Shown here: one piece after another, positions 1 to 64,000 of the stretch
How the letters are laid out: each line of letters starts with the position of its first letter
How positions within the stretch are numbered: position 1 is the first letter of the stretch
NCBI GenBank assembly: GCA_012521815.1
Contig: JAAYLR010000030.1
Location: 5,434-69,433, forward strand
Reading direction: 5' to 3'
Source of the DNA: Acidobacteriota bacterium
GTDB lineage: Bacteria > Acidobacteriota > Thermoanaerobaculia > Multivoradales > JAGPDF01
DNA: 64,000 bases
Notes under the pieces: generated by a model
The model's input: the letters and a program-made list of their open reading frames with translations, nothing else
What the model was told of the DNA's origin: nothing
The model's database searches: none
Program-made: the position numbers and the translations under genes

Positions 1-1076
1 GCTTCACGCCGATCGCCTCGAGGATCCGCGCCGCCTCCATGACGATAGCGACGCCCGCGCCGTTGTCGGTCGCGCCGGTGCCGGCGTGCCACGAGTCGAG
101 GTGGGCGCCCGCCATCACGATCTCCTCCCGGCGGTCGGTGCCGGGGATCTCGGCGAACACGTTGCCGACGGGAGCGCGGTCGGGGTGGAAGGTGGCCGCG
201 ACGTCGATCTCGATCTCCACCTCCCGCCCGGCGTCGAGGGCACGGGTGACGCGCCCGTACGGCGCTTCGGCCATCACCAGCCCCGGCACCCCGCGGCTGC
301 GCCCGGGGACGCCGCCGCCCCCGCCGCCGACCACGTAGAGGATGCCGTGCGGCCGGGTCGACTTCTCCACCGTCGCGAGCGCGCCCTCTTCGACGAGAAA
401 CCGGTTGCGCGCCTCGGAGAAATCCCACCGCTTGCGCGCCCGGGTTGCCCAGTCGCCGCCGAACCCCCAGCCGGAGATCCGGTAGGTCTCCAGGTCGGCG
501 AGCCCCTTCTCGTCGTAGCGGCGATACGGGCGCTCCTCGGCGGGATCGCGCGGCGCCGCCGGGCCGCGAACCTCCTCCGGCTCCGGGTCGATGAAGAGCA
601 CCTTCCCGCGCAGCTTCCCGCGCAGCGCCTCGAAGTCCGCCTCGCTCGCGAGCCGGCCGCGGATGGCGGGACCGCGCACGGGGCCGTCGGTGCCGACCGA
701 CCAGGCGAGCGGCAGGGCGTGGAGCGGCGCGGCGAACGGTGCGAGCGCGTGGACGCTCGTGCGGGAGAACGACCAGCCCTCTCCGAACGGGATCTCCTCC
801 TGATAGACCCGCTCGAACCCCCAGCCGCGGAACCGCTCCTCGGCCCAGGCGGTCGCCGCGATGTAGCCGGGCGAGCCGGTCAGCCGCGGCCCGACCTCCT
901 CGGTGAGCGCGGTGAGGGTCTCCATCACCTGCGAGCGACGGAGCCCCTCCTGCCGGATCCGGGTGACCATCGCATGGTCGACCGGCTCGGCCGCGAAGAG
1001 CGGCAGCGCGCCGATGAGCAAGAGAAGGAGCGGGATGAGGCCGAGACGGCGGGAGCGCGAGGCGAACAGGTTCATG
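1..1076 (-). CDS. M28 family zinc aminopeptidase, secreted; C-terminal part continues beyond the window start
   Basis: Reverse-strand translation starts MNLFASRSRRLGLIPLLLLLIGALPLFAAEP (signal peptide) from the ATG at 1074-1076. It runs without a stop to position 1 and contains peptidase M28-like segments. The antisense + ORF 86..1249 is low-complexity. Confidence 0.75.
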
Positions 1077-1258
1077 AACCCTCCTTGCCACCGGAACCGG
1101 GGCGGTTCGACTATTTACCACAGCGCCGCCGCGGGCCGCTGCGGAATCCTCCCCTTGACGGATCGCCGCCGCGGCGAGACAGTCTCCGGCGGACAGCCGC
1201 CACCCCGCCGGCCGGTCTCCCTCCGGCAACGGTCGCGGGCGGGCCGTGAGGTGCGCCG

Positions 1259-3061
1259 ATGTCGCTTCCCAACGCCGTCATCCTCCTTCCGTTCGCCGCG
1301 CTCCTTATCGTCGCCGCCGGTACGGCAGCCGGCGCCGACCGCCCGCCGGAACCCTGGCCGCTCGAAAGGTGCCAGGCGATTTTCGAGAAGACGCTGACCG
1401 TCGCCCTCACCCCCGACCTCTCGGGCCTCACGCCGGGCGAGAAGGCGGCGGTCGAGGAGCTCCTCGCCGCCGGCGAGATCCTCCAGAACCTCTACGAGGA
1501 CGCCCGCCATCCGCAGGCGGCCGCGGTGCGGGCGTGGCTCGCCGAAGCGCCCGTCCACGAGGAGCTGCCCGCCTGTCAGGTCGGCCTCTACCGGCTCTTC
1601 CAGGGGCCGATCGCGACGACCCTCGACAACCGGCGCGAGCCGTTCCTCGCCGTCGCCCCCGAAACGCCGGGCAAGAACGTCTACCCGCCGGGGATCACCG
1701 CCGCCGAAGTGGAGGCGTTCCTCGCCGCCCACCCGGAGGAGCGGGAGGCGATCCTCGGCGAGCGGACCGCCGTCCGCCGGGCGACCACCGCGGCGCTCGC
1801 CCGTGACCTCGCGGCGCTCGGCCGCCATCCGGTTCTCGACGCCCTCCACCCCGGCCTCGCCGACCGTCTCCGCGCGCTCGCCGCCGCGCCCGACCCGGCG
1901 CGCCTCTACGCCGTGCCGTACGCCGTCGCCTGGGCCGACGAGCACGTCGCGCTGCAGCGCCACCTCTTCCGCGCCGCCGACCTCGTCGCGACGGACGATC
2001 CGGAGCTCGCGCGCTACCTGCGCAACCGGGGGCGGGACTTCCTCTCGAACGACTACGAGAGCGGCGACGCCGCCTGGGTGACCGGTCGCTTCCGGCACCT
2101 CAACGCCCAGATCGGCGCCTACGAGACGTACGACGACGCCCTCTTCGGGGTCAAGGCGTTCCCCTCGTTCTCCCTGCTGCTGCGCGACCCGGAGGCCTCG
2201 GCGGGGCTCGCGCGCGGGATGGCGGCGCTGCAGGAGATCGAGGACGCCCTTCCGTACGAGCCGCACAAGCGGGTGCGCTCCGACATCCCGGTGGGGGCCT
2301 ACGAGGTGATCGCCGACTTCGGGCAGGCGCGCGGCACGAACACCGCCTCGATCCTTCCGAACGATCCGCTCTACGCCCGGCGCTACGGGCGGCTGATCCT
2401 GCTGCGCGGCAACATCATGACCGACCCGGAGCTGTTCGCGATCGCCGAGCGGCGGTGGCGGGCGGCGGTCGCCCCGCCGCACGCCGGCGAGCTCGCGCTC
2501 GCGGGCGGCTACCAGCGCACCCTCTGGCACGAGGTGGGGCATTACCTCGGGGTCGACGCCACCGCCGACGGCCGCCCGCTCGACCAGGCGCTCGGCGCCT
2601 GGACCGACGCGCTCGAGGAGCTCAAGGCCGACCTCGTCTCCCTCTTCGCGGTGCAGCGCTTCGCCGCCGCCGGCACGATGAGCGCCGCGGAGCGCCGGGC
2701 GGTGGAGGCCGACGGCATCCTCCGCACCCTGCTCGAGCACCCGCCGCGGCGCGACCAGCCGTACCAGACGATGATGCTCGCCCAGATGAACTACTTCCTC
2801 GACCGCGGCCTGCTCACGGCCGACGCCGACGCCCGCCTCGCGATCCGCTACGAGCGGTACCCGGAGACCGTGGCGGCGATGCTCGGCGAGGTCCTCGCCC
2901 TCCAGCGGCGCGGCGATCCGGCCGCCGCCGAGGCGTTCTTCACCCGCTGGACGAACTGGGACGAAGCGCTCCACGAGCGGCTCGCCGAGCGCCTCCGCGA
3001 AGCGGCGGGGCCGCGCTTCCGGGTCGTCTACTACCGGGCGCTCGGCGAAGTGGGGCCCTGA
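1259..3061 (+). CDS. secreted zinc metallopeptidase, M49 (dipeptidyl-peptidase III)-like
   Basis: The 600-aa ORF has an N-terminal signal peptide. It carries an HEVGH zinc-binding motif followed about 40 aa later by EELKAD, which matches the HExxGH...EExxAE/D pair of family M49. Confidence 0.65.
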   Translation: MSLPNAVILLPFAALLIVAAGTAAGADRPPEPWPLERCQAIFEKTLTVALTPDLSGLTPGEKAAVEELLAAGEILQNLYEDARHPQAAAVRAWLAEAPVHEELPACQVGLYRLFQGPIATTLDNRREPFLAVAPETPGKNVYPPGITAAEVEAFLAAHPEEREAILGERTAVRRATTAALARDLAALGRHPVLDALHPGLADRLRALAAAPDPARLYAVPYAVAWADEHVALQRHLFRAADLVATDDPELARYLRNRGRDFLSNDYESGDAAWVTGRFRHLNAQIGAYETYDDALFGVKAFPSFSLLLRDPEASAGLARGMAALQEIEDALPYEPHKRVRSDIPVGAYEVIADFGQARGTNTASILPNDPLYARRYGRLILLRGNIMTDPELFAIAERRWRAAVAPPHAGELALAGGYQRTLWHEVGHYLGVDATADGRPLDQALGAWTDALEELKADLVSLFAVQRFAAAGTMSAAERRAVEADGILRTLLEHPPRRDQPYQTMMLAQMNYFLDRGLLTADADARLAIRYERYPETVAAMLGEVLALQRRGDPAAAEAFFTRWTNWDEALHERLAERLREAAGPRFRVVYYRALGEVGP

Positions 3062-3095
3062 CGGCGGCGCCTCCGCCGTGCGAGAATCCGCGGCC

Positions 3096-3260
3096 ATGTG
3101 CCATCAGGTTCGTTGTTCCCGCTGCGGCAAGCCCACCTGGGCGGGCTGCGGCCGTCATATCGAGAACGCTCTCGCCGGCGTCCCTCCCGAGCGGCGCTGC
3201 ACCTGCCCCCGCCCGGAGTCGTGGCTGCAGCGGCTCGCCGCCCTGCTCCACCGCGACTGA
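3096..3260 (+). CDS. small Cys-rich zinc-ribbon-like protein (about 54 aa); start uncertain (GTG 3078 or ATG 3096)
   Basis: Sequence MCHQVRCSRCGKPTWAGCGRHIENALAGVPPERRCTCPRPE has a CxxC...C..H...CxC pattern. Third codon positions are GC-rich. It lies 17-35 nt after the M49-like stop on the same strand. No clear SD. Confidence 0.35.
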   Translation: MCHQVRCSRCGKPTWAGCGRHIENALAGVPPERRCTCPRPESWLQRLAALLHRD

Positions 3261-3279
3261 CGCTCCGTCCTCACGCGAG

Positions 3280-3307
3280 CGAGGCCCCCGTCTGACCGGG
3301 GGCCTCG
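3280..3307. terminator. bidirectional GC-rich hairpin terminator between convergent genes
   Basis: Perfect 11-bp inverted repeat cgaggcccccg-tctgac-cgggggcctcg. It sits between the + small gene (ends 3260) and the - DUF4332 gene (ends 3354). Confidence 0.5.
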
Positions 3308-3353
3308 TCCGTCATCGTGCCGGGGCGGACGCGGGCGCGCCCCCGGCTGCGTC

Positions 3354-3764
3354 TCAGTACTCGAGCGCGCGCGGCAGCTGCTTCGCCTCGGCCACCCACT
3401 TCGTGACCTCGGCGACGGGGGGCACGCGGCGGGTGAGCCGCTTCGCCTGCTGCACCTCGGCCATCGCGGCGGCGAGGTTCGCGGGGTTGCGCTGCGCGAG
3501 CTCGGGGACCGTGTCGACCCCGGCGGCCTCCAGCAGCTCGGAGTACTCCGGGCCGATCCCGTGGATCCGGAAGAGGTCGGCCATGTTCGCCCACTTCAGC
3601 AGCCGCGCGGCCGAGAGCCCGGCCTTCGCCGCGAGCTCCGTCCGCTGCTTCGGCGTCCTGCAGGCCGCGAGGAGCGCGTCGGTATCGCTGACTCCCGCCG
3701 CGCGCAGCTTCTCTCCGTACACCGCTCCGATCCCCTCGATCGCTTCGATCTTCATGTTGGCCAT
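3354..3764 (-). CDS. DUF4332 (helix-hairpin-helix) domain protein
   Basis: Starts MANMKIEAIEGIGAVYGEKLRAAGV, 136 aa, with a typical DUF4332 N-terminal signature. A GGAGG SD lies 6 nt upstream of the ATG at 3764. The annotated ORF 3354..4256 is over-extended upstream. Confidence 0.7.
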   Translation of the reverse strand: MANMKIEAIEGIGAVYGEKLRAAGVSDTDALLAACRTPKQRTELAAKAGLSAARLLKWANMADLFRIHGIGPEYSELLEAAGVDTVPELAQRNPANLAAAMAEVQQAKRLTRRVPPVAEVTKWVAEAKQLPRALEY

Positions 3765-3893
3765 CGGCGACCTCCTTTCGGTCCTCGGATCATAGCCGTT
3801 CGCGCTCGCTCCCGGGCTCCGGACGACGCTCGCGGCGCGGCCATCCGGCAGCCGTCTCCGATCCCGCGGCGACCGGCGATAGACTCGGCGGCG

Positions 3894-4658
3894 ATGGCGG
3901 ACGAACCCGGGATCACCGGCGCCGCGGCCGTTCTGCGCACCGCGCGGCGCGTGCTCGCGTTCACCGGCGCGGGGATCTCGGTGGCGAGCGGGATCCCGCC
4001 GTTCCGCGGCGAAGACGGCCTCTGGACGCGCTTCGACCCGTCGTCGCTCGCGCTGGACACCTTCCTCGACGACCCCGCCGCCGCCTGGCGGTTCCTGAAC
4101 GAGATCTTCTACCTCCCGCTCGCGGGAGCGGCGCCGAACCCGGCCCACCGGGCGCTCGCGTCGCTCGAGCGGGCCGGGCGCCTCGCGGCGGTCGCGACCC
4201 AGAACGTGGACGGCCTCCACCGCGCCGCCGGCAGCCGCCGGGTCCACGAGCTCCACGGCACCCTCCGGCGGCTCCGCTGCCTCGCCTGCGAGGCGGTCTC
4301 CGCCCTCGCCGACTCCGGTCTCGGCGAGCTGCCGCCGACCTGCCGCCTCTGCGGCGGGATCCTCCGCCCGGAGATCGTCTTCTTCGACGAAGGGCTCGCC
4401 GAGCCGGCGCGCAGCGACGCCTTCGCCGCGGCCGCGGGCTGCGATGCGATCCTCGTCGTCGGCACCTCGGGGGAGGTGCTGCCGGCCGGTCTCCTCCCCT
4501 GGACCGCCGCCGAGCAGGGGGCCACCGTCATCGAGATCAACACGGTTCCGTCGGCCTACACCGAACCCCTCACCGACCTCTTCCTGCAGGGCTCCGCGAC
4601 GGCGCTCCTGCCGCGCCTCGCCGCCGCCCTCGACCTCGCTCCGCCGCCGGCGGAGTGA
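3894..4658 (+). CDS. cobB: NAD-dependent protein deacetylase, Sir2 family (CobB-like)
   Basis: Sirtuin motifs are present in order: GAGISVASGIPPFRG, QNVDGLH, HG(T), and the CxxC...CxxC zinc pair (CLAC...CRLC). Start is the ATG at 3894 inside the longer ORF 3561..4658. Confidence 0.85.
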   Translation: MADEPGITGAAAVLRTARRVLAFTGAGISVASGIPPFRGEDGLWTRFDPSSLALDTFLDDPAAAWRFLNEIFYLPLAGAAPNPAHRALASLERAGRLAAVATQNVDGLHRAAGSRRVHELHGTLRRLRCLACEAVSALADSGLGELPPTCRLCGGILRPEIVFFDEGLAEPARSDAFAAAAGCDAILVVGTSGEVLPAGLLPWTAAEQGATVIEINTVPSAYTEPLTDLFLQGSATALLPRLAAALDLAPPPAE

Positions 4659-4669
4659 CCGGAGGCGCC

Positions 4670-7351
4670 ATGAGCGTCCACAACCTCGGCCGGATCTTCG
4701 ATCCGAAGCGGATCGCCCTCGTGGGCGCCTCGCCCAACCCGAACAGCGTCAGCGGCAAGGTGCTCTCGAACCTCGTCACCGGCGGCTTTCCCGGCGTCGT
4801 CTACCCCGTCCATCCGACCCAGGAGGCGGTGCTCGGGATCCCCTGCTTCCCCGACGTCGCGAGCCTGCCGCGGGTGCCCGAGCTCGCGATCGTCTGCACC
4901 CCGGCCGAACAGGTGCCGGCCGCCGTCACCGCCTGCGGCGAGGCCGGGATCCTCGGCCTGATCGTGATGTCCGCCGGCTTTCGCGAGACGGGCGAGGCGG
5001 GGCGGGCGCTCGAACAGGAGGTGCGCGCCGCGCACGCCCGCTTCCCCGGGATGCGGATCCTCGGGCCGAACTGCCTCGGGGTGATCGTCCCGCGCCGCAA
5101 CCTCAACGCCAGCTTCGGCCCCGCGATGCCGCGCGACGGCCAGATCGCCTTCCTCTCGCAGTCCGGAGCGCTCTGCACCTCGGTGCTCGACTGGGCGCGC
5201 GACGAGCGTGTCGGCTTCTCCCACTTCGTCTCGCTCGGCAACGCCCTCGACGTCGGCTTCGGCGATCTCATCGACTACTTCGGCGAGGACGAGAAGACCC
5301 GCTCGATCCTGCTCTACATCGAGTCGGTCAGCCGGGCGCGGGCGTTCATGACCGCCGCACGCGCCTTCGCCCGCACCAAGCCGATCCTCGCCTTCAAGGC
5401 CGGGCGCTTCCCGACGTCGGCCGCGGTCGCCGCCTCGCACACCGGCGCGATGGCCTCGGAGGACGCGGTCTACGACGCCGCCTTCGAACGGACCGGGATC
5501 GCCCGCGTCTTCGATCTCGGCGACGTCTTCGACTGCGCCGCGCTGGTAGGCCGCAGCCGGATGCCGCACGGCCCCCGCCTCGGCATCGTGACCAACGCCG
5601 GCGGCCCCGGCGTGGTGGCGACCGACGCCCTCGTCGCGGCCGGCGGCGAGCTCGCCACGCTCGCGCCCGCCACGCTCGCCGCGCTCGACGACTGCCTCCC
5701 GCCCGCCTGGTCGCACGGCAACCCGGTGGACGTCCTCGGCGACGCCGGCTCGCGGCGGCTCGAGAAGGCGGTCGAGGCGGTGCTCGCCGACCCCGGCGTG
5801 GACGCGCTGCTCGTGATCCTCACCCCCCAGGCGATGACCAACCCCACCGGCGCCGCGAAGGTGCTCGCGCGGCTGGCGGAGAAGAGCCCGAAGCCGGTGC
5901 TCGCCGCCTGGCTCGGCGGCCAGGCGATGCGCGAGGGGGCCGGCATCCTCGCCGAGGCCGGGGTGGCCGCCTACCAGACCCCCGAGCAGGCGGTGCGCGC
6001 CTTCATGACCCTCGTCGCCTACGCCCGCAACCTCGAGATCCTCTACGAGACGCCGAAGGACGTGGCGATCGAGCTCCCGTTCGACCGCGCCGAGGCGAAG
6101 CGCGCCTTCGTCGCCCGCGCGATCGCCGGCGCCGGCACCCTCTCCGAGGAGAGCTCGAAAGAGCTCCTCCACGCCTACGGGATCCCGGTCGTGCGCGCGC
6201 GGCCGGCGGCCGACGCCGCGGCGGCGGTGGCGCTCGCCGAGGAGCTCGGCTACCCGGTGGTGCTCAAGATCCACTCCCCCGACATCACCCACAAGACCGA
6301 CGTCGGCGGCGTCGCCCTCGACCTGGGCAGCGCGGAGATGGTCACCGCCGCCTTCGATCAGATCGTGCGCAACGCCCGCGAGCGGCGGCCGGAGGCGCGC
6401 CTCGCGGGAGTGACCGTGCAGCGGATGGTGCAGGCGCGCGACGGGGTGGAGCTGATCCTCGGCGTGAAGCGCGACGCGGTCTTCGGCACGGTGATGATGG
6501 CCGGCATGGGCGGGATCGGCGCCGAGCTGCTCGGCGAGCGCAGCCTCGGCTTCCCGCCCCTCAACGAGCGGCTCGCGCGCCGGATGCTCGAGAAGCTCCG
6601 GCTCTGGCCGCTCCTCGCCGGCTACCGGGGCCGGCCGCCGGTCGATCTCGACCGGCTCGTCGCGGTGCTCATCCGCCTCTCCTACCTCGCCGCCGACTAC
6701 CCGGAGATCGCCGAGCTCGACATCAACCCGCTGCTCGTGAGCCCCGGCGAGGTGATCGCGCTCGACGCCCGGGTGGTGCTCGATCGCGCCCCCGACGGCG
6801 CGCTCGACGAGGCGTACCCGCACCTCGTCCTCCGCCCCTACCCCGAGCGGCTGGTCCGGCGGGCGGTGCTGCGCGACGGCACGCCGGTGACGCTGCGGCC
6901 GATCAAGCCCGAGGACGAACCGCTCTGGCACGCGATGCTCGCGAGCTGCTCGCGCGAGTCGCTCTACTCGCGCTTCCGCTCGCACTACAACTGGGCGACC
7001 CACGAGGCCGCGACCCGGCACTGCTACATCGACTACGCGCGGGAGATCGCGATCGTCGCCGAGGTCGAGGAGCGGAGCGAGCGGCGGCTCGTCGGGGTCG
7101 GGCGGCTGATCGCCGACCCCGGGCACGAGGAGGCCGAGTACGCGGTGCTGGTGATCGACGCCTTCCAGAACCGCGAGCTCGGCTCGCTGCTCACCGACAC
7201 CTGCATCGAGGTCGCCCGTGGCTGGCAGTTGCGGCGGCTGGTGGCCGAGACCGACACCACGAACCGGGCGATGATCGCGGTCTTCGCGAAGCGGGGTTTC
7301 GAGATCCGCACCGGCGAGGACTCGACCGTCGAGGTCTCGCTCCCGCTCTGA
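4670..7351 (+). CDS. pat: protein lysine acetyltransferase Pat (acetyl-CoA synthetase (ADP-forming)-like domains + C-terminal GNAT)
   Basis: 893 aa. The N-terminus has a CoA-binding / succinyl-CoA-synthetase-like fold (VGASPNPNSVSGKV..., ATP-grasp) and the C-terminal ~200 aa is GNAT. GGAGG precedes the ATG at 4670. An alternative GTG at 4655 overlaps the cobB stop (GTGA). Confidence 0.85.
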   Translation: MSVHNLGRIFDPKRIALVGASPNPNSVSGKVLSNLVTGGFPGVVYPVHPTQEAVLGIPCFPDVASLPRVPELAIVCTPAEQVPAAVTACGEAGILGLIVMSAGFRETGEAGRALEQEVRAAHARFPGMRILGPNCLGVIVPRRNLNASFGPAMPRDGQIAFLSQSGALCTSVLDWARDERVGFSHFVSLGNALDVGFGDLIDYFGEDEKTRSILLYIESVSRARAFMTAARAFARTKPILAFKAGRFPTSAAVAASHTGAMASEDAVYDAAFERTGIARVFDLGDVFDCAALVGRSRMPHGPRLGIVTNAGGPGVVATDALVAAGGELATLAPATLAALDDCLPPAWSHGNPVDVLGDAGSRRLEKAVEAVLADPGVDALLVILTPQAMTNPTGAAKVLARLAEKSPKPVLAAWLGGQAMREGAGILAEAGVAAYQTPEQAVRAFMTLVAYARNLEILYETPKDVAIELPFDRAEAKRAFVARAIAGAGTLSEESSKELLHAYGIPVVRARPAADAAAAVALAEELGYPVVLKIHSPDITHKTDVGGVALDLGSAEMVTAAFDQIVRNARERRPEARLAGVTVQRMVQARDGVELILGVKRDAVFGTVMMAGMGGIGAELLGERSLGFPPLNERLARRMLEKLRLWPLLAGYRGRPPVDLDRLVAVLIRLSYLAADYPEIAELDINPLLVSPGEVIALDARVVLDRAPDGALDEAYPHLVLRPYPERLVRRAVLRDGTPVTLRPIKPEDEPLWHAMLASCSRESLYSRFRSHYNWATHEAATRHCYIDYAREIAIVAEVEERSERRLVGVGRLIADPGHEEAEYAVLVIDAFQNRELGSLLTDTCIEVARGWQLRRLVAETDTTNRAMIAVFAKRGFEIRTGEDSTVEVSLPL

Positions 7352-7377
7352 ACGCCCGGTTCCCGGAGGATGCCGCC

Positions 7378-8532
7378 ATGAACCCTCGCCTCGCCGCCGC
7401 CGCCCTCGCCCTCTCGCTGCTGCCGCTCCCCGGCGCGGCCACCGCCGGTCCCGTGCCGGCCGCGGCGCCGCCCGCGCTCGCGGAGGTGCGCGCGGCGATG
7501 GGGATCCCCTCCGCGGACGACATGCGCGGGCAGCGCGACACCGTCGGCTTCGCCTCGACCGCCGCGCAGATGGCGCGCGTCTGGGAGCTCGCGGGGAGCC
7601 CGCCCGCCCCGGAGAGGTTCGGCTCCCGCCCCGCGCCCGGCGTCGCCGGGGTGATCGCGCCGCACGACGACTACCTCTACTCCGGCCGCGTCGCCCGCGA
7701 GACGCTCTCGCTCCTGACCGCACGCACGGTGGTGCTCGTCGGCGTCTTCCACAAGTACCGGGCCTTCGGAGCGCGCGACCAGCTCGTCTTCGATCCGTAC
7801 CGCGCCTGGCGGGCGCCCGACGGCGAGATCCCGGTCGCCGCGCTCCGCGAGGAGCTCCTCGCGGCGCTCCCCGCCGGCTTCGCGGTGCAGGACGCGGCGA
7901 TGCACGACGCCGAGCACTCGCTCGAGTCGCTCGCCTACTGGTTGCGCCACGCGCGGCCCGATCTGGAGATCGTGCCGATCCTCGTGCCCGCGGCCTCCTT
8001 CCCCCGGCTCGAAGCGCTCGGCGCCGCGCTCGGGCGGGCGCTCGCCGAGGCGATGACCCGGCACGGCTGGCGTCTCGGCCGCGACGTGGCGATCGCGATC
8101 TCGGCCGACGCCGTGCACTACGGCGACGACTTCGCCCACGTTCCGTTCGGCGCGGGAGGGATCGAAACCTACCGGCAGGCGGTCGCGCGCGATCTCGCGC
8201 TCCTCCGCGGTCCCCTCGCGGGCCCGGTCGACAGCGCGGCGGCGCACGCGCTCTTCGCGACCTTCGTCGACCCGGAAGCCCCCGATCAGTACCGCCTCCC
8301 CTGGTGCGGCCGCTTCTCGATCCCGCTCGGGATGCTCGCGCTCGCCGAGACCGCCCGCGCCCTCGGCCTGCCCCCCCTCGAATCCCGTCCGCTCGCCTAC
8401 GCCACCTCGGTCGGCCAGCCCGAGCTGCCGGTGCGCGAGATCGGCCTCGGCGCCACCGCCCCCGCGAACCTCTACCATTTCGTCGGCCAGCCGGGGGTGG
8501 CGTTCGTGCTCCCCGCCGCCCCGGAGCCGTAG
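7378..8532 (+). CDS. MEMO1 / AmmeMemoRadiSam-system protein B family protein with signal peptide
   Basis: N-terminal signal MNPRLAAAALALSLLPLPGAATA, then the Memo-like motif GVIAPHDDYLYSG, with histidines conserved through the ORF. Confidence 0.65.
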   Translation: MNPRLAAAALALSLLPLPGAATAGPVPAAAPPALAEVRAAMGIPSADDMRGQRDTVGFASTAAQMARVWELAGSPPAPERFGSRPAPGVAGVIAPHDDYLYSGRVARETLSLLTARTVVLVGVFHKYRAFGARDQLVFDPYRAWRAPDGEIPVAALREELLAALPAGFAVQDAAMHDAEHSLESLAYWLRHARPDLEIVPILVPAASFPRLEALGAALGRALAEAMTRHGWRLGRDVAIAISADAVHYGDDFAHVPFGAGGIETYRQAVARDLALLRGPLAGPVDSAAAHALFATFVDPEAPDQYRLPWCGRFSIPLGMLALAETARALGLPPLESRPLAYATSVGQPELPVREIGLGATAPANLYHFVGQPGVAFVLPAAPEP

Positions 8533-8547
8533 CCGCGCCGGCGGCGC

Positions 8548-9165
8548 TCAGGAGCGTTCGAGGAGCGCGAGCAGCTTCTCGCCGTTCACCCCGGCAGGGA
8601 GTCTCTCGGCGAAGCCGAGGAGGGCGGCGAGGCGGGCGGCGAGCTGACGCTCGGCCTCCCGGAGCGCCAGCTTCGCCTGCGCGAGCCGCTCCTTCGCCGG
8701 ACGCATCCACTGCTCCTGGAACTCCTTGCCGGAGAGGGTGCCGTCGCGGATCCGCTGCCGGCCCTCGCGGCGGATCGTGTCGAGATGCCGGCTCGCCGCC
8801 GCGGCCTCCAGAGCGATCGGCGCCGTCTCCCATCGCCACCCCGTGTGCACCGCCACCACCTCGCCCCGCTTCGCGAGCGCGCGCCGCACGAGCTCCACCC
8901 CCGCCGCGACGAGCGCGGCCACCTCGCGCTCGCCATCCGCGGTGAGGCTCCCGTCCTCCGCCCACCGCTTCCGGGAGAGCGCGAAATAGGGGATGTGCGA
9001 GCTCGCGAGGCGCAGCGGCCATGGCCGCTCGATCTCGACACCGAGATCGGACGCGCAGGCGCGCACCCTGCCCTCCACCTCCAGCTCACCGACCTGCTGC
9101 CGCAGCGCTACCTCCACCCACTCCGGTCCTCCGGAACCGTTCTCACGCGCTTCGTTCGCCGCCAT
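8548..9165 (-). CDS. hypothetical protein (205 aa)
   Basis: Clean ORF with an AGGAGG SD 6 nt upstream of the ATG at 9165. Third positions are GC-biased. I recognise no domain. Confidence 0.55.
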   Translation of the reverse strand: MAANEARENGSGGPEWVEVALRQQVGELEVEGRVRACASDLGVEIERPWPLRLASSHIPYFALSRKRWAEDGSLTADGEREVAALVAAGVELVRRALAKRGEVVAVHTGWRWETAPIALEAAAASRHLDTIRREGRQRIRDGTLSGKEFQEQWMRPAKERLAQAKLALREAERQLAARLAALLGFAERLPAGVNGEKLLALLERS

Positions 9166-9205
9166 CGCCCACCTCCTTCCGCCCCCGAATCCTCCACCTC
9201 GCCGT

Positions 9206-9220
9206 TGACAGAACCTGTCA
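9206..9220. promoter_or_regulatory. 15-bp perfect palindrome TGACAGaacCTGTCA (candidate operator) with TTGACA hexamer, in 5' region of the 8548..9165 gene
   Basis: tgacag-aac-ctgtca read directly at 9206-9220, 41-55 nt upstream of the start codon at 9165. TTGACA sits at 9205-9210 on the + strand. Confidence 0.25.
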
Positions 9221-9503
9221 GCGAGCCGGGATGGAGACGGCTGCTGATCCGCAGCCGATGCCGCGGCTTCCCCCCACGGTGGTCTGCCGCGGAGGTGGGG
9301 ACGAGATCGCGGGCGCGGGAGCCGTGGCGGGTGCGGAGGAGGCGGGCGGGATGGGCGAACGGCGAGCTGCTCCAGGGCGGTGAGCCAGCTCTCGCGGGCG
9401 CGCCCTGCGGCTCGCTCGCCGGCCTGCGCCGGGGCGGATACACCCCGTCCCCGCGCCGCGGAGGAGCTCCGGGCGCGACCTCCGCGGGCGGGGGGGGTAT
9501 CTG

Positions 9504-9992
9504 CTAGCTGCTGGCCAGCAGGCGCTGACGGGTGTACGGGATGAGGCCGCCGGCGTCGATGATCGCCTGCCGGGCCGGGGGAAGCGGCACGGTGGCGAAG
9601 CGCTTGCCGGTGGTCTGGTTGAGGATGCTCCCGCTCTCGAGCACGAGCTCGTCTCCCTCGTCCGCCTCCAGCTCCGGCGCGGTGACGAGCGAGAGGCCGA
9701 GGTTGATCGCGTTCTGCAGGAAGATGCGGGCGAAGCCGCGCGCCACGATCGTCAGCTCGTGCCCGCGCAGGCAGGAGGCCGCCTGCTCGCGCGAGGAGCC
9801 GCAGCCGAAGTTCTTCCCGCCGACGATCGCCGCGCCCTTGCCGGCGCCCGACTTGAGCAGCGCGTTGAGCTCCGGCGCGTCGGCGAAGGCGAACTGCGGG
9901 GTCTCGGTGGGGAGCACGGTCGCCATGAAGCGGCCGGGGTAGATGACGTCGGTCGAGATGTCGTCGCCGACCTTCGCGATGACCTTGAGCAT
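9504..9992 (-). CDS. leuD: 3-isopropylmalate dehydratase / aconitase-family small subunit (LeuD-like, short archaeal type)
   Basis: 162 aa, MLKVIAKVGDDISTDVIYPGRF...GKNFGCGSSREQA, typical LeuD swivel domain. GGGAG SD. Start is 2 nt after the leuC stop. Confidence 0.85.
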   Translation of the reverse strand: MLKVIAKVGDDISTDVIYPGRFMATVLPTETPQFAFADAPELNALLKSGAGKGAAIVGGKNFGCGSSREQAASCLRGHELTIVARGFARIFLQNAINLGLSLVTAPELEADEGDELVLESGSILNQTTGKRFATVPLPPARQAIIDAGGLIPYTRQRLLASS

Positions 9993-9994
9993 GA

Positions 9995-11284
9995 TCAGGC
10001 TCCCTGACGGGGGTCGGTGATGACCCCGGTGATCGCCGAGGCGGCGGCGACTTCGGGCGAGCAGAGGTAGACCTCCGTCTTCGGGTTCCCCATCCGCCCC
10101 TTGAAGTTCCGGTTCGTGGTCGAGAGCGCGACCTCGTGGTCGCCGAGCGCGCCCTGGTGGATGCCGAGGCAGGGGCCGCAGCCGGAGTTCATGACCACCG
10201 CGCCCGCCTTCATCAGCGTCGCGACGTAGCCGGCTTCGAGCGCCTCCTGGTAGATCCGGCCGGAGGCCGGGAAGACGAGCATCCGCGTCTCCCGCGCCAC
10301 CTTCTTGCCTTCGAGGATCCGCGCCGCGGCGGCGATGTCGTCGAGCCGCCCGTTCGTGCACGAACCGATGACGATCTGGTGGACCTTCGTCCCCGCCACC
10401 GCGTCGATCGGCTTGACGTTGTCGACGGTGTGGGGGCAGGCGATCTGCGGCGCGAGCCGGGAGACGTCGACGTGCACCGTGCGCTCGTAGACGGCGTCGG
10501 GATCGGGGCCCACGAGCTCGAGCTCGTCCTCCACCCCGGCGACCTCGCGCAGGTAGCGGACCGTCTCCTCGTCGGCGGGGACGATCCCCGAGGTCGCGCC
10601 GGCCTCGACGGTCATGTTGCAGATCGTGAGCCGTCCGGAGGTCGGCATCCTCCGGATCGTCTCGCCGCCGAACTCGATCACCCGGAAGTTCGCCCCCTCG
10701 GCGCCGAGCAGCCCGACGAGGTGGAGGATCAGGTCCTTCGCGCCGACCTCCGGCGGGAACTCGCCCGTCACCTCGACCCGGATCGTCGGCGGCACCTCGA
10801 TGTTGAGGGCGACACCGAGCGTCCAGACCGAGGCCATCTCGGTCGCGCCGATCCCGAAGGCGAAGGCGCCGAGCGCGCCGTGGCTGGTGGTGTGGGAGTC
10901 GGTGCCCACGACCACCGCGCCGGGGCGCACGTAGCCGTTTTCGGGCAGGATCTGGTGGCAGATCCCCCCCTCGTCGCCGCGGATGTCATGGAACCGCCCG
11001 ATCCCGTGCAGCCCGACGAACTCCCGGACCTTCTTCTGGTTGCTCGCCGTCTTGGCCGACTCGGCCGGCACCCGGTGGTCGAAGATGATGGCGAGGCGCG
11101 ACGGATCCCAGATCCGCGGCTCGCGCCCGGTCCCTTCGAAGACGGCGTGGAACTGATTGACGACCAGCGCCGCGTTCTCGTGCGACATCGCGAGATCGAC
11201 GCGCGGCTCCAGCACCTCGCCCACCCGCACGCTTTCGCGCCCCGCGGCGCGGGCAAGGATCTTCTCGACAACGGTCATGCCCAT
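9995..11284 (-). CDS. leuC: 3-isopropylmalate dehydratase / homoaconitase large subunit (LeuC-like)
   Basis: 429 aa aconitase catalytic domain with VGTDSHTTSHGALGAFAFGIG and the Fe-S cysteines (SCTNGR, GCGPCLG). AGGAGA SD upstream of the ATG at 11284. Confidence 0.85.
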   Translation of the reverse strand: MGMTVVEKILARAAGRESVRVGEVLEPRVDLAMSHENAALVVNQFHAVFEGTGREPRIWDPSRLAIIFDHRVPAESAKTASNQKKVREFVGLHGIGRFHDIRGDEGGICHQILPENGYVRPGAVVVGTDSHTTSHGALGAFAFGIGATEMASVWTLGVALNIEVPPTIRVEVTGEFPPEVGAKDLILHLVGLLGAEGANFRVIEFGGETIRRMPTSGRLTICNMTVEAGATSGIVPADEETVRYLREVAGVEDELELVGPDPDAVYERTVHVDVSRLAPQIACPHTVDNVKPIDAVAGTKVHQIVIGSCTNGRLDDIAAAARILEGKKVARETRMLVFPASGRIYQEALEAGYVATLMKAGAVVMNSGCGPCLGIHQGALGDHEVALSTTNRNFKGRMGNPKTEVYLCSPEVAAASAITGVITDPRQGA

Positions 11285-11364
11285 CTCAGTTCGTCTCCTA
11301 TCCTGCGGTCGTTACCCGATCCACGAGATAACCGCACGCACGCAACGTTCTTTCCGCCTCTCTC

Positions 11365-12561
11365 TCAGACGACGCCCTGCGCGCGGAGGTCGGCGATCTC
11401 GGCCGCGCTCAGGCCGAGGCCGCCGAGCACTTCGTCGGTGTGCTGGCCGAGCTTCGGCGGCGGCGCGGTGATCGCGCCCGGCGAGTCGGAGAGCTTGGCG
11501 GTCATGTTGAAGAGCTTCACCTCCCCGATCTCGTCGTCCACCCGCACCGAGGTGAGCGTCCGCCGGTGTTCGACCTGCGGCTGGGAGAGCGCCTCGGCGA
11601 GCGAGAGGATCGCGCCGGAGGGCACGTCCTTGGCGTTGAGCGCCTCGACCCAGTGGGCCGTCGGCCGCTCGGCGAGCTTCGCCTCGAGCAGCGGCGTGAG
11701 CGCCTTGCGGTTCTTCTTCCGCTCGTCGCGCTCCTGGAAGCGGGGGTCGCTCTTCAGCTCGGGCAGCTCGAGCACCTCGGTGACCGCCTCCCACTGCTCC
11801 TGCTTGTTCGCGGCGATGTTGATGAAGCCGTCGCCGGTGCGGAAGACGCCCGAGGGCGCGGCGGTGAAGTTGTCGTTGCCCATCGGCACCGGGCCCTTGC
11901 CGCCGATCAGCAGGTTCGCCGCCACCCAGCCCATCAGCGGCATGATCGAGTCGAGCAGCGCGACGTCGATCGCCTGCCCCCGGCCGGTGCGCTCGCGGTG
12001 GAAGAGCGCCGCCATGATCGCGAAGGCGGCGTTGAGCCCGCCCACCGTGTCGCAGACCGGGAAGCCGGCGCGCAGCGGATGGAGCCGCTCGTCGCCGTTG
12101 ACGTCCATCTCCCCGGAGAGCCCCTGGATGATCTGGTCGTAGGCGGGCTTGGCGGCATCCGGGCCGTCCTTGCCGAAGCCGGAGATCCCGCAGTAGACGA
12201 GCCGCGGGTTGATCTCGGCGAGCGCCTCGTAGCCGAGGCCGAGCCGGGGCATGACGTCGGGGCGGAAGTTCTCCACCACCACGTCCGCGCCGGCCACCAG
12301 CCGCCGGAAGAGCTCCTTGCCCGCCGGCGCCTTGAGGTTGAGGGTGAGCGACTTCTTGTTCGCGTTCTGGGCGAGGAAGCTCGTGCCCATCAGCTGCTTG
12401 TTGTACGCGGGCACGTTGCCGAGCACCCGCGCGAGATCTCCCGCCTTCGGGTTCTCCACCTTCACCACCTCGGCGCCGAGCAGCGCGAGGTGGAGGGTGC
12501 AGAACGGCCCCGAGAGGACGTTGGTCAGATCGAGGACTCGAATGCCATCGAGGACGCCCAT
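11365..12561 (-). CDS. family III CoA-transferase (CaiB/BaiF family)
   Basis: 398 aa, MGVLDGIRVLDLTNVLSGPFCTLHLALLGAEVVKVE is the family hallmark. GGGAGGGAG SD. Start overlaps the upstream gene's stop region. Confidence 0.85.
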   Translation of the reverse strand: MGVLDGIRVLDLTNVLSGPFCTLHLALLGAEVVKVENPKAGDLARVLGNVPAYNKQLMGTSFLAQNANKKSLTLNLKAPAGKELFRRLVAGADVVVENFRPDVMPRLGLGYEALAEINPRLVYCGISGFGKDGPDAAKPAYDQIIQGLSGEMDVNGDERLHPLRAGFPVCDTVGGLNAAFAIMAALFHRERTGRGQAIDVALLDSIMPLMGWVAANLLIGGKGPVPMGNDNFTAAPSGVFRTGDGFINIAANKQEQWEAVTEVLELPELKSDPRFQERDERKKNRKALTPLLEAKLAERPTAHWVEALNAKDVPSGAILSLAEALSQPQVEHRRTLTSVRVDDEIGEVKLFNMTAKLSDSPGAITAPPPKLGQHTDEVLGGLGLSAAEIADLRAQGVV

Positions 12562-12563
12562 CT

Positions 12564-13493
12564 TCAGCTCCCTCCCGCCGCGGCGGCCGGCTCCGGGATC
12601 GGGCCGGCGCGATAGACGTTGCCCGGCATCTCGCGGCCGCAGCAGGCGGCCACCTCGCGCGCCACGTCGAGCAGCACCGCGAGATCGATCTCGCGGCGCT
12701 CGCCGCCGCGCTGCAGGGCGTGCACGAGATCCTCGGTGCAGGTGTTCCCGCCGGCCACCGCGGTGAACGGGCAGCCGCCGAGACCGGCCACCGAGGCCTC
12801 GAAGTGGGTGACCCCGGCCCGCCGCGCGGCGTAGCAGTTGGCGAGCGCGAGGCCGTAGGTGTCGTGGAAGTGACAGGCGCAGTCGATCCCCGGCGCGAGC
12901 GCGAAGACCGCCTCGTAGAGCGCCTCGACGGCGTCCGGGGTGCCGTGGCCGGCGGTGTCGGCGAGGCTCAGGTTGCGCAGCCCCGCGTCGAGGAACGAGC
13001 GGACGATGCCGAGCACCCGCTCGCGCGGCACCGGCCCCTCGTACCCGCAGCCGAAGGCCGACTGCACGGAGACCTGCACCCGCTTGCCCGCCGCCGCGGC
13101 CGCCTGCGCCATGGCGATGATCCGGCCGGTCGCGTCGGCGATGCTCATGCCGGTGTTCTTCCGGCTGTGCGTCTCGCTCGCCGAGACCCCCATGCAGAAC
13201 ATCTCGACGCCGCACTCGAGCCCCCGCTCCAGCCCCTTCTCGTTGAGCACCAGCCCCGAGAGGGTCGCGGACGCGGGCTTGCGCCCCGGCTGCGTGAAGT
13301 GCTGAAAAAGCTCGGCGGTGTCGGCCATCTGCGGCACCCGGTCGGGGCGCACGAACGAGCCGAGCTGGAGGATGTCGACGCCGCTGGCGAGCAGCCGCTC
13401 GCCCCAGGCGATCTTCTGCGCCGTGGGCACGACCTGCTTCTCCATCTGCAGGCCGTCGCGCAGTCCGACCTCGTGCAGGACGATCTGGCTCAC
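12564..13493 (-). CDS. HMG-CoA lyase-like (HMGL family; possibly citramalyl-CoA lyase) protein
   Basis: 309 aa TIM-barrel HMGL-like: VGLRDGLQ near the N-terminus and the conserved H.H metal site (CACHFHDTYG). GTG start at 13493 with GGAGG 6 nt upstream. Confidence 0.8.
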   Translation of the reverse strand: MSQIVLHEVGLRDGLQMEKQVVPTAQKIAWGERLLASGVDILQLGSFVRPDRVPQMADTAELFQHFTQPGRKPASATLSGLVLNEKGLERGLECGVEMFCMGVSASETHSRKNTGMSIADATGRIIAMAQAAAAAGKRVQVSVQSAFGCGYEGPVPRERVLGIVRSFLDAGLRNLSLADTAGHGTPDAVEALYEAVFALAPGIDCACHFHDTYGLALANCYAARRAGVTHFEASVAGLGGCPFTAVAGGNTCTEDLVHALQRGGERREIDLAVLLDVAREVAACCGREMPGNVYRAGPIPEPAAAAGGS

Positions 13494-13506
13494 GGAACGC
13501 CTCCGT

Positions 13507-14625
13507 TCAGAGCTTCGCCGCGATGGCGCGGCCGAGATCGAGGGTGGTGGCGCTGCCGCCCATGTCGTAGGTGCGGACCTGCCCCTCGGCGATCACCGCC
13601 GCGGTCGCCGCCTCGATCCGGCCCGCCATCTCCGTCTCGCCGAGCCAGTCGAGCATCATCTTCGCGGCGAGGATGGTGGCGATCGGGTTGACCTTGTACA
13701 TCCCCGCGTACTTCGGCGCCGAGCCGTGCGAGGGCTCGAAGACGCCGAGCTTCGTGCCGATGTTGCCCGAGCAGCCGAAGCCGAGGCCGCCGACCATCTG
13801 CGCCGCGAGGTCGGAGATGATGTCGCCGTAGAGGTTCGGCGCCACGAGCACCTCGTAGGAGAGCGGGTTCTTCAGCAGCCACATGCAGATCGCGTCGATG
13901 TTCGCGTCGTCGCAGGCGATCTCCGGGTAGTCGGCGGCGACCTTGCGGGCCATCTCGAGGAAGAGCCCGTCGGTGGCGCGCACCACGTTCGCCTTGTGGA
14001 TGATCGTCACCTTCTTGCGGCCGTGCTTGCGGGCGTACTCGAACGCCGCCCGTGCGATCCGCTCCGAGCCGTGGCGGGTGTTGATCTTGCACGAGATCGC
14101 GTACTCGTCGAGGGCGCGGCCGGCGAACGGCTTGAACGCCGGGGCGTTGCGGCCGAGCACCTCGGCCACCTCGGCCGGCACCGGCGAGAACTCGACGCCG
14201 GCGTAGAGGTCCTCGGTGTTCTCGCGGAAGACCACGAGGTCGATCCCCTCGCGCAGGTTGAGCGGGTTGCCCGGATACGCCTTGCAGGGGCGCAGGCAGG
14301 TGTAGAGATCGAACAGCTGCCGCATCCGCACGATCGGCGAGCGGTACTTCAGCCCCTTGCCCTGCAGCTCGGGGACGAGCTCGGCCTCGGCGGTCTTCGC
14401 CGGCTTCGAGGTGATGGCGCCGAACATCGCGGCGTCGACGCGGCCGAGCAGGTCCACGGTGCGCTGCGGGAAGGCGTCTCCCTCCCGGCACCAGAACTCC
14501 CAGCCGATGTCACCATGTTCGTAGTCGGCCCGGAAGCCGACGGCGTCGAGCACGAGGCGGGTCGCTTCGAGGACTTCGATGCCGATTCCATCTCCGGGCA
14601 GCCAGGCGATCTTGTAGCTCTTCAT
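13507..14625 (-). CDS. isocitrate/isopropylmalate dehydrogenase family protein (LeuB-/tartrate-DH-like)
   Basis: 372 aa from the ATG at 14625 (MKSYKIAWLPGDGIGIEV...NLYGDIISDLAAQMVGGLG). This is a beta-decarboxylating dehydrogenase signature. The ORF 13507..14790 is over-extended. Confidence 0.85.
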   Translation of the reverse strand: MKSYKIAWLPGDGIGIEVLEATRLVLDAVGFRADYEHGDIGWEFWCREGDAFPQRTVDLLGRVDAAMFGAITSKPAKTAEAELVPELQGKGLKYRSPIVRMRQLFDLYTCLRPCKAYPGNPLNLREGIDLVVFRENTEDLYAGVEFSPVPAEVAEVLGRNAPAFKPFAGRALDEYAISCKINTRHGSERIARAAFEYARKHGRKKVTIIHKANVVRATDGLFLEMARKVAADYPEIACDDANIDAICMWLLKNPLSYEVLVAPNLYGDIISDLAAQMVGGLGFGCSGNIGTKLGVFEPSHGSAPKYAGMYKVNPIATILAAKMMLDWLGETEMAGRIEAATAAVIAEGQVRTYDMGGSATTLDLGRAIAAKL

Positions 14626-14788
14626 GGATTCGCTCCGCAGGGGTTGGTGGCCCGTCCGGCCACCGGGGTCGGGCCGCTTCGGCGGCCGGAAACAGGCTAT
14701 CCGCCGGACGTTGCGCCGTCGCCACCCCGCCGGGCGGGAGGCATACAATGCCCTCGACTCTGAACCGCGACCGCGGAGGCGGAACACC

Positions 14789-17700
14789 ATGCGAGCGAAC
14801 TGTCAGAGCAGTGCCGGGAGAACCCTGTCCGGCCTCGGGGGGATCCTCCTCCTCTCCCTCCTTCCGGGCCTCGCCACCGGCGCCGGAGCGGCCCCTCCCG
14901 AGGTGCTCCCCGGCCGGGTCCCGGCGGCGGGGGAGCAGGCGGTGACGGTGCGGGTCGCCGCGCTCGGACGCTACGCGCTCGCCGTCGAGAGCCTCCAGGG
15001 GGTGGCGCTCACCCACGTCGACCGGCTCGCGGGGGAGGTCGCAACCGCCGGCGAGGCCGGGGAGGCCGACGGCCGCCTCGATCTCTTCCTGGAGCCGGGG
15101 GAGATCCGGGTGCGTACCCGGGGGCCCGAGCTCGGCCGCGGGGAGGCCCGGCTCACGCTCACCCCGTTCCGCGAGCTCCACGGCAACGCCCTGCCGCACC
15201 TGACGGCCACCGCGCAACTCTCCACCGAGCTCGGCGACCACGAGCAGCGCTCCTGGTGGGTGGAGGCCGTCGCGGGCGAGCCGCTCCTCGCCGAGGCCGC
15301 CGGCCGCCATCTCGCCGACCTCCGCCTCTGGCAGGGGGGCGACTGGCTCCTGCCCGCCCTCCCGGTCTGCGAGCCGATCGAGCCGGTGGCGGGACGGCCG
15401 CTCACCCGCTGCCGCCTGCAGGCCGAGCTGCCGCCGGGGCGCTACCGGCTGAGCGCCTACGGCGGCCCGGGCCTCGCCTGGGCGCGGGCGGGCGGCGAGC
15501 GCCCGCTCCACCTCCGGCTCGGCACCTCGCGCCGGGCCGAAGCGGGGCGCGAGCGGCTCACGATCGGCCCGTTCGGCAGCGAGCGCTTCGTGCTGCCGGG
15601 GAGCACCACCTTCGCCCGGATCGAGCTCCCCGCGCCGGGGCGCGCCACCCTCCGGTTCGGCGACTACGAGCCCGACGCGCCGTTCGCGGCGCCGTGGCGG
15701 ACGGCCGAGATCGACGAGGAGACGCTCGCGCCGGTCGTCGAGCTGCGGCGCCGGGAGACCGACGGCGAAGCCCTTCTCGAGATCGAAGGGATTCCCGGGC
15801 AGGAGCTCGTCTGCGAGCACCTCCGCGTCGCCCGCAAGGCGCCGGTCACCGGCGCCGGGCCGCACTGGGTCGGAAGCGTCCACGCGGGCACCGCGGCCGA
15901 CGCGATCGACGCCACCGGCCTCCTCGTCCTGGAGGTCCCCGACGGCGCCCCCCGCCTCCTCGCCGCCCGGACGGTCGAGCTCGGCGGCGACGGCGTCTGG
16001 CACCGCCGCTTCCAGCTCGACGACACGGCGACGCTCTTCCTCCACGTCGCGGAGCCGGGCAGCTGGGAGCTGACCACCGCCGGCGTCGCCGTCGAGGCCC
16101 GGATCGAGCCGTTCCTCCTCTCGCCCCCCGCCAACTACCGGCCACCGGCGCTCCGCGAGACCCCGCTCTCGTGGGAGCTCGACCGCGGCTACTGGGTCCT
16201 CACGCTGCGCCCCGTGCGGCGCGGCATCGTGACGGCGGCGCTCCATCCGGCGGGCACCCCGGTGCCGGCGGCGTTCACCGCTCCCCTGCCGGCGGTGCGG
16301 CTCGGTGCGGTCGACCTCGACCCCGAATCGGCCTACACCCTCTGGCTCAACGAGCAGCCGGACGTCGCCGTCGGACCGGTCGCCCGGCCGCTGCCGCTCG
16401 ACCTCGCCGCGCCGCTGCCGCTCGCCCTGCGCCCCGGCGAGGAGATCGAGCTCCCGGTGCTCGTCCCGGCGCCCGGCCACCTGCGGGCGGTCGTCGAGGA
16501 CGGCTCGGCGTGGGAGCTCTCCCTCGACGGCGCCCCCTGGACGCTCGAACCCGGGGTGAGCCCGGGCACGGGAGCGCTGCGAGTCCGCTCGACCTCCGCG
16601 GCGAGCCTCTCGGCCTCGCTCGCTCTCGTCCCGGACGCGGTGGCCGGCGCACCGGCCACCGCACTGGCCGCGCCGCCGCCGCTCCTCGCCGAGAGCCTCT
16701 CCCTCACCCTCGCCCGCCACGAAGGGCGGAGCTTCCGCCTGCCCGTCACCCGCGCCGGGCTCTACACGTTCGAGTCGACCGGGCTGCTCGCCACCGCGGG
16801 GAGCCTGCGGGGGCGGGTGCTCGCGCCGTTCGCCTTCGGGATGGAGAACGGCACCGGCCGGAACTTCCGCCTCGCCGCCTGGCTCCCCGAGGGGGAGTAC
16901 CAGCTCCAGGTCGAGAGCCTCGGCGAGAGCGCCGGGCCGGCCGGGCTGCGCTGGCGCCGCGGCGAGCTGCGCGACGGCGGCGAGCTGCTGCCTGCGGTGA
17001 GCGCCCGCGCCGAGCTCGGCGCCGGGGAGGGGATCGTCTGGCGGTTCGACGTTCCGGAGCCGGGGCGGTACGAGGTCGAGGCCCGGCGCGCCGGCCGGCC
17101 GGCGCCGTTCCGGCTGGAGGATCCGGAAGGGTTCCCCGTCGGGGAGGCGCTCGCCGAGGGGATGGCGGAGGTCCGGCTCACCCCGGGCTCCCACCGCCTC
17201 CTCGTGCTCGGCGATGACGCCGCCGGGCCGCTCGTCGTCCGGCTCGAGCGTCACGACGAGCCGGCGGCCGCCACCGGCCACGGACCGCACCCGCTGCCGC
17301 TCGGCGTGACGCGCGAGCACCTCTGGCGCGAGCCGGAAGGAGAGGCGAGCGAAGCCTCCGAGCGGCCGCCCGACCGGTGGCGCTTCACCCTCCCCGCCCC
17401 CGCCGAGGTCATCCTCACCCTCGACCCCGAGATGACCGGCACCCTCCTGCGGCCGGGCGCCGCGGCGGACGAACCGCTCCCGGCCGCGCGGCCGCTCTCC
17501 CTCCGGCTCGCCGCCGGCGAGCACGAGCTCCGCCTCCGTGCCGGCACCCCCGACGATCTGCGCCCCTACGAGCTCAGGATCGACCCGGTGCCGCTCCTCG
17601 CCGGCCTCGAGCGGGAGCTGACGGCTCCCGGCGAGGTCGAGGTCGCGGTCGGTGCGGCCGGCAGCTATCTCCTCGAATCGCGCGGCGAGGCCGACCTCCG

Positions 17701-20014
17701 GGCCCGGCTCCTCGACGCCGGCGGACGGGTGGTCGCCGCGGGGGACGACCGCCCCGGCGACTGGAACTTCCAGCTCGCGCTGCCGCTCGTGGCCGGCCGG
17801 TACCGGCTGCAGGTCGATCCGGTCGGCGGCGAGCCGGCCCGGAGCCGGGTGGCGATGCGTGCTCTCCCCGAGCGCGAGGAGGGCAGCTGGAATGCCGCCG
17901 GCGAACGACGGGTCACCCTCGGCGAAGAGGCGCTCGTCCTCCCCCTCGCGCTCCCGGCGCGGGCGGAGCTGCTCGCCGTGGCCGCCCGCTCGGAGAGCGC
18001 CGTCGGCCTGCGCCTCGACCGGCGCGACGGCGACGGCTGGCGGGAGGTGGCGGCCGCCGACGGCCCCGGGGCGCTCCTCGCCGTGCCGCTCGGCGAGAAA
18101 GCGCCGCTCCGGCTCCGCCTGCTCGGGCTCGACCGCCGGCCGGCGGCGGTGACCCTCCACGGCTTCGCCGGACCGCTCCGCGAGCTCCGGGAGCGTGATC
18201 TCGCGCGTGGGGTGACGCTGCCGGTACTCGCCGGCTTCTCCCCGCCGCTCGCCGCCGCCACGCTCCGGCTCGAGCGCCCGGGCGCCCTGCGCCTCTCGGG
18301 GCAACCGGCAGCGCTGCTCGCGAGCGGCGAGCCGCTCGCCTCGCTCACCTTCGCCGGCGACCTCCTCGTCGCGACCGGAAACCGCCTCTGGGTCGCCGCG
18401 GCGGGCGGCGGGGCGCCCCGGCTCACCGCCACCCGCGCGACGGCGGGAAGTGAGGGTCTCACCCTGTCCCTCACCCCGGACGGCCGCGCGGCCTGCGATC
18501 TCGCGAACCCCGAAGCGCTGCGCTGGGTGGAGGCGACCGCCCCCGCCGGGACCCTCCTCGTGAACACGGCTCTGGCGGACGGCAGCCGCCGCTGGGATCG
18601 CGCGAGCGCCCCCGGCCGCGCGGGCGCCGCGACGGTCGCCCAGCCCGGCGACCGGACGGCGTTCGTGCGGAGCGAAGGGTCGCTCTCCCCCTCGGTACAG
18701 CTGAAGTCGACACCGCTCGCGCTCGCCCCCGCCGTCGAGCTCGCTGCCGGAGAGAGCCGTCTTCTCGAGCTTCCCGCCGGCGGCGGCCGGGAGCTCCGGC
18801 TCCCGGCCGGGCGGTGGCGCCTCGCGCTCGCCCTCGAACGCGGCGCCGCGCTCGCGCTCGGCGACGCGGCCACCCCGGAGGCGCTCGTCCGCGCCGAGGA
18901 AGAGCACCACGCCGAAAGCCTCCTGACGTCGGCCCGGCGGGCGCTCGCGCTCAACCCGACCGGCGCGGCGCGCCAGCTCCGGATCGCCCTCGAACCCCTC
19001 CTCCCCGGCGAGGAGACCGCCGCCCGCCTCGGGCCCGACGGGCGGCTGGAGCTCCTCGCCCCCGGCGCCGGCACCCTCCGCCTCGACCTCCCCCCGGCGA
19101 GCTGCCCGGTCACCCGGCTGCGCGTCGCCGGCGCCACGGCGCTCCTCGTCGCCGCCGACGGCAGCCTCCAGCACGGCCCCGAGCTGCGCTGGCCCGCGGT
19201 GGGCGGCACGCTCCGGCTCCGGCACGACGCCGGCCCGGTGGCCCTCTGGCCCGCCGCCGGCGACCCCGCCGCGCTCGGCTTCTCCCCGGCGCCTGCCGCC
19301 ACCCCGCTCGCCTCCCGGACGCGTCTCGCGGGGGGTGCCGAACAGCGGCTCACGCTGCCCACCGGAGCCCCCGCGCTCCTCGCGCTCCACGGCCCGGCAC
19401 CGCTCTTCGCCGCCCTCGTGACCGCCGACGGCATGGTGGGCTGGGCCGGCCTCCTCGCGCCGGGCACGGCCGCCGTCCTGCCGGTGCCGGACGGCGGCGG
19501 CGAGCTCCGCCTCCGGGGGCTCGCCGGCGCGCCGCTGCCGGCGGGGGTCGAGATCGCCCTCGCCCCGGTGACGCCGCTCGGCGACGGCCTCGGCGAGGAG
19601 CGGCTCCTCGCCCCCGGCGAGGCGCACGGCTACACCTTCACCCTGGAGACGGCCCGCCGCGTCGGGCTCGGGGTGCGGAGCGACAGCGGCCGGGTGGAGG
19701 GCACGCTCTTCGCCGCCGACGGCCGCACGCTCGCCGCGGGCGGCCTCCTCTGGGAGGAGCTGCCGGCCGGCCGCTACCTCTTCGCGCTCCAGCTCTCCCC
19801 GGCCGCCCCCGCCGCCCTCGCCGCGCCGGTGGCCGTGGGGCTCACCCCCGCCGGGCTCGCCCCGCCGCCGGCCGCCGAGCTTGCCCGGCTGCGCGAGCTC
19901 GCCGCCGCGCCCGACCCGCCGCCCCCCGGGGCGATCGCCGGCGAGATCGCCTGGCCCCTGACCGGCATCCCGAGCGAGTCCGACGAACCGACCTCCGAGG
20001 AGAGCGACCGATGA
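14789..20014 (+). CDS. giant secreted repeat protein (1741 aa) of unknown function, first gene of the A2M-PBP1C operon
   Basis: GGAGG SD plus the ATG at 14789. Signal peptide MRANCQSSAGRTLSGLGGILLLSLLPGLATGAGA. There are at least eight [PA]GxYx[LV]-type ~100-aa modules (PGRYRLSA, PGSWELTT, AGLYTFES, EGEYQLQV, PGRYEVEA, AGSYLLES, AGRYRLQV, AGRYLFAL). No thioester or catalytic motif. The stop overlaps the next start (ATGA at 20011-20014). Confidence 0.7.
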   Translation: MRANCQSSAGRTLSGLGGILLLSLLPGLATGAGAAPPEVLPGRVPAAGEQAVTVRVAALGRYALAVESLQGVALTHVDRLAGEVATAGEAGEADGRLDLFLEPGEIRVRTRGPELGRGEARLTLTPFRELHGNALPHLTATAQLSTELGDHEQRSWWVEAVAGEPLLAEAAGRHLADLRLWQGGDWLLPALPVCEPIEPVAGRPLTRCRLQAELPPGRYRLSAYGGPGLAWARAGGERPLHLRLGTSRRAEAGRERLTIGPFGSERFVLPGSTTFARIELPAPGRATLRFGDYEPDAPFAAPWRTAEIDEETLAPVVELRRRETDGEALLEIEGIPGQELVCEHLRVARKAPVTGAGPHWVGSVHAGTAADAIDATGLLVLEVPDGAPRLLAARTVELGGDGVWHRRFQLDDTATLFLHVAEPGSWELTTAGVAVEARIEPFLLSPPANYRPPALRETPLSWELDRGYWVLTLRPVRRGIVTAALHPAGTPVPAAFTAPLPAVRLGAVDLDPESAYTLWLNEQPDVAVGPVARPLPLDLAAPLPLALRPGEEIELPVLVPAPGHLRAVVEDGSAWELSLDGAPWTLEPGVSPGTGALRVRSTSAASLSASLALVPDAVAGAPATALAAPPPLLAESLSLTLARHEGRSFRLPVTRAGLYTFESTGLLATAGSLRGRVLAPFAFGMENGTGRNFRLAAWLPEGEYQLQVESLGESAGPAGLRWRRGELRDGGELLPAVSARAELGAGEGIVWRFDVPEPGRYEVEARRAGRPAPFRLEDPEGFPVGEALAEGMAEVRLTPGSHRLLVLGDDAAGPLVVRLERHDEPAAATGHGPHPLPLGVTREHLWREPEGEASEASERPPDRWRFTLPAPAEVILTLDPEMTGTLLRPGAAADEPLPAARPLSLRLAAGEHELRLRAGTPDDLRPYELRIDPVPLLAGLERELTAPGEVEVAVGAAGSYLLESRGEADLRARLLDAGGRVVAAGDDRPGDWNFQLALPLVAGRYRLQVDPVGGEPARSRVAMRALPEREEGSWNAAGERRVTLGEEALVLPLALPARAELLAVAARSESAVGLRLDRRDGDGWREVAAADGPGALLAVPLGEKAPLRLRLLGLDRRPAAVTLHGFAGPLRELRERDLARGVTLPVLAGFSPPLAAATLRLERPGALRLSGQPAALLASGEPLASLTFAGDLLVATGNRLWVAAAGGGAPRLTATRATAGSEGLTLSLTPDGRAACDLANPEALRWVEATAPAGTLLVNTALADGSRRWDRASAPGRAGAATVAQPGDRTAFVRSEGSLSPSVQLKSTPLALAPAVELAAGESRLLELPAGGGRELRLPAGRWRLALALERGAALALGDAATPEALVRAEEEHHAESLLTSARRALALNPTGAARQLRIALEPLLPGEETAARLGPDGRLELLAPGAGTLRLDLPPASCPVTRLRVAGATALLVAADGSLQHGPELRWPAVGGTLRLRHDAGPVALWPAAGDPAALGFSPAPAATPLASRTRLAGGAEQRLTLPTGAPALLALHGPAPLFAALVTADGMVGWAGLLAPGTAAVLPVPDGGGELRLRGLAGAPLPAGVEIALAPVTPLGDGLGEERLLAPGEAHGYTFTLETARRVGLGVRSDSGRVEGTLFAADGRTLAAGGLLWEELPAGRYLFALQLSPAAPAALAAPVAVGLTPAGLAPPPAAELARLRELAAAPDPPPPGAIAGEIAWPLTGIPSESDEPTSEESDR

Positions 20015-23000
20015 TCCCTGCCGCCACCCGCCGCGCCCTCCCCCTGCTGCTGCTCCTCCTCGCACCGGCCGCGCTCGGGGCCGTGGCGGCGCGCGCCGCC
20101 GACCAGCCGCCGCCGCCCGCGCGTCCGGCCGCCGCCCGCGACGGGGTGACGCTCGTCCCCGACCGCTTCCTCCGCCGCTGGGATCCGGTGACCCTCTTCT
20201 TCCCCACCGTGCAGGGGCCCGAGCGGGGGGGGCCGGAGGCGCACCCGGAGCGCTTCGTCACGATCACCCCCGAACAGCCCGGCGCCTTCACCTGGCTCGA
20301 CGGGCGGACGCTCCAGTTCCAGCCGGCCACCCCCTGGCCGGCGCTCGCCGAGGTGACGGTGCGGGCGGGCGAGCGGCGCTTCCCGCTCGCCGTCCTCCTC
20401 TCCGCGCCGGTGGCGAGCCACCCGGCCGACGGCGCCGAGGGGCTCGCGCGGCTCGACGAGATCACGCTCACCTTCTCCGATCCGGTCGACCCCGCGGCGC
20501 TCGCCCGGGCGGTCACGGTCGAGATCGCCCCGCTGCCCGGCGCCGGGAGCGAGGGCGCCCGGCGCCTCGCCCCCGGGGAGGTCACGGTCAAGCCGCTCCC
20601 GCCCGACCCGGAGGGGAACCACCGGTATGCGCTCCGCCTCCCCGGCCCGGTGCCGGGCGGACACCGCCTCCACCTGCGGCTGGGGCTCTCCCCCGCGGCC
20701 GGCGAGCCCGGCCTCGCCGCCGAGCTCGGCTTCGCCACCGCCATCCCGTTCCGCGCCCTCGCCTTCGGCTGCCGGAGCCGCCAGCTCCCGGTGCTGCCCG
20801 CGGGCGCCCTCTACCCGGCCGCGCAGGCGCTCGCCTGCGAGGGGGACGACCCGGCGGTGGTCGTCGACTTCTCGGCGCTGCCCCGGACGCTCGGGATCGT
20901 CGAGGCGAAGAACCTCGTCCGCCTCTCCCCGCCGGTCGCCGACCTGACCGCCACCCTCTCCGGCCGCCGCCTCGAGCTGCGCGGCGCCTTCACGCGGGAG
21001 AGCGCCTACCGGGTCCGGCTCGTCCCGTCGCCGCTCTCCGACGAGGAGGGCCGGCCGCTCGACCTCGGCGGGGCCAACGAGCTGACCCTCGCCTTCTCCC
21101 GCCCGAGCCCGTACCTGCGGCTGGCCGCCAGCACCGGGATCGCCGAACGGCGCGGGCCGCAGATGATCCCGCTCACCGGGCGCGGGGAAGAGCGGATCGA
21201 CCTCCGGATCCACCGGATCGACCCGCTCGACCGCGCCTTCTGGCCGTTCCCCACGACCCCGGTCGCGGTGGACGAGGGGCAGCGCCCCCCCGGCCCCGGC
21301 GAGCGCCCGGAGCCGTGGACGCAGCCGCAGAGCGGGCCGGAGGCCGCGGAGATCGCGGCCCGGATCGTCGCGCTCGGCTCCCCGGCGCTCTCCGCCCTCG
21401 TCGACCTGCCGCTCCGGCGCGACGGCGGCTCGGCGAGCTTCGGGCTCGACCTGCAGCCGCACCTCGCCCGGATCGCCGGCGAAGGGGCCCCGGGGACCTA
21501 TCTCGTGGGCCTCCGGCGCCTCGGCGGCGGCGCGGAGCGGCACTACCTCCGGCTCCAGGTCTCCGACCTCGCGCTCACGACGCTCGAAGAGGCGCGGCGG
21601 ACCGTCTTCCTCGTCACCTCGCTCGCCGACGCCCGCCCGGTCGCCGGCGCCGAGGTGCGGGTGGAGGGGGTGCGCTGGGCGGGCGGCCGTCCGAGCTGGA
21701 TCGACCTCTTCCGCGGCCGCACCGACGGCACCGGCCGCGTCGCCTGGGACGCCCCCGGCTCTCCCGGCCGGGCGCATCAGCAGGTGGCGCGGATCGTGGT
21801 GGCGGCGGGCGACGACCGGCTGGTGCTCGACCCGCAGCACCCCGCCGAGGCGTACCGCGACGGACGGTGGCAGGCCGACGACGGCGGCTGGCTCCAGTGG
21901 ACGCAGGAGCCCCTCGAGTGGCGCGGCGAGGAGGTCGAGCGGCTCGCCCACCTCTTCACCGAGCGGCCGGTCTACCGCCCCGAGGACCCGGTGCACCTGA
22001 AGGCGTACCTGCGCACCCGCACCGGCGGCCGGCTCGCGCCGCTCGCTACCGAGGGGGTCTTCGTGATCGACGGCCCCGGCGACCTCGTCTGGCGCTACCC
22101 GGTCGAGCCGGCGGAGAACGGCTCCGTCTACCTGCGCTTCGAGGAGCCCGACCTGCCCACCGGCACCTACCGGGCCCGGTTCGAGGCCCTCGACGACCAG
22201 GGACCGGTGCGGGGCACGGTCTCCTTCCGCAAGGAGGCGTACCGCCTCCCCCGTTTCGAGGTGCGGCTCGACGGGCCGGAACGGGTGCCGCTCGACCGCC
22301 CGTTCGATCTCCGGCTGACCGCCACCTACTACGCCGGCGGCCGCGTCGCCGCCCGCCCCGTCGAGTGGCGCGTCACGCAGTTCCCGTACGCCTGGAGCCC
22401 GCCCGGGCGCCCCGGCTTCCACTTCTCCTCCGACGCCCGCTTCTCCGGCGAGAGCCGCTTCGAGGCGACCCCGGCGTTCGCCCGCGCCGACCTGACCGAC
22501 GAGGACGGCGGCGCCCGGCTCCGGCTCGACCCGGCGCTCGAGCCGACCGCCCAGCCGCGCACCTACGTGGTCGAGGCCACGGTGGTCGACGTCGACGAGC
22601 AGACGGTGAGCGCCACCCGGCAGGTGGTCGCGCTCCCGCCCCTCCTGCTTGGCCTGCGCGTGCCCCGGTATCTGGAGGAGGCCGGCGCGCTGCGCCCCGA
22701 GGTGCTCGTGCTCGGCCCCGACGCCGAGCCGCTCGCCGGCCAGCCGGTCACGGTACGGCTCCGCCAGCGCCGCTGGCACTCCCACCTGCGCGCCTCGGAC
22801 TTCACCGACGGCGTGGCCCGCTACGTCACCGAGATGGTCGAGGAGAACCTCGCCGAGCAGCGGGTGACGAGCGGGACCGAGCCGGTCACCGCCGGCTTCA
22901 CCCTCCCCGAGGCCGGGGTCTACGTCGTCGAGCTCGAGGCGCGCGACCGCCTCGGCCGCACCCAGCGGGTGGCGGTCGACCTCTTCGCGGGCGGCGGCGA

Positions 23001-25824
23001 GCCGGTCGCCTGGCCGCGGCCGGCGACGCCGGTCTTCCACGTCACCCCCGACCGCACCCGCTACCGCCCCGGCGACACCGCCCGGCTCGTCCTCCAGAGC
23101 CCGTTCCAGAGCGGCGAGGCGCTGGCGATCGTCGAGGCGCCCGACGGCGTCCGGTACGAATGGCTCCCGGTGCGCAACGGCCAGGCCGTCCTCTCGCTGC
23201 CCGTCGCGGGGAGCTGGACCCCGAAGATCCCGGTCCACTTCCTCCTCCTGCGGGGCCGCCTCGCGGGGACCCGGCCGCTCCCCGGCAACGCCACCGACCC
23301 CGGCCGCCCCGCCACCTTCGGGGCGACCGTCTGGCTGGAGGTCGAGCCGCGCGCCCACCGCCTCGACGTCGCGCTCGCGCACCCGACACGCGCCCGGCCC
23401 GGGGAGGAGATCGAGATCGAGGTCCGCCTCGCCGATCCCGACGGTCACCCGGCCGCCGGCGAGGTCACCCTCTGGCTCGTCGATCAGGCGGTTCTCGCGC
23501 TCGGGCGCGAGCAGCGGCTCGATCCGGTGCCGAGCTTCCTCGGCCAGCCGCGCTCCCGGTGGAGCGCCCGCGACACCCGCGCGCTCGTCTTCGGCTTCCT
23601 CCCGTTCACCGGCCAGCCCGGCGGCGACGAGGGGGAGGAGGCGGGCTCGCTGCTCGACCGGCAGACGGTGCGACGCAACTTCCAGCCGGTGCCGTTCTAC
23701 GAGCCGGCGCTCGCGGTCGGCCCCTCCGGTGTCGCCCGCGTGCGTCTGACGCTCCCCGACGACCTGACGAACTTCATGGTGCGCGCCAAGGCGGTCTCCG
23801 GCGCCGCGCGGTTCGGCTGGGCCACCGGCCGGATCGAGGTCCGCCTGCCGGTCCTCGTCCAGCCGGCGCTGCCGCGCTTCGTGCGCCCCGGCGACCGTTT
23901 CGTCGCCGGCGCGGTCGGCCGGGTGCTCGACGGCACCAGCGGGGCCGGCACCGCCGAGGCCAGGGTGGCGGGCGTCACCCTCGACGGCCCCGCGAAGCAG
24001 GCGCTCGCCTGGGAGAGCGATCGCCCCGCGCTTGCGAGCTTCCCGCTGAGCGTCCCGCCGGACGCGACCGGCGAGGCGCGGATCCGGATCGGCGCCGAGC
24101 GACGCGCCGACGGCGCCGGCGACGCCTTCGAGCTCACGCTGCCGATCCGCCCCGACCGGGAGCGCGAGCTCACCCGGGAGCTCACCCGGCTCGCCCCCGG
24201 CGGTGCGCTCCGCCTGCCGGCGCCCGCCGGCGCGGTGCGCCCGGGGAGCCTGCAGCGGCGCCTCCTGCTCACGACCGAGGCGCGGGTGGCGGCGCTCGCC
24301 ACCGGCCTCGACTTCCTCCTCGACTACCCGCACGGCTGCACCGAGCAGCGCCTCGCCGCCGCCCGCGCCCAGCTCGCGCTCGCGCGCTTCCGCGAGCTGC
24401 TCGGACGCGAGGAGGGCGCGGCGCGGCTCGCTCGCGCGGTGCGCGACACCCTCGACTGGCTGCCGCTCGTCCAGCAGCCGAGCGGGCTGTTCGCCGGCTG
24501 GCCCGGCGGCACCGGCTCGGTGACCCTCACTGCCTGGACGGTCGAGTTCCTCGCCGAGGCGGCCGAGGCCGGGCACGCGGTCGAACCCGGGGTGCGCGAC
24601 GCCGCCCTCCGGGCGCTCGCCCAGGCGCTCCGCTCCGACTACTCGGAGCTGCTCGCCGGCGAGGAGTGGGCCGAGCGGACGGCGGCACTCCGCGCCCTCG
24701 CCCGCGCCGGACGGTTCGATCCGGCGTACGGCAACGAGCTCGCCCGCCGCGCCCAGTTCCTCGACCTCGAGGGGCGCGCCAACGTCCTCGCCGCCTTCGA
24801 GCGCGGCGGCGCGGCGACGGCTCCGGCCGTGAGCCCGCTCGCCGACTCGCTCTGGGAGGGGATCGGCGTCCGGCTCCATCAGGGAGAGGAGCTCTTCGGC
24901 GGCCTCACCGGCGACGAGCGGACGCGCGATCCCCGGCTCCTCCCCTCCGAGACACGGACGATGGCGCAGATGCTCCGCGCCCTCCGCCCGCTGCCGCGGG
25001 AGGGGGAGCGGGAGCGGCGCTTCACGCTGCTCGCCGACGCCCTCGTGGCGCGCGGGCGCGGCGACGGCTGGGGGAGCACGAACGCGAACGCGGCGGCGAT
25101 CCTCGCCCTCTCCGAGCTGCTCGCCGAAGGCGGCGACGGCCCCGCGGTGCGCGCCGAGCTGCGGCATGCCGGGCGCCACGAGCCGCTCACCGTGGACGGC
25201 CGCGCGCCCGCCGTGCACTGGCGTTCGGCGGCGGCGGGCGAGGTCATGGTCGAGCTTCCGGCGACGGCCGCGGCCCCGCTCTCCGCGGTGAGCGAGGCCT
25301 CCTGGATCCCGGCCGCCTCCGGCGCGGAGGCCGCGGCCCGGCAGGCGGGGTTCGTCCTCCGCCGCACGCTCGAGATCGAGCGGCACGGAGCCCCTGCCGA
25401 GGCGCCGCCGGAGCGGGTGACGATCGACCGTCCGGGAAGCGAGGTCGCGCTCGTGCAGGGCGAGATCGTCGAGGAGCGGATCCAGATCGTGAACCCGGAG
25501 GACCGGCACTTCGTCGCGGTCGTCGTGCCGCTCGCCGCCGGCTTCGAGCCGCTCAACCCGGCGCTCGAGACCGCGCCGCCGGAGGCCCGCCCGCGCGGCC
25601 GCGACACCCTCGAGCCGACCTACGCCTTCTTCCTCGACGACCAGGCGGCGTTCTACTTCGATGCGCTGCCGAAGGGGACGTACGACCTCTTCTTCCGCGT
25701 CCGCGCCCAGATCCCCGGCCGCTTCGTGCAGCCGCCGGCGAAGGTCGAGATGATGTACGACGCGAGCGTCGCGGGCACGAGCGCCGGCGCGACGATCGAG
25801 ATCGCGCCCCGGCCCGAGCGGTGA
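20011..25824 (+). CDS. yfhM: bacterial alpha-2-macroglobulin family protein (thioester-containing, YfhM/ECAM-like)
   Basis: 1937 aa with signal peptide. Thioester motif YPHGCTEQ at about 24337-24348. Multi-domain MG-like N-terminus. Followed by a pbpC homolog with a GTGA start/stop overlap. Confidence 0.85.
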   Translation: MIPAATRRALPLLLLLLAPAALGAVAARAADQPPPPARPAAARDGVTLVPDRFLRRWDPVTLFFPTVQGPERGGPEAHPERFVTITPEQPGAFTWLDGRTLQFQPATPWPALAEVTVRAGERRFPLAVLLSAPVASHPADGAEGLARLDEITLTFSDPVDPAALARAVTVEIAPLPGAGSEGARRLAPGEVTVKPLPPDPEGNHRYALRLPGPVPGGHRLHLRLGLSPAAGEPGLAAELGFATAIPFRALAFGCRSRQLPVLPAGALYPAAQALACEGDDPAVVVDFSALPRTLGIVEAKNLVRLSPPVADLTATLSGRRLELRGAFTRESAYRVRLVPSPLSDEEGRPLDLGGANELTLAFSRPSPYLRLAASTGIAERRGPQMIPLTGRGEERIDLRIHRIDPLDRAFWPFPTTPVAVDEGQRPPGPGERPEPWTQPQSGPEAAEIAARIVALGSPALSALVDLPLRRDGGSASFGLDLQPHLARIAGEGAPGTYLVGLRRLGGGAERHYLRLQVSDLALTTLEEARRTVFLVTSLADARPVAGAEVRVEGVRWAGGRPSWIDLFRGRTDGTGRVAWDAPGSPGRAHQQVARIVVAAGDDRLVLDPQHPAEAYRDGRWQADDGGWLQWTQEPLEWRGEEVERLAHLFTERPVYRPEDPVHLKAYLRTRTGGRLAPLATEGVFVIDGPGDLVWRYPVEPAENGSVYLRFEEPDLPTGTYRARFEALDDQGPVRGTVSFRKEAYRLPRFEVRLDGPERVPLDRPFDLRLTATYYAGGRVAARPVEWRVTQFPYAWSPPGRPGFHFSSDARFSGESRFEATPAFARADLTDEDGGARLRLDPALEPTAQPRTYVVEATVVDVDEQTVSATRQVVALPPLLLGLRVPRYLEEAGALRPEVLVLGPDAEPLAGQPVTVRLRQRRWHSHLRASDFTDGVARYVTEMVEENLAEQRVTSGTEPVTAGFTLPEAGVYVVELEARDRLGRTQRVAVDLFAGGGEPVAWPRPATPVFHVTPDRTRYRPGDTARLVLQSPFQSGEALAIVEAPDGVRYEWLPVRNGQAVLSLPVAGSWTPKIPVHFLLLRGRLAGTRPLPGNATDPGRPATFGATVWLEVEPRAHRLDVALAHPTRARPGEEIEIEVRLADPDGHPAAGEVTLWLVDQAVLALGREQRLDPVPSFLGQPRSRWSARDTRALVFGFLPFTGQPGGDEGEEAGSLLDRQTVRRNFQPVPFYEPALAVGPSGVARVRLTLPDDLTNFMVRAKAVSGAARFGWATGRIEVRLPVLVQPALPRFVRPGDRFVAGAVGRVLDGTSGAGTAEARVAGVTLDGPAKQALAWESDRPALASFPLSVPPDATGEARIRIGAERRADGAGDAFELTLPIRPDRERELTRELTRLAPGGALRLPAPAGAVRPGSLQRRLLLTTEARVAALATGLDFLLDYPHGCTEQRLAAARAQLALARFRELLGREEGAARLARAVRDTLDWLPLVQQPSGLFAGWPGGTGSVTLTAWTVEFLAEAAEAGHAVEPGVRDAALRALAQALRSDYSELLAGEEWAERTAALRALARAGRFDPAYGNELARRAQFLDLEGRANVLAAFERGGAATAPAVSPLADSLWEGIGVRLHQGEELFGGLTGDERTRDPRLLPSETRTMAQMLRALRPLPREGERERRFTLLADALVARGRGDGWGSTNANAAAILALSELLAEGGDGPAVRAELRHAGRHEPLTVDGRAPAVHWRSAAAGEVMVELPATAAAPLSAVSEASWIPAASGAEAAARQAGFVLRRTLEIERHGAPAEAPPERVTIDRPGSEVALVQGEIVEERIQIVNPEDRHFVAVVVPLAAGFEPLNPALETAPPEARPRGRDTLEPTYAFFLDDQAAFYFDALPKGTYDLFFRVRAQIPGRFVQPPAKVEMMYDASVAGTSAGATIEIAPRPER

Positions 25825-28184
25825 GCCGCCGGCGCCGGCGCGCGCTCGCGCTCGCGATCCTCGCCGCGCCCCTGCTCGGGGTGGGGGGGCTCGCGCTCGC
25901 GCGCTCGGGCCTGGAGGCGCCGGCGCCGACGCTCCTGGTGCGCGACCGCGCCGGGCAGTTTCTCGGCGAGCTCCCCGCGCCGGGCGACGAGCGGCTCGGC
26001 TACTGGCCGCTCCCCGAGCTGCCGGCGCGGGTGGCGGCGGCGACGCTCGCGCTCGAAGACCGCCGCTTCGCTCGCCATCCCGGCGTCGATCCGCTCGCGA
26101 TCGCCCGCGCCTTCGTCCAGAACCGGGCGGCCGGGCGACGGCTCTCGGGCGCCTCGACGATCGCGATGCAGGTCGCCCGCCTGCAGCACCCCGGGCCGCG
26201 CGGCTACCTCCGCAAGGGGGTCGAGGCGGCGACCGCGCTCGCCCTCACCGCCCGGCACGGACGCGAGGCGCTCCTCGCCCACTATCTGCGGATCGTCCCC
26301 TACGGCCACCGGATCCACGGGATCGCCTACGCCGCCCGGCGGTACCTCGACAAGCCGGTGGCGGATCTCTCCTGGGCCGAGATCGCCTTCCTCGCCGCGA
26401 TCCCGCAGGCGCCCGCCCGCCACGACCCGTTCACCGCCGCCGGCCGCGCCCGGGCGGTGCGGCGGGGGGAGCGGATCCTCGACCGCCTCGCCGCCGACGG
26501 CCTCCTCGACGCCCACGACCTCGCGGTGGCGCGCGCCGAGATCGCCCATCTCCGCCTCCCCTGGCAGGCGGCGCGGCCCCGCGCCGCGCTCCACCCGCTC
26601 CTCGCCCTCGAATCGCGCCTCCCGCCGGACGCCCGGGCGACCGCGCCGCTGCTCACCACCACGCTCGCCCTCGAGCTGCAGGAGGAGGTCGAGGAGCTCG
26701 CCGCCCGCGCGGTGCACGCCGCCGCCGACCGGGGGGCGGGCAACGCCGCGGTCCTCGTGGTCGCACGCGGCAGCTGGGAGGTGCTCGCCGCGGTCGGCTC
26801 GACCGGCTACTACGACGCCGGCCGCGCCGGGGCGATCGACTACCTGCGGGTGCCCCGCTCCTCCGGCTCGACGCTCAAGCCGTTCGTCTACGCCCTCGCG
26901 CTCGAGCGGGGCGAGATCTCGCCGGCCACCATCCTCGACGACCTCGGCCCCGGCCCGGGCGGGATCGTCAACGCCGACGGGCGGTTCCTCGGCCCGCTCC
27001 TGCCGCGCACCGCGCTCGCCAACTCGCGCAACGTCCCCGCGGTGGACCTCCTCGCCCGGCTCGGCCTCGACCGCGTCTACGGCCTCTGCGGCGACCTCGG
27101 CCTCCACGACGGCCGCCTCCCGGCGCGCCGCTACGGGCTCGGGCTCGCGATCGGCTCCCTGCCGGTGAGCCTCGAACGGCTCGTCGGCGCCTACACCGCG
27201 CTCGCCGGAGACGGCCGCCGCCACGAGCTCGTCTGGCTCCGCCCCCGCCCCGGCCAGCCGCCGCCGGGGGCGCCGGTCCGCCTCTTCTCCGAGGAGACGG
27301 CCCGCCTCCTGACCCTCTTCCTCGCCGATCCGCAGGCCCGCCTGCCAACCTTCCCGCGGATGGGCGCGACCGAGTACCCGTTCCCGGTGGCGGTGAAGAC
27401 CGGCACCTCCTCCCGCTACCGCGACGCCTGGACGATCGCCTGGTCGGACCGCTACCTCGTCGGCGCCTGGGTCGGCGACCCCGACGAGCGGCCGATGAGC
27501 CACCTCTCCGGCTACCGGGTCGCCGCCGGGCTCGTGCAGGAGGTGCTCCTCCACCTCCACGGCGCGCGGAGCGACGGGATCGGCCAGCCCGACTTCCCGG
27601 CGCCGCGCGGCTGGCGGCGGGAGCGCCTCTGTCCGCTCTCGGGCGGCCGCGCCACCGCCGCCTGCGGCACCGCACAGCTCGAATGGCTGCCCGCCGACGC
27701 CCCCTCTCCCCCCGAGTGCACCGCGCACCGTCTCGTCGCCCTCGATCGCCGCACCGGCCGGCCGGCCCGGCCGGGCAGCCCCGACGCGACGGTCGAGTGG
27801 CGCTCGGAGCTCCGCCTTCCCCCGCGCTACGCCGGCTGGCTCGCCGCCCGGGCGCGGCCCGCTGCCGAGGAGGATGCTCCCGGAACGGCTTTCCTGCCGC
27901 AGCTCGCCGGCGTCGAGGCGCGCATCGAGGTGCTCTCCCCGGAGCCGGGCAGCCGCCTGCTCCGCGACCCGGAGACGCCGGAGGCGCTGCGCACCGTCGC
28001 GCTGCGCGCCGTCGTCGATCCCCCTTCCCCGCAGCTCGTCTGGTACCTCGACGGCCGCCCGCTCGCCACCGTGGAGAGCCCGTACGAGCTCCGCTGGCGG
28101 CTCGAGCCCGGCGAGCACGTCTTCCAGGCGCGCCTCCCCTTCGGCGGCGCCCGCTCCCGGCTGGTGCGGGTGACGGTGGAGTGA
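25821..28184 (+). CDS. pbpC: penicillin-binding protein 1C (transglycosylase/transpeptidase)
   Basis: 787 aa. The GT51 transglycosylase N-terminus has EDRRFARHPGVD and RLSGASTIAMQVARL. The transpeptidase domain has the SxxK motif GSTLKP. GTG start overlaps the A2M stop. Confidence 0.85.
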   Translation: MSRRRRRALALAILAAPLLGVGGLALARSGLEAPAPTLLVRDRAGQFLGELPAPGDERLGYWPLPELPARVAAATLALEDRRFARHPGVDPLAIARAFVQNRAAGRRLSGASTIAMQVARLQHPGPRGYLRKGVEAATALALTARHGREALLAHYLRIVPYGHRIHGIAYAARRYLDKPVADLSWAEIAFLAAIPQAPARHDPFTAAGRARAVRRGERILDRLAADGLLDAHDLAVARAEIAHLRLPWQAARPRAALHPLLALESRLPPDARATAPLLTTTLALELQEEVEELAARAVHAAADRGAGNAAVLVVARGSWEVLAAVGSTGYYDAGRAGAIDYLRVPRSSGSTLKPFVYALALERGEISPATILDDLGPGPGGIVNADGRFLGPLLPRTALANSRNVPAVDLLARLGLDRVYGLCGDLGLHDGRLPARRYGLGLAIGSLPVSLERLVGAYTALAGDGRRHELVWLRPRPGQPPPGAPVRLFSEETARLLTLFLADPQARLPTFPRMGATEYPFPVAVKTGTSSRYRDAWTIAWSDRYLVGAWVGDPDERPMSHLSGYRVAAGLVQEVLLHLHGARSDGIGQPDFPAPRGWRRERLCPLSGGRATAACGTAQLEWLPADAPSPPECTAHRLVALDRRTGRPARPGSPDATVEWRSELRLPPRYAGWLAARARPAAEEDAPGTAFLPQLAGVEARIEVLSPEPGSRLLRDPETPEALRTVALRAVVDPPSPQLVWYLDGRPLATVESPYELRWRLEPGEHVFQARLPFGGARSRLVRVTVE

Positions 28185-28207
28185 GCGGGCGATAGAGTCG
28201 GCGCACG

Positions 28208-29035
28208 ATGAGCCACTCCCCCGAGCACCCCTTTCTCGCCGCCGTCGTCCAGATGACCTCCACCTCCGACGAGGAGGAGAACTGGCGGCAGGCGAAGGCG
28301 TTGATCGAGAAGGCCGCCCGGCTCGGCGCCGAGCTCGTCGTGACGCCGGAGAACACGAACTTCCTCGGCCCCCACGAGGAGAAGGTCCGCCGCGCCGAGC
28401 CGCTCGACGGCCCGACCTGCGGCCGCTTCGCCGCGCTCGCCGACTCCCTCGACCTCTTCCTCCTGCTCGGCTCGTTCAACGAGGCGAGCGACGAGCCGGA
28501 GCGCTGCTTCAACACGAGCGTGCTCTTCGGCCAGGAGGGGGAGATCCTCGGCGTCTACCGGAAGATCCATCTCTTCGACATCGACCTCGGCCCCTCGGCC
28601 GGCTTCCGCGAGTCGGCCACGGTCAAGCCCGGCGACGAGGTGGTCGTCGCGGAGACCCCGCTCGGCCGCCTCGGCCTCTCGATCTGCTACGACCTCCGCT
28701 TCGGCGAGCTCTACCGGGAGCTGGTCCAGCGGGGCGCCGAGCTGATCGCGATCCCGTCGGCGTTCACCGCGACCACCGGCAAGGCCCACTGGGAGGTGCT
28801 CGTCCGCGCGCGGGCGATCGAGACCCAGACCTGGGTGCTCGCCGCCGGCCAGCACGGCGCCCACGACGACGGCGGCCTGCGCGAGAGCCACGGGCAGTCG
28901 CTGATCGTCGACCCCTGGGGGCAGATCGTCGCCGCCGTCCCGGACGGCCCCGGCGTGGCGCTCGCCGAGATCGATCTCGACCGCGTGCGCCGGGTGCGCG
29001 CCGGTCTGCCCGTCGCCCGTCACCGCCGCCTCTGA
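28208..29035 (+). CDS. carbon-nitrogen hydrolase family protein (nitrilase/amidase, Nit-like)
   Basis: 275 aa with the E-K-C triad context: TPENT (Glu), K in VYRKIHLFD, and Cys in LGLSICYDLRF. Confidence 0.85.
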   Translation: MSHSPEHPFLAAVVQMTSTSDEEENWRQAKALIEKAARLGAELVVTPENTNFLGPHEEKVRRAEPLDGPTCGRFAALADSLDLFLLLGSFNEASDEPERCFNTSVLFGQEGEILGVYRKIHLFDIDLGPSAGFRESATVKPGDEVVVAETPLGRLGLSICYDLRFGELYRELVQRGAELIAIPSAFTATTGKAHWEVLVRARAIETQTWVLAAGQHGAHDDGGLRESHGQSLIVDPWGQIVAAVPDGPGVALAEIDLDRVRRVRAGLPVARHRRL

Positions 29036-29102
29036 ACCGCGGCATCCCGTCACCGGAAGTCGCCTTTCGCAGACTGGAACCCGCCGGTAAGCGGCGCCAC
29101 GC

Positions 29103-29516
29103 TCAGAAGACGAACGCTTCGCGGTAGTCGAGGGCCGACGAGGCCTGATAGGTGGCGCCGCCGGGTCCGGTCGCGGTGAGCCAGGCGTGGGCCTCGCCGC
29201 GGCCCGCGCCCGGGCGCAGGCCGAGATGGAGCCGCACCTCGAGGCCGCAGCGCGTCCAGAGCTCGAGGAGCAGGAGCGCCCGCTTCAGGCAGGGGCCGTG
29301 CCCGCGCGGCGGGAGCCACGGCAGGAGGCGCTCCACCGCCCCGGCCAGCCGCTCCGGGCGCGCGAGGAGGCGGGGCAGCGGCCGGGCGCGGCCCGCCTCG
29401 CGGAGCGTGGCGACGAGGGCGTCGAAGGCGAGACGGCGCTTCCGCCGGGCGAGCCGCACGGAGGCGGCGAGGATCGCCGGCAGGGACGCGAGGAGGAAGA
29501 GGGCGTTGGCGATCAA
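29103..29516 (-). CDS. lasso-peptide-B2-like transglutaminase-fold protein (Transglut_core3), orphan
   Basis: 137 aa. GPCLKRALLLLELWTRCGLEVRLHLGLRPGAGRGEAHAWLTATG matches the CLxRALAL...G[IV]R...AHAWVE core of lasso B2 / McjB-C-like cysteine proteases. TTG start without SD, so the true start may be further downstream. Confidence 0.55.
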   Translation of the reverse strand: MIANALFLLASLPAILAASVRLARRKRRLAFDALVATLREAGRARPLPRLLARPERLAGAVERLLPWLPPRGHGPCLKRALLLLELWTRCGLEVRLHLGLRPGAGRGEAHAWLTATGPGGATYQASSALDYREAFVF

Positions 29517-29587
29517 ACCGGAGGTCGAGCGTACACCGCCGCGCGCCCGGCGCGAACCGCGCGCCGCCAGGGCGGCGATCTGAGAAG

Positions 29588-31354
29588 ATGCCCGCCATGA
29601 GCTTCCGCGCCTCCGTCCGCCGCCTCTCCTTCGCGTTCCTGCTCCTCCTGCTCGGAGGCCCGGTCGCGCGCCTCTCGCCCCTGCCGGCGCAGACCGGCGA
29701 GGGGACGTACGGCTCGTTCCTCGATCAGATCGAGGTCGAGGTCGTGGAGGTGGACCTGCTCGTCTCCGGCCGGGACGGCCGGCCGCTCCGTGATCTCCGG
29801 CGCGAGGAGTTCACGCTCCTCGTCGACGGCGAGCCGGTCGAGATCCGCTACTTCGCCGCGCCGTCCCCCGAGCCCGGCGCGAGTGCCGCGGCGGAGCCCG
29901 GTGCAGAGGCCGAGGGCGAGCAGCCCGACGCCGAGCCGGCGATCGTCGTCGCCTACCTGGACGAGACCGCGATCCGGCCCGGGCCGCGCAACCAGCTCCT
30001 CGAGGCGTTCGGCCGCGTTCTCTCCAGACGCCTGGCCGCCGGCGACCGGGTGATGGTGGCGCGCTTCGACGAGGGCCTCCGCCTCCTGACCGAGCTGACC
30101 ACCGACGAGGAGGTCGTCCGGAGCGCGCTCGCCCAGGCGGCGAAACGCGCCCCGGCGAGCCTCGTCGCCCAGATGGAGGAGGGCGCGCTGCTGCAGGAGC
30201 TCGAGAGCAGCGGCGGGGGCGGGGGTGGCGGCGGCGGGGGCGGCGCGCTCCGGAACGACGACGAAGAGATGGAGGCGATGCGGCTCCGGGTCGAGGTCGA
30301 GTCGCGGGCTTCCGCCGACGCCGACCGGCAGCGCCGCGCGACGGCGGCCCTCGCCGACCTCGTCGGCGCGCTCGGCGGTCTGCCCGGGCGCAAGACGGTG
30401 CTCCTCGGCAGCGGCGGCTTCCTCACCCGGCCCGGCGCCCGCCTCGGCGACATCTGGCAGCAGCGCTTCGCCGAATTCGACTCCGGCGGCGCGCTGCCGG
30501 GACACGAGTTCGACGCCGAGGCGGGCGGGCTGCAGCACGCCTTCTCCCGCCTCCTGCGCACCGCCCAAGCGACGCGCGTCACCTTCGTCACGATCGAGGC
30601 CGGCGACGCCGCCAGCGGCCTGCCCGACGCCTCCTTCGGCGGCGGCCTCGCGGCAGCGAGTTCCCTCGCCGCGAGTACCGCCGGCCTCGAAGCAAGCGGC
30701 AACCTCGGCGTTCTCGCCGCGGCCACCGGGGGCCGGCGGTTGAAGCTCGAGCCCCGGATCGCCGAGGCGCTCTCCCGGGTCGGAGACGATCTCGACGCCC
30801 GCTACTCGCTCGGCTTTCCGACCGGTCCCGAGGCGGGCACGCGCTTCCACCGGATCGAGGTCCGGGTCGCGCGGGAGGGCGTGCGGGTCGAGCACCGGGA
30901 AGGGTTCCGCCGGCGCGCGGGCGCCGACCGCGCCGTCGACGCGCTCCTCGCCACCGCCGCGCTCGGCGGCACCGAGAACCCGATGGGGGTCACGGTGACG
31001 ACCGGGACCCCGCAGCGCGCCGGCCGCGGCCGGTACTCGCTCGTGCCGGTGGAGGTGAAGGTGCCGCTGCGCGCCGTCACCCTGCTCCCGGAGGGGAACG
31101 CCCAGCGAGGGCGGCTCAGCTTCTCCTTCGCGCTGCGCGACCCGAGCGACCGGCTCGTCCAGCTCGAGCCGCGGCCGCTCACCTTCACGGTGCCCAACGC
31201 GGAGCTCGCCGCCGCGCTGCGCCAGACGATCTCGATGCACGTCGAGATCCCGGTCGCGAGCGGACCTCACCGCCTCGCGATCGGAATCCACGACGAGATC
31301 GGCGACGCCCGCTCCTCTCTCGCCGTCCCGTTCGACCTGCCGCCGGTCCGATGA
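29588..31354 (+). CDS. VWA domain protein of the 'VWFA-related Acidobacterial domain' type, secreted
   Basis: Signal peptide, then IEVEVVEVDLLVSGRDGRPLRDLRREEFTLLVDGEPVEIRYF, the characteristic N-terminal block of that family. Central poly-Gly (11 G). Alternative ATG at 29597. Confidence 0.75.
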   Translation: MPAMSFRASVRRLSFAFLLLLLGGPVARLSPLPAQTGEGTYGSFLDQIEVEVVEVDLLVSGRDGRPLRDLRREEFTLLVDGEPVEIRYFAAPSPEPGASAAAEPGAEAEGEQPDAEPAIVVAYLDETAIRPGPRNQLLEAFGRVLSRRLAAGDRVMVARFDEGLRLLTELTTDEEVVRSALAQAAKRAPASLVAQMEEGALLQELESSGGGGGGGGGGGALRNDDEEMEAMRLRVEVESRASADADRQRRATAALADLVGALGGLPGRKTVLLGSGGFLTRPGARLGDIWQQRFAEFDSGGALPGHEFDAEAGGLQHAFSRLLRTAQATRVTFVTIEAGDAASGLPDASFGGGLAAASSLAASTAGLEASGNLGVLAAATGGRRLKLEPRIAEALSRVGDDLDARYSLGFPTGPEAGTRFHRIEVRVAREGVRVEHREGFRRRAGADRAVDALLATAALGGTENPMGVTVTTGTPQRAGRGRYSLVPVEVKVPLRAVTLLPEGNAQRGRLSFSFALRDPSDRLVQLEPRPLTFTVPNAELAAALRQTISMHVEIPVASGPHRLAIGIHDEIGDARSSLAVPFDLPPVR

Positions 31355-33336
31355 GCCGCGCGCTTCTGCTGGCCGCGCTCGCGGCCTTTCTCGCCATGCC
31401 GCTCGCGGGAGAAGAGCCGCTCCGGGCTCGCGACCTCGGCGGCGCCCGCCCCGAAGCCGCGGCGCTGGCGCTCTCCGGCGGCGAAGGGGGCGACCTGCGG
31501 CTCGTCGTGGCCGCCTGGCCGCTGCCCGAGACCTCCGGCCCGAACGTCCTCGTCGTGGTCGAGGCCGACGGTCCGAGCCTCCTGCGCCGGACCGAGAGCC
31601 CGGCGCTCCCGCTCGAGTGGACGCTCTACGCGCTCGCGGCCGACGGCGCGGTGACCGGTTTCCTCGCCGAAGGGGTCCGCATCGAGGGGCGCGAAGAGGT
31701 GGTCGAGACCGGGGTTCGCTTCACCGCGGCGCTCACCCTGCCGCCGGGGCCGCAGAGCCTGCGGGTGCTGCTGCGGCATCGCGACAGCGGGGCGTTCGGG
31801 GTGCGGAAGGTCGAGCTCACGGTCGAAGAGCCCGCCCGCGGCTTCCTCCTCCTGCCGTCCGCGGCGCGGGCGCCATGGGTCGAGGTTCGGTCCGCCCGGC
31901 TCCCCGACTCTCCCTCCCCCCTCCTCGCGGCGCTCCTCGCGATCGCTCCGGAGGCGCTCCCGCTCGCCCGTCCGGAGGGGGAGGGCGAGCTGCTCGTCTG
32001 GCCGCCACCGGCCGCTCCGCCGCGCGTCGAGCTCACCGTCGAGGGGATGCCGGACCCGATCATCGGCGCGCAGCTGCTGCCCGGCGACGCCGCGCCGCCC
32101 GTCGGGCTCGCCCGCTACCGGCTGCCGGCGCTCCCGGCGCCGCCGGGCCTCTACCAGCTCTCGCTCGCCGGCGCCGCCCCGGGTGGCCTGCGGGCGGCGC
32201 TCCTGCCCGGCGGCCAGCCGCCGCCAGCCCGGGGCTGGCCCGCCCTCTTCGGGAGCATCGAAACGATTCTCGCGGCCGACGAGAGCGGCCCCGAGGCGCC
32301 GGAGCGGCCCGCGGCCTCCCGGACCGAGCTCGAACGGAGCCTCCGAAACGCCTATCTCGAGATCCTCGCCGAGCTCGCCGCCGGCCAGCCCGAGGCCGCG
32401 GTGGCCCGGCTGATGGAGCACGAGACCGCCACCGTGGCGCGTGAGCCGCGCGAGGCGCTCCGCTACCTCGATCGCGCGCAGGAGAGCGTGATCGCCCGGC
32501 TCGGGGAGCTCGACCCCGACGCGCTGCTGCCGATCGCCGACCTGCACCGGCGTCTCTTCACGGCGCATCTGACCGCCGGGCACCCCGCGCTGGCCCGGCA
32601 GGCGATGGCCCGGGCCGAGGCCGCCACCCAGCGCTTCGCCGCCCGTGCCGGCACCGAGGACCGGGGCCTCGCCGCGGCCTCGCTGCTAAGCCTCGCGGCC
32701 TCCCTCTTCGACGCGGTCATCCCGCGCCGGGCCGCCGAGCTCGCCGCGCAGGCCGAGAACCTCGTTCCCGGCCACGCCGCCGCGCTCCTCGCGCAGGCGG
32801 TGGTCCTCGAGCGGGCCCAGGAGCACCGCGAGGCCACCGCGGTGCTCGACCGCCTCCTCCGCGCCGACCCCGAACAGCGCGAGGCCCGCCTGCGCCGGGC
32901 ACTGCTCGCCCAGCGGGACGGTTCCCGGAAGGGACCGCAACGGGAGCTCCGCGCGCTCGTGGCGCCGCCGGCACGCGACTGGGTGGCGGCGGTGGCGGCA
33001 CAGGAGCTGGCGCGCACGCTGGTCGCCCGGGGGCAGGCCGAAGAGGCGGTGACGATGCTCGCGGCCGCCGAGGCCCGGCTCGGAGACGCCGGCGGTCTCG
33101 CGGTCGCCCGCGCCTGGGCCGAGGAGCGGGCCGGCCGGCGCAGCGCGGCGCTGACCCATCTCGAACGGATTCCGCCCCCCTCCCGCCTCCACGGCGACTC
33201 CCCGCGCCGCCGCTACGGCCGCTGGCCCGAGGAGGCCCTCCAGGCCGAACGGCGGACCGCGGTCGAAGCGGCGCTCCTGCGCCTGCCGGCGCTCGCCGCC
33301 GCGCTCGCCCGGGAACCCGGGGAGGGCCCCGCATGA
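31351..33336 (+). CDS. secreted hypothetical protein with C-terminal all-alpha/TPR-like region
   Basis: 661 aa with signal peptide MSRALLLAALAAFLAMPLAG. The C-terminal 330 aa are Ala/Leu/Arg-rich helical repeats. ATGA overlap with the upstream VWA gene. Confidence 0.6.
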   Translation: MSRALLLAALAAFLAMPLAGEEPLRARDLGGARPEAAALALSGGEGGDLRLVVAAWPLPETSGPNVLVVVEADGPSLLRRTESPALPLEWTLYALAADGAVTGFLAEGVRIEGREEVVETGVRFTAALTLPPGPQSLRVLLRHRDSGAFGVRKVELTVEEPARGFLLLPSAARAPWVEVRSARLPDSPSPLLAALLAIAPEALPLARPEGEGELLVWPPPAAPPRVELTVEGMPDPIIGAQLLPGDAAPPVGLARYRLPALPAPPGLYQLSLAGAAPGGLRAALLPGGQPPPARGWPALFGSIETILAADESGPEAPERPAASRTELERSLRNAYLEILAELAAGQPEAAVARLMEHETATVAREPREALRYLDRAQESVIARLGELDPDALLPIADLHRRLFTAHLTAGHPALARQAMARAEAATQRFAARAGTEDRGLAAASLLSLAASLFDAVIPRRAAELAAQAENLVPGHAAALLAQAVVLERAQEHREATAVLDRLLRADPEQREARLRRALLAQRDGSRKGPQRELRALVAPPARDWVAAVAAQELARTLVARGQAEEAVTMLAAAEARLGDAGGLAVARAWAEERAGRRSAALTHLERIPPPSRLHGDSPRRRYGRWPEEALQAERRTAVEAALLRLPALAAALAREPGEGPA

Positions 33337-34520
33337 GCCACCGGCGAATCCTCGTCACCCTCCTGCTCGCGCTCGCCTACGTCTTCGGGAGCATCGCCGC
33401 GGCGGCGGCCCTCGAGGTCGCGATCCTCGAGCCGGTGCCCGGCAGCGGCGCCTTCGGCGAGATCCGGGTCGTGGCCGAGGTGCGGGGATCCGAACCGGTC
33501 AGGGAGCTCGAGCTCTTCTTCCAGGGGAAGCGGGTCGCGGCGCGGAGCGCCCCTCCCTGGGTCTTCCGGCTCGACGTCGGGCAGGAGAACATCGACCGCG
33601 CCTTCCGGGTCGTCGCCCACGCGGCGGACGGGCGCACGAGCGAAGCGGAGCTGACGCTGCCGCGGATCCGGATCGATCTCGAGGTCGAGGCCCGGCTGCA
33701 GCAGCTCTACGTCACCGTCACCCGCGGCGGCCAGCGGATCCTCGACCTGCCGCGTTCGCAGTTCATCGTCCTCGACGAAGGGCAGCGTCAGCAGCTCGTG
33801 ACTTTCGAGCGCGGTGACGTACCGCTCACCGCGGTGCTGATGGTCGACTCGAGCCTCAGCATGCGGGGCGACCGGCTCCGCACCGCCCTGCGCGGAGCGG
33901 GGCTCTTCGCCCGCGGGATGGCGCCGCTCGACGAGGCGATGCTGCTCCTCTTCTCCGACCGCCTCCTCTACCGTTCGCCGTTCAGCCACGATCCGGCGGT
34001 GCTCGAGCGCGGCCTCGCGAACGTCGAGGCGAGCGGCGGCACGGCACTCAACGATCATCTCTACCTCGCCCTGCAGCTGCTCGAACGGCGGCAGGGACGC
34101 CGGGTCGTGGTGCTCTTCTCCGACGGCGTGGACGTCGACTCGCTCCTGCCGATCGCGGAGGTCGTCACCACCGCCCGCCGCTCGCAGGCGCTCGTCTACT
34201 GGCTGCGGCTCCGCGAAGGGGGCGGCGACCCGCGGGAGAGCGGCCACATCTCCGTCTGGCGGGACCATGCCGAACACCGCGCGGAGCTCGACGGGCTCGC
34301 CCGGCTGGTGAGCGCCAGCGGCGGCCGGATCATCGATCTCGCCCGCCTCGAAGAGGCCGAGGCGGCGTTCGCCGACGTGCTCGCCGAGCTGCGCGAGCAG
34401 TACGTGCTCGGCTACTACCCGAGCGGCGCCCGGCAGAGCGGCCGCTGGCGCCGGGTCGAGGTGCGGACGGGCGGCAGCGGCCTCGAGCTGCGCACCCGCA
34501 GCGGCTACTTCGACGAGTGA
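33333..34520 (+). CDS. VWA domain protein, 'VWFA-related Acidobacterial domain' type
   Basis: 395 aa with signal peptide. The N-terminal block is VAILEPVPG...LDLPRSQFIVLDEGQRQQLVTFE, with a MIDAS-like DxSxS (VDSSLS). ATGA overlap with the upstream gene. Confidence 0.75.
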   Translation: MSHRRILVTLLLALAYVFGSIAAAAALEVAILEPVPGSGAFGEIRVVAEVRGSEPVRELELFFQGKRVAARSAPPWVFRLDVGQENIDRAFRVVAHAADGRTSEAELTLPRIRIDLEVEARLQQLYVTVTRGGQRILDLPRSQFIVLDEGQRQQLVTFERGDVPLTAVLMVDSSLSMRGDRLRTALRGAGLFARGMAPLDEAMLLLFSDRLLYRSPFSHDPAVLERGLANVEASGGTALNDHLYLALQLLERRQGRRVVVLFSDGVDVDSLLPIAEVVTTARRSQALVYWLRLREGGGDPRESGHISVWRDHAEHRAELDGLARLVSASGGRIIDLARLEEAEAAFADVLAELREQYVLGYYPSGARQSGRWRRVEVRTGGSGLELRTRSGYFDE

Positions 34521-34589
34521 CGCCCGGTCGCGGGGGCACCCGGCATGGCGGCGCTCCCGCCGCCCTCCCCGGGATCCGCGGCAGCCGAC

Positions 34590-34961
34590 TCAGTTCAGGT
34601 GGATGCGGGTCGGACCGTGACCCGATTCGGCCTCGTAGCCGTGCGAGAGGACGAAGAACCAGGCCGAGAAGCGCTCGTTCTCGCTCTCGGTGATGAGGTC
34701 GAAGACGAACTCTCCCTCCACGTCGCCGGCGGCCTCCTCGACGTAGGCCACCTGCTCGGGCTCGACGATCAGCTCCGCCTGCACCCGCTTGCCCCGGATC
34801 AGCTGCACGACGAGCCGCTCCGGCCCTTCACTCGCGAAATGCCAGTGCACGTCGTCGTCGTCGTAGAGCACCGCCTCCGGCGTGCCCGCCCGCAGGATGC
34901 AGTTCGGATGGGCGAGGAGCCAGTTCCAGAAGCCGTCGAACGGGAGGGTCTGCAGGACCAT
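34590..34961 (-). CDS. hypothetical protein (123 aa)
   Basis: ORF MVLQTLPFDGFWNWLLAHPNCILRAG...HGPTRIHLN is a distinct, non-low-complexity sequence. The upstream extension of ORF 34590..37934 is an artefact. Confidence 0.5.
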   Translation of the reverse strand: MVLQTLPFDGFWNWLLAHPNCILRAGTPEAVLYDDDDVHWHFASEGPERLVVQLIRGKRVQAELIVEPEQVAYVEEAAGDVEGEFVFDLITESENERFSAWFFVLSHGYEAESGHGPTRIHLN

Positions 34962-35130
34962 CGCGGCGGCGAGCCTATCGCACCCGCGAAGGCGCCGATC
35001 CCCGCGTGGGAAGGGGACCGCCCCCACCCCGGAGCGTCGGCTCGCCCGCCCGCCCCGCTCCCCCGGCCGGGTGGCGCGCCGGCCCCCGGTCCGGCCGTAC
35101 TCTTCCCGGGAGCCGAGGTTCGCCACGAAG

Positions 35131-35550
35131 ATGCTCCCCCTCCTCGTCCCGCTCGCTTCCCTTCCGGCCGCCGATTCGCTGCTCCGGCGGATCGTGGAGC
35201 AGGTCGCGGCCGCGCTGCCGGAGCTGCGGGTGCTCTGGCCGGAAGAGGAGGGCGGCCTCGGCGCGGCCCTCGCCACCGCCCGCTCGGTGGTCTTCCTCGA
35301 GCACGATCCGGCGGTGATCCCCACCAGCGTCGGGGTCGAGCTCCTGCGGGCCGGCGAGGCTCCGTCCGCCGGCGACGACGGGAGATACGCCGAGCTCCTG
35401 CGCGAGGCCGCGGCTCCCGCTGCGCGGCGCGCCCGCGTGCGGCTGCTCGGCAGCGGCGACGAACCCGCCGCCGAGGCGGCCGAGATCGTCGAGCTCGCGG
35501 TCCGCTGCACCCTGCGCCTCCTCGACGACTGGGCGCTATCGCCCGCCTGA
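35131..35550 (+). CDS. hypothetical protein (139 aa)
   Basis: Third positions are almost exclusively G/C from the ATG at 35131. No homology recognised and no clear SD. Confidence 0.35.
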   Translation: MLPLLVPLASLPAADSLLRRIVEQVAAALPELRVLWPEEEGGLGAALATARSVVFLEHDPAVIPTSVGVELLRAGEAPSAGDDGRYAELLREAAAPAARRARVRLLGSGDEPAAEAAEIVELAVRCTLRLLDDWALSPA

Positions 35551-35587
35551 GCGATTCGGGCGGCGGCGCCCGGGGAGCTCTCCGGCT

Positions 35588-36508
35588 TCAGAAGAGCGGA
35601 CCCGGCCCGAGGAGCAGCCCCCAGAGCGGGAGGGTCAGGAGGGAGACGAGAACCCCGAATCCGGCGAGCGCCGCGGCGAGCTCCGGCGCGAGCCGGTGCA
35701 GGCTCGCCAGGGCGGCGGCGGTGACCATCGGCGGCATCGCGCTCTCCAGCACCGCCGCCGCCGCCGGCAGCGGTGCGAGCCCGAGGGGCCGCACGAGGAG
35801 CAGGGCGAACGCCGGCAGGACGACGAGCTTGAGCAGGAGCCCCGCCGCGAGGGGTGCCCGCACCGTCCGCGGCAGCCGGAGCCGGAGCTGGAGCCCCAGC
35901 GCGAACGCCACCACCGGCAGGAGCGCTCCCGCGAGCTGGTCGAGCAGGCTGGCGACGACCGGCGGCGGGTCCGCCGGCATCAGCGTGAGCGCGAAGAGCA
36001 GCGCCGGAAACGGCGGGAAGCGGAGCAGCCGCCGGAGGAGCGCCCGCGCCGAGAGCGGTTCGCCGCCGCCGTAGCGGGCGAGCACCCAGAACCCCCACGT
36101 CGTGAGGAGGATGAACGAGCCGAACTGGTCGTACGCCACCGCGTACGGCAGGGCGTCGCGGCCGAGCAGCGCCGCGGTGAGCGGGTAGCCGAGGAACGAG
36201 GTGTTGCCGAGCGGCGCGCAGAGCAGCAGCACCGCCCGCTCGGCCGGCGCCAGCCGCAGCGCCCGGGCCACGAGGTGGACGAGCCCGGCGGTGGCGAGCA
36301 GGAGGAGCCACGGGATCGCCACGAGCCCGAGCAGGGACGGCTCGGGCCGCAGCCCCGCGGCGTGGCGCAGCACGGCGGCGGGCAGGCAGACGTAGAGGAC
36401 GAAGAGGTTGAGCGCGTCGGCCCCGGCGGCCGGGAAGGCGCCGAGCCGCGCCGTGAGCTTGCCGGCGGCGAAGAGGCAGAGGATGAGGACGAAGGCGTCG
36501 AGTGCCAT
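35588..36508 (-). CDS. AEC (auxin efflux carrier) family transporter
   Basis: 306 aa, about 10 predicted TM helices, typical AEC family layout. It lies 18 nt downstream of the decarboxylase gene on the same strand. Confidence 0.8.
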   Translation of the reverse strand: MALDAFVLILCLFAAGKLTARLGAFPAAGADALNLFVLYVCLPAAVLRHAAGLRPEPSLLGLVAIPWLLLLATAGLVHLVARALRLAPAERAVLLLCAPLGNTSFLGYPLTAALLGRDALPYAVAYDQFGSFILLTTWGFWVLARYGGGEPLSARALLRRLLRFPPFPALLFALTLMPADPPPVVASLLDQLAGALLPVVAFALGLQLRLRLPRTVRAPLAAGLLLKLVVLPAFALLLVRPLGLAPLPAAAAVLESAMPPMVTAAALASLHRLAPELAAALAGFGVLVSLLTLPLWGLLLGPGPLF

Positions 36509-36526
36509 GGACGGCGGCGCGAAACC

Positions 36527-38002
36527 TCAGCGCGGCGCCCCCTCGCCGGCGGCGAGCTCGGCCGCGAGCGCCGCAGCCTCCGCCTCGATCTGCTGCCAGG
36601 CCCGCTCGACATGGCGTGCCTCGGTCTGCGACTGCCCGACCATGAACCGCAGCGTGAACCGCCCGTCGAGGCGGGTGTGCGTGAGGTAGAGCTCGCCGCT
36701 CGCGTTGAGCCGTTCGAGGAGCCGCTCGCCGAAGGCATCGCCGTGGCGGGGGCGGAAGCAGACGAGGTTGAGCGGCGCCGGCGCCGCGAGCTCGAACAGC
36801 TCGGAGGCGGCGACCCGGCGGGCGACCTCCTGCGCCAGCGCCACGTGCCGCCGGACGTGGTGGCGGAGCCCCTCGGCGCCGTACCAGCGCAGCACGAACC
36901 AGAGCTTCAGTGCCCGGAAGCGGCGCCCGAGCGGCACCTGCCAGTCGCGATAGTCGATCACCGCCCCCGACTCGGTCGCCCGGTTCCGCAGGTACTCGGG
37001 GAGGACCGAGAGGGTGCGCACGAGCGCCGCGCGGTCGGCGACCCAGAAGGCGTCGCAGTCGAGGCTCGTGAACATCCACTTGTGGGGGTTGAAGCAGTAG
37101 CTGTCGGCCAGCTCGAGGCCGTCCTGCAGATGGCGCAGCTCCGGGCAGATCGCCGCCGTGCCGGCCATCGCCCCGTCCACGTGGAGCCAGAGCCCCTCGC
37201 GGCGGGCGATCTCGCCGATCGCGCGGAGCGGATCGACGGCGTTCGAGGAGGTCGTCCCGACCGTCGCGCAGACGAAGCAGGGAAGCCGCCCCGCCGCCCG
37301 GTCGGCCGCGATCGCCGCCGCCAGCCGGTCGGGGCGCAGCGCATGGTTCGCGTCGGTCTCGATCAGCCGCAGCCCCTCGCGCCCGAGGCCGGCGATCACC
37401 GCCGCCTTCTCGACCGACGAGTGGGTCTCGGGCGAGGCGTAGGCGACGAGCGGCGCCTGGCCGGCGAGCCCGGCCCGGTTCGTCTCCCAGCCCGTCGCCC
37501 GGTCGCGGGCGGCGAGCAGCGCGCAGAGCGCCGCCGAGGAGGCGGAGTCCTGGATCACGCCGCCGCCGGACGCGTCCGAGCGGAACGCCGCCGGCAGCCC
37601 GAGCAGCTCGACGAGCCAGTCGAGGACGTGGGTTTCGAGCTCGGTGCACGCCGGGCTCGTCGCCCAGAGCATCCCCTGCACGCCGAGCCCGGCGATCAGC
37701 AGCTCGCCGAGGATCGCCGGCCCGGAGGTGTTCGCCGGGAAGTAGGCGAAGAAGCTCGGCGACTGCCAGTGGGTGATGCCGGGGAGGATGATCCGCTCCA
37801 GATCGGCGAGCAGCGCCGCGAACGGCTCCGGCTCCTCCGGCGCCGACGGCGGCAGGAGCGCCCGGATCGCCCCCGGCTCGACGCGCGAGAGCACCGGCAG
37901 CTCCTCGACCCGCTCCTGATACCGGGCGAGCCACGCCAGGGCCTCCTGCCCGTGCCGCTGCAGCTCCTCCGGGGTCATGTGGTAACTCTGCCGCTCGCTC
38001 AT
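36527..38002 (-). CDS. pyridoxal-phosphate-dependent group II decarboxylase (aromatic-L-amino-acid / tyrosine decarboxylase-like)
   Basis: 491 aa from the ATG at 38002 (GGGGAGG SD). Has SFFAYFPANTS and the PLP-lysine motif CFNPHKWMF. The ORF 36527..38077 is over-extended. Confidence 0.85.
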   Translation of the reverse strand: MSERQSYHMTPEELQRHGQEALAWLARYQERVEELPVLSRVEPGAIRALLPPSAPEEPEPFAALLADLERIILPGITHWQSPSFFAYFPANTSGPAILGELLIAGLGVQGMLWATSPACTELETHVLDWLVELLGLPAAFRSDASGGGVIQDSASSAALCALLAARDRATGWETNRAGLAGQAPLVAYASPETHSSVEKAAVIAGLGREGLRLIETDANHALRPDRLAAAIAADRAAGRLPCFVCATVGTTSSNAVDPLRAIGEIARREGLWLHVDGAMAGTAAICPELRHLQDGLELADSYCFNPHKWMFTSLDCDAFWVADRAALVRTLSVLPEYLRNRATESGAVIDYRDWQVPLGRRFRALKLWFVLRWYGAEGLRHHVRRHVALAQEVARRVAASELFELAAPAPLNLVCFRPRHGDAFGERLLERLNASGELYLTHTRLDGRFTLRFMVGQSQTEARHVERAWQQIEAEAAALAAELAAGEGAPR

Positions 38003-38076
38003 CTCAGCCTCCCCCGCGGGCGCTCGCACCCGCCTGCTCGGGATCATCTCACCGCTGCCCGCGTTCACATCGCCCA

Positions 38077-38116
38077 CCAGAAACGAGACGGGGCGGGCCA
38101 GCCGGCCCGCCCCGTC
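38077..38116 (-). terminator. intrinsic terminator downstream of OPT transporter gene
   Basis: Perfect 13-bp GC stem gacggggcgggcc-agcc-ggcccgccccgtc at 38087-38116. On the minus strand it is followed by UCUCGUUUCU. Confidence 0.55.
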
Positions 38117-38139
38117 GCATCGGCAGCGCCGGTCGCGGC

Positions 38140-40200
38140 CTACATCACCGCGGTCGGCGGCGCCGGCTCATCGGCCTTCCCGGCCTTCGACAGCGGCACC
38201 CGGATCAGGTACCAGGCGAGGATCGCGAAGACCGGCAGCGCGAGCCACGGGGCGACCCCCGCGAGACCCGGGATCCGGTAGAACTCCGCCGGCTGGCCCA
38301 TCCGGTCGCGCACGAAGACCGCGGTGGCGACGAGCAGGCCGACCAGCGCCTCGCCCGCGATCAGGCCGGAGGCGGCGAGCACGCCGGCGTTCTCCACCCG
38401 CGCCTTCTGGGCGTCGTTGAACTGCCGCTTCTCCTTGCGGCGGTCGACGAAGCCGCGGATCATGCCGCCGATGAAGATCGCGAAGGTGGTCTCCAGCGGC
38501 AGGTACATGCCGACCGCGAAGAGCATCGGGCTCTTGACCCGGACGAGGATCAGGGCGATCCCCATCGCGATGCCGACGAGCACGAGCGGCCAGGCCATCT
38601 CGCCGCCCACGATCCCCTGCGAGACCGCGGCCATCAGGCCGGCCTGCGGCGCCGGGAGGTTCGGGCCGCCGAAGCCGCCGAGGGCGGGATTCGCCTTGAG
38701 GTCGGAGACGTGGAGGACGTAGAGCGGGAAGAAGAGCACGAGGCCGGAGACCACGATGCCGATGATGTCGCCGACCTGCATCTTCCACGGCGTACCGCCG
38801 AGGATGTGCCCGACCTTCAGGTCCTGCAGCATCTCGCCGGCCACCGCCGCCGAGACGCAGCCGACCGCGGCGACACCGAGCACCGCCGCCACCCCTTCCA
38901 TCCCCTTGGCGCCGATGATCACCATCGTGAGCGCGGCGACGATCGTCGTCGCGAGCGTCAGCCCCGAGATCGGGTTGTTCGACGAGCCGATCATGCCGAC
39001 GAGGTTCCCCGAGACCGCGGCGAAGAAGAAGCCGGTCACGAGGATCACGATCGCGGCGAGCACCGCGGCGCCGATCGCCTTGGTGAAGAAGAAGTAGAGG
39101 GCCACCATCAGCACCAGGATCACGCCGATGCCGAGGAGCACCGTCTTGAACGGGAGGTCGCGCTCGGTCCGGTCGGTCGGCGCGGCGGCGGCGGCCGACT
39201 TCTTCACGTCGGCGATGCCCCGCTTGATGCCGACCGCGAGGTTCTTGCGCATCTTGTAGAGCGTGAAGGTGGCGCCCACGAGCATCCCGCCGACCGCGAT
39301 CGGCCGGACGATGAACTGGTAGAGGTGGTTGGTGAGCTGCGCCCAGTTTTCGACCCCGGCGGCGTCGGTGTAGGTGCCGATCAGCGAGGGGCCGAGGAAG
39401 AAGACGAGCAGCGGCACGAACAGCCCCCAGGCCATCAGGCCGCCGGCGAAGTTCAGGGCGCCGAGCTCGGGGCCGATGATGTAGCCGACGCCGATGTACG
39501 CCGGGCTCGCCGCCGGGGCGTGCATCGTGGTGATGCCGCCCGCCGGCACCTTGTTCGAGGTGGCGGACAGCCCGAGCCGGACGAAGCTCTCCTTGAGCTT
39601 CCCGACGGCGAGCGCGAAGGAGTTGGACTTGGCGAAGACGCCGAGGTCGGCGAGGAGCTGGAGCAGCGCCCCGACGCCCATCGCGCGGAAGAGCTGCACC
39701 GCCGCCTCCGAGCCCTTCTGGCCGGCCTTGTGGATCTCCGCCGCGGCCCGCGACTCGGGGAACGGCAGCGTCTCGTCCTCGACCATCACCCGGCGGAGGA
39801 TCGTGACGAACATGATCCCGAGCAGGCCGCCGAGGATCATCAGCGCGCTCGCGAGCCAGTACTCGTTGCCGAGGTTGCCGGGCTCGAACTTCCAGATCTT
39901 GAGGATCACGAACGCCGGCACGGTGAAGATCGCGCCGGCGGCGACCGACTCGCCGATCGAGCCGACGGTCCGGGCGAAGTTCTCTTCGAGGATGCTGCCC
40001 CGGAAGACCCGCAGCACCGCCATGGCGATGACCGCGGCCGGATAGGTGGCCGCGATCGTCATGCCGGCCTTCAGACCGAGGTAGGCGTTGGCCGCGCCCA
40101 GGATCACGCTCAGCAGCAGGCCCAGGATCAGGGCCCGCAGGGTGAATTCGAGCATGCTGGTGTTGGCCGGGACGTAGGGCTGGTAGCGCTTGTCGCTCAA
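38140..40200 (-). CDS. OPT family oligopeptide transporter
   Basis: 686 aa polytopic membrane protein with OPT-family signature segments. TTG start at 40198-40200 preceded by GGAGGAGG (MSDKRYQPYVPANTS...). The long ORF 38140..43074 is over-extended. Confidence 0.85.
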   Translation of the reverse strand: MSDKRYQPYVPANTSMLEFTLRALILGLLLSVILGAANAYLGLKAGMTIAATYPAAVIAMAVLRVFRGSILEENFARTVGSIGESVAAGAIFTVPAFVILKIWKFEPGNLGNEYWLASALMILGGLLGIMFVTILRRVMVEDETLPFPESRAAAEIHKAGQKGSEAAVQLFRAMGVGALLQLLADLGVFAKSNSFALAVGKLKESFVRLGLSATSNKVPAGGITTMHAPAASPAYIGVGYIIGPELGALNFAGGLMAWGLFVPLLVFFLGPSLIGTYTDAAGVENWAQLTNHLYQFIVRPIAVGGMLVGATFTLYKMRKNLAVGIKRGIADVKKSAAAAAPTDRTERDLPFKTVLLGIGVILVLMVALYFFFTKAIGAAVLAAIVILVTGFFFAAVSGNLVGMIGSSNNPISGLTLATTIVAALTMVIIGAKGMEGVAAVLGVAAVGCVSAAVAGEMLQDLKVGHILGGTPWKMQVGDIIGIVVSGLVLFFPLYVLHVSDLKANPALGGFGGPNLPAPQAGLMAAVSQGIVGGEMAWPLVLVGIAMGIALILVRVKSPMLFAVGMYLPLETTFAIFIGGMIRGFVDRRKEKRQFNDAQKARVENAGVLAASGLIAGEALVGLLVATAVFVRDRMGQPAEFYRIPGLAGVAPWLALPVFAILAWYLIRVPLSKAGKADEPAPPTAVM

Positions 40201-40365
40201 CAGGTCTCCTCCTCCGGTGAAGCGGTTCGCGTCCCCGGAGGCCGCCGGGCCCGGGGGGGACGGTTCACGGCATACCGGCGGATTGTACAGTCTGGACCGC
40301 TCTTCCACCCCCGACCGTCCGGGCAGGGCGCCCACGGCCGCGCCGCTCCGGTAGCATGACCTCCC

Positions 40366-43300
40366 GTGGCCGTCCCTTTCCCCCTCCCTCCCGGCACCCC
40401 TCGCGAGCTCCACGTCTCCCGTGAGGCCCGGGACCGGTACCGCTTCGACGAAGACCTCTTCGGCTTCACCGGCCGCGCGCTGATCGCCCATTTCGCGGCC
40501 GCCCGGCGCTTCGCGGCGGCGATCAACGCCCGCCGCGACACCGTCCGCCACCCGGAGCAGGCGGTCTCGACCGGGGAGATCGCCGCCGCCGGGCTGATCG
40601 ACGAGATCAACCACCTCCTCCTCCGGCGGTTCCGGGAACGGGCCGACCCCGGGCTGCTCGGCCGCGCCCTCGCCCTCTTCGGGGAACGGCTCGGCACCGC
40701 GGCGGTGCAGCAGACCCTCGCGGGGTTCTGCGACGAGTTCCCGCCGGTGGCGGTCTACCGCCGCCAGCTCGCCCCGGAGAGCTGGCTCGCCGGCGCGACC
40801 GGCGGCGAGCCGCACCGCGAGGCGGCGCTCGAGGAGCTCGCGCTCCTCTGGCTCAACAACCTGAACCCGGCCTTCGTGCGTCACCGCGAGCTCTTCGACG
40901 ACCGGCGGCTCGCGGCGACCACCTCCTACAACCAGGTCGTGGCGGGGTTGCGGGAGGCGTTCGGACGCCACCCCGTTCCGGCCGAGCTCGCCGGCGAAGG
41001 GGGCGAGGAGAACATCCTCGACCTTCTGCGGGCGGCCGCCCTCGCCGCGCCGCACTCCGCCGAGGCGCAGCTCCGGCTCCTGCTCGCCCGTTTCGGCGAC
41101 CTCGTCGGCCACGACCTCGCTCGCGAGCTGCTCACTGCGCTCGACGTCCTCAAGGAGGAGGGGCGGGCGCTGCTCGCCGCCGGCGGCGGCTTCGGCGCCC
41201 CCGCGGAGCTCCGCGCCGCCGAGCTGCCGCTGCCCGCCTTCGACGGCCTCGCCGTCGAGCCGGAGGCGTTCACGGCCGACCGCGCCTGGATGCCGCGGCT
41301 CGTGCTGCTCGCGAAGAACGTCTTCGTCTGGCTCGATCAGCTCTCCCGGCGCCACCGGCGGCCGCTCGCGACGCTCGCCGAGATCCCCGACGCCGAGCTC
41401 GACGAGCTCGCCCGCCGCGGGATCACCGGTCTCTGGCTGATCGGCCTCTGGGAGCGCAGCCCCGCCTCGCGGCGGATCAAGCAGCTCATGGGCAACCCGG
41501 AGGCGGCGGCCTCGGCCTACTCGCTCTTCGACTACGTGATCGCGGGCGAGCTCGGCGGCGAGGCGGCGCTCGCCGACCTCGCGGCGCGCGCCGCGCGGCG
41601 GGGGATCCGGCTCGCGAGCGACATGGTGCCGAACCACGTGGGGATCGACGGCCGCTGGGTGCTCGAGCATCCCGAGTGGTTCATCCAGCTCCCCTACCCG
41701 CCTTTCCCCTCCTATTCGTTCGACGGCCCCGACCTGTCGCCCGATCCCGCGATCGGCATCCACCTCGAGGATCACTACTACCAGCGGAGCGACGCCGCGG
41801 TCGTCTTCCGCCGCACCGACCGGCGTACCGGCGAGGTCCGCTACCTCTACCACGGCAACGACGGCACCCACATGCCGTGGAACGACACCGCGCAGCTCGA
41901 CTACCTCCGCGCCGACGTCCGCGAGGCGGTGATCCAGACGATCCTGCGGGTGGCGCGGCAGTTCCCGATCGTCCGCTTCGACGCCGCGATGACGCTCGCC
42001 AAGCGCCACTACCAGCGCCTCTGGTACCCGGAGCCCGGCACCGGCGGCGACATCCCGTCGCGCGCCGGCCGCGGCCTCTCGCGCGCCGAGTTCGACGCCC
42101 AGATGCCGCAGGAGTTCTGGCGGGAGGTGGTCGACCGGTGCGCCGCCGAGGTGCCCGAGACGCTTCTGCTCGCCGAGGCGTTCTGGCTCATGGAGGGGTA
42201 CTTCGTCCGCTCCCTCGGGATGCACCGGGTCTACAACAGCGCCTTCATGGTCTGCCTGCGCGACGAGGAGAACGCCAAGTACCGGCGGATCCTCAAGGAG
42301 ACGCTCGAGTTCGACCCGGAGATCCTCTACCGGTTCGTCAACTTCGTGAGCAACCCGGACGAGCGCACCGCGGTCGATCAGTTCGGCAAGGGGGACAAGT
42401 ACTTCGGCGTCGCCACGCTGATGGCCACCCTCCCCGGCCTGCCGATGTTCGGCCACGGCCAGATCGAGGGGTTCGCCGAGCGGTACGGGATGGAGTACCG
42501 CCGCGCCTACCACGACGAGGAGCCCGACCCGTGGCTGCTCGCGCGCCACGAGCGGGAGATCTTCCCGCTCCTCCACCGCCGCGCGCTCTTCGCCGGCGTC
42601 GAGGAGTTCTGCCTCTACGACCTCGTGGGCGACGAGGGCGGGGTGCGCGAGGACGTCTTCGCCCTCTCCAACCGCCGCGGCCCGGAGCGCGCCCTCGTCC
42701 TCTGCAACAACGGCCCCCACCCGCAGAGCGGCCGGCTCTTCCGCGCCGCGCCGGCGGCCGAGAAGCTGCCGGACGGCACGAAGCGGCTCCGCGAGCGCAC
42801 CCTCGCCGAAGGGCTCGGCCTCGCCGGCGGCCCGGACCGGATCCTCCTCTGGCGGGAGCCCGGCAGCGGCCTCGAGTACCTGCGGCCGAGCGGCGAGCTC
42901 GCGGCCCACGGCTTCCCGGTCTCGCTCGGCCCGTACCAGACCCGGGTCCTGCTCGACCTGCGCGAGCTCACCGACGCCGACGGCCGCTACCACGCGCTCG
43001 CCGCCGAGCTCGGGGAGCGCGGGGTGCCGAGCGTCGAGGAGGCGCTGCTGGAGATGGCGCTCCGCCCCCTCCACGCCCCGTTCGCCGCCCTCCTCGCCCC
43101 GGACCTCACGGCCGCCCTCCTCGCTCCCGCCGCGAGCCCGGACGAGGAGAGCTGGTGGCTCGCGACCGCAGCGGCGCTTCCGGAGACGGAGCGCGAGGAA
43201 GAGCTCCCCGATGCCGACGGCGGCGAAGCGCAGGCCCCGGACGAACCGGCGGCCGATGGGGAGACCGTGCTGCCTCCGCTCGCCGACGGCGTCAGCGAAG

Positions 43301-44214
43301 AGGCTCCGGCGGAGCGGGCACCGGAGGCCGCCGAGGAGGCGGTCGCGCCCTCTCTCGCCGCGGATGCCGAAGACGGAACCGGCGCGGAGATTCCCTCCGA
43401 ACCGGCCGTGGACGATCTCGAACCCGCGGCCTCGGAGACCGTGGCCACGGCTCTCCCGGAGCCCGCGCGACGGCTGGAGGCGGCGCTCGCCACCGCGCTC
43501 CGTGCGGCCGCCGAAGAGGCCGGGATTCCGGAGGCGGACCGGGAGGTCGCGATCGCGGCGGTGACCGCCGGCGTGCTCCCCGGCGTCGCCAGGCTGCGGG
43601 CGCTCGTCGCCGCCGCCCGGAGCGACGAGGAGAGCCCGGCGGCGGTCCGCCTCCGCGCGGCGTTCGGGCCCGGAAAACGGGAGGCGGGGCTGCTCGCCTG
43701 GCTCCTCCTCCGCGACCTCGGGAGGCTCGCCGGGGAGGCGGAAACCGGGACGGCGGCGACGGCGGTGCGCGAGCGCACCGCGGCCTGGTTCGACGACTGG
43801 CGGCTCGGCCGGGTCGTGGCGCGGCAGCTCGCGGCCGGGGGGCTCTCACCGGCGGCGGCCGAGCGGGCGGTCCAGGCGGTGCGGCTCCTCTTCCTCCTCG
43901 AGAGGCCCGGCGCGCGCGCCGCCGCCGCCGAGGTCCCCGCCCTCTTCGCCGAAGCCGCGGCGAGCGAGGCGGGGCGCACGCTGCTCGGCATCCATCCGTA
44001 CGACGGGGTGGTCTGGCTGCGGCGCGAGGGGCTCGACGAGCTGACCGCCTGGCTCCTGCTCGCCGCCCGACTCGAGACGCTGGATGCCACCGCCGGGGAG
44101 ATCGCCGCCGCCGGCGGCCGTGTCCTCGCCGCCCGCGCCGAGCGTGCCGGCTACCGGCTGGAGCCCCTCCTCCGGACGCTCACCGGCGAGCCGGACGCCG
44201 ACGCCGACGCCTGA
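40366..44214 (+). CDS. alpha-amylase family (GH13-like) protein with about 450-aa Ala/Glu-rich C-terminal extension
   Basis: Catalytic region motifs DMVPNHVG and FDAAMTL. The C-terminal third is low-complexity acidic/Ala-rich. GTG start at 40366 is uncertain. Confidence 0.7.
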   Translation: MAVPFPLPPGTPRELHVSREARDRYRFDEDLFGFTGRALIAHFAAARRFAAAINARRDTVRHPEQAVSTGEIAAAGLIDEINHLLLRRFRERADPGLLGRALALFGERLGTAAVQQTLAGFCDEFPPVAVYRRQLAPESWLAGATGGEPHREAALEELALLWLNNLNPAFVRHRELFDDRRLAATTSYNQVVAGLREAFGRHPVPAELAGEGGEENILDLLRAAALAAPHSAEAQLRLLLARFGDLVGHDLARELLTALDVLKEEGRALLAAGGGFGAPAELRAAELPLPAFDGLAVEPEAFTADRAWMPRLVLLAKNVFVWLDQLSRRHRRPLATLAEIPDAELDELARRGITGLWLIGLWERSPASRRIKQLMGNPEAAASAYSLFDYVIAGELGGEAALADLAARAARRGIRLASDMVPNHVGIDGRWVLEHPEWFIQLPYPPFPSYSFDGPDLSPDPAIGIHLEDHYYQRSDAAVVFRRTDRRTGEVRYLYHGNDGTHMPWNDTAQLDYLRADVREAVIQTILRVARQFPIVRFDAAMTLAKRHYQRLWYPEPGTGGDIPSRAGRGLSRAEFDAQMPQEFWREVVDRCAAEVPETLLLAEAFWLMEGYFVRSLGMHRVYNSAFMVCLRDEENAKYRRILKETLEFDPEILYRFVNFVSNPDERTAVDQFGKGDKYFGVATLMATLPGLPMFGHGQIEGFAERYGMEYRRAYHDEEPDPWLLARHEREIFPLLHRRALFAGVEEFCLYDLVGDEGGVREDVFALSNRRGPERALVLCNNGPHPQSGRLFRAAPAAEKLPDGTKRLRERTLAEGLGLAGGPDRILLWREPGSGLEYLRPSGELAAHGFPVSLGPYQTRVLLDLRELTDADGRYHALAAELGERGVPSVEEALLEMALRPLHAPFAALLAPDLTAALLAPAASPDEESWWLATAAALPETEREEELPDADGGEAQAPDEPAADGETVLPPLADGVSEEAPAERAPEAAEEAVAPSLAADAEDGTGAEIPSEPAVDDLEPAASETVATALPEPARRLEAALATALRAAAEEAGIPEADREVAIAAVTAGVLPGVARLRALVAAARSDEESPAAVRLRAAFGPGKREAGLLAWLLLRDLGRLAGEAETGTAATAVRERTAAWFDDWRLGRVVARQLAAGGLSPAAAERAVQAVRLLFLLERPGARAAAAEVPALFAEAAASEAGRTLLGIHPYDGVVWLRREGLDELTAWLLLAARLETLDATAGEIAAAGGRVLAARAERAGYRLEPLLRTLTGEPDADADA

Positions 44215-44256
44215 CGGCCGGCGAGGCCGGGGCCCTCCGGTCCGGGAACCGCCGTC

Positions 44257-45681
44257 TCAACCGGCCCGGCGCTCGGCGCGAGCGGCGGCGACGGCGGCTT
44301 CCCGCTCGCGGCGCTCCTCGTCGCTGAGCGCCCACTTCCGCACCGAGACCGTCGCCTTCATCTTCTCGATCACCTCGAGCGCGATCTCCCGCACCAGCGG
44401 CTCGAGGGCAGCGACGCCGTCGCCGGTGAGGAGGCGGCCGACGAGGGCGTCCGACATCTCGGCGAGCGCCCCTTCGCCCGCCGGGGTCCGGGAGGTGGCG
44501 GCGAGGGACTCGACGGTCGCCTCGATCACGAGGCCGCCGATCGCGCGGGCGAGCGGGCGGACGACGAGACCGGGCAGCGGCACCTCGTCGAGCGCGCGGG
44601 AGCGGGCGACGGCATGGTCGAGGTGGAGGGCGAGGAGCCGGTGCAGGCCGGCGAGCAGCTCCGGATCGGCGAGGAGGCTCCCGATCTGGCTCGCGAGCTC
44701 GCCCGCGATCGCCTCCCGCCGCCCGGCGACGACCTCCGCCGCGATCCGCCGGTGGGTGCCCGCGAGGAGCTCCTCCTCCAGCTCGTGGAGCAGGACGAGC
44801 GCCACCCGGTCGGAGACCTCCTCGGCGATGATCGCGCCGATCGTGCCCGCGGCGCGGCTGAAGAGATCGCGGCCGACGCTCGACAGCTCGCTGCGGCGCA
44901 GCCGCATGTAGATCGAAACCGCGCGCAGCGGCCGGAAGAGCCGGAAGTAGGCGGTCGGCAGGAGGCCGATCACGTCGTACCAGTGGAAGAGCGGATAGAA
45001 CCACCAGCGCGCGTCGCGCCCCCGCCGCACCGCCCCGCGCCAGCGCCAGGCGAACTCGCCGACGAAGAGGAGGAGGAACGGCAGGTCGAGCTTCCAGAAG
45101 TTGTCCTCGAGGGCGCCCGTGCGGTCGTACTCGCGGTAGAAGTTCGGCACGAGCAGGGGGCGCAGCTCGCTGTCGAAGAAGGCGAGGCGGTGGCGCAGCA
45201 GCTGCCGCTCGGGCGGCCAGAGCGCCACCGCCGCCGCCGAGGCGCGCACCGGATCGGCGAGCTCGAGCGTCGGGATCTCCAGCTCCGCCGCCACCCGCCG
45301 CCGTACCGCCTCGAAGCTGCGACCCTGCCCGGAGCGTTCGAACGGGTTCTCGACCAGCAGCCGGGCGGTGAGGGCCTGGAGCGTCTCGAGCCGCGCCGCC
45401 GTCGGCTCGCGCCCGGGCTCGAGCTCCACGCCCTGGCGCACCGCCTGCTCTTCGGCGAGCAGAGCGGCGGTGAGCGGATGGGGCTCGATCCCCTTGACCG
45501 GATCGTAGAGGCGCACGAGCGGCGGCAGGAAGCGCTGATAGGTCGGCCGGAGGAGCAGGTAGGTGAGGTCGAAGAGGATGAGGCAGAGGTTGATCAGCGC
45601 CACCCAGACCATGAAGACGTCCCAGAGCAGCTCGCGGCCGAGCCTGCCCCGGGGATGCACCTGCGCCAGCAGCTCCTTCAC
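44257..45681 (-). CDS. hypothetical membrane protein with S4-like arginine-periodic helix
   Basis: 474 aa. GTG start with GGAGGAGGTGG SD. TM segments include YFRLFRPLRAVSIYMRLRR (Arg every third residue). Confidence 0.55.
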   Translation of the reverse strand: MKELLAQVHPRGRLGRELLWDVFMVWVALINLCLILFDLTYLLLRPTYQRFLPPLVRLYDPVKGIEPHPLTAALLAEEQAVRQGVELEPGREPTAARLETLQALTARLLVENPFERSGQGRSFEAVRRRVAAELEIPTLELADPVRASAAAVALWPPERQLLRHRLAFFDSELRPLLVPNFYREYDRTGALEDNFWKLDLPFLLLFVGEFAWRWRGAVRRGRDARWWFYPLFHWYDVIGLLPTAYFRLFRPLRAVSIYMRLRRSELSSVGRDLFSRAAGTIGAIIAEEVSDRVALVLLHELEEELLAGTHRRIAAEVVAGRREAIAGELASQIGSLLADPELLAGLHRLLALHLDHAVARSRALDEVPLPGLVVRPLARAIGGLVIEATVESLAATSRTPAGEGALAEMSDALVGRLLTGDGVAALEPLVREIALEVIEKMKATVSVRKWALSDEERREREAAVAAARAERRAG

Positions 45682-45815
45682 GCTCCCACCTCCTCCATCG
45701 TGCGGATCCTAGCCCTCCCGCCGGGGCGGCGCCCGCGAGAAGGGAGGGAGCTGGTGATAGCGTTCCCGCAGCCGTTCGCCGCGCACCCGGCACCCAGACC
45801 TTCGGAGGCCCGCCG

Positions 45816-47288
45816 CTGGATACCGCCCTCGTTCTCGCGCTCCTCGCCGGCGCGACGCTCCTGCTGCTGAGCGTCCTCGCCAGCCGTCTCTCCTCCCGCC
45901 TCGGGATCCCCGCGCTCCTCCTCTTCCTCCTCATCGGGATGCTCGCCGGCTCGGAGGGTCCGGGCGGGATCGCCTTCGACAACGCCCGGCTCGCGATGTT
46001 CGTCGGCTCGATCGCGCTCGCGCTGATCCTCTTCGACGGCGGGCTCCAGACCGAGCTCGAGCAGCTCGGCCGGCCGCAGCTGCGCGCCGGGCTGATCCTG
46101 GCGACCCTCGGGGTCGTCATCACGGCCGCGGTGGTCGCCGCCTTCTGCGTGCTCGCGCTCGGGATGTCGCCGCTCCAGGGGCTCCTGGTCGGTTCCGTGC
46201 TCTCCTCCACCGACGCCGCGGCGGTCTTCTCCGTGCTCCGGGCGCGCGGGGTCGGTCTCTCGCCGCGGCTGCGCTCGCTCATCGAGTTCGAGTCGGGCAG
46301 CAACGACCCGACCGCCGTCTTCCTGACCGTGGCCGTCATCTCCGCGGCCCAGCTCGAGGCCGCCGAGCCGTGGCGACTCGTCCTCTCGTTCCTCTTCCGG
46401 ATGGGCGGCGGCGTCGCCCTCGGCTGGCTCGCGGGGCGGGTCCTCGTCTGGCTGCTCAACCGGATCGACCTCGAGTACGACGGCCTCTACTCGGTGCTCA
46501 CCCTCGCCGCGGTCGGCACCATGTTCGGCGCCGCCGAGGCCGCCGGCACCAGCGGCTTCGTGGCGGTCTACGTGGCCGGGCTCACGATGGCGGGCCGGAT
46601 CTTCGTCCACCATCGCAGCATCGTGCGCTTCCACGAGGGGCTCGCCTGGCTGATGCAGGTGACGATGTTCCTGGTCCTCGGCCTGCTCGTCTACCCCTCG
46701 CACCTGGCCCGCGGGATCTGGCCGGCGCTGGCGATCTCGGCGGTGCTGATGCTCGTCGCGCGGCCGGCGGCGACCTTCCCGTCGCTGATCGGCTCGGGCC
46801 TGAGCTGGCGCGAGCGGCACATGGTCGCCTGGGTGGGGCTGCGGGGGGCGGCCCCGATCATCCTCGCCACCTTCCCGCTCGTCGCCGGCCTCGACACCTC
46901 GGGGGTGATCTTCAACACCGTCTTCGTCGCGGTGATCACCTCGGTGCTCGTCCAGGGCCCGACCGTGAGCCTCGTGGCCCGGCGTCTCGGCATCGCCGAA
47001 CCGGTCACCGAGCCCCTTCGCTCCCCGATCGACGTCGACCTCCCGCGCGACCCGACCTTCTCGGTCAAACGGTTGCAGATCGAGGCCGGCTCGGAGGCCG
47101 ACGGCAAGAAGCTGCTCGCCATCGGCGGCCCCGACCGGCCGCTCATCGTCCTGATCCGCCGCCAGGGCTGCCTCTTCCTGCCCACCGGTGCCAGCCCGCT
47201 CGCCGCCGGCGACGAGCTGTTCGCGCTCGGCTCGGACGAGTCGATGCAGGCGCTCGGGCAGATCCTCCGGAAACCCAGGATCCCCTGA
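45816..47288 (+). CDS. nhaP2: K+/H+ (cation:proton) antiporter NhaP2-like with C-terminal TrkA-C domain; apparent CTG start
   Basis: An ATG-only start (45939) would delete TM1 (LDTALVLALLAGATLLLLSVLASRLSSRLGIPALLLFLLIGMLAG, a canonical NhaP2 N-terminus). GGAGG at 45804-45808 lies 7 nt before the CTG at 45816. No in-frame ATG/GTG/TTG is available upstream. Confidence 0.7.
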   Translation: MDTALVLALLAGATLLLLSVLASRLSSRLGIPALLLFLLIGMLAGSEGPGGIAFDNARLAMFVGSIALALILFDGGLQTELEQLGRPQLRAGLILATLGVVITAAVVAAFCVLALGMSPLQGLLVGSVLSSTDAAAVFSVLRARGVGLSPRLRSLIEFESGSNDPTAVFLTVAVISAAQLEAAEPWRLVLSFLFRMGGGVALGWLAGRVLVWLLNRIDLEYDGLYSVLTLAAVGTMFGAAEAAGTSGFVAVYVAGLTMAGRIFVHHRSIVRFHEGLAWLMQVTMFLVLGLLVYPSHLARGIWPALAISAVLMLVARPAATFPSLIGSGLSWRERHMVAWVGLRGAAPIILATFPLVAGLDTSGVIFNTVFVAVITSVLVQGPTVSLVARRLGIAEPVTEPLRSPIDVDLPRDPTFSVKRLQIEAGSEADGKKLLAIGGPDRPLIVLIRRQGCLFLPTGASPLAAGDELFALGSDESMQALGQILRKPRIP

Positions 47289-47329
47289 ACGGGGCGCCCC
47301 GCCCGGCCTCGGGATAAGCTCGCCGGCCG

Positions 47330-48802
47330 ATGGCAACTCCGATCCCGCCCAACCGCGCCCGCTTCACGCTCGGCGAGCTCGCTACCGCCACCGGCGGCCG
47401 GCTCTTCGCCGCCGATCCCGAGACCGCGGTCACGGGGGTCACCACCGACTCGCGTACCGCCGAGGCGGGGGGACTCTTCGTCGCGCTCTGGGTACCGCCT
47501 GGCGGCCCCCTCGAGATGACCCGGGACGGCCACGAGTTCGTCGCCGCCGCCCGCGAGCAGGGCGCCTTTCCCATGGTGGCCACCGGCCGCAGCGTCACAG
47601 GTCCCCGGCTCGAGGTCGCCGATACCCTCCGCGCCCTCGGTGACCTCGCCCGCCATTTCGTGGCGCGGCAGACGCAGGGGCACCCGGTGCCGGCGCTGGC
47701 GATCGGCGGCGCCGCGGGCAAGACCACCACGAAGACGCTGGCCGCGGCCGCGGTCACCGCCCTCTGCGGCCCGACCCTCGCCACCCCGGGAAGCCTGAAC
47801 AACCTGCTCGGGGTGCCCCTCACCCTCCTCTGCCTCGGCCGGGAGCACCGGACGATGGTGATCGAGTGCGGCACCTCGTCGCCCGGCGAGATCCCCCGCC
47901 TCGGCGAGATCGTGCGCCCCGAGGTGGCGCTCGTCCTCAACGTCGACCTCGAGCACAGCGAGCGGCTCGGCGACCTCGCGGCGATCGCCGACGAGGAGGC
48001 CGCGCTCTTCGCGGCCGCCCGCCGCGCCGTCGTCACCTCGACCGAAGAGCCGGAGCTCCTCGCGCGGCTCCCCCGGAGCGGCGGGCAGGAGGCGCTCCTC
48101 TTCGGCGCCGGCGCGCCGGCGGACGTGCGCCTCGCCCGCCGGGAGACGCTTCCCGACGGAACCGCGCGGGTCGTGCTCGAGATCGCCGCGCGGCTGCGGG
48201 CCCGGCGGGCCGACCGCCGGCTCGAGATCGTCACCCCGCTGCTCGGTCCCACTGCCGCCGTGGATCTCGCTGCCGCGGTGGCGGGTACGGCGGCGCTCCG
48301 GGACCGGCCGCTCGATCAGGAGGAGCTGGTCGCGGTCGCGCGGGCGCTCGGCGCGGTGCCAGCGGTGCCCGGGCGTCTCGCCCCCCGCCGGTTCGGCGAG
48401 GTGCTCGTGCTCGACGACAGCTACAACGCCAACCCGCGCTCGGTGCGCGCCGCGCTGGCCGCGGCCCGCGAGGCCGCCGCGGCCCGGAACGGCCGGCTCC
48501 TCGTCGCGCTCGGCGACATGCTCGAGCTCGGCGACGCCGCGGCGACCGCGCACGCCGAGATCGTGCAGGAGGCGGCGGCCGGGGCCGCGCTCTTCGCCGG
48601 CGCCGGCCCCTTGACCACGGCGGCGGCGCGCGCGGCCGGCCTCGCCACCGACTGCCTCCTCGCCGACGACGCGGCCGAGCTCGCCGAGGCGCTCGTCGCC
48701 CGAAGCGCGCCGGGCGACGTGGTCCTCGTCAAGGGCTCGCGGGGGATGCGGATGGAGCGGCTCGTCGCCGCCTTCGAACGCGCGGGAGAGGACCCCGGAT
48801 GA
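47330..48802 (+). CDS. murF: UDP-N-acetylmuramoyl-tripeptide--D-alanyl-D-alanine ligase (MurF)
   Basis: 490 aa with DSR...GGLFVAL, GKTTTK P-loop, DDSYNAN and [10 protein letters not shown] motifs diagnostic of MurF. It is not flanked by murE/mraY. Confidence 0.8.
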
Positions 48803-50517
48803 GCACCGGAGAGGCCACGACCCGGCGCGGTGCCGAGATCCTGCTCGCCGCCTACCAGGCCTACCGCACCGCGCTCGCCGGCCTCACGGACGCCGCCGCC
48901 GGGCACTTCGCACGCCGCGACTGGGCAGCCGCCCGGCGGGATGCGGTCGAGCGGCTCGTCATCTACCGCCAGAACCTCGACACGGCGATCGCCGCGCTCA
49001 CGGAACAGTTCGGGGAGGCGGTCCGCCTGCGCCAGACCTGGGGCGGGCTCAAGGCGGCGTTCCGGCCGCTCGCGGCGGCCGAGGTCGACACCGAGATCGC
49101 GGAGACCTTCTTCAACTCCGCGACCCGCCGGGTCTTCTCCACCGTCGGCATCGACCCGGAGATCGAGTTCGTCTCCCGCGCGGCGCCGCTGGCCGCCGTC
49201 GGCCCGGACGAGGACGGGACGGCGTGCCGGCGCTTTCCGGCGAGCGGCGGCCTCGAGGCGCTCCTCGGCGAGATCCTCGCCGGCTACCGCCCCGGATGCG
49301 GCTACGAAGACGCCGCCCGCGACGCGGCGCTCGGCGCCGCCGCGCTCGCCGAGGCCCTCGCCGGCGCCACCGTCCACGAGGCCGAGCTCGTCCGCGCCCC
49401 CTTCCATCGCGGCCAGGCCGCCTATCTGGTCGGCCGCCTCCGCGGCCCCGGTCTGCGGCAACCGCTGGTGCTCGCGCTCACCAACCCGGACGGCCGCGCC
49501 CGGCTCGACGCCGTGCTCACCGCCGAGGACGACGTGAGCATCGTCTTCAGCTTCACCCGCTCCTACTTCTTCGTCGACGCCGGCCGCACCGCCGAGCTCG
49601 TGCGCTTCCTCCGGGCGATCATGCCGCGCAAGCCGGTGGGCGAGCTCTACAACTCCCTCGGCTTCAACAAGCACGGCAAGACCGAGCTCTACCGGGCGCT
49701 GCTCCGGCACCTCGAGACCACCGACGCCCGCTTCGACATCGCCCGCGGCGAGCGCGGGATGGTGATGGCGGTCTTCGACCTCGCCGGCTTCGACTCGGTC
49801 TTCAAGATCATCCGCGACCGGTTCGATCCGCCGAAGTCGACCACCCGGGCCGAGGTGATGGGCAAATACCGGCTCGTCTTCGAGCACGACCGGGCCGGCC
49901 GGCTGGTCGACGCCCAGGAGTTCGAACACCTCGTCTTCGCCCGCGAACGGTTCACCCCCGCGCTCCTCGCCGAGCTGGCGGCGAAGTGCGCCGGCACCGT
50001 GCGGATCACCGACGACACGGTCCACTTCGACCACCTCTACACCGAGCGCCGGCTCACCCCGCTCGACGTCTGGCTCCGGGAGGCGTCGCCGGAGGCGGCC
50101 CGGGCGGCGGTGCTCGACTTCGGGCAGGCGCTGCGCGACCTCGCGGCCACCGACATCTTCCCCGGCGACCTCCTGCTCAAGAACTTCGGCGTCACCCGGC
50201 ATCACCGGGTGGTCTTCTACGACTACGACGAGCTCTCGCGGGTGCGCGACTGCGTCTTCCGCGACCTGCCCGAGGCGGAGACCGACGAGGAGGAGATGGC
50301 CGGGGAGGCCTGGTTCTACGTCGACGAGCGCGACATCTTCCCCGAGGAGTTCATCCGCTTCTTCGGCATCCCGCCGGCGCTGCGCGCTCCGTTCCTCGAC
50401 GCCCACCGCGACCTGCTCCGCGCCGACTTCTGGCGCTCCCTGCAGGAGGACCACCGCCGGGGCGTCCATTACGACATCCGCCCCTACCCCGACTCGCTCC
50501 GTCTCCACCCCCGCTGA
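48799..50517 (+). CDS. aceK: isocitrate dehydrogenase kinase/phosphatase
   Basis: 572 aa, AceK-specific architecture and motifs (FDYDEL, ATP-binding region). ATGA overlap with the murF stop. Confidence 0.85.
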
Positions 50518-50609
50518 ACGCCGCGCCGGGCAGCCGGCGGCGGCCGGGTGGTATCCTGCGCCCGGTTCGAGTGTCGTTTCGCCGGATCCCGAAAGACAGG
50601 AGGTCTCCC

Positions 50610-51911
50610 ATGTCCGAATGGCGTTTCACGGTCCCCGGAGACGGGGCGCAGATCACCCTGGAAGGCGGCCGCCTGCAGGTGCCCGACCGGCCGATCGTCC
50701 CGTTCATCGAGGGCGACGGCACCGGCCCCGACATCTGGCGGGCGTCGGTGCGCGTCTTCGACGCCGCGGTCGAGAAGGCGTACGGCGGCCGGCGGAAGAT
50801 CGCCTGGATGGAGGTGCTCGCCGGGCAGAAGGCGTTCGACCTCGCCGGCGTCTGGCTGCCGGAGGCGACCGTGGAGGCGTTCCGCGACTACCTGGTCGGG
50901 ATCAAGGGCCCCCTCACCACCCCGATCGGCGGCGGCATCCGCTCGCTCAACGTCGCGCTGCGCCAGCTGCTCGACCTCTACGTCTGCCTGCGGCCGGTCC
51001 GCTGGTTCGCAGGGGTCCCCTCGCCGGTGAAGCATCCGGAGAAGGTGGACATGGTGATCTTCCGCGAGAACACCGAGGACATTTACGCCGGCATCGAGTT
51101 CGCCGCCGGCTCGCCCGAGGCCACGAAGCTGCTCGCGTTCCTCGGCGCCGAGTTCCCGAAGGAGTACGCGAAGATCCGCTTCCCCGGCAGCTCGGGCATC
51201 GGCATCAAGCCGGTCTCCGAGGAGGGAACCGAACGGCTGGTGCGCGCCGCGATCGACTACGCGCTCACCAACGGCCGCAAGAGCGTCACCTTCGTGCACA
51301 AGGGCAACATCATGAAGTACACCGAAGGGGCGTTCCGCAACTGGGGCTACGCGCTCGCGGAGCGGGAGTTCGGCGACCGGGTCTACACCTGGGAGCAGTG
51401 GGAGCGCACCAGGCGCGAGCGGGGCGAGAAGGCGGCCAACGAGGAGCAGCGCGGGGCGCTCGCCGGCGGCCGGGTGCTCGTCAAGGACGCGATCGCCGAC
51501 ATCACCCTGCAGCAGGTCCTCACCCGCCCCAACGAGTTCGACGTCATCGCCACCCTGAACCTCAACGGCGACTACCTCTCCGACGCCCTCGCCGCGCAGG
51601 TCGGCGGCATCGGGATCGCACCGGGCGGCAACGTCAACTACGCCACCGGCCACGCGGTCTTCGAGGCGACCCACGGCACCGCGCCGAAGTACGCCGACCT
51701 CGACAAGGTGAACCCCGGCTCGGTGATCCTCTCCGGCGAGATGATGCTCCGCTACCTCGGCTGGACGGAGGCCGCGGATCTGATCCTCCGCGGCATGGAC
51801 GGCGCCATCGGCGCGCGCCGGGTCACCTACGACTTCGCGCGGCTGATGGAGGGAGCCACCGAGATCCGCTGCTCGGAGTTCGGCGACGCGGTGATCGCCC
51901 AGATGGGCTGA
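50610..51911 (+). CDS. icd: NADP-dependent isocitrate dehydrogenase (AceK-regulated type)
   Basis: 433 aa. The phosphorylation loop [20 protein letters not shown] matches the E. coli Ser113 region. AGGAGG SD before the ATG at 50610. Confidence 0.9.
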
Positions 51912-51936
51912 GGCGAGCGCCAGACGCCGTCCGGCC

Positions 51937-53358
51937 TCAGGCGAGCGGCTCGCCGCGGCGCACCCGGCCGCGGGCGAGCGAGGCGAGCACCCCGAGCACG
52001 CAGAGCGGGCCGAAGAGCAGGAACGCCTGCCGCTGCGTGGCGAGCAGCGCCAGCGCGTTGTCCGCGCCGAGCCGCGCCTCCCCCATCGTGCGGGCGGTCA
52101 GGAGCGCGAGCGCCGCCATCGAGAGCGACTGGCCGAGCTGCCGCATCGTCCCGAGGACCGCCGAGGCCACGCTGTAATCGCGCCGGTCGACCGCGCTCAT
52201 CACCGCGTTGGTGTTCGGCGAGGAGAAGAGCGCGAAGCCGACGCCGATCAGCAGCAGCGTTCCCACCACCACCGCGAGCGGCGTGGCGGGGCCGAGCAGC
52301 GCGAAGAGGAATAGGGAGAGCGCCGTCAGCGCCATCCCGAGCGAAGCCGGCACCCGGGGCTGGAACCGGTCCGAGAGCCGGCCGGCGAGCGGGGAGAGGA
52401 GCGCCATGGTCAGCGGCTGGGCGAGCAGCAGCAGGCCGGCGTGGCGCGGCGGCAGCCCCCGGACCACCTGCAGGTAGAGCGAGAGGAGATAGCCGACCGC
52501 GAAGGTGGCGCTGTAGTTGAGCAGCGCCGCGAGGTTCGAGAAGGTGAAGACCGGATCGCGGAAGAGCCGCGCCGGCACGATCGGCCGCGCGCTCAGCCGG
52601 TCGCGCACGAGGAAGAGCCCGAAGGCCACCGCGCCGGCGGCGATCACCCACTTGCCCGCGCCGCTCCGCGCCACCGCCGCGAGGCCGCCGACGAGCGCCC
52701 CGAAGCCGGCGGCGTAGAGCGCGGCGCCGAGCCAGTCGAACCGTCGCTCCGTCACCTCCGGCGACCGCTCGCGCGGGATCGAGAGCGCGCCGTAGAGCGC
52801 CATCCCGCCGCCGAACAGGCCGCTGCCGAGGAAGATCGCGCGCCAGCCGAACCACTCGACGATCAGCCCGCCGATCACCGGTCCGAGCGCGAGGCCGAGA
52901 TAGACCGAGGCGACGCTGATCCCGAGGACCCGTCCCCGCTGCGAGGCGGGGAAGGCGGCCACGACCATCGCCATCCCGGTGGCGAACGGCATCGCACCGG
53001 TGCCACCTTGCAGCGCCCGCAACCAGACGAGCGAGCTGATGTTCGGCGCCGCCGCCGCGGCGAGAAGGAAGAGAGCCTGCAGCGCGGCGCCGGTGAGGAA
53101 GATCCGCCGACGGCCGGCGAGGTCGGCGAGCCGGCCGAACGGCAGCAGCAGCGCCGCGGCGGCGATGATGAACGCGACGACGACCCCGTGCAGCGCCGCC
53201 GCGGGGGCCGCGAACTCCTCGCCGATCGCCGGGATCGCCAGGTTGAGGGCGCTCGAGAGAAAGGGGGTGAGGAACGCCGAAAGGCTCACCACCACGAGGA
53301 CCGCCTGCCGCTGCCCGGGCGGCGGCAGCGCCCCCGGGGGGCCTTCCACGCCCGCCAT
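51937..53358 (-). CDS. MFS transporter (DHA2-like drug:H+ antiporter family)
   Basis: 473 aa, about 14 TM helices, MFS motif GRLADLAGRRR. Confidence 0.8.
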   Translation of the reverse strand: MAGVEGPPGALPPPGQRQAVLVVVSLSAFLTPFLSSALNLAIPAIGEEFAAPAAALHGVVVAFIIAAAALLLPFGRLADLAGRRRIFLTGAALQALFLLAAAAAPNISSLVWLRALQGGTGAMPFATGMAMVVAAFPASQRGRVLGISVASVYLGLALGPVIGGLIVEWFGWRAIFLGSGLFGGGMALYGALSIPRERSPEVTERRFDWLGAALYAAGFGALVGGLAAVARSGAGKWVIAAGAVAFGLFLVRDRLSARPIVPARLFRDPVFTFSNLAALLNYSATFAVGYLLSLYLQVVRGLPPRHAGLLLLAQPLTMALLSPLAGRLSDRFQPRVPASLGMALTALSLFLFALLGPATPLAVVVGTLLLIGVGFALFSSPNTNAVMSAVDRRDYSVASAVLGTMRQLGQSLSMAALALLTARTMGEARLGADNALALLATQRQAFLLFGPLCVLGVLASLARGRVRRGEPLA

Positions 53359-53454
53359 GGGCCCGAGTCTACGGGATGCACGGACGCCGCATCGCGGCGC
53401 GAGCCGCTAGAATGTTCGCGTGCCCGCTTCGCGGCACCGAGAGGGAGGATCGCG

Positions 53455-55215
53455 ATGCCCACCGAACAGACCGAGATGCGGCGTGTCCTCTACTTCCCCG
53501 GGCGCGCGGCGCTGACCGCCTCGTTCTTCCGGTCGCTCGCCGCGCTCGACGAGTGCCGGCTCGGGGCGCGCAGCGGCGAGCCCACGGTGGTCTGCCGGGA
53601 GACCGCCCTCTCGTTCGTCGAACGGCGCTCGATCGAATCGTTCCTCGCCGCCCTCCACAGCCAGTACTTCAACCTCGTCCTGCTCGACCTCCGCGAGCCG
53701 GTGGAACCCCGCGGACGGAAGCGCAAGCAGACGGCGTTCGCGCGCGGGATGGCGCTGCTCGAGGCGATGGATCGCGAGACCGACATCGAACGCCGGTACG
53801 GCTTCCACCGGATCTTCGCCCTCGTCTCGGGGCCGGATCCGATCGAGGTCGACCGCCAGATCGCCACCCTCGGCGCGGTCGGGGTGCGCCACGTGATGCG
53901 GGACCCCTCGACCTGCCACCACGATCCGTCCTGTCCCCGCCTCCCCGAAGCCGCCGCCTTCTCCCGCCAGGTGCTGCGGGAGATGAAGGAGGTCTGCCTG
54001 CACCGGCAGCCGGGCAAGATCGCGCTCTGCGTCTCGGGCGGCGGGATCACCGGCCTCTACTTCGAGCTCGGGGTCCTGAAGTGCCTCGAGGACTGCCTCC
54101 CCCCCGGCACCCTCAACCGGCTCGACCTCTACTTCGGCATCAGCGCCGGCAGCGTGCTCAGCGGCATCCTCGCCAACGGCTTCTCGGTGACCGAGTTCAT
54201 GGCGGCGATCGACGGCGCGGGAGAGGGGCGGATCGAGCCGCTCGACCTCAACCTCCTCGGCCTCTCGCACCTCGACCTGCGCGGCCTCGCCGCGCCGCTG
54301 CGGCAGGTCTTCTCGCTCGCCAGCCGCGGCGCCGCCGAGCTGCTCCGGGGGCGGCTCCCCTTCTCGCTCGAATCGCTGATCTTCGAGTACGGCGACCTCT
54401 TCCACGCGCCGTTCCGCACCGACGGCTTCGGCAACCTGCTGCGGCGCGCCTTCAGCCGCCCCGGTCACACCGACGACTTCCGGCAGCTGCCGCACCCCCT
54501 CTTCGTCGGCGCCACCGATCAGGACCTCAAGGAGCACGTCCTCTTCGGCGAGCCGCCGTACGACGAGGTGCCGATCAGCGTCGCCATCCAGGCCTCGATG
54601 AGCATCAACCCGGTCTTCGCGCCGACCGTGATCGGCGGCCGCTACTTCGAGGACGGCGCGGTGACCCGGACCTCGAACTTCCCCGACGCCATCCGGAAAG
54701 GCGCGGACCTGATCTTCACCATCGACCCGATCGTCCCGTACGTCTCGAAACGCGCCGGCTTCGCCCGGAACCGCGGGGTCTTCTACAACACCGACCAGGA
54801 CATCCGCACCGTCTCCTTCACCCGCTACGACACCACCCGCAACTGGGCGCTGCGGCGCCACCCCGAGGTCTCGCTCTACACCTTCCTGCCGCCGAACAGC
54901 CTGCGCCGGATCCTCTCGGTCAACCCGATGGACCACCGGCCGTTCCGCGAGATCTGGCGGGGCGCCTACCTCGGCACCCTGAAGCGGATCGAAGCGCTGG
55001 GCTACCGCCTCCGCGGCGACCTGCGGGCGCACGGGATCGCCTTCGACCCGCAGCCGGCCATGGCGGTGGCGGCCCGGCTCAATGCGGTCCGACAACCGCG
55101 CTTCGCCGACTTCTTCCCCGACGGAAAGGTCGAGATCCGGTCGGTCGAACCGCCCGCGAAGCCGCGGGCGACGAAGCGCCCGGCCCGGCGCCCGCAGGCG
55201 CCGCCCGCCGCCTGA
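53455..55215 (+). CDS. patatin-like phospholipase with ~190-aa N-terminal extension
   Basis: Oxyanion CVSGGGITG, lipase GISAGS (GxSxG) and the DGA/DGG Asp motif (FEDGAV). The N-terminal 190 aa are not matched to any domain I recognise. GAGGGAGG SD. Confidence 0.8.
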   Translation: MPTEQTEMRRVLYFPGRAALTASFFRSLAALDECRLGARSGEPTVVCRETALSFVERRSIESFLAALHSQYFNLVLLDLREPVEPRGRKRKQTAFARGMALLEAMDRETDIERRYGFHRIFALVSGPDPIEVDRQIATLGAVGVRHVMRDPSTCHHDPSCPRLPEAAAFSRQVLREMKEVCLHRQPGKIALCVSGGGITGLYFELGVLKCLEDCLPPGTLNRLDLYFGISAGSVLSGILANGFSVTEFMAAIDGAGEGRIEPLDLNLLGLSHLDLRGLAAPLRQVFSLASRGAAELLRGRLPFSLESLIFEYGDLFHAPFRTDGFGNLLRRAFSRPGHTDDFRQLPHPLFVGATDQDLKEHVLFGEPPYDEVPISVAIQASMSINPVFAPTVIGGRYFEDGAVTRTSNFPDAIRKGADLIFTIDPIVPYVSKRAGFARNRGVFYNTDQDIRTVSFTRYDTTRNWALRRHPEVSLYTFLPPNSLRRILSVNPMDHRPFREIWRGAYLGTLKRIEALGYRLRGDLRAHGIAFDPQPAMAVAARLNAVRQPRFADFFPDGKVEIRSVEPPAKPRATKRPARRPQAPPAA

Positions 55216-55282
55216 CTCCCCACCGGGGCGCCGCCCGGGCTGAAACCCGGCGGCGCTCCCGTTCGTTCAAAAGGAGTCCCCC

Positions 55283-55298
55283 GCGGCCCCGGGGCCGC
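55283..55298. promoter_or_regulatory. 16-bp perfect palindrome GCGGCCCCGGGGCCGC in 5' UTR/promoter of tricorn-like protease gene
   Basis: Read directly. The palindrome lies 19 nt upstream of the ATG at 55317 and just upstream of its GGAGGAG SD. Confidence 0.3.
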
Positions 55299-55316
55299 AC
55301 CACCGATGGAGGAGAG

Positions 55317-58300
55317 ATGCGCCGCCTTGCCAGCCTCACGCTGCCGCCCCTCGTTCTCGCGACCGTCCTGCTGCTCCTCGCCGCCGCCCACCCGGCGGCT
55401 GCCGACGAGCCGCCCCGGCTCCTGCGCCAGCCCACCCTCTCGGCCCACGAGATCGCCTTCGCCTTCGCCGGCGACCTCTGGGTGGCTCCCCGCGCCGGCG
55501 GGGAGGCACGGCAACTGACCACCCACCCCGGGCTGGAGCGGGATCCGGTCTTCTCCCCCGACGGCAGCCGGATCGCCTTCACCGGCGAGATCGACGGCAA
55601 CGTGGACGTCTACGTCGTGCCCACCGCCGGCGGCGCGCCGCAGCGGCTGACCTGGCACCCCGGCCCCGATCAGGTCGTCGGCTGGAGCCCGGACGGGAGC
55701 CGGATCCTCTTCCGCAGCGCCCGGGACAGCGCCAGCCGCGGCACCCGGCTCTGGTCGGTTCCCGCCACCGGCGGCTGGCCCGAGCGGCTGCCGCTCCCCG
55801 AGGCGTTCTGGGGCACCTACTCCCCGGACGGCGCCCGGCTCGCCTACATGCCGTACGAGCGGAGCCAGCTCTCCTGGAAGCGGTACCGCGGCGGCCAGGT
55901 GACCCACACCTGGATCGTCGATCTCGCGAGCCTCGCGGTCGAGGCGGTGCCGCACGGCAACGCGAACGACTCCTACCCCTCCTGGGCCGAGGACGGCCGG
56001 ATCTACTTCCTCTCCGACCGGGAGGGCGCGGTCACCCTCTTCCGCTTCGACCCCGCGACGAAGGGGACGGAGCGGGTCTTCACGAACGACGGGTTCGATC
56101 TGAAGAACGCCCGGCCCGGCCCCGGCGCCGTCGTCTTCGAGCGGTTCGGCGAGATCGGCCTCTACGACCTCGCGAGCGGCCGGGTGAGCTTCCCCGAGAT
56201 CCGCGTCACCCCCGACCTCGCCGCGCTGCGGCCGCGCTGGACGAAGGTCGGCGACCAGGCCGGCGCCGGCGCCATCTCCCCGACCGGCGCCCGCGCCGCC
56301 TTCTCCGCTCGCGGCGAGATCTTCACGGTGCCGGCCGAGAAGGGCGACCCGCGCAACCTGAGCCGCAGCCCCGGCGCCGCCGACCGCGACCCGGCCTGGT
56401 CGCCCGACGGTCAGACGGTCGCCTGGCTCTCCGACGAGTCGGGCGAGTACGCCCTCCACCTCGCGCCGCAGAGCGGCCTCGGCGAGGTGCGGAGGATCCC
56501 GCTCGGCGAGCCGCCGTCGTTCTTCTACCGGCCGCTCTTCTCGCCCGACGGCAACTGGATCGCCCTCACCGACAAGCGGCTCAACCTCTGGGTCGTCGAG
56601 CTCGCCACCGGCGCGATGACGAAGGTGGACACCGCCACCTACGATCACCTCACCCGCGCGATCGACCCCGCCTGGTCGCCCGACTCCCGCTACCTCGCCT
56701 ACACCCGGCGCCAGCCCTCGCTCCTCCACGACGTCTACCTCTTCGACGTCGCGGCGAAGCGGACCCACCGGCTCACCGACGGCCTCGCCGACGCGACCCA
56801 GCCGGTCTTCGACGCCTCGGGCAAGTACCTCTGGTTCGCCGCCTCCACCGACTTCGGCCCGACCTCGGCCTGGCTCGACATGACCGGTGTCGAGCACCCG
56901 GTCACCCGCGCGGTCTATCTCGCGATCCTCGCGGCCGGCGAGCCGTCGCCGTTCGCCCCCGAAAGCGACGAGGAGAAGCCCGCCGCGGCCGCCGCGACGA
57001 AGGCGGCCGGCAAGGAGAAGGGGAAGAAGCCCGCCGACGCCGGCAAGCAGACCGAGGCGGAGAAGGAGAAGGAGAAGGAGAACGTCCGGGTCCAGGTCGA
57101 TCTCGACGGGATCGCCCGGCGGATCGTGCCGGTGCCCGGCATCTCGCCGCAGCACTACTACCGGCTCGCCGCCGGCAAGGCCGGCGTCCTCTTCTTCCTG
57201 CAGGCCGCCGAGCTGACGGGCGCCGACGAGGAGGGACCCTCCGCCGGTCCGCTCTGGCGCTACGAGCTCGAGAAGCGGAAGGCGACCCGGCTCGCCAACG
57301 GCATCGACGCGGTCGAGGTCTCGCGCGACGGCGAGAAGCTGCTCGTCCACTCCGGGGCGGGCTGGTCGATCCACGCCACGACCGGCGAGCTCGATCTGAG
57401 CAAGGGCAGGCTTCCCCTCGACCGCCTCGAGGTCCGGGTCGATCCGCCCGCCGAGTGGCGGCAGATCCACCACGAGGCGTGGCGCCTGGAGCGCGACTTC
57501 CTCTACGACCCCGGCTTCCACGGCCTCGACCTGAGAGCTACCGAAACGCGGTACGCCCGCTGGCTCGACGGCCTCGCCCATCGCGACGACCTCAACTACC
57601 TGCTCGTCGAAGGGCTCGGCGAGCTCAGCCTCGGCCACGTCTACGTCGGCGGCGGCGACCTGCCCGAGCCGCCGCGCGTCAAGGGGGGCCTCCTCGGCGC
57701 CGACTGGGAGGTCGCCAACGGCCGCTACCGGATCGCGCGGATCTACTCGGGCGAGAGCTGGAACCCCGGCCTCGTCGCCCCGCTCGACCGCCCCGGCGTG
57801 GACGCCCGGGTGGGCGACTACCTGATCGCGGTCGAGGGGCGCGAGCTGCGGGCGAGCGACTCCCTCTACGCCGCCTTCGAAGCGACCGCCGGCCGTGCGG
57901 TGCGGATCCGGCTCGCCGCCGACCCGGAGGGGAAGGGGGCGCGCGAGGCGACGGTGACCCCGGTCGAAAGCGAGATGGGGCTCCGCTACCGCGGCTGGGT
58001 CGAGGACAACCGCCGCCGCGTCGAGGAGCGCTCCGGCGGCCGCCTCGGCTACCTCCACCTGCCCAACACCGCGGGCGCCGGCTACACCTCGTTCAACCGG
58101 TACTTCTACCCGCAGATCGACCGCGACGGGCTCGTCGTCGACGAGCGGAACAACGGCGGCGGGCTGATCGCCGACCACATCGTGGAGGTCCTCGGCCGGC
58201 GTCCGCTCTGGGCCGTCGCGACCCGCGAAGGGATCCCGATGCGCTCCCCCGCCGGCGCCCTCTACGGCCCGAAGGTGATGCTGATCAACCGGCAGGCGGG

Positions 58301-58670
58301 CTCGGGCGGCGACGCCCTCCCCTGGATGTTCCGCGAGCTCGGGCTCGGCCCCCTCGTCGGCACCCGCACCTGGGGCGGGCTCGTCGGGATCTGGGACTAT
58401 CCCGGCCTGATCGACGGCGGCCGGGTCACCGCCCCGCGCGGCGGCCTCTTCACCCGCAACGGCCGCTGGGAGGTGGAGAACGTCGGCGTCGCCCCCGACT
58501 ACGAGGTCGAGCTCACCCCGCGCGACTTCGCCGCCGGCCGCGACCCGCAGCTCGAGAAGGCGATCGACCTCCTCCTCGAGGCGCTCGCCAAGGAGCCGCC
58601 GGCCCGGCCGGAGATCCCGCCCTACCCGGACTACCAGGTGAGCCCCTGGCGGACCGAAGCCACGCCGTGA
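55317..58670 (+). CDS. tricorn protease homolog / S41 family peptidase with beta-propeller and PDZ-like regions
   Basis: 1117 aa with signal peptide. The N-terminal TolB-like WD40/beta-propeller repeats are SPDGSRIAF, SPDGARLAY and SPDGNWIAL. The S41 catalytic region has GSGGDALP and VGTRTWGG. There is a Lys/Glu low-complexity insert. Confidence 0.8.
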   Translation: MRRLASLTLPPLVLATVLLLLAAAHPAAADEPPRLLRQPTLSAHEIAFAFAGDLWVAPRAGGEARQLTTHPGLERDPVFSPDGSRIAFTGEIDGNVDVYVVPTAGGAPQRLTWHPGPDQVVGWSPDGSRILFRSARDSASRGTRLWSVPATGGWPERLPLPEAFWGTYSPDGARLAYMPYERSQLSWKRYRGGQVTHTWIVDLASLAVEAVPHGNANDSYPSWAEDGRIYFLSDREGAVTLFRFDPATKGTERVFTNDGFDLKNARPGPGAVVFERFGEIGLYDLASGRVSFPEIRVTPDLAALRPRWTKVGDQAGAGAISPTGARAAFSARGEIFTVPAEKGDPRNLSRSPGAADRDPAWSPDGQTVAWLSDESGEYALHLAPQSGLGEVRRIPLGEPPSFFYRPLFSPDGNWIALTDKRLNLWVVELATGAMTKVDTATYDHLTRAIDPAWSPDSRYLAYTRRQPSLLHDVYLFDVAAKRTHRLTDGLADATQPVFDASGKYLWFAASTDFGPTSAWLDMTGVEHPVTRAVYLAILAAGEPSPFAPESDEEKPAAAAATKAAGKEKGKKPADAGKQTEAEKEKEKENVRVQVDLDGIARRIVPVPGISPQHYYRLAAGKAGVLFFLQAAELTGADEEGPSAGPLWRYELEKRKATRLANGIDAVEVSRDGEKLLVHSGAGWSIHATTGELDLSKGRLPLDRLEVRVDPPAEWRQIHHEAWRLERDFLYDPGFHGLDLRATETRYARWLDGLAHRDDLNYLLVEGLGELSLGHVYVGGGDLPEPPRVKGGLLGADWEVANGRYRIARIYSGESWNPGLVAPLDRPGVDARVGDYLIAVEGRELRASDSLYAAFEATAGRAVRIRLAADPEGKGAREATVTPVESEMGLRYRGWVEDNRRRVEERSGGRLGYLHLPNTAGAGYTSFNRYFYPQIDRDGLVVDERNNGGGLIADHIVEVLGRRPLWAVATREGIPMRSPAGALYGPKVMLINRQAGSGGDALPWMFRELGLGPLVGTRTWGGLVGIWDYPGLIDGGRVTAPRGGLFTRNGRWEVENVGVAPDYEVELTPRDFAAGRDPQLEKAIDLLLEALAKEPPARPEIPPYPDYQVSPWRTEATP

Positions 58671-58777
58671 CCGCCCCGGGCTGGCCGCCGCCGGCGGATC
58701 GCGATAGGGTCGCCCCCACCGATCCCGCCGGCGGCGTCCCCGCCGGAGACAACTGACCGGTTCCGAGGAGGCTCAGG

Positions 58778-59626
58778 ATGAAGAAGCTGTTCTCGTTTGT
58801 CCTCGCGTTCGCGCTGCTCGCCGGCGCCAGCGCCGCGTTCGCCCAGCTCGAGCTGCCGCGCCCCAGCCCGAAGGCGAGCGTCATGCAGCAGGTCGGCATC
58901 ACCGAGATGACCATCACCTACTCGCGCCCGGGAGTGAAGGGCCGCGCGATCTGGGGGGAGCTCGTCCCCTGGGGCGAAGTCTGGCGCACCGGCGCCAACG
59001 AGGCGACCACGATCACCTTCTCCACCCCGGTGACGATCGCCGGCACCGCCGTTCCGGCCGGCACCTACGGCCTCTTCACGATCCCCGGCGAGAAGGAGTG
59101 GACGGTGATCCTGAACAAGGCGGCCAAGCAGTGGGGCGCCTACGAGTACAAGCCCGAGGAGGATCTGCTCCGCTTCCCGGTCACGCCCACCGCCGCCCCG
59201 TTCACCGAGCGGCTGACCTTCACCTTCCCGAATACCACCCCGGACGGGACCGACGTGACGCTCACCTGGAAGGAGCTGGCGGTGAGCTTCCACGTCGCGG
59301 TGGACGTCCACGCCCTCGTGCTCGACGGCGTCCGCAAGGCGATCGCCGAGGCGAAGGAGGACGACTGGCGCACCCCGCTGCGGGCGGCGACCTACTGCCT
59401 CGACAACGGCGTCGGCCTCGACGAGGCGCGCGGCTGGGTCGAGCGCTCGCTCGCGGTCCAGGCCTCGATGGGCGGCCTCCTCGCCCAGGCCCGCTTCGCC
59501 GCGCTCGATGGCGACAAGGCGGCGGCGGTCAAGCTCGCCCAGCGGGCGATCGCCGTCGGCAAGCAGGCCGATCCGAAGACCGATACGACGATGGTCGAGC
59601 GCTTCATCAAGGAGTGGAGCCAGTAG
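58778..59626 (+). CDS. DUF2911 domain secreted protein
   Basis: 282 aa with signal peptide MKKLFSFVLAFALLAGASAAFA and GAGG SD. Confidence 0.65.
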   Translation: MKKLFSFVLAFALLAGASAAFAQLELPRPSPKASVMQQVGITEMTITYSRPGVKGRAIWGELVPWGEVWRTGANEATTITFSTPVTIAGTAVPAGTYGLFTIPGEKEWTVILNKAAKQWGAYEYKPEEDLLRFPVTPTAAPFTERLTFTFPNTTPDGTDVTLTWKELAVSFHVAVDVHALVLDGVRKAIAEAKEDDWRTPLRAATYCLDNGVGLDEARGWVERSLAVQASMGGLLAQARFAALDGDKAAAVKLAQRAIAVGKQADPKTDTTMVERFIKEWSQ

Positions 59627-59657
59627 CCCCGCGGCGGAACGTCCAGCTCCGCCACCT

Positions 59658-59699
59658 CCGAGGCGCCCCGCCAGCCGGCCGGGCGCCTCGGCTCTTTTC
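59658..59699 (+). terminator. rho-independent terminator after DUF2911 gene
   Basis: Stem ccgaggcgccc ... gggcgcctcgg (11 bp) followed by CTCTTTTC. Confidence 0.55.
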
Positions 59700-59740
59700 A
59701 GGCCCCGGAGCGCGGGCCGAGGCGTCGCCGGCAGGGGCGA

Positions 59741-60637
59741 TCAGGCGAGCGAGCCGCCGGCGTAGAACCGCTCGAGCCGGGCGTCTTTCTCCCGGAAGCG
59801 CTCCGCCAGCCAGGCGGCGAGCGCCTCGGGAGCCGCCGGCAGCTCGGCGAGCGGGTAGCGGCGGACGTCGAGATGCACCTCCCGCATCCGCCCCTTGGCC
59901 CACTGCCAGAGGCTCGGCAGCCCGCCGACGTAGCCGATCGTCACGTCGTAGACCGCGACGACGTGCCCCGCGAGCCCGGTGACCGAGGCGACGAACCCCT
60001 TCGCGCGCGGCAGCAGCACGTGGCGCGGCAGCTCGCGCGCCTGCGCGGCGGCGTACTCGCGCGCCTGCGCCAGCCGGGCCGCGGTGAGGCGCGTCCCCTC
60101 GACGAAGGAGACGAGCCAGACGGGCACCTTCGCCCCGCGCAGCTTCGCGAAGACCGCCTCGATCCGCTGCCGGTCGGCGGTCCAGTCCCGCTTCACGAAG
60201 AGGCAGTCGAGGAACCGCAGCCCCCAGCCGACCCCCGGCCAGTGCCGCAGCGACCGCTTCACGAACCACTTCATGTCGCCCAGGCGCCGCTCCCGCCGGG
60301 CGAGGAGGAAGAGCACCTGCACGTCGGTCATCGCCTGATGGTTGACGATCAGCAGCGCGTTCTCCCGCGGCAGCTCGGCCTCGCCGGTGAAGACCACCCG
60401 CGTGCGGTGTACGGCGAGCGTGACCCGCGCGCACGCCCCCCAGAAGGTGTTCGCCGCCCACCGGTTGAGGCGCCGGAACGAGGCGCGCGAGAACGGCCGC
60501 ACCACGAGCGAGGCGGTCTGGAGGAGGTTGAGCGCGAGCAGCGAGGAAAAGAGCGCCACCGCGACGATCACGCCGCGGCAGGCGACGAGCAGGCGCCGGG
60601 GCCAGGGGCGTTCGCGGCCGAGAGGGGGCAGAGGCAT
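59741..60637 (-). CDS. lysophospholipid acyltransferase (PlsC / LPLAT family)
   Basis: NHQAMTD (HX4D) and FVEGTR motifs. The start is taken at the second ATG (60637, GGTGGAG SD). An alternative upstream ATG at 60673 lacks an SD. Confidence 0.75.
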   Translation of the reverse strand: MPLPPLGRERPWPRRLLVACRGVIVAVALFSSLLALNLLQTASLVVRPFSRASFRRLNRWAANTFWGACARVTLAVHRTRVVFTGEAELPRENALLIVNHQAMTDVQVLFLLARRERRLGDMKWFVKRSLRHWPGVGWGLRFLDCLFVKRDWTADRQRIEAVFAKLRGAKVPVWLVSFVEGTRLTAARLAQAREYAAAQARELPRHVLLPRAKGFVASVTGLAGHVVAVYDVTIGYVGGLPSLWQWAKGRMREVHLDVRRYPLAELPAAPEALAAWLAERFREKDARLERFYAGGSLA

Positions 60638-60707
60638 CGGGTTCTCCACCGGACGCCCTGTCCGAACCGGCATCCGCAGCGAAGGGAGCCTATCCGATCC
60701 GGCCGCC

Positions 60708-61811
60708 TCAGGCCTCCGGGCTGCGCAGCGTGACGTGGTGGAGCTCGCTCCGCGCCCAGAGACGCATCCGCGGCCCCCAGGTGCCGGTGCCGCGGGAGAC
60801 GATCACGGTGGCGCCGGCCACCTCGGCGCGCCCGGAGATGACCGGGTAGGCGAGGCGGACGAACGCCCCGAACGGCCAGATCTGCCCGCCGTGGGTATGG
60901 CCCGAGAGCACGAGCCCGGCCCCTTCGCCCGCGGCCCGCTCCAGGTGGAGCGGACTGTGCGAAAGGAGCACGACCCCGCCCGGCGGACGGCCGGCGAGGG
61001 CGGCGGCGATCGCCGCGCCGTCGGGGTCGGTGCGCCGGCGCATCGTCAGATCGTCCACCCCGGCGAGCACGAGCCCCGGGCGCGGCTCGACCCACCGGTC
61101 GCGCAGCACCTCCATCCCGGCCTCCTCGAAGTTCGCCACGCTCTTCTCGACGCCGCGGAAGTACTCGTGGTTGCCGGTCACCGCCCAGACCCCGAGCGGC
61201 GCGCGGAGGCGTCCGAGCAGCGGGATCAGCTCGTGATGGTTCGGCCCGTGCCCCTCCAGGATGTCGCCGCCGACGAGGATCAGGTCGGGGGCGAGCGCGG
61301 CCACCTCCTCGACCCGCGCCGCGAGCCAGCGGGCGCCCACGAGGTTGCCGAGGTGGAGGTCGGTGAGGAGCACGAAGGTGGTGCCGTCGGCCGCCGCCGG
61401 CAGCCCCGCGAGCCGGACCTCGTGCCGGACGAGCCGCGGCGGGCGGAGCGCCTGCCCGGTGGCGACGAGGGTGAGCAGCAGCGCCACCCCGAGCGCGCCC
61501 ACCCGCACCGCCGGCGCCAGCCCCGGCGCGAAGCGCCCGAAGCCGGTCACGACTTCGGCGGCGAGCAGACAGGTGAAGGCGAGGAGGAAGAAGCCCATCC
61601 AGGTGGCGCCGATCCACTCGAGCGCCGCCGCGAGATGGCCCGGCATGGCCCACTCGACGAGGCGGGCGAGGACGTAGCTCAGCGCGAGGAAGACCGCGGC
61701 GGTGACGAGCCCCCAGCGGGGCAGCCGGCCGGCGATCCCCGGCAGGGAGGCGAGCCGCCAGACGAGATAGACGTGGGCGGCGATCCAGGATCCGAGAACG
61801 ACGAACGGCAT
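60708..61811 (-). CDS. membrane-anchored metallophosphoesterase (YkuE/calcineurin-like)
   Basis: 367 aa from the ATG at 61811 (GGAAGGAG SD). Three N-terminal TM helices, then DLHLG, GDILEGHG, GNHE and GHTHGG phosphoesterase motifs. The ORF 60708..62156 is over-extended. Confidence 0.8.
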   Translation of the reverse strand: MPFVVLGSWIAAHVYLVWRLASLPGIAGRLPRWGLVTAAVFLALSYVLARLVEWAMPGHLAAALEWIGATWMGFFLLAFTCLLAAEVVTGFGRFAPGLAPAVRVGALGVALLLTLVATGQALRPPRLVRHEVRLAGLPAAADGTTFVLLTDLHLGNLVGARWLAARVEEVAALAPDLILVGGDILEGHGPNHHELIPLLGRLRAPLGVWAVTGNHEYFRGVEKSVANFEEAGMEVLRDRWVEPRPGLVLAGVDDLTMRRRTDPDGAAIAAALAGRPPGGVVLLSHSPLHLERAAGEGAGLVLSGHTHGGQIWPFGAFVRLAYPVISGRAEVAGATVIVSRGTGTWGPRMRLWARSELHHVTLRSPEA

Positions 61812-61840
61812 CGGTGAGACTCCTTCCTTCGACCTGTCCT

Positions 61841-62569
61841 TCAACGCACCAGCGGCAGCAGCCAGCCCCGGGCCTTCTCCATCCGCCGCCGCACGATCTC
61901 GACGCGGCGGCGGTAGGCGCGGCTCTCGCTGCCCGGGTGCCACGCCGACGGCTTCGGCAGCGCCGCCGCGAGCGCCGCGGCCTCGGGCGCGGAGAGCGCG
62001 CTCGCGCTCTTGCCGAAGTACTGCCCCGCCGCCGCCTCGGCCCCGTAGAGCCCCGGACCGAGCTCCACCACGTTCAGGTAGAGCTCGAGGATCCGCGCCT
62101 TGCCGAGCGTCCGCTCGAGCTCGCGCGTGAGCAGCGCCTCCTTCGCCTTCCGCCACGGGTTGCGCGACGGCGAGAGCCAGAGGTTCTTCGCCAGCTGCTG
62201 GGTGAGCGTCGAGGCGCCGCGCGGCAGCCTGCGATCATCCCACGCCGCGGCGAGCGCCGCCTTCATCTCCCCGGTGGCGAAGCCGCGGTGGCTGAAGAAG
62301 TCGATGTCCTCGGCCACCAGCACCGCGATCTTCAGCTCCGGCGAGATCCGCCGCGCCGGCACCGGCCGCCACGCCACCCGGTCGCTCCGGCCTGCGGCGC
62401 GCTGCCGGGCGCGGTACCGCTCGATGAACGCCGTCGTCGCCGGGTCGCCCTCCCGCAGCGCCGCCACGTCTGGCCAGGTCGCCCACTCGAAGCCGGCGAA
62501 CCCGGCGAGCGCCATCGCCCCGGCGAGCGCCAGCCGCGGGAGCCACCGGAATCGCCGCTTCCCGGCCAT
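61841..62569 (-). CDS. mtgA: monofunctional biosynthetic peptidoglycan transglycosylase
   Basis: 242 aa from the ATG at 62569. Single TM, then the GT51 motifs EDIDFFSHRG and GASTLTQQLAKN. Confidence 0.8.
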   Translation of the reverse strand: MAGKRRFRWLPRLALAGAMALAGFAGFEWATWPDVAALREGDPATTAFIERYRARQRAAGRSDRVAWRPVPARRISPELKIAVLVAEDIDFFSHRGFATGEMKAALAAAWDDRRLPRGASTLTQQLAKNLWLSPSRNPWRKAKEALLTRELERTLGKARILELYLNVVELGPGLYGAEAAAGQYFGKSASALSAPEAAALAAALPKPSAWHPGSESRAYRRRVEIVRRRMEKARGWLLPLVR

Positions 62570-62617
62570 CCGGGGAGAGTATCCCGCTCCGGCGCCGCTT
62601 GCAGGTAGACTCCGCCC

Positions 62618-63511
62618 GTGCAGATCATCGTCAACCCGGCGGCGGCCGGTGGCCGGCTGGGCAGGCAGTGGCCGCGTCTCGAGCGGCGCCTCCACGACCT
62701 CGGCATCCGCCTGCCGACGGTCTGGACGGAGGCGCCCGCCCACGCCACCGAGCTCGCCGCCGCGGCGGTGCGCGACGGGTACGAGGTGGTCGTCGCCGCC
62801 GGCGGCGACGGGACGATCTGCGAGGTGCTCGAAGGGCTCCAGCAGGCCGGCGGCGGGACGCTCGCGATCCTCCCCCTCGGCACCGGCAACGACGCGGCGC
62901 GGGCGGTCGGAGTCCCCCGGCGGTTCGCGACCGCGGCGCGGCTCCTGCAGCACGGCGAGCCGCGCGCGGTGGACGTCGTGCGCGCCGGCGAGCGCTCGGT
63001 GCTCAACGCCATCGGCGTCGGGCTGCTCGGCGAGATCAACGTCAACGCCTCGCGGATGAAGGCGGTCCGCGGCATCACCGCCTACTTCACCGCCGCCTCC
63101 GCCACCCTCTTCCGCTACCGCTGCCCCGAGATCGAGCTCAGGGACGGCGACGGCTTCCACTACGCGGGCCCGATGACGATCCTCGCGATCCAGAGCGGGC
63201 CGACCACCGGCGGCGGCTTCCGCCTCTGCCCCGGCGCCCGCACCGACGACGGCGAGTTCGACATCACCCTCGTCTCCCACACCGGCGTGCCGGCGCGTCT
63301 CGGTGCCGTCACCCACGCGCTGCGCGGCACCCTCGCCCGCAAGACGTTCACCACCGAACACCGGGGCCGGCGCCTCGAGCTGCGCTGCGAGGTGCCACTC
63401 GCCTGCCACTGGGACGGCAACCCGGGCGCGATCGAGCCCCCCGGCATCGTCTTCGAGCTCCTCCCCGGCGCCCAGCAGGTCCTCCTCCCGCCCCGCCCGC
63501 CCGCGGCCTGA
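62618..63511 (+). CDS. diacylglycerol kinase catalytic-domain lipid kinase (YegS/DgkA-like)
   Basis: 297 aa with AGGDGT and LPLGTGNDAARA motifs. GTG start. Confidence 0.8.
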   Translation: MQIIVNPAAAGGRLGRQWPRLERRLHDLGIRLPTVWTEAPAHATELAAAAVRDGYEVVVAAGGDGTICEVLEGLQQAGGGTLAILPLGTGNDAARAVGVPRRFATAARLLQHGEPRAVDVVRAGERSVLNAIGVGLLGEINVNASRMKAVRGITAYFTAASATLFRYRCPEIELRDGDGFHYAGPMTILAIQSGPTTGGGFRLCPGARTDDGEFDITLVSHTGVPARLGAVTHALRGTLARKTFTTEHRGRRLELRCEVPLACHWDGNPGAIEPPGIVFELLPGAQQVLLPPRPPAA

Positions 63512-63546
63512 CGGCACGGCGCCGCTGGATTGCCTAGAATGGCCGC

Positions 63547-64000
63547 ATGAGCGAGCGAGAGACCCCGTCCGGACGCCTGATCGAGAACGAAGAAGAGCTG
63601 GCGGCGATCGTGCGCGCGATGCGCACCATCGCGGTCGTCGGCATGAAGGGGGACGACCGCCCCGACGAGTCGGCCCACGCCATCCCCGCGATGCTCCAGG
63701 CCCGCGGCTGCCGCGTGATCCCGGTCAACCCGAAGCTCGAGCGCGCCCTCGGCGAACGCGCCTGGCCCGCGCTCGCCGCCATCCCCGAGCCGTTCGACCT
63801 CGTCGACGTCTTCCGCCGGATCGACGTGATCCCGGCCCTGGCCGACGAGATCCTCGCCCTTCCCGCCGACCGCCGCCCCCGCGTCGTCTGGCTCCAGAGC
63901 GGCATCCGCCACGACGAAGCCGCCGCCCGCCTCACCGCCGCCGGCATCGACGTCGTCCAGGACGCCTGCCTCGGCATCTACGGCAGCCGCTACCTCCCGC
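63547..64000 (+). CDS. CoA-binding domain protein (YccU-like), 3' end beyond window
   Basis: MSERETPSGRLIENEEELAAIVRAMRTIAVVGMKGDDRPDESAHAIPAMLQARGCRVIPVNPK is a typical CoA-binding Rossmann N-terminus. No stop before the window end. Confidence 0.65.
   Translation, partial: MSERETPSGRLIENEEELAAIVRAMRTIAVVGMKGDDRPDESAHAIPAMLQARGCRVIPVNPKLERALGERAWPALAAIPEPFDLVDVFRRIDVIPALADEILALPADRRPRVVWLQSGIRHDEAAARLTAAGIDVVQDACLGIYGSRYLP

Follow-up and report, generated by a model that had tools for sequence, protein, structure and literature searches.

A sirtuin gene, cobB, and a gene for a Pat-type protein acetyltransferase, pat, lie side by side in the acidobacterial window studied here (the whole 64-kb stretch of DNA that was analysed), and they probably form one transcription unit encoding both halves of a reversible lysine-acetylation switch. 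The Pat/CobB couple is the reference model of bacterial metabolic control by acetylation and is known almost wholly from enterics, where pat and cobB lie apart in the genome and Pat carries an inactive large domain. Judged from its sequence, the pair in the window would be a modest variant of this known system.

Third-position GC profiles and open reading frame lists delineate three consecutive genes on the + strand, namely cobB, pat and a Memo-like gene (Table 1). The end of cobB at 4658 and the start of pat at 4670, as given in an earlier note on this DNA, were confirmed, and 11 nt separate the two genes. Pat and the Memo-like gene are separated by 26 nt (7352-7377) instead of the 27 nt previously counted. 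The alternative GTG start of pat at 4655 does overlap the cobB stop (GTGA), but the ATG at 4670 is the better start because a GGAGG motif precedes it and because the N-terminus that it specifies, MSVHNLGRIFDPKRIAL, can be aligned from its first residue to E. coli PatZ and to 23 homologues. Initiation at the GTG, which would add five residues without counterpart in any homologue, was rejected. The sole terminator-like match of an intrinsic-terminator scan of 3300-9300 is found at 3738-3750, upstream of cobB and inside the DUF4332 gene. A consensus scan of the same interval returned no sigma-70 promoter, acidobacterial promoters being outside its coverage. Between the three genes, neither scan shows a terminator-like or promoter-like site, a result that is uninformative for an acidobacterium; since acidobacterial promoters escape a sigma-70 scan, an internal promoter between cobB and pat may exist. 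With their 11-nt gap, their common strand and no consensus site between them, cobB and pat are tightly packed and most likely belong to one transcription unit, as the earlier note had proposed. An imperfect inverted repeat that spans the stops of the Memo-like gene and of the convergent gene could conceivably mark the end of this unit, although it does not conform to the terminator consensus.

Table 1. Features of the cobB-pat locus (positions in the window)
Feature	Position	Strand	Remarks
DUF4332 gene, divergent from cobB	3354-3764	minus	
Presumed operon promoter region, intergenic	3765..3893	+	Inferred from gene layout only
cobB	ATG 3894 to TGA 4656-4658	+	254 aa
GGAGG ribosome-binding site of pat	4661-4665	+	In the 11-nt spacer; read from sequence
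pat	ATG 4670 to TGA 7349-7351	+	893 aa
Pat/PatZ-type protein	4670..7351	+	ADP-forming acyl-CoA synthetase-like module (~aa 1-705) and C-terminal GNAT
His257 codon, loop AASHTGAMAS	5438..5440	+	Phosphohistidine position of ADP-forming acyl-CoA synthetases; aligned to SHTGA of 8wzu
ATP-grasp subdomain, aa 487-704	6128..6781	+	PF13549, 8e-84
His541 (second His, SPDITHK; in SPDITHKTDVGGV)	codon at 6290	+	Motif comparison
GNAT domain, aa 740-878	6887..7303	+	PF00583 and PF13302
Catalytic Glu823 codon	7136-7138	+	Aligns with PatZ E809; invariant in 24 homologues
GGAGG ribosome-binding site of Memo-like gene	7366-7370	+	Read from sequence
Memo-like gene	ATG 7378 to 8532	+	384 aa
Predicted secreted Memo-like metalloprotein	7378..8532	+	Signal peptide aa 1-23 (7378-7446)
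Imperfect inverted repeat over the stops of the Memo-like and convergent genes	8501..8556	.	Arms 24 nt, 71% complementary
Gene convergent with Memo-like gene	8548-9165	minus	

The product of cobB belongs to the SIR2 family (Pfam PF02146, 1.8e-44, 152 bits for a cut-off of 24). It scores above the cut-off of NCBIfam NF001753 (251.4 against 243 bits) and under that of the equivalog NF040867 (254 against 320 bits). Its closest solved structure is Sir2-Af2 of A. fulgidus (1ma3, E 5e-54), to which it is closer than to E. coli CobB. The HG motif, with catalytic His121 in ELHGT (codon at 4254), and both CxxC pairs of the zinc site (C129-x-x-C132 and C150-x-x-C153) align with 1ma3. It is, therefore, predicted to be an NAD+-dependent sirtuin protein deacetylase. 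Moreover, the Tyr/Arg pair of Sir2-Af1 is replaced by L and I in the aligned positions, which suggests a deacetylase rather than a desuccinylase.

The pat product contains the Pfam domains CoA_binding, Succ_CoA_lig, Ligase_CoA_2, ATP-grasp_5 and GNAT. It is 38% identical to E. coli PatZ from end to end and matches PDB entries 9isq and 9it0 over its full length (E about 1e-170), so that both its architecture and its full-length alignment place it in the SePat/PatZ type. In the GNAT domain, Glu823 is the counterpart of E809, a catalytic residue of PatZ (bioRxiv 10.1101/2024.11.12.623305), and PatZ R754 is conserved as R768. A lack of GNAT catalytic residues, which the earlier note had named as a ground for refutation, is therefore not what the alignment shows. 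The GNAT P-loop differs, reading Q-N-R-E-L-G in the window and K-G-L-G-L-G in the enteric enzymes. Family profiles and catalytic residues therefore agree with the initial assignment of the two genes to a sirtuin and a Pat-type acetyltransferase. The likely target predicted for Pat is the active-site lysine of AMP-forming acetyl-CoA synthetase (Acs), although neither an AMP-forming acs nor any other known Pat target is present among the ~40 genes called in the 64-kb window.

Salmonella enterica Pat or E. coli PatZ (YfiQ), together with CobB, represent the same two protein families. The enteric and window Pats share the same four-domain order (CoA-binding, ligase-CoA, ATP-grasp, GNAT), and enteric CobB is likewise a sirtuin with a catalytic histidine and a zinc site. 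The gene arrangement is different: E. coli patZ is found between tapT and pssA with no cobB nearby. In Salmonella, pat, cobB and acs are unlinked genes under the common control of one regulator, IolR (PMC4513076; PMC8603916). That a writer and an eraser can share a transcription unit is already established for the acuABC operon of Bacillus subtilis, which adjoins acsA and in which the acetyltransferase AcuA and the deacetylase AcuC control acetyl-CoA synthetase (PMC8556138). However, AcuA is a small single-domain GNAT and AcuC a Zn-dependent deacetylase of the HDAC type rather than a sirtuin. There is no homology with Pat and CobB outside the GNAT fold, and in the window no acs is adjacent.

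The large N-terminal module of Pat is where the protein departs from the enteric model. The critical histidine is missing from the enteric enzymes, and its absence is considered to make acetyl-CoA synthesis impossible (PMC3195501; PMC8556138); PatZ has a 4-residue deletion at the position of H257. In the window, H257 is present, so that the synthetase-like domain cannot be called dead for want of this residue. Alignment of the 700 N-terminal residues with ADP-forming acetyl-CoA synthetases (ACDs), such as Ca. Korarchaeum ACD1 (4xyl) and Nitrosopumilus 4-hydroxybutyrate-CoA ligase (8wzu, 429 bits), extends over their full length. SHTGA, H541 and the nucleotide, phosphate and CoA motifs are intact, the difference being the GNAT appended at the C-terminus. 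Hence the description of this protein as a classic Pat does not hold, since it retains the catalytic His loop and five other ACD motifs. In the literature searched, whose scope was limited so that absence is not proof, no description of a His-retaining Pat was found. As an argument against a plain acetylation switch, the retained ACD motifs leave room for acetyltransfer to Acs being neither the only nor the main activity of Pat.

These features raise the possibility, which we regard as serious but somewhat improbable, that Pat is bifunctional and that the module joined to the GNAT works as an ADP-forming acetyl-CoA synthetase, catalysing acetyl-CoA + ADP + Pi <-> acetate + ATP + CoA. The GNAT would then use or sense the same acetyl-CoA pool, or acetylate the synthetase, and the co-expressed CobB would reset it. 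In that case the operon would serve energy metabolism, with acetylation as its in-built feedback, instead of being solely a regulatory switch. Such an activity would fit the retention of GPNCLG, SQSGA, AGFRE, SHTGA, NAGGPG and GMGG, identical or close to those of the ligase 8wzu and degenerate or deleted in E. coli PatZ. It would also fit the conservation of H257, invariant in 24 homologues and present in 84/84 related loci; the histidine is kept in 82 of the 115 GNAT-bearing representatives of Pat-like proteins clustered at 50%. Identities of 57-74% over many, mostly anaerobic, phyla would be unusually strong for a purely regulatory domain, and NCBI names some members 'bifunctional acetate--CoA ligase family protein/GNAT'. 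The score with TIGR02717 (acetate-CoA ligase alpha), 498.9 bits, can be read both ways, as it is sizeable but under the equivalog cut-off of 567.15; those with NF045493 (503.7 against 1300) and NF045494 (426 against 1200) are below their cut-offs as well. Moreover, a separate GNAT-less ACD paralogue adjoins pat in some lineages (L006, L042, L046, L060, L066) and would be partly redundant if Pat were active. No biochemistry on any His-retaining member was found in the literature searched. Finally, PatZ binds acetyl-CoA, ATP and phosphate without catalysis, which indicates that ligand-binding motifs can persist for allostery.

The third gene encodes a Memo-like protein (PF01875, 4.3e-15, 56 bits for a cut-off of 27; TIGR04336, 76.3 bits for a cut-off of 26, with only positions ~35-190 of ~270 of the profile matched). 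Its AlphaFold model (pLDDT 92) has human MEMO1 as top PDB fold match (Foldseek E 8e-15, TM 0.73-0.75 on target). The motifs PH..Y.Y.G, G..H, EHS.E and SD..H.G align with MEMO1, and H96, H125, D244, H247 and C310 are invariant in the family. The model thus predicts a MEMO1-like fold of the LigB superfamily carrying the His/His/Asp/His/Cys residues of a metal site, although the protein is only 16% identical to MEMO1 and is extended at its N-terminus by ~90 residues, of which a cleavable signal peptide forms part. The signal peptide, deduced from hydrophobicity and a cleavage-motif heuristic rather than from a dedicated predictor, had been noticed earlier and appears to be family-wide: 114/120 homologues begin with a hydrophobic stretch, after which a cleavage site of the AQA type usually follows. 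This exported subfamily is large (>1000 matches at 60-83% identity, the named members being Acidobacteriota). The same heuristic sets the protein apart from the cytoplasmic AmmeMemoRadiSam protein B. The usual partners of the latter, AMMECR1 and a radical-SAM protein, are indeed missing among the ~40 genes called in the window, as the earlier note had stressed, and from five related loci (L001-L005). Their absence is, however, expected, since a secreted subfamily could not work with a cytoplasmic radical-SAM enzyme. A literature search, too unspecific to be useful, returned no description of a secreted Memo protein.

That cobB, pat and the Memo-like gene make up a functional three-gene system, the Memo-like protein being a partner or a target of the switch, is very unlikely and, by comparative context, appears largely refuted. 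The three genes do share a strand. The last one follows after a short gap, with its own GGAGG and with no terminator-like site between it and pat, and all three also stand side by side in several MAGs belonging to this species cluster; the Memo-like gene is thus probably co-transcribed with the pair in this species. Nevertheless, it forms no conserved unit with them. Among the relatives compared, it adjoins cobB and pat only in the window's species, and no conserved neighbour was found, the adjacent genes in four relatives being those for an alcohol dehydrogenase, an amine oxidase, Fur and an aromatic lyase, respectively. In two relatives (L086 and L171), cobB-pat is followed by an unrelated 348-aa gene and by a convergent UvrD gene, respectively. 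A Memo-like gene occurs within 10 kb in 0/80 Pat loci among the matches listed, and neither cobB nor pat accompanies Memo homologues of 60-72% identity in the five unrelated contexts where these occur. Different contigs carry the Memo-like gene and pat in MAG GCA_016213675.1. In addition, the Memo-like protein is predicted to be exported while CobB and Pat have no signal peptides. No functional link to the switch was found in these comparisons, and the gene looks like an unrelated passenger.

The association of cobB with pat is another matter. In several Thermoanaerobaculia MAGs, the products of cobB, pat and the Memo-like gene are listed under consecutive GenBank accessions, for instance HPA95767, HPA95768 and HPA95769. 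The order cobB then pat is found again in L086 and L171, with differing flanking genes. In L086, Pat is 89% and CobB 75% identical to those of the window, with a gap of 18 nt; in L171, the values are 74% and 56%, with a gap of 31 nt. A wider view was gained from 80 Pat loci, the matches listed in a profile search of contigs of GTDB species genomes from which the window's own lineage is absent, with closer Pat relatives added one by one. No cobB is present within 10 kb of Pat in 68 of the 80 loci among the matches listed, nor in L088, L089 and L172; the linkage is therefore lineage-specific. A metagenome search with CobB supplied 80 more distant sirtuins (38-49% identity), used as an unlinked outgroup; a full Pat lies next door at 0/80 of these loci among the matches listed, of which only 34 have at least 1.5 kb on both sides. 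In a neighbour-joining tree of 94 sirtuins, all 14 Pat-linked CobBs fall in one clade (bootstrap 158/200). In Pat trees, by contrast, the cobB-linked loci are not grouped.

In the remaining 12 of the 80 Pat loci among the matches listed, cobB is the next gene after pat in the same direction, 34-206 nt away, and every one of these loci is of Bacteroidota type, 11 being full-length and one partial (L055). In nine of the 12, acs precedes the pair in the same orientation, whether or not a gene for an SfMCT-type monocarboxylate transporter is also present, and among the matches listed there are about 19 Bacteroidota loci in which acs immediately precedes pat. Its product is a bona fide Acs, with 961 bits for TIGR02188 (cut-off 725) and with PKTRSGKIMRR as acetylation-site motif. 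The order acs, SfMCT-type transporter, pat, cobB is seen in Prolixibacteraceae, Draconibacterium and Maribellus (L058, L068, L074, L080, L081, L084). With the window, these clusters share the location of the genes on one strand with short gaps, a His-retaining Pat (57-59% identity, the Bacteroidota Pats being, at 57-58%, the farthest from that of the window) and the CobB clade (42-47% identity). They differ from it in the reversed order, pat then cobB, and in the inclusion of acs and of the monocarboxylate transporter. No description of them was found in the literature searched, nor of any pat-cobB operon, this search being limited in scope and its silence no proof of absence.

Because the pair recurs in relatives and in a second phylum and its CobBs form one clade, the linkage is in all likelihood under selection, with Acs as the likely target. 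Functional coupling is thus better supported than by adjacency alone, and the coordinated expression of writer and eraser put forward in the earlier note gains weight. A purely fortuitous adjacency, conferring no selective advantage, is hardly credible, even though the two genes lie apart at the majority of the Pat loci and of the sirtuin loci that were inspected: the pair is maintained where the genes on either side differ and where CobB has diverged to 56% identity, the pat-cobB arrangement reappears in another phylum next to the target gene acs, the Pat-linked CobBs are monophyletic, and an adjacency of this kind would be expected in about 1 in 1000 genomes given 1-2 sirtuins per few thousand genes (our estimate rather than a computed value).

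In the switch favoured here, one mRNA would yield both enzymes. The GNAT domain of Pat would transfer the acetyl group of acetyl-CoA to lysines of target enzymes, most probably the active-site lysine of Acs, and CobB would strip it off using NAD+. The 11-nt spacer, with a ribosome-binding site right after the cobB stop, makes translational coupling possible. Synthesis from a single mRNA would give CobB and Pat a fixed ratio, so that metabolites, not differential transcription, would determine which way the switch is turned. Pat would respond to acetyl-CoA and CobB to NAD+/nicotinamide, and the N-terminal module of Pat possibly to ATP/ADP/Pi. The Memo-like gene would be read through from the cobB-pat promoter, yielding an exported metalloprotein for which no tie to the switch could be shown.

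The result is incremental and not surprising: the components are known, Bacillus offers a precedent for a writer/eraser operon, and the NCBI annotation already hints at bifunctionality. It nevertheless extends the model in three ways, with an acidobacterial lineage whose writer and eraser probably share an operon, with Bacteroidota that cluster them with the target gene and a transporter, and with a form of Pat having a complete synthetase active site. The clustering provides a simple genomic argument for Acs as target. A co-expressed writer and eraser would be a clean system in which to ask how a futile cycle is avoided, and the retained motifs yield a testable hypothesis on the function of the 700-residue domain of Pat. 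More speculatively, and in our opinion doubtfully, the His-retaining Pat, which seems to be the majority form among Pat-like proteins outside enterics, may be an active ACD fused to an acetyltransferase, with a dedicated CobB clade co-inherited as reset enzyme, sometimes together with acs and a monocarboxylate transporter. If true, protein acetylation would be directly coupled to acetate/ATP/acetyl-CoA turnover, and the textbook generalisation of the large domain of type I GNATs as an inactive sensor would be overturned.

The G+C content of the window is about 74%, at which open reading frames alone are meaningless, and genes were therefore called from the third-position GC of each frame (see the table below). 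The earlier note had proposed that cobB and pat are adjacent and probably co-transcribed. Their adjacency is borne out: a sirtuin gene precedes, by 11 nt, a gene with the Pat architecture. The cobB stop codon (TGA, 4656-4658) is followed by GGAGG (4661-4665) and by the ATG of pat. The gap is too short to contain an intrinsic terminator, and no terminator-like or promoter-like consensus was found between the three genes when 3300-9300 was scanned for intrinsic terminators and with a sigma-70 consensus, which may not be that of the host. The GTG at 4655, noted as an alternative start of pat, does overlap the cobB stop, but Pat homologues, including PatZ from E. coli, align from the Met at 4670, which is thus retained as the start. 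The Memo-like gene does follow pat, at a distance of 26 nt instead of 27, and its spacer carries its own GGAGG. The three proteins occur verbatim in public MAGs of Thermoanaerobaculia (Acidobacteriota) under consecutive accessions (e.g., HPA95767/8/9), so that the gene order is no assembly oddity of the window. Convergent to this unit, a minus-strand cluster (9504-14553) encodes small and large subunits of the aconitase family, a family III CoA-transferase, an HMGL-like lyase and an isopropylmalate/isocitrate dehydrogenase-family enzyme.

Features of the cobB-pat-Memo locus and of related Pat loci (coordinates are those of each locus)
Locus	Feature	Position	Strand	Remark
Window	DUF4332 gene	3354-3764	minus	divergent from cobB; third-position GC
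Window	cobB	3894-4658	plus	sirtuin; third-position GC
Window	pat	4670-7351	plus	third-position GC; Pfam architecture
Window	Memo-like gene	7378-8532	plus	third-position GC
Window	gene without family	8548-9165	minus	convergent to Memo-like gene; third-position GC
L074	acs	6469-8388	same strand	
L074	transporter	8451-9782	same strand	
L074	pat	10001-12709	same strand	
L074	cobB	12738-13484	same strand	
L006	ACD-like gene beside pat	7726-9093	same as pat	
L042	ACD-like gene beside pat	12727-14823	same as pat	
L046	ACD-like gene beside pat	2776-4875	same as pat	
L060	ACD-like gene beside pat	3479-4387	same as pat	
L066	ACD-like gene beside pat	4631-5335	same as pat	

The cobB product is assigned to the sirtuins from its matches to PF02146 (1.8e-44) and, above cut-off, to NF001753; alignment to Sir2-Af2 shows the catalytic histidine (H121) and both CxxC pairs. 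Among the closest Pat relatives, the SIR2-Pat order recurs in L086 (Pat 89% and CobB 75% identical, 18-nt gap) and in L171 (74% and 56%, 31-nt gap). The flanks of both differ from those of the window: in L086 the pair is preceded by a hydrolase and followed by a 348-aa gene and a molybdopterin oxidoreductase, and in L171 it is preceded by TsaE and followed by a convergent UvrD. No cobB was found near pat in L088 and L089 (Pat 72-73% identical) or in L172 (69%). A Pat alignment scan of one genome per GTDB species gave at least 80 loci with identities of 56-71%, spread over many phyla. In tblastn, cobB was present in 12 of the 80 listed Pat loci (11 full-length), a frequency that, like those of the sirtuin loci below, describes a sample and not a census; the denominator is sound, since in 75 of the 80 the sequence continues for 1 kb or more downstream of pat. 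In these 12 loci, pat is always directly followed by cobB on its own strand, at a distance of 34-206 nt, and all are Bacteroidota-type (Prolixibacteraceae, Draconibacterium, Maribellus, Mariniphaga, Bacteroidales).

When all ORFs flanking pat were clustered across the listed loci, the commonest neighbor was an upstream, same-strand acs. Its product, a bona fide AMP-forming acetyl-CoA synthetase (Acs; TIGR02188, 961 bits against a cut-off of 725), carries a PKTRSGKIMRR motif, which includes the lysine that is acetylated in Salmonella Acs. An SfMCT-type monocarboxylate MFS transporter gene often lies between acs and pat. The order acs-transporter-pat-cobB, with all genes on one strand, was observed in six listed loci (L058, L068, L074, L080, L081, and L084), hosted by Prolixibacteraceae, Maribellus and Mariniphaga, acs-pat-cobB in three, and acs(-transporter)-pat without cobB in about 10 more. 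The Bacteroidota cluster thus gathers uptake, activation, writer and eraser in one place; no description of it was found in the literature searched. These neighborhoods point to Acs as the target of the cobB/pat switch. For the organism studied here, acs may lie elsewhere in the genome, outside the 64-kb window.

A neighbor-joining tree was built from 94 sirtuins, comprising 14 Pat-linked sequences and 80 from metagenomes that are related to the CobB of the window. All 14 fall in one clade (bootstrap 158/200, 79% support), and the Bacteroidota subclade of Pat-linked CobBs is found in 200/200 replicates. The Pat sequences of the two cobB-linked groups are not each other's closest relatives. No full Pat adjoined any of the 80 metagenomic sirtuin loci, of which only 34 are flanked by 1.5 kb or more on each side. 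Taken together, the conserved pair, its clustering with acs and the single CobB clade speak for a linkage under selection, in which one particular CobB lineage accompanies this Pat family.

Pat itself has the full domain set (CoA_binding, Succ_CoA_lig, Ligase_CoA_2, ATP-grasp_5, and GNAT). As expected of the acetyltransferase announced in the earlier note, the GNAT catalytic glutamate is present: E823 aligns with E809 of PatZ, whose mutation lowers PatZ activity (bioRxiv 10.1101/2024.11.12.623305). The N-terminal synthetase-like domain of SePat (from Salmonella) and PatZ is reported to be devoid of catalysis and to lack a critical histidine (PMC3195501), a view that reviews extend to GNATs of types I and II (PMC8556138). 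The cryo-EM study of PatZ also describes the domain as incapable of catalysis, yet able to bind acetyl-CoA, ATP and phosphate. In contrast to these enzymes, the window Pat keeps the histidine loop and intact synthetase motifs (GPNCLG, SQSGA, SHTGA, NAGGPG, and GMGG), which in PatZ are degenerate or deleted (GPNSLG, SQSAA, TTAG-, NGAAPA, and GEGG). Deletions of four and eight residues in PatZ coincide with AASHTGAMAS and AGFRETGEAG of the window Pat, at which positions a bona fide ADP-forming 4-hydroxybutyrate-CoA ligase (8wzu) has AMSHTGALMG and AGFKEVDEEG. H257 (codon 5438-5440), at the phosphohistidine position, is invariant in 24 homologues and present in 84/84 related loci.

Searched exhaustively with HMMER, 1.84 billion cluster representatives (50% identity) gave 47,887 matches, of which the best 150 were inspected. 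Among these 150, 115 have a GNAT domain; the histidine is kept in 82 and absent in 33. [quoted passage not shown] The intact and widely conserved motifs raise the possibility that the window Pat is truly bifunctional, with an active ADP-forming acetyl-CoA synthetase (ACD) module beside the acetyltransferase, and some members carry the NCBI name [quoted passage not shown] However, the protein scores under the ACD equivalog cut-offs of NCBIfam, and some lineages have a GNAT-less ACD paralogue right beside pat, which leaves bifunctionality plausible but less likely than not. This ACD-like gene adjoins pat on the same strand in Gemmatimonadales and Ignavibacteria, its product being 31-37% identical to the N-terminal part of Pat.

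Only the central part of the Memo-like protein matches Memo/TIGR04336. Its family is large and well conserved, with over 1000 matches (60-83% identity), and every taxon-bearing source name is Acidobacteriota. The signal peptide ascribed to it is supported heuristically by an N-terminal hydrophobic signal in 114/120 members; a cleavage site of the AQA type is typical, and the mature N-terminus after it is conserved. A confident model (pLDDT 92), computed with AlphaFold from 38 sequences, best matches human MEMO1 (E 8e-15), then LigB-type extradiol dioxygenases. In profile alignment PHDDYLY(A/S)G, GVFH, EHSLE and SADAVHYG correspond to PHAGYTYCG, GPSH, EHSIE and SSDFCHWG of MEMO1, and H96, H125, D244, H247 and C310 are invariant in the family. 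Fold, motifs and invariant residues thus predict a genuine Memo-fold metalloprotein that would be exported. As had been remarked, radical-SAM and AMMECR1 genes are absent, both from the 64-kb window and from five related loci; they may lie elsewhere in the genome, outside the window, but a cytoplasmic partnership is implausible for an exported protein. The family has the public names "AmmeMemoRadiSam system protein B" and "MEMO1 family protein"; in view of the signal peptide and of the missing partner genes, the former is probably an over-annotation for this secreted subfamily. The position after pat is specific to the window's species cluster: the gene follows cobB-pat neither in L086 or L171 nor in any of the 80 listed Pat loci, and in one acidobacterial MAG the two genes are on different contigs. 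In this species it probably shares the transcript of cobB-pat, but there is no sign of a common function. In two of the five related contexts (L001 and L002), it is separated by a few genes from one for a dienelactone hydrolase.

Elsewhere in the window, a run of three genes on one strand (14903-28184) encodes a 1703-aa protein that matches no Pfam family, a bacterial alpha-2-macroglobulin of 1937 aa and a bifunctional penicillin-binding protein of the PBP1C type; the pairing of the last two is known, and here the giant gene stands in front. Other large genes with a strong coding signal but no Pfam family (29588-33336 and 40366-45681) encode 588, 661 and 1282 aa (plus strand) and 474 aa (minus). 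At 35588-40200 (minus), a pyridoxal-dependent decarboxylase gene lies between those of an OPT-family oligopeptide transporter and an auxin-efflux-type membrane transporter, an arrangement that may serve to decarboxylate and export an amino acid. At 48799-51911, aceK, encoding isocitrate dehydrogenase kinase/phosphatase with both Pfam domains, is immediately followed by an isocitrate dehydrogenase gene, a second post-translational metabolic switch in this acidobacterial window.

A single cobB-pat mRNA, possibly with translational coupling, would fix the writer/eraser ratio; the state of the switch would then depend on acetyl-CoA, on NAD+/nicotinamide and perhaps on adenine nucleotides. In Salmonella, one regulator is documented to co-regulate pat, cobB and acs (PMC4513076; PMC8603916), and in Bacillus acuABC forms a writer/eraser operon adjoining acs (PMC8556138). 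The logic of co-control is thus established, and what is new is the Pat/CobB gene arrangement, of which no description was found in the searchable literature. The components belong to known families, and the variants are the probable sirtuin-Pat operon of Thermoanaerobaculia, the sister acs-transporter-pat-cobB cluster of Bacteroidota and a Pat whose synthetase active site is intact. As an operon, cobB-pat will not surprise a specialist. It does raise testable questions, namely what part the 700-residue domain plays and how two opposing enzymes, when made together, escape futile cycling.

Follow-up and report, generated by a model that had tools for sequence, protein, structure and literature searches.

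A conserved five-gene cassette from an uncultured acidobacterium, tentatively read as a CoA-dependent, synthase-free 2-oxoacid elongation module

The first steps of biosynthetic pathways are usually irreversible and feedback-regulated, and CimA and LeuA hydrolyse a thioester. Enzymes of the HMG-CoA-lyase family, as well as the Ccl/Sct pair of Chloroflexus, are known for working as cleavage enzymes. In Chloroflexus, the (R)-citramalyl-CoA lyase is reportedly a 34-kDa member of the HMG-CoA-lyase family, and its gene is said to adjoin that of a 44-kDa family III succinyl-CoA:D-citramalate transferase. By analogy, this pair of Ccl and a family III transferase offers the best available precedent for the lyase and transferase described below, and a review has pointed out, on paper, that the combination of EC 4.1.3.46 and EC 2.8.3.20 could yield (R)-citramalate (PMC8307300).

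Here, the analyzed DNA is a 64,000-nucleotide stretch from an uncultured acidobacterium (the window), on the minus strand of which five co-directional and tightly packed genes occupy positions 9504–14625. The ORF coordinates and the Pfam/NCBIfam matches bear out the operon and the gaps described by a previous sequence-only reading. The first gene (13507–14625) encodes a 372-aa dehydrogenase of the IPMDH/ICDH family (PF00180, 293 bits) and is followed, after 13 nt, by a 309-aa HMG-CoA-lyase-family lyase (12564–13493; PF00682, 134 bits), the stop of which is noted as overlapping by 4 nt (12561–12564) with the start of a 398-aa family III (CaiB/Frc-type) CoA-transferase (11365–12561; PF02515, 417 bits). 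Beyond a gap of 80 nt (11285–11364) come an archaeal-type LeuC/HacA-family Fe-S dehydratase large subunit of 429 aa (9995–11284; PF00330) and, 2 nt further, a LeuD-type small subunit of 162 aa (9504–9992; PF00694). The five frames have a third-position GC content of 0.94–0.95, which indicates that they are real reading frames. Within the 80-nt gap, the minus strand has nothing resembling a terminator, and the gap extends to 338 nt in the Thermoanaerobaculia relatives L001–L003. Upstream, a plus-strand gene with a signal peptide begins at 14789, across a divergent intergenic region of 163 nt (14626–14788) that presumably holds the operon promoter; this spacing is the same in the 90%-identical relative L001, and no sigma-70-like site or Rfam element was found within the region.

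We propose, as a possible reading held with some reserve, that this cassette is a CoA-dependent, synthase-free module for the one-carbon elongation of 2-oxoacids, of the citramalate type. The lyase would work in the condensing direction, joining acetyl-CoA and a 2-oxoacid, for which pyruvate is the likeliest candidate, into (R)-citramalyl-CoA; the family III transferase would hand the CoA on to an acid, with succinate as the probable acceptor, and free (R)-citramalate; the LeuCD-type Fe-S isomerase would take citramalate through citraconate to 3-methylmalate; and the NADP-type dehydrogenase would convert 3-methylmalate to 2-oxobutyrate by oxidative decarboxylation. The lyase and the CoA-transferase would stand in for citramalate or isopropylmalate synthase but, in contrast to CimA and LeuA, the thioester would be conserved at the transferase step; as it would be hydrolysed at no step, the route should be near reversible. 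The substrate is read from the specificity loops and from analogy, and the acceptor of the CoA, the direction, and the role in the cell are likewise deduced, with citramalate (C5) and 2-isopropylmalate not separable in silico. Only as 2-oxoacid elongation, or its reverse, with lyase and transferase replacing the synthase, do the five enzymes line up into a single linear route, and the sequence-only reading, which had opposed a conversion pathway to chain elongation, has to be amended on this point. Overall, that reading is partly supported, the citramalate form of its C5-dicarboxylate conversion having the Chloroflexus pair as precedent. The itaconate or mesaconate form finds no support: no MaoC/enoyl-CoA-type hydratase accompanies the genes, and the known itaconate route uses (S)-citramalyl-CoA lyases of the CitE type.

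Support for an elongation route comes from the fact that all five enzymes are needed only in such a linear route and are inherited as a unit. Indeed, across 80 species-level loci (one genome per species), the five-gene order was identical in all 54 complete copies, an arrangement that is far beyond chance, and the co-conservation of the lyase and the transferase with the other three genes makes them integral members rather than chance inserts. The complete copies are hosted by Acidobacteriota, Bacteroidota/Ignavibacteriota, Verrucomicrobiota, Gemmatimonadales, Calditrichota, and Chloroflexota (about 8 phyla), with 61–93% identity among copies and no conserved flanking genes; as far as could be searched, the cassette is unrecognised in databases and literature. 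Another 17 loci are truncated by contig ends, with what remains consistent with the cassette. More distantly, a sister lyase (48–49% identical, locus L086) keeps the four partners despite insertions, and a lyase 38–39% identical (L089) has LeuC, LeuD, and a transferase of family III for neighbors, though the genes are ordered differently. It counts against elongation, however, that the upstream dehydrogenase is missing from 9 of the 80 loci, 7 of which, with enough downstream sequence, carry the lyase and transferase only. Such pairs also occur alone and in other clades, which fits a self-contained unit interconverting a hydroxy-dicarboxylate, its CoA ester, and acetyl-CoA plus an oxoacid.

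The sequence-only reading was right to reject a plain leucine operon, as the LeuB, LeuC, and LeuD equivalog models score 196, 240, and 35 against cut-offs of 353, 560, and 116. The first gene product, whose Tyr/Lys/Asp catalytic set is intact in translation and alignment, is a candidate NADP-type beta-decarboxylating 3-alkylmalate (3-methylmalate) dehydrogenase and lies below all NCBIfam equivalog cut-offs (top matches: AksF2, 328 vs 540, and LEU3_arch, 306 vs 410). Its closest solved structures are NAD-ICDH and Thermus HICDH, and its motifs YRSPIVRMRQ and HGSAPK[YH]AG are invariant across 60 sequences. When aligned with the window's own ICDH, it retains Ser113, carries Ile in place of Asn115, has Arg at the position of Ala117, and shows a 13-aa insertion ahead of the loop; an invariant Val stands where Thermus HICDH has Arg85, and the NADP-type motif Lys305/Tyr306 is invariant and ICDH-like. 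The loss of Asn115 and the absence of the HICDH Arg85, in loops that are invariant, suggest a preference for alkylmalate over (homo)isocitrate. Moreover, AceK and a true NADP-ICDH, which scores 705 bits against a cut-off of 490, are encoded at 48799–51911, 36 kb from the operon, and this standard, AceK-controlled enzyme argues that the operon dehydrogenase is not a TCA enzyme.

The isomerase points the same way. Its LeuC-like subunit, 76% identical in median across phyla, has the three cluster cysteines (GSCTNG, CGPC) and passes TIGR02086 IPMI_arch (510 vs 410) and PRK00402 (543 vs 385), but neither the LEU2 (440 vs 611) nor the HacA_Meth (469 vs 550) equivalog. The closest solved chain to the LeuD-like subunit is 3VBA, the small subunit of the M. 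jannaschii isopropylmalate/citramalate isomerase, and its substrate loop, IYPGR[YF]MATVLP, is invariant across 59 sequences; the homoaconitase Arg26/Thr27 positions are occupied by Ala24/Thr25, and this absence of Arg26 from all copies fits an alkylmalate rather than the homoaconitase substrate. The specificity loops of both enzymes thus fit an alkyl (non-carboxylate) side chain.

Which alkyl group is carried is a finer question. In a serious rival reading, though one that we regard as rather unlikely, the same chemistry would start from 2-oxoisovalerate and proceed through 2-isopropylmalyl-CoA, 2-isopropylmalate, and 3-isopropylmalate to 2-oxoisocaproate, perhaps with both the methyl and isopropyl series being served. 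The hydrophobic Ile98/Val99 pocket of the dehydrogenase resembles Leu90/Leu91 of IPMDH; the small Ala24/Thr25 leave space for a bulkier group; and the closest solved relative of the LeuD-like subunit takes both substrates. In addition, 13 Bacteroidota/Ignavibacteriota loci have beside the cassette, in two orientations, a ferredoxin oxidoreductase of the VOR type (for 3-methyl-2-oxobutanoate; 554 bits vs 399), which links the cassette to short or branched 2-oxoacids; this neighbor and the small Ala24 fit isopropyl at least as well as methyl. Iso-C15 lipids are abundant in most of the host phyla, which is suggestive only. On the other hand, the VOR association is confined to one lineage group, and neither the window nor the 80 loci show genes for leucine, valine, or fatty acids linked to the cassette. 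Both the parent HMG-CoA lyase and Ccl, which alone among characterised relatives acts on an alpha-carboxylate substrate, take substrates with a methyl on the carbinol carbon, so that citramalyl-CoA represents a smaller change than isopropylmalyl-CoA.

The same enzymes could also run backward, a catabolic or assimilatory use that is likewise a serious rival but that we consider unlikely, slightly more so than the isopropyl series. A 2-oxoacid, such as 2-oxobutyrate derived from threonine, methionine, or propionate, or 2-oxoisocaproate derived from leucine, would be reductively carboxylated by the NADPH-dependent dehydrogenase, isomerised, provided with CoA from succinyl-CoA, and cleaved to acetyl-CoA and a shorter 2-oxoacid; or else the starting compound would be free citraconate or (R)-citramalate, broken down to pyruvate and acetyl-CoA. 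A lyase and a CoA-transferase in place of an irreversible synthase would permit such a reversal, as citrate cleavage does in the reductive TCA cycle, and the Lys305/Tyr306 motif is shared with ICDH, which can run reductively. The characterised family members, including Ccl/Sct, act in the cleavage direction, and the lyase lacks a regulatory domain where first biosynthetic steps are usually feedback-regulated; both points weigh against elongation. Related clades hold the lyase–transferase pair alone or near IclR regulators and MFS or TctC transport proteins, the VOR could provide 2-oxobutyrate from propionyl-CoA or take away the shortened oxoacid, and a comparable synthetic design, from 2-oxobutyrate through citramalyl-CoA to pyruvate and acetyl-CoA, has been proposed. 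However, none of the 54 complete copies has a transporter or regulator inside the core cassette, aerobes and anaerobes both carry it, and we know of no physiological precedent for reductive carboxylation by IPMDH-type enzymes. Furthermore, the breakdown of citraconate or citramalate has no need of the dehydrogenase, yet this is the first gene and among the best conserved.

The lyase is proposed, on sequence grounds, to be an (R)-citramalyl-CoA/2-alkylmalyl-CoA lyase working as a condensing enzyme, and the transferase to be of the succinyl-CoA:(R)-citramalate type. All catalytic residues of the former (Arg12/Asp13, His208/His210, Asn250, Cys241) and the catalytic Asp of the latter (in FPVCDTVGG) are present. 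Public database names for the transferase are generic and mutually inconsistent. It falls below the succinate-glutarate (305 vs 750) and mesaconate (248 vs 700) transferase equivalog cut-offs, and among solved structures it comes closest to 10uh and human SUGCT (9BR6), at about 260 bits. A very unlikely alternative is that the two enzymes truly serve HMG or leucine catabolism, as an HMG-CoA lyase and a succinyl-CoA:3-hydroxy-3-methylglutarate CoA-transferase placed among ordinary LeuB/LeuCD enzymes, and that the operon mixes leucine synthesis and breakdown rather than forming one pathway. The lyase does pass the NCBIfam HMG-CoA-lyase subfamily NF004283 (266.8 bits vs 246), its closest solved structures are HMG-CoA lyases (2FTP, 1YDO, and 2CW6, ~40–45% identity), and IMG annotates it as an HMG-CoA lyase, not a citramalyl-CoA lyase; together with the proximity of the transferase to the human succinate-hydroxymethylglutarate enzyme, this counts against the citramalyl assignment, HMG being possible for both. 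Yet a 50%-representative search and an NJ tree place the cassette lyases in a deep clade separate from bona fide HMG-CoA lyases (≤45% identity), the opposite of the grouping that the sequence-only reading had named as counting against it, and Gln43 replaces the DRE-motif Glu (human Glu72) in 81/81 of them. A Glu-type relative (P0256) does lie in a classical leucine-catabolism cluster (carboxyltransferase, enoyl-CoA hydratase, family I CoA-transferase), whereas neither methylcrotonyl-CoA carboxylase nor methylglutaconyl-CoA hydratase accompanies the five genes, whose fixed order recurs across phyla, and the LeuB/C/D-like proteins miss every canonical equivalog cut-off, with a dehydrogenase of NADP type. 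Aconitase-family isomerases, moreover, need a 2-hydroxy-acid (malate) substructure, which HMG lacks, and HMG could therefore not link the two halves.

Finally, the enzymes might handle tricarboxylates, with a lyase and transferase for citryl-CoA or homocitryl-CoA, an aconitase/homoaconitase-like isomerase, and an isocitrate/homoisocitrate dehydrogenase; they would then offer another way into the TCA cycle, cleave citrate, or form a 2-oxoadipate route of the lysine or coenzyme-B-like kind. We regard this as most improbable. In its favor, the NCBIfam models that dehydrogenase and LeuC match best are those for methanogen homoisocitrate dehydrogenase and homoaconitase, and the nearest dehydrogenase structures, the retained Ser113 and NADP motif, and the Arg at Ala117 also speak for it, but those model scores are far under cut-off, and the invariant Ile and Val, the missing Arg26, and the AceK-controlled ICDH 36 kb away all stand against it.

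With regard to its history, the concatenated cassette tree is largely taxonomic and the cassette GC3 equals that of host genes, on which basis the module looks old and central rather than like a recent island. If it elongates pyruvate as proposed, its 2-oxobutyrate product would lead to isoleucine or propionyl-CoA; if the isopropyl series were the true one, the cassette would lead, independently of LeuA and without sensitivity to feedback, to leucine or to the isovaleryl-CoA that primes iso-branched fatty acids.

ORF coordinates, Pfam domains and translations bear out the sequence-only reading of five co-directional genes at 9504-14625 and the gaps it gave between them. All lie on the minus strand and encode, in succession, a 372-aa dehydrogenase (13507-14625; Pfam Iso_dh), a 309-aa lyase (12564-13493; HMGL-like), a 398-aa CoA-transferase (11365-12561; CoA_transf_3), a 429-aa LeuC-like large subunit (9995-11284; Aconitase), and a 162-aa LeuD-like small subunit (9504-9992; Aconitase_C); successive genes are set 13 nt apart, overlap by 4 nt (lyase and transferase), and are then spaced by 80 nt and 2 nt. 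As the window is about 74% G+C, reading frames were picked by third-position GC (GC3), and translations and alignments show the full set of catalytic residues to be kept. By 2-kb bin, the operon (10001-14000) has a G+C content of 70-71% versus 74-81% in its flanks; since the GC3 of the five genes (0.94-0.95) equals that of their neighbors, this dip is attributed to the amino-acid composition of highly conserved proteins and not to foreign origin. The spacer between the transferase and LeuC genes is 80 nt long in the window (11285-11364), without a match in Rfam, but reaches 338 nt in the Thermoanaerobaculia relatives with 90% identity (12154-12490 in L001), where no ORF is called within it. 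A regulatory RNA or attenuator upstream of or within the operon was considered and rejected (best Rfam E = 0.3), and neither a sigma-70-like site nor a minus-strand terminator was found there.

One genome per species was scanned with the lyase, and the five proteins were mapped onto the 80 best loci. Complete cassettes, all in the order dehydrogenase-lyase-transferase-LeuC-LeuD, are found in 54 of them; 17 further loci are cut by contig ends, with a layout consistent with the cassette, and nine are devoid of the upstream dehydrogenase, seven of which have enough downstream sequence and carry the lyase and transferase only. The carriers are labelled Acidobacteriota, Bacteroidota, Ignavibacteriota, "Chlorobiaceae," Verrucomicrobiota, Gemmatimonadales, Calditrichota, Chloroflexota, and, for a few, Pseudomonadota, with a median identity to the window proteins of 67-76%, which is unusually high for a cross-phylum comparison; metagenome-assembled genomes (MAGs) labelled Thermoanaerobaculia or Acidobacteria encode proteins identical or 90% identical to those of the window. 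A recent horizontal transfer is not favored as the cause of this high identity: the cassette matches the host genes in GC3, and its concatenated distance tree mostly follows taxonomy at the level of phyla, so that, judging from these signals, the cassette looks old and mainly vertically inherited. The search for a sixth conserved component was negative, as a 189-aa ORF downstream of the cassette (8548-9117) has no homolog in any locus and a 190-aa membrane protein without known family, encoded between a VOR-type oxidoreductase and the dehydrogenase, is restricted to six Bacteroidota loci. Likewise, clustering all flanking ORFs of the surveyed loci revealed no general flanking partner, with the VOR-type oxidoreductase as the sole exception.

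The lyase resembles HMG-CoA lyase (EC 4.1.3.4; human HMGCL, P. aeruginosa LiuE, B. subtilis YngG) in fold and catalytic residues. The catalytic set of HMG-CoA lyase, carried by a DRE-TIM fold, comprises Arg41/Asp42, His233/His235, Asn275, and the loop of Cys266 in human numbering; the cassette lyase, 40-45% identical to solved HMG-CoA lyases and above the cut-off of the NCBIfam HMG-CoA-lyase subfamily NF004283 (266.8 bits for a cut-off of 246), aligns with them at Arg12/Asp13, His208/His210, Asn250, and Cys241, which are also kept in the representatives. It differs from them, however, at the position of human Glu72, the Glu of the DRE motif, fixed by residue count in the alignment: all four solved HMG-CoA lyases have Glu there, whereas 81 of the 81 cassette lyases have Gln (Gln43 in the window). 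One half of what would refute the sequence-only reading is a grouping of the lyase with bona fide HMG-CoA lyases; it does not group with them, but falls apart in a deep clade of its own. When 1.8 billion proteins are clustered at 50%, a single full-length representative stands for the cassette lyases. The lyase of a Chloroflexota MAG, used as a search seed, retrieved Anaerolineales MAGs only. The pair formed by the lyase and the family III transferase is kept in 75 of the 80 loci, and the names of the clusters looked up are generic only. The transferase itself reaches no NCBIfam equivalog, bears generic and inconsistent names in public annotation, and has as nearest solved relatives a protein deposited as formyl-CoA transferase and the human succinate-hydroxymethylglutarate CoA-transferase. 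Pairing with a CoA-transferase does not strictly separate lyases with Gln at the Glu72 position (Gln-type) from those with Glu (Glu-type): the Glu-type P0255 is paired with a family III transferase and a TctC protein, and the Gln-type P0261 stands alone.

Beyond the cassette proper, one locus (L086) encodes the next lyase relative (49% identity) with the same four partners and two inserted genes, and its LeuD keeps the cassette loop exactly. Distant Gln-type lyase relatives (38-44% identity) also occur in L087 and L089. In L089 (1-5296), a Gln-type lyase 38-39% identical to that of the cassette is followed by LeuC, LeuD, and a family III transferase; because its LeuD loop (AGKYTKTL) is unlike that of the cassette, we treat this locus as a paralogous system that lends weak support only. 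Its fifth ORF, considered as a possible dehydrogenase, is amidohydrolase-like instead. In L087 (6815-9677), the order is transferase, lyase, and IclR regulator. Both arrangements point to a broader family of such lyase/transferase modules, with members that would serve other hydroxy-dicarboxylates.

All three Leu-like proteins miss the canonical equivalogs, with scores of 196 versus a cut-off of 353 for leuB (TIGR00169), 240 versus 560 for leuC (TIGR00170), 440 versus 611 for LEU2 (TIGR02083), 35 versus 116 for leuD (TIGR00171), and 112 versus 246 for leud (TIGR02084). The only subfamily-level match among them is to the broad archaeal-type isomerase subfamily (TIGR02086/TIGR02087), which the large subunit clears (510 vs. 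410) and for which the small subunit lies at the threshold (107.3 vs. 108.95); the closest solved chain to the latter is the M. jannaschii isopropylmalate/citramalate isomerase 3VBA. The dehydrogenase also scores below the cut-offs of the isocitrate dehydrogenase (ICDH) equivalogs. In alignments with the ICDH encoded in the window and with Thermus homoisocitrate dehydrogenase (HICDH), it keeps Ser113, replaces Asn115 by Ile (E. coli ICDH numbering), has Val99 at the position of HICDH Arg85, bears a 13-residue insertion before the specificity loop, and carries an NADP motif of ICDH type (HGSAPKY), each of these features being invariant in 60 orthologs. In the LeuD-like subunit, an equally invariant Ala24/Thr25 occupies the positions of Arg26/Thr27 of M. 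jannaschii homoaconitase. The Ser113 and Asn115 pair binds the gamma-carboxylate in E. coli ICDH, and Arg85 of Thermus HICDH and Arg26 of the M. jannaschii small subunit bind the distal carboxylate; in Thermus IPMDH, the pocket residues are Leu90/Leu91. The loops of the dehydrogenase and of LeuD thus argue for a predicted substrate with an uncharged side chain, that is, an alkylmalate, and against citrate, isocitrate, and homocitrate.

On this basis, the cassette may encode a chain-elongation module in which a lyase and a CoA-transferase would stand in for the synthase. The lyase would join a 2-oxoacid and acetyl-CoA into a 2-alkylmalyl-CoA, the CoA-transferase would convert the latter into 2-alkylmalate, the LeuCD-like pair would isomerize it to 3-alkylmalate, and the dehydrogenase would release a 2-oxoacid one carbon longer together with CO2 and NADPH, the first three steps being reversible. 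Since aconitase-family isomerases require a 2-substituted malate and IPMDH-type enzymes a 3-substituted one, a linear elongation of this kind is the only scheme that places all five enzymes in one row. Because the split between lyase and CoA-transferase would conserve the thioester, the route would be reversible in principle. Regarding its substrate, (R)-citramalyl-CoA is the smallest departure from HMG-CoA and the Chloroflexus aurantiacus (R)-citramalyl-CoA lyase (Ccl) and succinyl-CoA:(R)-citramalate CoA-transferase (Sct) are the sole biochemical precedent, so that, by sequence and analogy, we tentatively take pyruvate to 2-oxobutyrate as the likeliest flux, with a confidence that stays just short of even.

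The genomic neighborhood of some loci would favor an isopropylmalate version of the same route, for which the roomy LeuD loop also speaks. Indeed, a three-subunit VOR-type 2-oxoacid:ferredoxin oxidoreductase, whose alpha subunit clears the VorB subfamily cut-off (554 vs. 399), lies beside the cassette in 13 Bacteroidota/Ignavibacteriota loci (L023, L028, L029, L031, L040, L043, L046, L054, L059, L065, L073, L083, and L084), in some of them upstream in the same orientation and in others downstream in convergent orientation. Given the citramalyl-CoA precedent, we nevertheless hold this version to be unlikely, while giving it a real share of the probability. Operation of the cassette in the reverse, cleaving direction would agree with the NADP-type dehydrogenase, with the direction in which lyases of this family are known to act, and with the stand-alone lyase-transferase pairs found beside regulators and transporters; we consider it rather improbable. 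It could also be that a genuine HMG-CoA lyase and an HMG transferase merely share an operon with Leu genes, but this is hard to square with the strict co-inheritance of the five genes and appears very unlikely to us; neither the window nor any of the 80 loci showed a leucine-catabolism gene (methylcrotonyl-CoA carboxylase, methylglutaconyl-CoA hydratase), whereas P0256, a Glu-type relative sampled for comparison, sits in a classical leucine-catabolism cluster. Finally, the specificity residues speak against a tricarboxylate version, which is hardly credible.

Compared with known systems, the proposed elongation would follow the logic of the CimA/LeuCD/LeuB citramalate route of methanogens, Leptospira, and Geobacter and of the homologous leucine module LeuA/LeuCD/LeuB, in which acetyl-CoA and a 2-oxoacid yield a 2-alkylmalate, a 3-alkylmalate, and an oxoacid with one more carbon; with both, it also has in common the use of a LeuCD isomerase of archaeal type and of a beta-decarboxylating dehydrogenase. 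Unlike these modules, the cassette has no synthase, condensation and CoA release being presumably split between lyase and CoA-transferase, its dehydrogenase has an NADP-type motif and an extra insertion, and its Leu-like proteins lie outside the curated equivalogs. The replacement of a synthase by CoA (or ACP) transfer plus a lyase is reminiscent of CitDEF-type citrate/citramalate lyase and of the citryl-CoA synthetase and citryl-CoA lyase of the reductive TCA cycle, which likewise allow a hydroxy-acid to be formed or split with the thioester retained, but these belong to unrelated families (CitE/CitF, or succinyl-CoA-synthetase and citrate-synthase-like) and act on tricarboxylates or (S)-citramalate. 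In Chloroflexus, Ccl (EC 4.1.3.46) is reportedly a ~34-kDa protein of the HMG-CoA-lyase family whose gene lies beside that of Sct (EC 2.8.3.20), a ~44-kDa family III transferase. The two enzymes catalyze the interconversion of (R)-citramalate, (R)-citramalyl-CoA, and acetyl-CoA plus pyruvate; it is as cleaving enzymes that they were characterized, and the revision of the 3-hydroxypropionate bi-cycle left them without a settled physiological role. The adjoining cassette lyase and transferase (309 and 398 aa) are likened to them by family, adjacency, and size, although IMG names the cassette lyase HMG-CoA lyase and not citramalyl-CoA lyase. That EC 4.1.3.46 and EC 2.8.3.20 could yield (R)-citramalate has been noted on paper in a review (PMC8307300). 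Our full-text literature searches found no report linking Ccl/Sct with a LeuCD-like isomerase of their own and a dehydrogenase of NADP type, and no paper joining citramalyl-CoA chemistry to a LeuCD/LeuB-type cassette.

The neighbors of the cassette are ordinary chromosomal genes and not a secondary-metabolite cluster, and no branched-chain amino-acid gene was found elsewhere in the window. Tautomycin-type dialkylmaleic-anhydride clusters have similar enzymes; a natural-product cluster was rejected here, the large neighboring ORFs encoding a secreted protein, an alpha-2-macroglobulin, and PBP1C and not PKS/NRPS. Divergently upstream of the cassette, translationally coupled genes (14789-28184, plus strand) encode, from 14789, a secreted protein of ~1.7 kaa with a signal peptide and no Pfam domain, then a 1937-aa bacterial alpha-2-macroglobulin and PBP1C; in L001 and L003, both Thermoanaerobaculia relatives, the secreted protein is likewise conserved ahead of the macroglobulin. 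Further downstream of the cassette lie genes for a Memo-like protein, a Pat-type acetyltransferase, and Sir2. The 3' end of the Sir2-family deacetylase gene is overlapped by the gene of the 898-aa Pat-type protein acetyltransferase, with NDP-forming acyl-CoA synthetase and GNAT domains, and both (3894-7351, plus strand) form a reversible lysine-acetylation pair. Elsewhere, a PLP-dependent (group II) amino-acid decarboxylase gene followed by that of a Mem_trans/AEC-family permease, with an adjacent OPT-family oligopeptide transporter (35588-40350, minus strand), may constitute an amino-acid decarboxylation/export module, and a 572-aa AceK directly upstream of a bona fide 446-aa NADP-isocitrate dehydrogenase (48799-51911, plus strand; NF005425, 705 bits) gives this acidobacterial MAG a phospho-regulated ICDH pair like that of E. 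coli.

The enzymes all come from known families, and their combined chemistry would be a variation on an established pathway; the cassette itself goes unrecognized in public annotation. More broadly, it is possible, if doubtful, that the cassette represents an overlooked, ancient, and widespread core module (about eight phyla, mostly represented by uncultured lineages from soil, sediment, and wastewater) in which a lyase and a CoA-transferase replace citramalate/isopropylmalate synthase, giving an ATP-saving, thermodynamically reversible link from acetyl-CoA and pyruvate (or 2-oxoisovalerate) to 2-oxobutyrate (or 2-oxoisocaproate) and CO2. In some hosts, it may be the sole route to isoleucine or leucine, whereas others may use it in reverse, as a novel means of splitting C4/C6 oxoacids or even of fixing CO2. 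If our assignment were true, a very common gene set in MAGs of Acidobacteriota, Bacteroidota/Ignavibacteriota, Verrucomicrobiota, Gemmatimonadota, and Chloroflexota would currently be mis-annotated as "HMG-CoA lyase," "formyl-CoA / CaiB-like transferase," and "LeuBCD," and automated reconstructions would wrongly infer leucine catabolism while overlooking a threonine- and CimA-independent source of 2-oxobutyrate. It would also offer a natural case, outside the TCA cycle, of an irreversible synthase step turned into a thioester-conserving, reversible lyase/transferase step. Such a case would be relevant to energy-limited microbes and also to pathway engineering, where citramalyl-CoA-based cycles of a related kind are under synthetic design. 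With regard to the orphan (R)-citramalyl-CoA lyase/transferase chemistry of Chloroflexus, the cassette may supply a physiological role.

Follow-up and report, generated by a model that had tools for sequence, protein, structure and literature searches.

The gene at 14789..20014 of the window (the whole 64,000-nucleotide stretch of DNA analysed here) encodes one exported protein of ~185 kDa, with a Sec signal peptide at its start, ~17 tandem domains, and at its end a short conserved helix before a disordered acidic tail. This gene, which we call the giant gene, shows two-way linkage to a distinct clade of anchor-less thioester alpha-2-macroglobulins (A2Ms) and translational coupling to its A2M partner. 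Because it directly precedes and overlaps the A2M gene, its product is probably an undescribed third part of an A2M cell-envelope defence system. The role we favour for it, with some reserve, is to serve this A2M variant in the periplasm, without enzymatic activity, as a scaffold or binding subunit; it is encoded by the first gene of the coupled unit. The genes concerned, and the signal peptide, are as follows:

14789..20014 (stop codon included), + strand: giant-protein gene, 1741 aa, assigned from codon-position GC and an identical MAG protein
14789..14890, + strand: Sec-type signal peptide, aa 1-34 (...LATGAGA/AP), without a lipobox, predicted from the sequence and from pLDDT <50 over aa 1-32
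20011..25824, + strand: divergent, long thioester A2M, 1937 aa (Pfam bMG3, MG2, A2M_BRD, A2M, bMG10)
25821..28184, + strand: pbpC-like gene, 787 aa, GTG start (Pfam Transgly, Transpeptidase, BiPBP_C)

The window has a GC content of 70-81% and long ORFs in many frames. GC by codon position, 0.84/0.56/0.94 in the + frame of the ORF 14624..20014, singles out this frame (GC3 ~0.95), which we therefore regard as the real gene; an ORF of 1851 aa antisense to it, at 14510..20065, was discounted as an effect of the high GC content, since GC3 is highest in the + frame. Translation probably starts at the ATG at 14789 (MRANCQ...). A hydrophobic stretch and then an AxA-type site come after it, and the same start is given in the NCBI model of an identical Thermoanaerobaculia MAG protein, a hypothetical protein of 1741 aa. 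The protein is exported by its predicted Sec signal, and N-termini across the family are of the SPase I type, with lipobox-like matches in only 3/118. A scan of 14300..29600 for sigma-70 promoters and terminators was uninformative at 75-80% GC.

The ATG of the A2M gene overlaps the stop codon of the giant gene (ATGA), and the GTG start of the pbpC-like gene, whose best NCBIfam model is TIGR02073 PBP_1c (429.6 bits), in turn overlaps the A2M stop codon; upstream of the giant gene lie metabolic genes in divergent orientation. The window A2M has an intact CTEQ thioester motif at aa 1443 and a Sec signal peptide without a lipobox. No NCBIfam model matches it, and a phmmer search with it against the PDB found no bacterial A2M. 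Endothiovibrio, an Elusimicrobiota MAG and a Holophagales chromosome show the order giant, A2M and (in part) PbpC as well. An A2M lies directly downstream on the same strand at 71/71 giant loci for which the downstream sequence reaches 1.5 kb or more, and PbpC follows the A2M in 38 of 46 related loci. For the reverse check, four homologs of the partner A2M were chosen whose contigs were absent from the giant-protein match list: in 4/4 a Pfam-less gene of 1819-1959 aa ends 4 nt inside the A2M gene, and in 4/4 this upstream gene is a giant homolog by tblastn. The synteny of giant and A2M is thus two-way; it stands for co-inheritance and co-expression, not for a mechanism. The partner A2Ms of related loci keep CxEQ in 59/63 and carry plain Sec signal peptides (lipobox-like matches in 4/75), and of the 120 best homologs found for the partner A2M, nearly all have the long form (~1900-2030 aa).

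The homolog search with the giant protein returned 210 proteins. The full-length homologs among those listed are mostly ~1700-1900 aa long, collinear and 31-63% identical to the query, and the listed proteins are almost all unnamed and without Pfam domains. At 50% identity the family has 949 representatives, its full-length members nearly all being ~1700-1850 aa long, a few with N-terminal insertions. With each species represented by one genome, 206 genomes proved to carry a relative; carriers include Acidobacteriota, Myxococcota, Nitrospirota, Elusimicrobiota and Desulfuromonadales, as well as Binatia, Eisenbacteria and α-, β- and γ-Proteobacteria. The architecture of the family is fixed, and its internal duplication is ancient. 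Median identity over 44 loci is 35% for the giant protein, 50% for the A2M and 54% for PbpC, which ranks the giant protein last in conservation; its faster evolution would agree, too, with a part in target recognition or an arms race, or with an accessory under looser constraint.

Searches with the giant protein gave no match in Pfam (none at E<=10) or NCBIfam, and a PDB sequence search with the family profile gave nothing (best match E 2.5). AlphaFold2 (AF2) was run on two parts with 43-sequence alignments, giving models of aa 1-837 (pLDDT 90.0, pTM 0.84) and aa 826-1741 (pLDDT 88.6, pTM 0.79). Both are all-β, with ~17 domains of 8-9 strands each, short linkers and one terminal helix; DSSP on these confident models bears out the ~100-aa modules of the original prediction. 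The domains have a β-sandwich jelly-roll fold of ~70-110 residues that superposes on solved PPC and collagen-binding domains. As modelled, the protein is a tandem series of ~17 beta jelly rolls of PPC / collagen-binding-domain type, each ~90 residues long. An array of PPC, MG or Ig-like domains had been proposed, and its PPC part stands, whereas no MG match was obtained and the query has no Big match in Pfam (one homolog has a Big_13 match, E 0.047). The PPC model PF04151 likewise has no match on the query at E<=10; the homologs P0010 and P0050 score 28.9 and 29.4 bits where the cut-off is 25.9, although no single stretch passes alone, and their matches map to D10 and D8. Foldseek against the PDB returned only beta-sandwich string alignments with TM <0.15, and therefore no known global architecture matches the giant protein. 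The domains, with boundaries from the models and E-values from hhalign, are:

14900..15166, + strand: D1, aa 38-126, PPC-like (DSSP); LGRYAL (aa 59), PGEIRV (aa 103; consensus RGEYK); D1-D8 E 2.9e-5, D1-D16 E 2.7e-5; mean identity to query 46%
15215..15520, + strand: D2, aa 143-244, most conserved domain (DSSP, motif conservation); PGRYRL (aa 216); 52% identity to query; D2-D8 E 9e-5
15545..15823, + strand: D3, aa 253-345, beta domain without a sequence link to others (DSSP, hhalign)
15836..16111, + strand: D4, aa 350-441 (DSSP, pattern search); PGSWEL (aa 423); listed for it, sliding window 418-476 matching 753-809, E 3e-5
16166..16390, + strand: D5, aa 460-534 (DSSP); D5-D10 E 1.5e-5
16415..16633, + strand: D6, aa 543-615, core repeat set; D6-D8 E 1.6e-7, D6-D9 E 2e-6
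16694..16963, + strand: D7, aa 636-725; AGLYTF (aa 656), EGEYQL (aa 701); D7-D10 E 2.2e-8
16967..17254, + strand: D8, aa 727-822; PGRYEV (aa 758), PGSHRL (aa 799; consensus PGDYRL); D8-D17 E 1e-9, D8-D10 E 1.2e-8; first half of the Pfam PPC model matches here in homolog P0050
17276..17290, + strand: GHGPH motif, aa 830-834, D8-D9 linker, near-invariant in 43 sequences (G830, H831, G832 and P833 invariant; H834 at least 90% conserved)
17312..17587, + strand: D9, aa 842-933; AGEHEL (aa 908; consensus AGRYRL); D9-D10 E 1e-6; Pfam PPC N-terminal-half matches in homologs P0061 and P0114 map here
17606..17866, + strand: D10, aa 940-1026, clearest PPC domain; AGSYLL (aa 957), AGRYRL (aa 1002); conserved DDRPxDWNF loop (aa 986-994); 50% identity to query; the P0010 PPC match (model positions 9-70 of 70) corresponds to query aa 944-1011, the model ending on AGRYxLxVD
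17870..18172, + strand: D11, aa 1028-1128, without a strong sequence link to other domains (DSSP)
18182..18436, + strand: D12, aa 1132-1216, variable (DSSP)
18458..18715, + strand: D13, aa 1224-1309, least conserved, 23% identity (DSSP)
18719..18997, + strand: D14, aa 1311-1403; AGRWRL (aa 1340) (DSSP, pattern search, motif conservation)
19046..19252, + strand: D15, aa 1420-1488 (DSSP)
19316..19567, + strand: D16, aa 1510-1593 (DSSP; hhalign link to D1); weak motif PDGGGEL (consensus LPAGxxRL)
19601..19837, + strand: D17, aa 1605-1683; AGRYLF (aa 1660); hhalign links to D8 and to D10 (D10-D17 E 2.7e-7)
19871..20011, + strand: C-terminal helix, aa 1695-1705 (family GPPxEVVRRYL; DSSP), then a disordered acidic tail (pLDDT <50 from ~aa 1715; family C-termini E/D-rich)

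In pairwise comparison the internal repeats are faint: BLASTP of the giant protein against itself returned the identity match only, and self-alignment was marginal, with a best Smith-Waterman window score of 73 against a maximum of 68 in shuffles, an equivocal outcome of the very check that had been named as able to refute the repeats. Profiles, by contrast, reveal significant internal homology. With domain boundaries taken from the structure models, hhalign gave 32 of 136 domain pairs at E<1e-3 (best D8-D17, 1e-9), as compared to 0/136 in a reversed-profile control (best 2.5e-3), so composition is not the cause. Sliding 110-residue sub-alignments from the 107-sequence family alignment, compared by hhalign to the whole family, gave off-diagonal matches of 1565-1667 to 698-806 (E 1.9e-8) and of 907-1009 to 699-806 (E 5e-8). 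D6-D10 and D17 form a tightly related core set, which D1, D2, D5 and D16 join at 55-80% hhalign probability. The seven remaining domains (D3, D4 and D11-D15) have no sequence link to this PPC-like core in the domain-pair comparison; the models make them beta domains, of putative PPC type. The repeats are thus ancient and visible only by family profiles or structure. Conservation is highest in D1, D2, D7 and D10 and lowest in D12-D14 and D16, and the conserved loops DDRPxDWNF and DGRLDLF are Asp-rich, of possible bearing on Ca2+ binding as in the ColG and ColH collagen-binding domains.

The modules had been recognized from a recurring [PA]GxYx[LV] signature, and all eight motif strings quoted for it are present (aa 216, 423, 656, 701, 758, 957, 1002 and 1660; nt 15434..19783), distributed over D2, D4, D7 (two), D8, D10 (two) and D17. 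The loose pattern [PAE]G.[YW].[LVFE] occurs 10 times (0.55 expected) and the strict pattern [PA]G.Y.[LV] 4 times (0.09 expected), counts that 0/2000 shuffles reach in either case, and 7 of the 15 tyrosines of the protein fall inside the motif. An L-x-L-x-L stretch, said to follow each motif after 60-90 residues, was found after 0/8. The pairs 656/701 and 957/1002, each spaced by exactly 45 residues, are early-strand and late-strand copies inside one domain, and the motifs are therefore not one per module. In the family consensus the late strand reads L-x-P-G-x-Y-x-L-x-V in D1, D2, D7, D8, D9, D10, D14 and D17, and more weakly in D16, with Gly ~100% and Tyr ~90-100% conserved; these sites include positions at which the query has lost the Tyr.

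DSSP on the AF2 models places the motif Gly as the first residue of a β strand after a tight turn in every case. Structurally, the motif consists of a tight turn ending in Pro/Ala-Gly, then a β strand with a buried Tyr and alternating hydrophobics, and its recurrence goes back to repeated, ancient duplication of the domain. Partial CarboxypepD_reg matches in homologs fall on the motif strand in D10 and D17, and E. coli PliG carries LPASGKYELRV, the published SG(x)xY motif (PMC5507604). Because PPC and CarboxypepD_reg matches and, without significance, the PliG segment align on the motif strand, the motif is a generic turn-plus-strand hallmark of the β-sandwich class, ordinary and common to these three kinds of domain, and not a functional signature.

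Known PPC domains occur in 1-3 copies at the C-terminus of secreted proteases and are often cleaved off or substrate-binding. The domains of the giant protein compare in fold to PPC (PF04151) and to the collagen-binding domains of clostridial collagenases (PDB 5sv5, 3jqw, 1nqd, 5iku), but ~17 copies stand in one chain that is not C-terminal to a secreted peptidase, and Pfam, NCBIfam and the PDB profile search found no peptidase domain within its 1741 aa. At the level of the operon, the closest comparison is the type I A2M / PBP1c operon (E. coli yfhM-pbpC; Salmonella SaA2M), in which a thioester (CxEQ) A2M is likewise followed by pbpC and for which the same role, periplasmic defence and repair, is proposed. 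That operon is described as having two genes and a membrane-anchored A2M (PMC4498604, PMC5764988), the characterised A2Ms ECAM and SaA2M being inner-membrane lipoproteins (PMC4498604). Here, by contrast, a third, giant gene precedes and overlaps the A2M gene, and the window A2M is longer (1937 aa), very divergent and, unlike those of E. coli and Salmonella, without a lipobox or lipid anchor. A precedent for an A2M working with proteins of its own operon, as we propose for the giant protein, is the type II system of P. aeruginosa (magABCDEF), a multi-protein periplasmic complex of MagD with MagA, MagB and MagF, in which MagB stabilises and localises the A2M MagD (PMC5764988). MagD differs in having no thioester, and its partners are smaller, unrelated proteins; no similarity to the giant protein was found, judged by Pfam families in common.

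The domains of the giant protein also have the fold of PliG (PDB 4dzg, 4dxz), itself a single domain of ~110 aa. A further reading is a multivalent binder or inhibitor, whose PliG/PPC-like domains would directly capture or inhibit exogenous muramidases or proteases; it would form a third defence arm beside protease trapping by the A2M and wall repair by PBP1c, and not a scaffold for the A2M. We regard this attractive minority reading as unlikely. The PliG match is no better than that to PPC and collagen-binding domains, so the likeness is one of fold only; the 17 domain profiles gave no significant hhalign match to E. coli PliG (best E 0.003, 10.7% probability), only the SGxY strand aligning consistently, on the motif strands of several domains; and no lysozyme-inhibitor family model in Pfam or NCBIfam matches the protein. 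In the PliG structure paper, the shared motif is said to be structural in PliG and not part of the inhibitory surface. The long tandem beta-sandwich array with short linkers in the AF2 models, the frequency of PPC domains in secreted proteins and the high pTM, also compatible with a rigid rod, would suit a free-standing extracellular or surface fibre (adhesin or S-layer-like), its A2M link being one of co-expression only. In adhesins the number of repeats typically varies and the copies remain alike, and BIg-type adhesin rods have a variable copy number and high inter-repeat identity, whereas the giant protein has a fixed length, a domain number fixed across phyla, inter-repeat identity too low for clear pairwise detection and no Big match on the query. 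A variable adhesin rod is disfavoured by the constant number of domains, by conservation that is specific to position and by the high pTM; moreover, Sec was the only secretion or anchoring signal detected, with no domain of autotransporter, T9SS or sortase type in Pfam, and two-way linkage and a 4-nt overlap with an A2M gene are hard to explain for an unrelated adhesin. Such a rod therefore appears improbable.

Two invariant motifs, GHGPH and DDRPxDWNF, could bind metal or form active sites. Together with RLEDxDGWP they raise the idea of an enzyme or metal-binding protein for which the beta domains provide the framework, an idea to which we give little credence. No catalytic family was found by sequence or fold, which suggests that the giant protein has no catalytic role. 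Least probable of all is a very divergent A2M paralogue, an MG array without a thioester domain that arose by duplication of the neighbouring gene. The giant protein is similar in size to the A2M and adjoins it, and Foldseek aligned it to the E. coli and Salmonella A2Ms at E ~5e-7 over ~1000 columns. We rejected this candidate: hhalign of the giant family profile against the neighbouring A2M reached only E 0.06 over 29 columns, Pfam found no MG, A2M or bait-region domain, and there is no CxEQ motif. The models are all-beta, with no helical thioester domain and no key-ring architecture superposing on A2M or C3.

We thus return to a scaffold or binding subunit of the A2M variant. A Sec signal as the only signal, in diderm lineages, would place the giant protein in the periplasm. 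The coupled unit would comprise the giant protein, a thioester A2M and (usually) a PBP1c, as a conserved block across many diderm phyla; within it the giant protein may hold or position the A2M, or extend the A2M trap, and perhaps binds incoming lytic enzymes. It may associate physically with the A2M, as a scaffold, a part of a cage or a capture platform. In human A2M, tetramerisation supplies the cage around the protease. More tentatively, and as a possibility toward which we do not lean, the giant protein could be an obligate structural subunit of a three-component A2M system in ~200+ environmental diderm species, present at ~1:1 with a soluble A2M; it would then complete a cage around trapped proteases or, alternatively, offer a multivalent platform on which incoming lytic enzymes are captured.

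The fold and motif of the giant domains are already known and ordinary; new are the 17-domain architecture and the conserved place as a third member, neither of which is in Pfam, NCBIfam or the source databases. Full-text literature searches returned no description of a third A2M-pbpC operon member; Budd et al. (2004) lay outside their scope, and a prior mention is possible. The ~17 confidently modelled domains can serve to annotate a recurrent hypothetical protein of Acidobacteriota, Nitrospirota, Myxococcota, Elusimicrobiota and Proteobacteria. Bacterial A2Ms are regarded as a rudimentary periplasmic innate-immune device, and the manner in which a monomeric bacterial A2M encloses a protease, like the part played by PBP1c, is to our knowledge still in question. 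The giant family is a candidate third component of this device, with complex formation, scaffolding or target capture as the hypothesis for what it does. If it were indeed an obligate structural subunit, the classical A2M and PBP1c pair would be a reduced version of an ancestral machine.

In this window, with a GC content of 75–80%, ORF length alone is a misleading guide: both the non-coding strand and shifted frames contain stop-free ORFs of more than 1800 amino acids, including one antisense to the gene of the giant protein, an exported array of PPC-type beta domains:
14510..20065, minus strand, long antisense ORF, stop-free in high-GC DNA

Similarly, the ORFs at 18814..25824 and 21315..28184 begin long before the genes themselves, whose true start codons are at 20011 (alpha-2-macroglobulin, A2M) and 25821 (the PBP1c-like PbpC), and those listed at 53376..58670 and 52441..55215 exceed the coding parts as marked by GC at third codon positions (GC3). 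The latter two ORFs cover the following genes:
about 53100..55215, plus strand, patatin-like phospholipase, preceding the tricorn-like protease
about 55200..58670, plus strand, tricorn-like protease (PD40 repeats, Tricorn_C1, PDZ_Tricorn, Peptidase_S41)

Downstream of the A2M-pbpC-nitrilase string lie three plus-strand genes (29588..34520) whose start and stop codons overlap; two of them (588 and 661 amino acids) have no match in Pfam and the third encodes a VWA-domain protein of 395 amino acids. These three genes may form a further envelope-associated module. A second large orphan gene (40366..44214, plus strand; 1282 amino acids, GC3 0.95) matches no Pfam family at E<=1e-5. Two further genes are ordinary metabolic regulators with no relation to the giant-protein finding:
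4655..7351, plus strand, Pat-like protein acetyltransferase (ADP-forming acyl-CoA synthetase domains plus GNAT)
47866..50517, plus strand, isocitrate dehydrogenase kinase/phosphatase (AceK)

The partner of the giant protein belongs to a distinct clade of long alpha-2-macroglobulins (about 1900–2030 amino acids):
20011..25824, plus strand, partner alpha-2-macroglobulin of the 'long' clade, thioester CTEQ

It carries a plain signal peptide without a lipobox, a conserved VVPDRFLRRWDP motif near its N-terminus, and weak Big_5/CopC-like matches at residues ~134–174. The protein is so divergent that phmmer against the PDB found no bacterial A2M and no NCBIfam model matched, yet the CTEQ thioester is retained.

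Across the same 44 loci of related genomes (within L006–L089), the giant protein evolves much faster than its partners: median identity to the corresponding window protein was 35% for the giant protein versus 50% for A2M and 54% for PbpC. Its most variable parts are the C-terminal domains D12–D14 and D16 (of ~17, numbered from the N-terminus). PbpC is absent after A2M in 8 of 46 loci, among them the Holophagales chromosome CP064972.

Conserved elements of the giant protein include:
17276..17290, plus strand, GHGPH motif in the D8–D9 linker, near-invariant in all phyla
17744..17770, plus strand, DDRPxDWNF motif in a D10 loop, near-invariant in all phyla
19871..20011, plus strand, short conserved C-terminal helix (family GPPxEVVRRYL), then an acidic tail

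The two motifs may be metal sites, for Ca2+ or another ion. The helix and its strongly acidic, disordered tail, found in most members of the family, could serve as a docking element for A2M or PBP1c.
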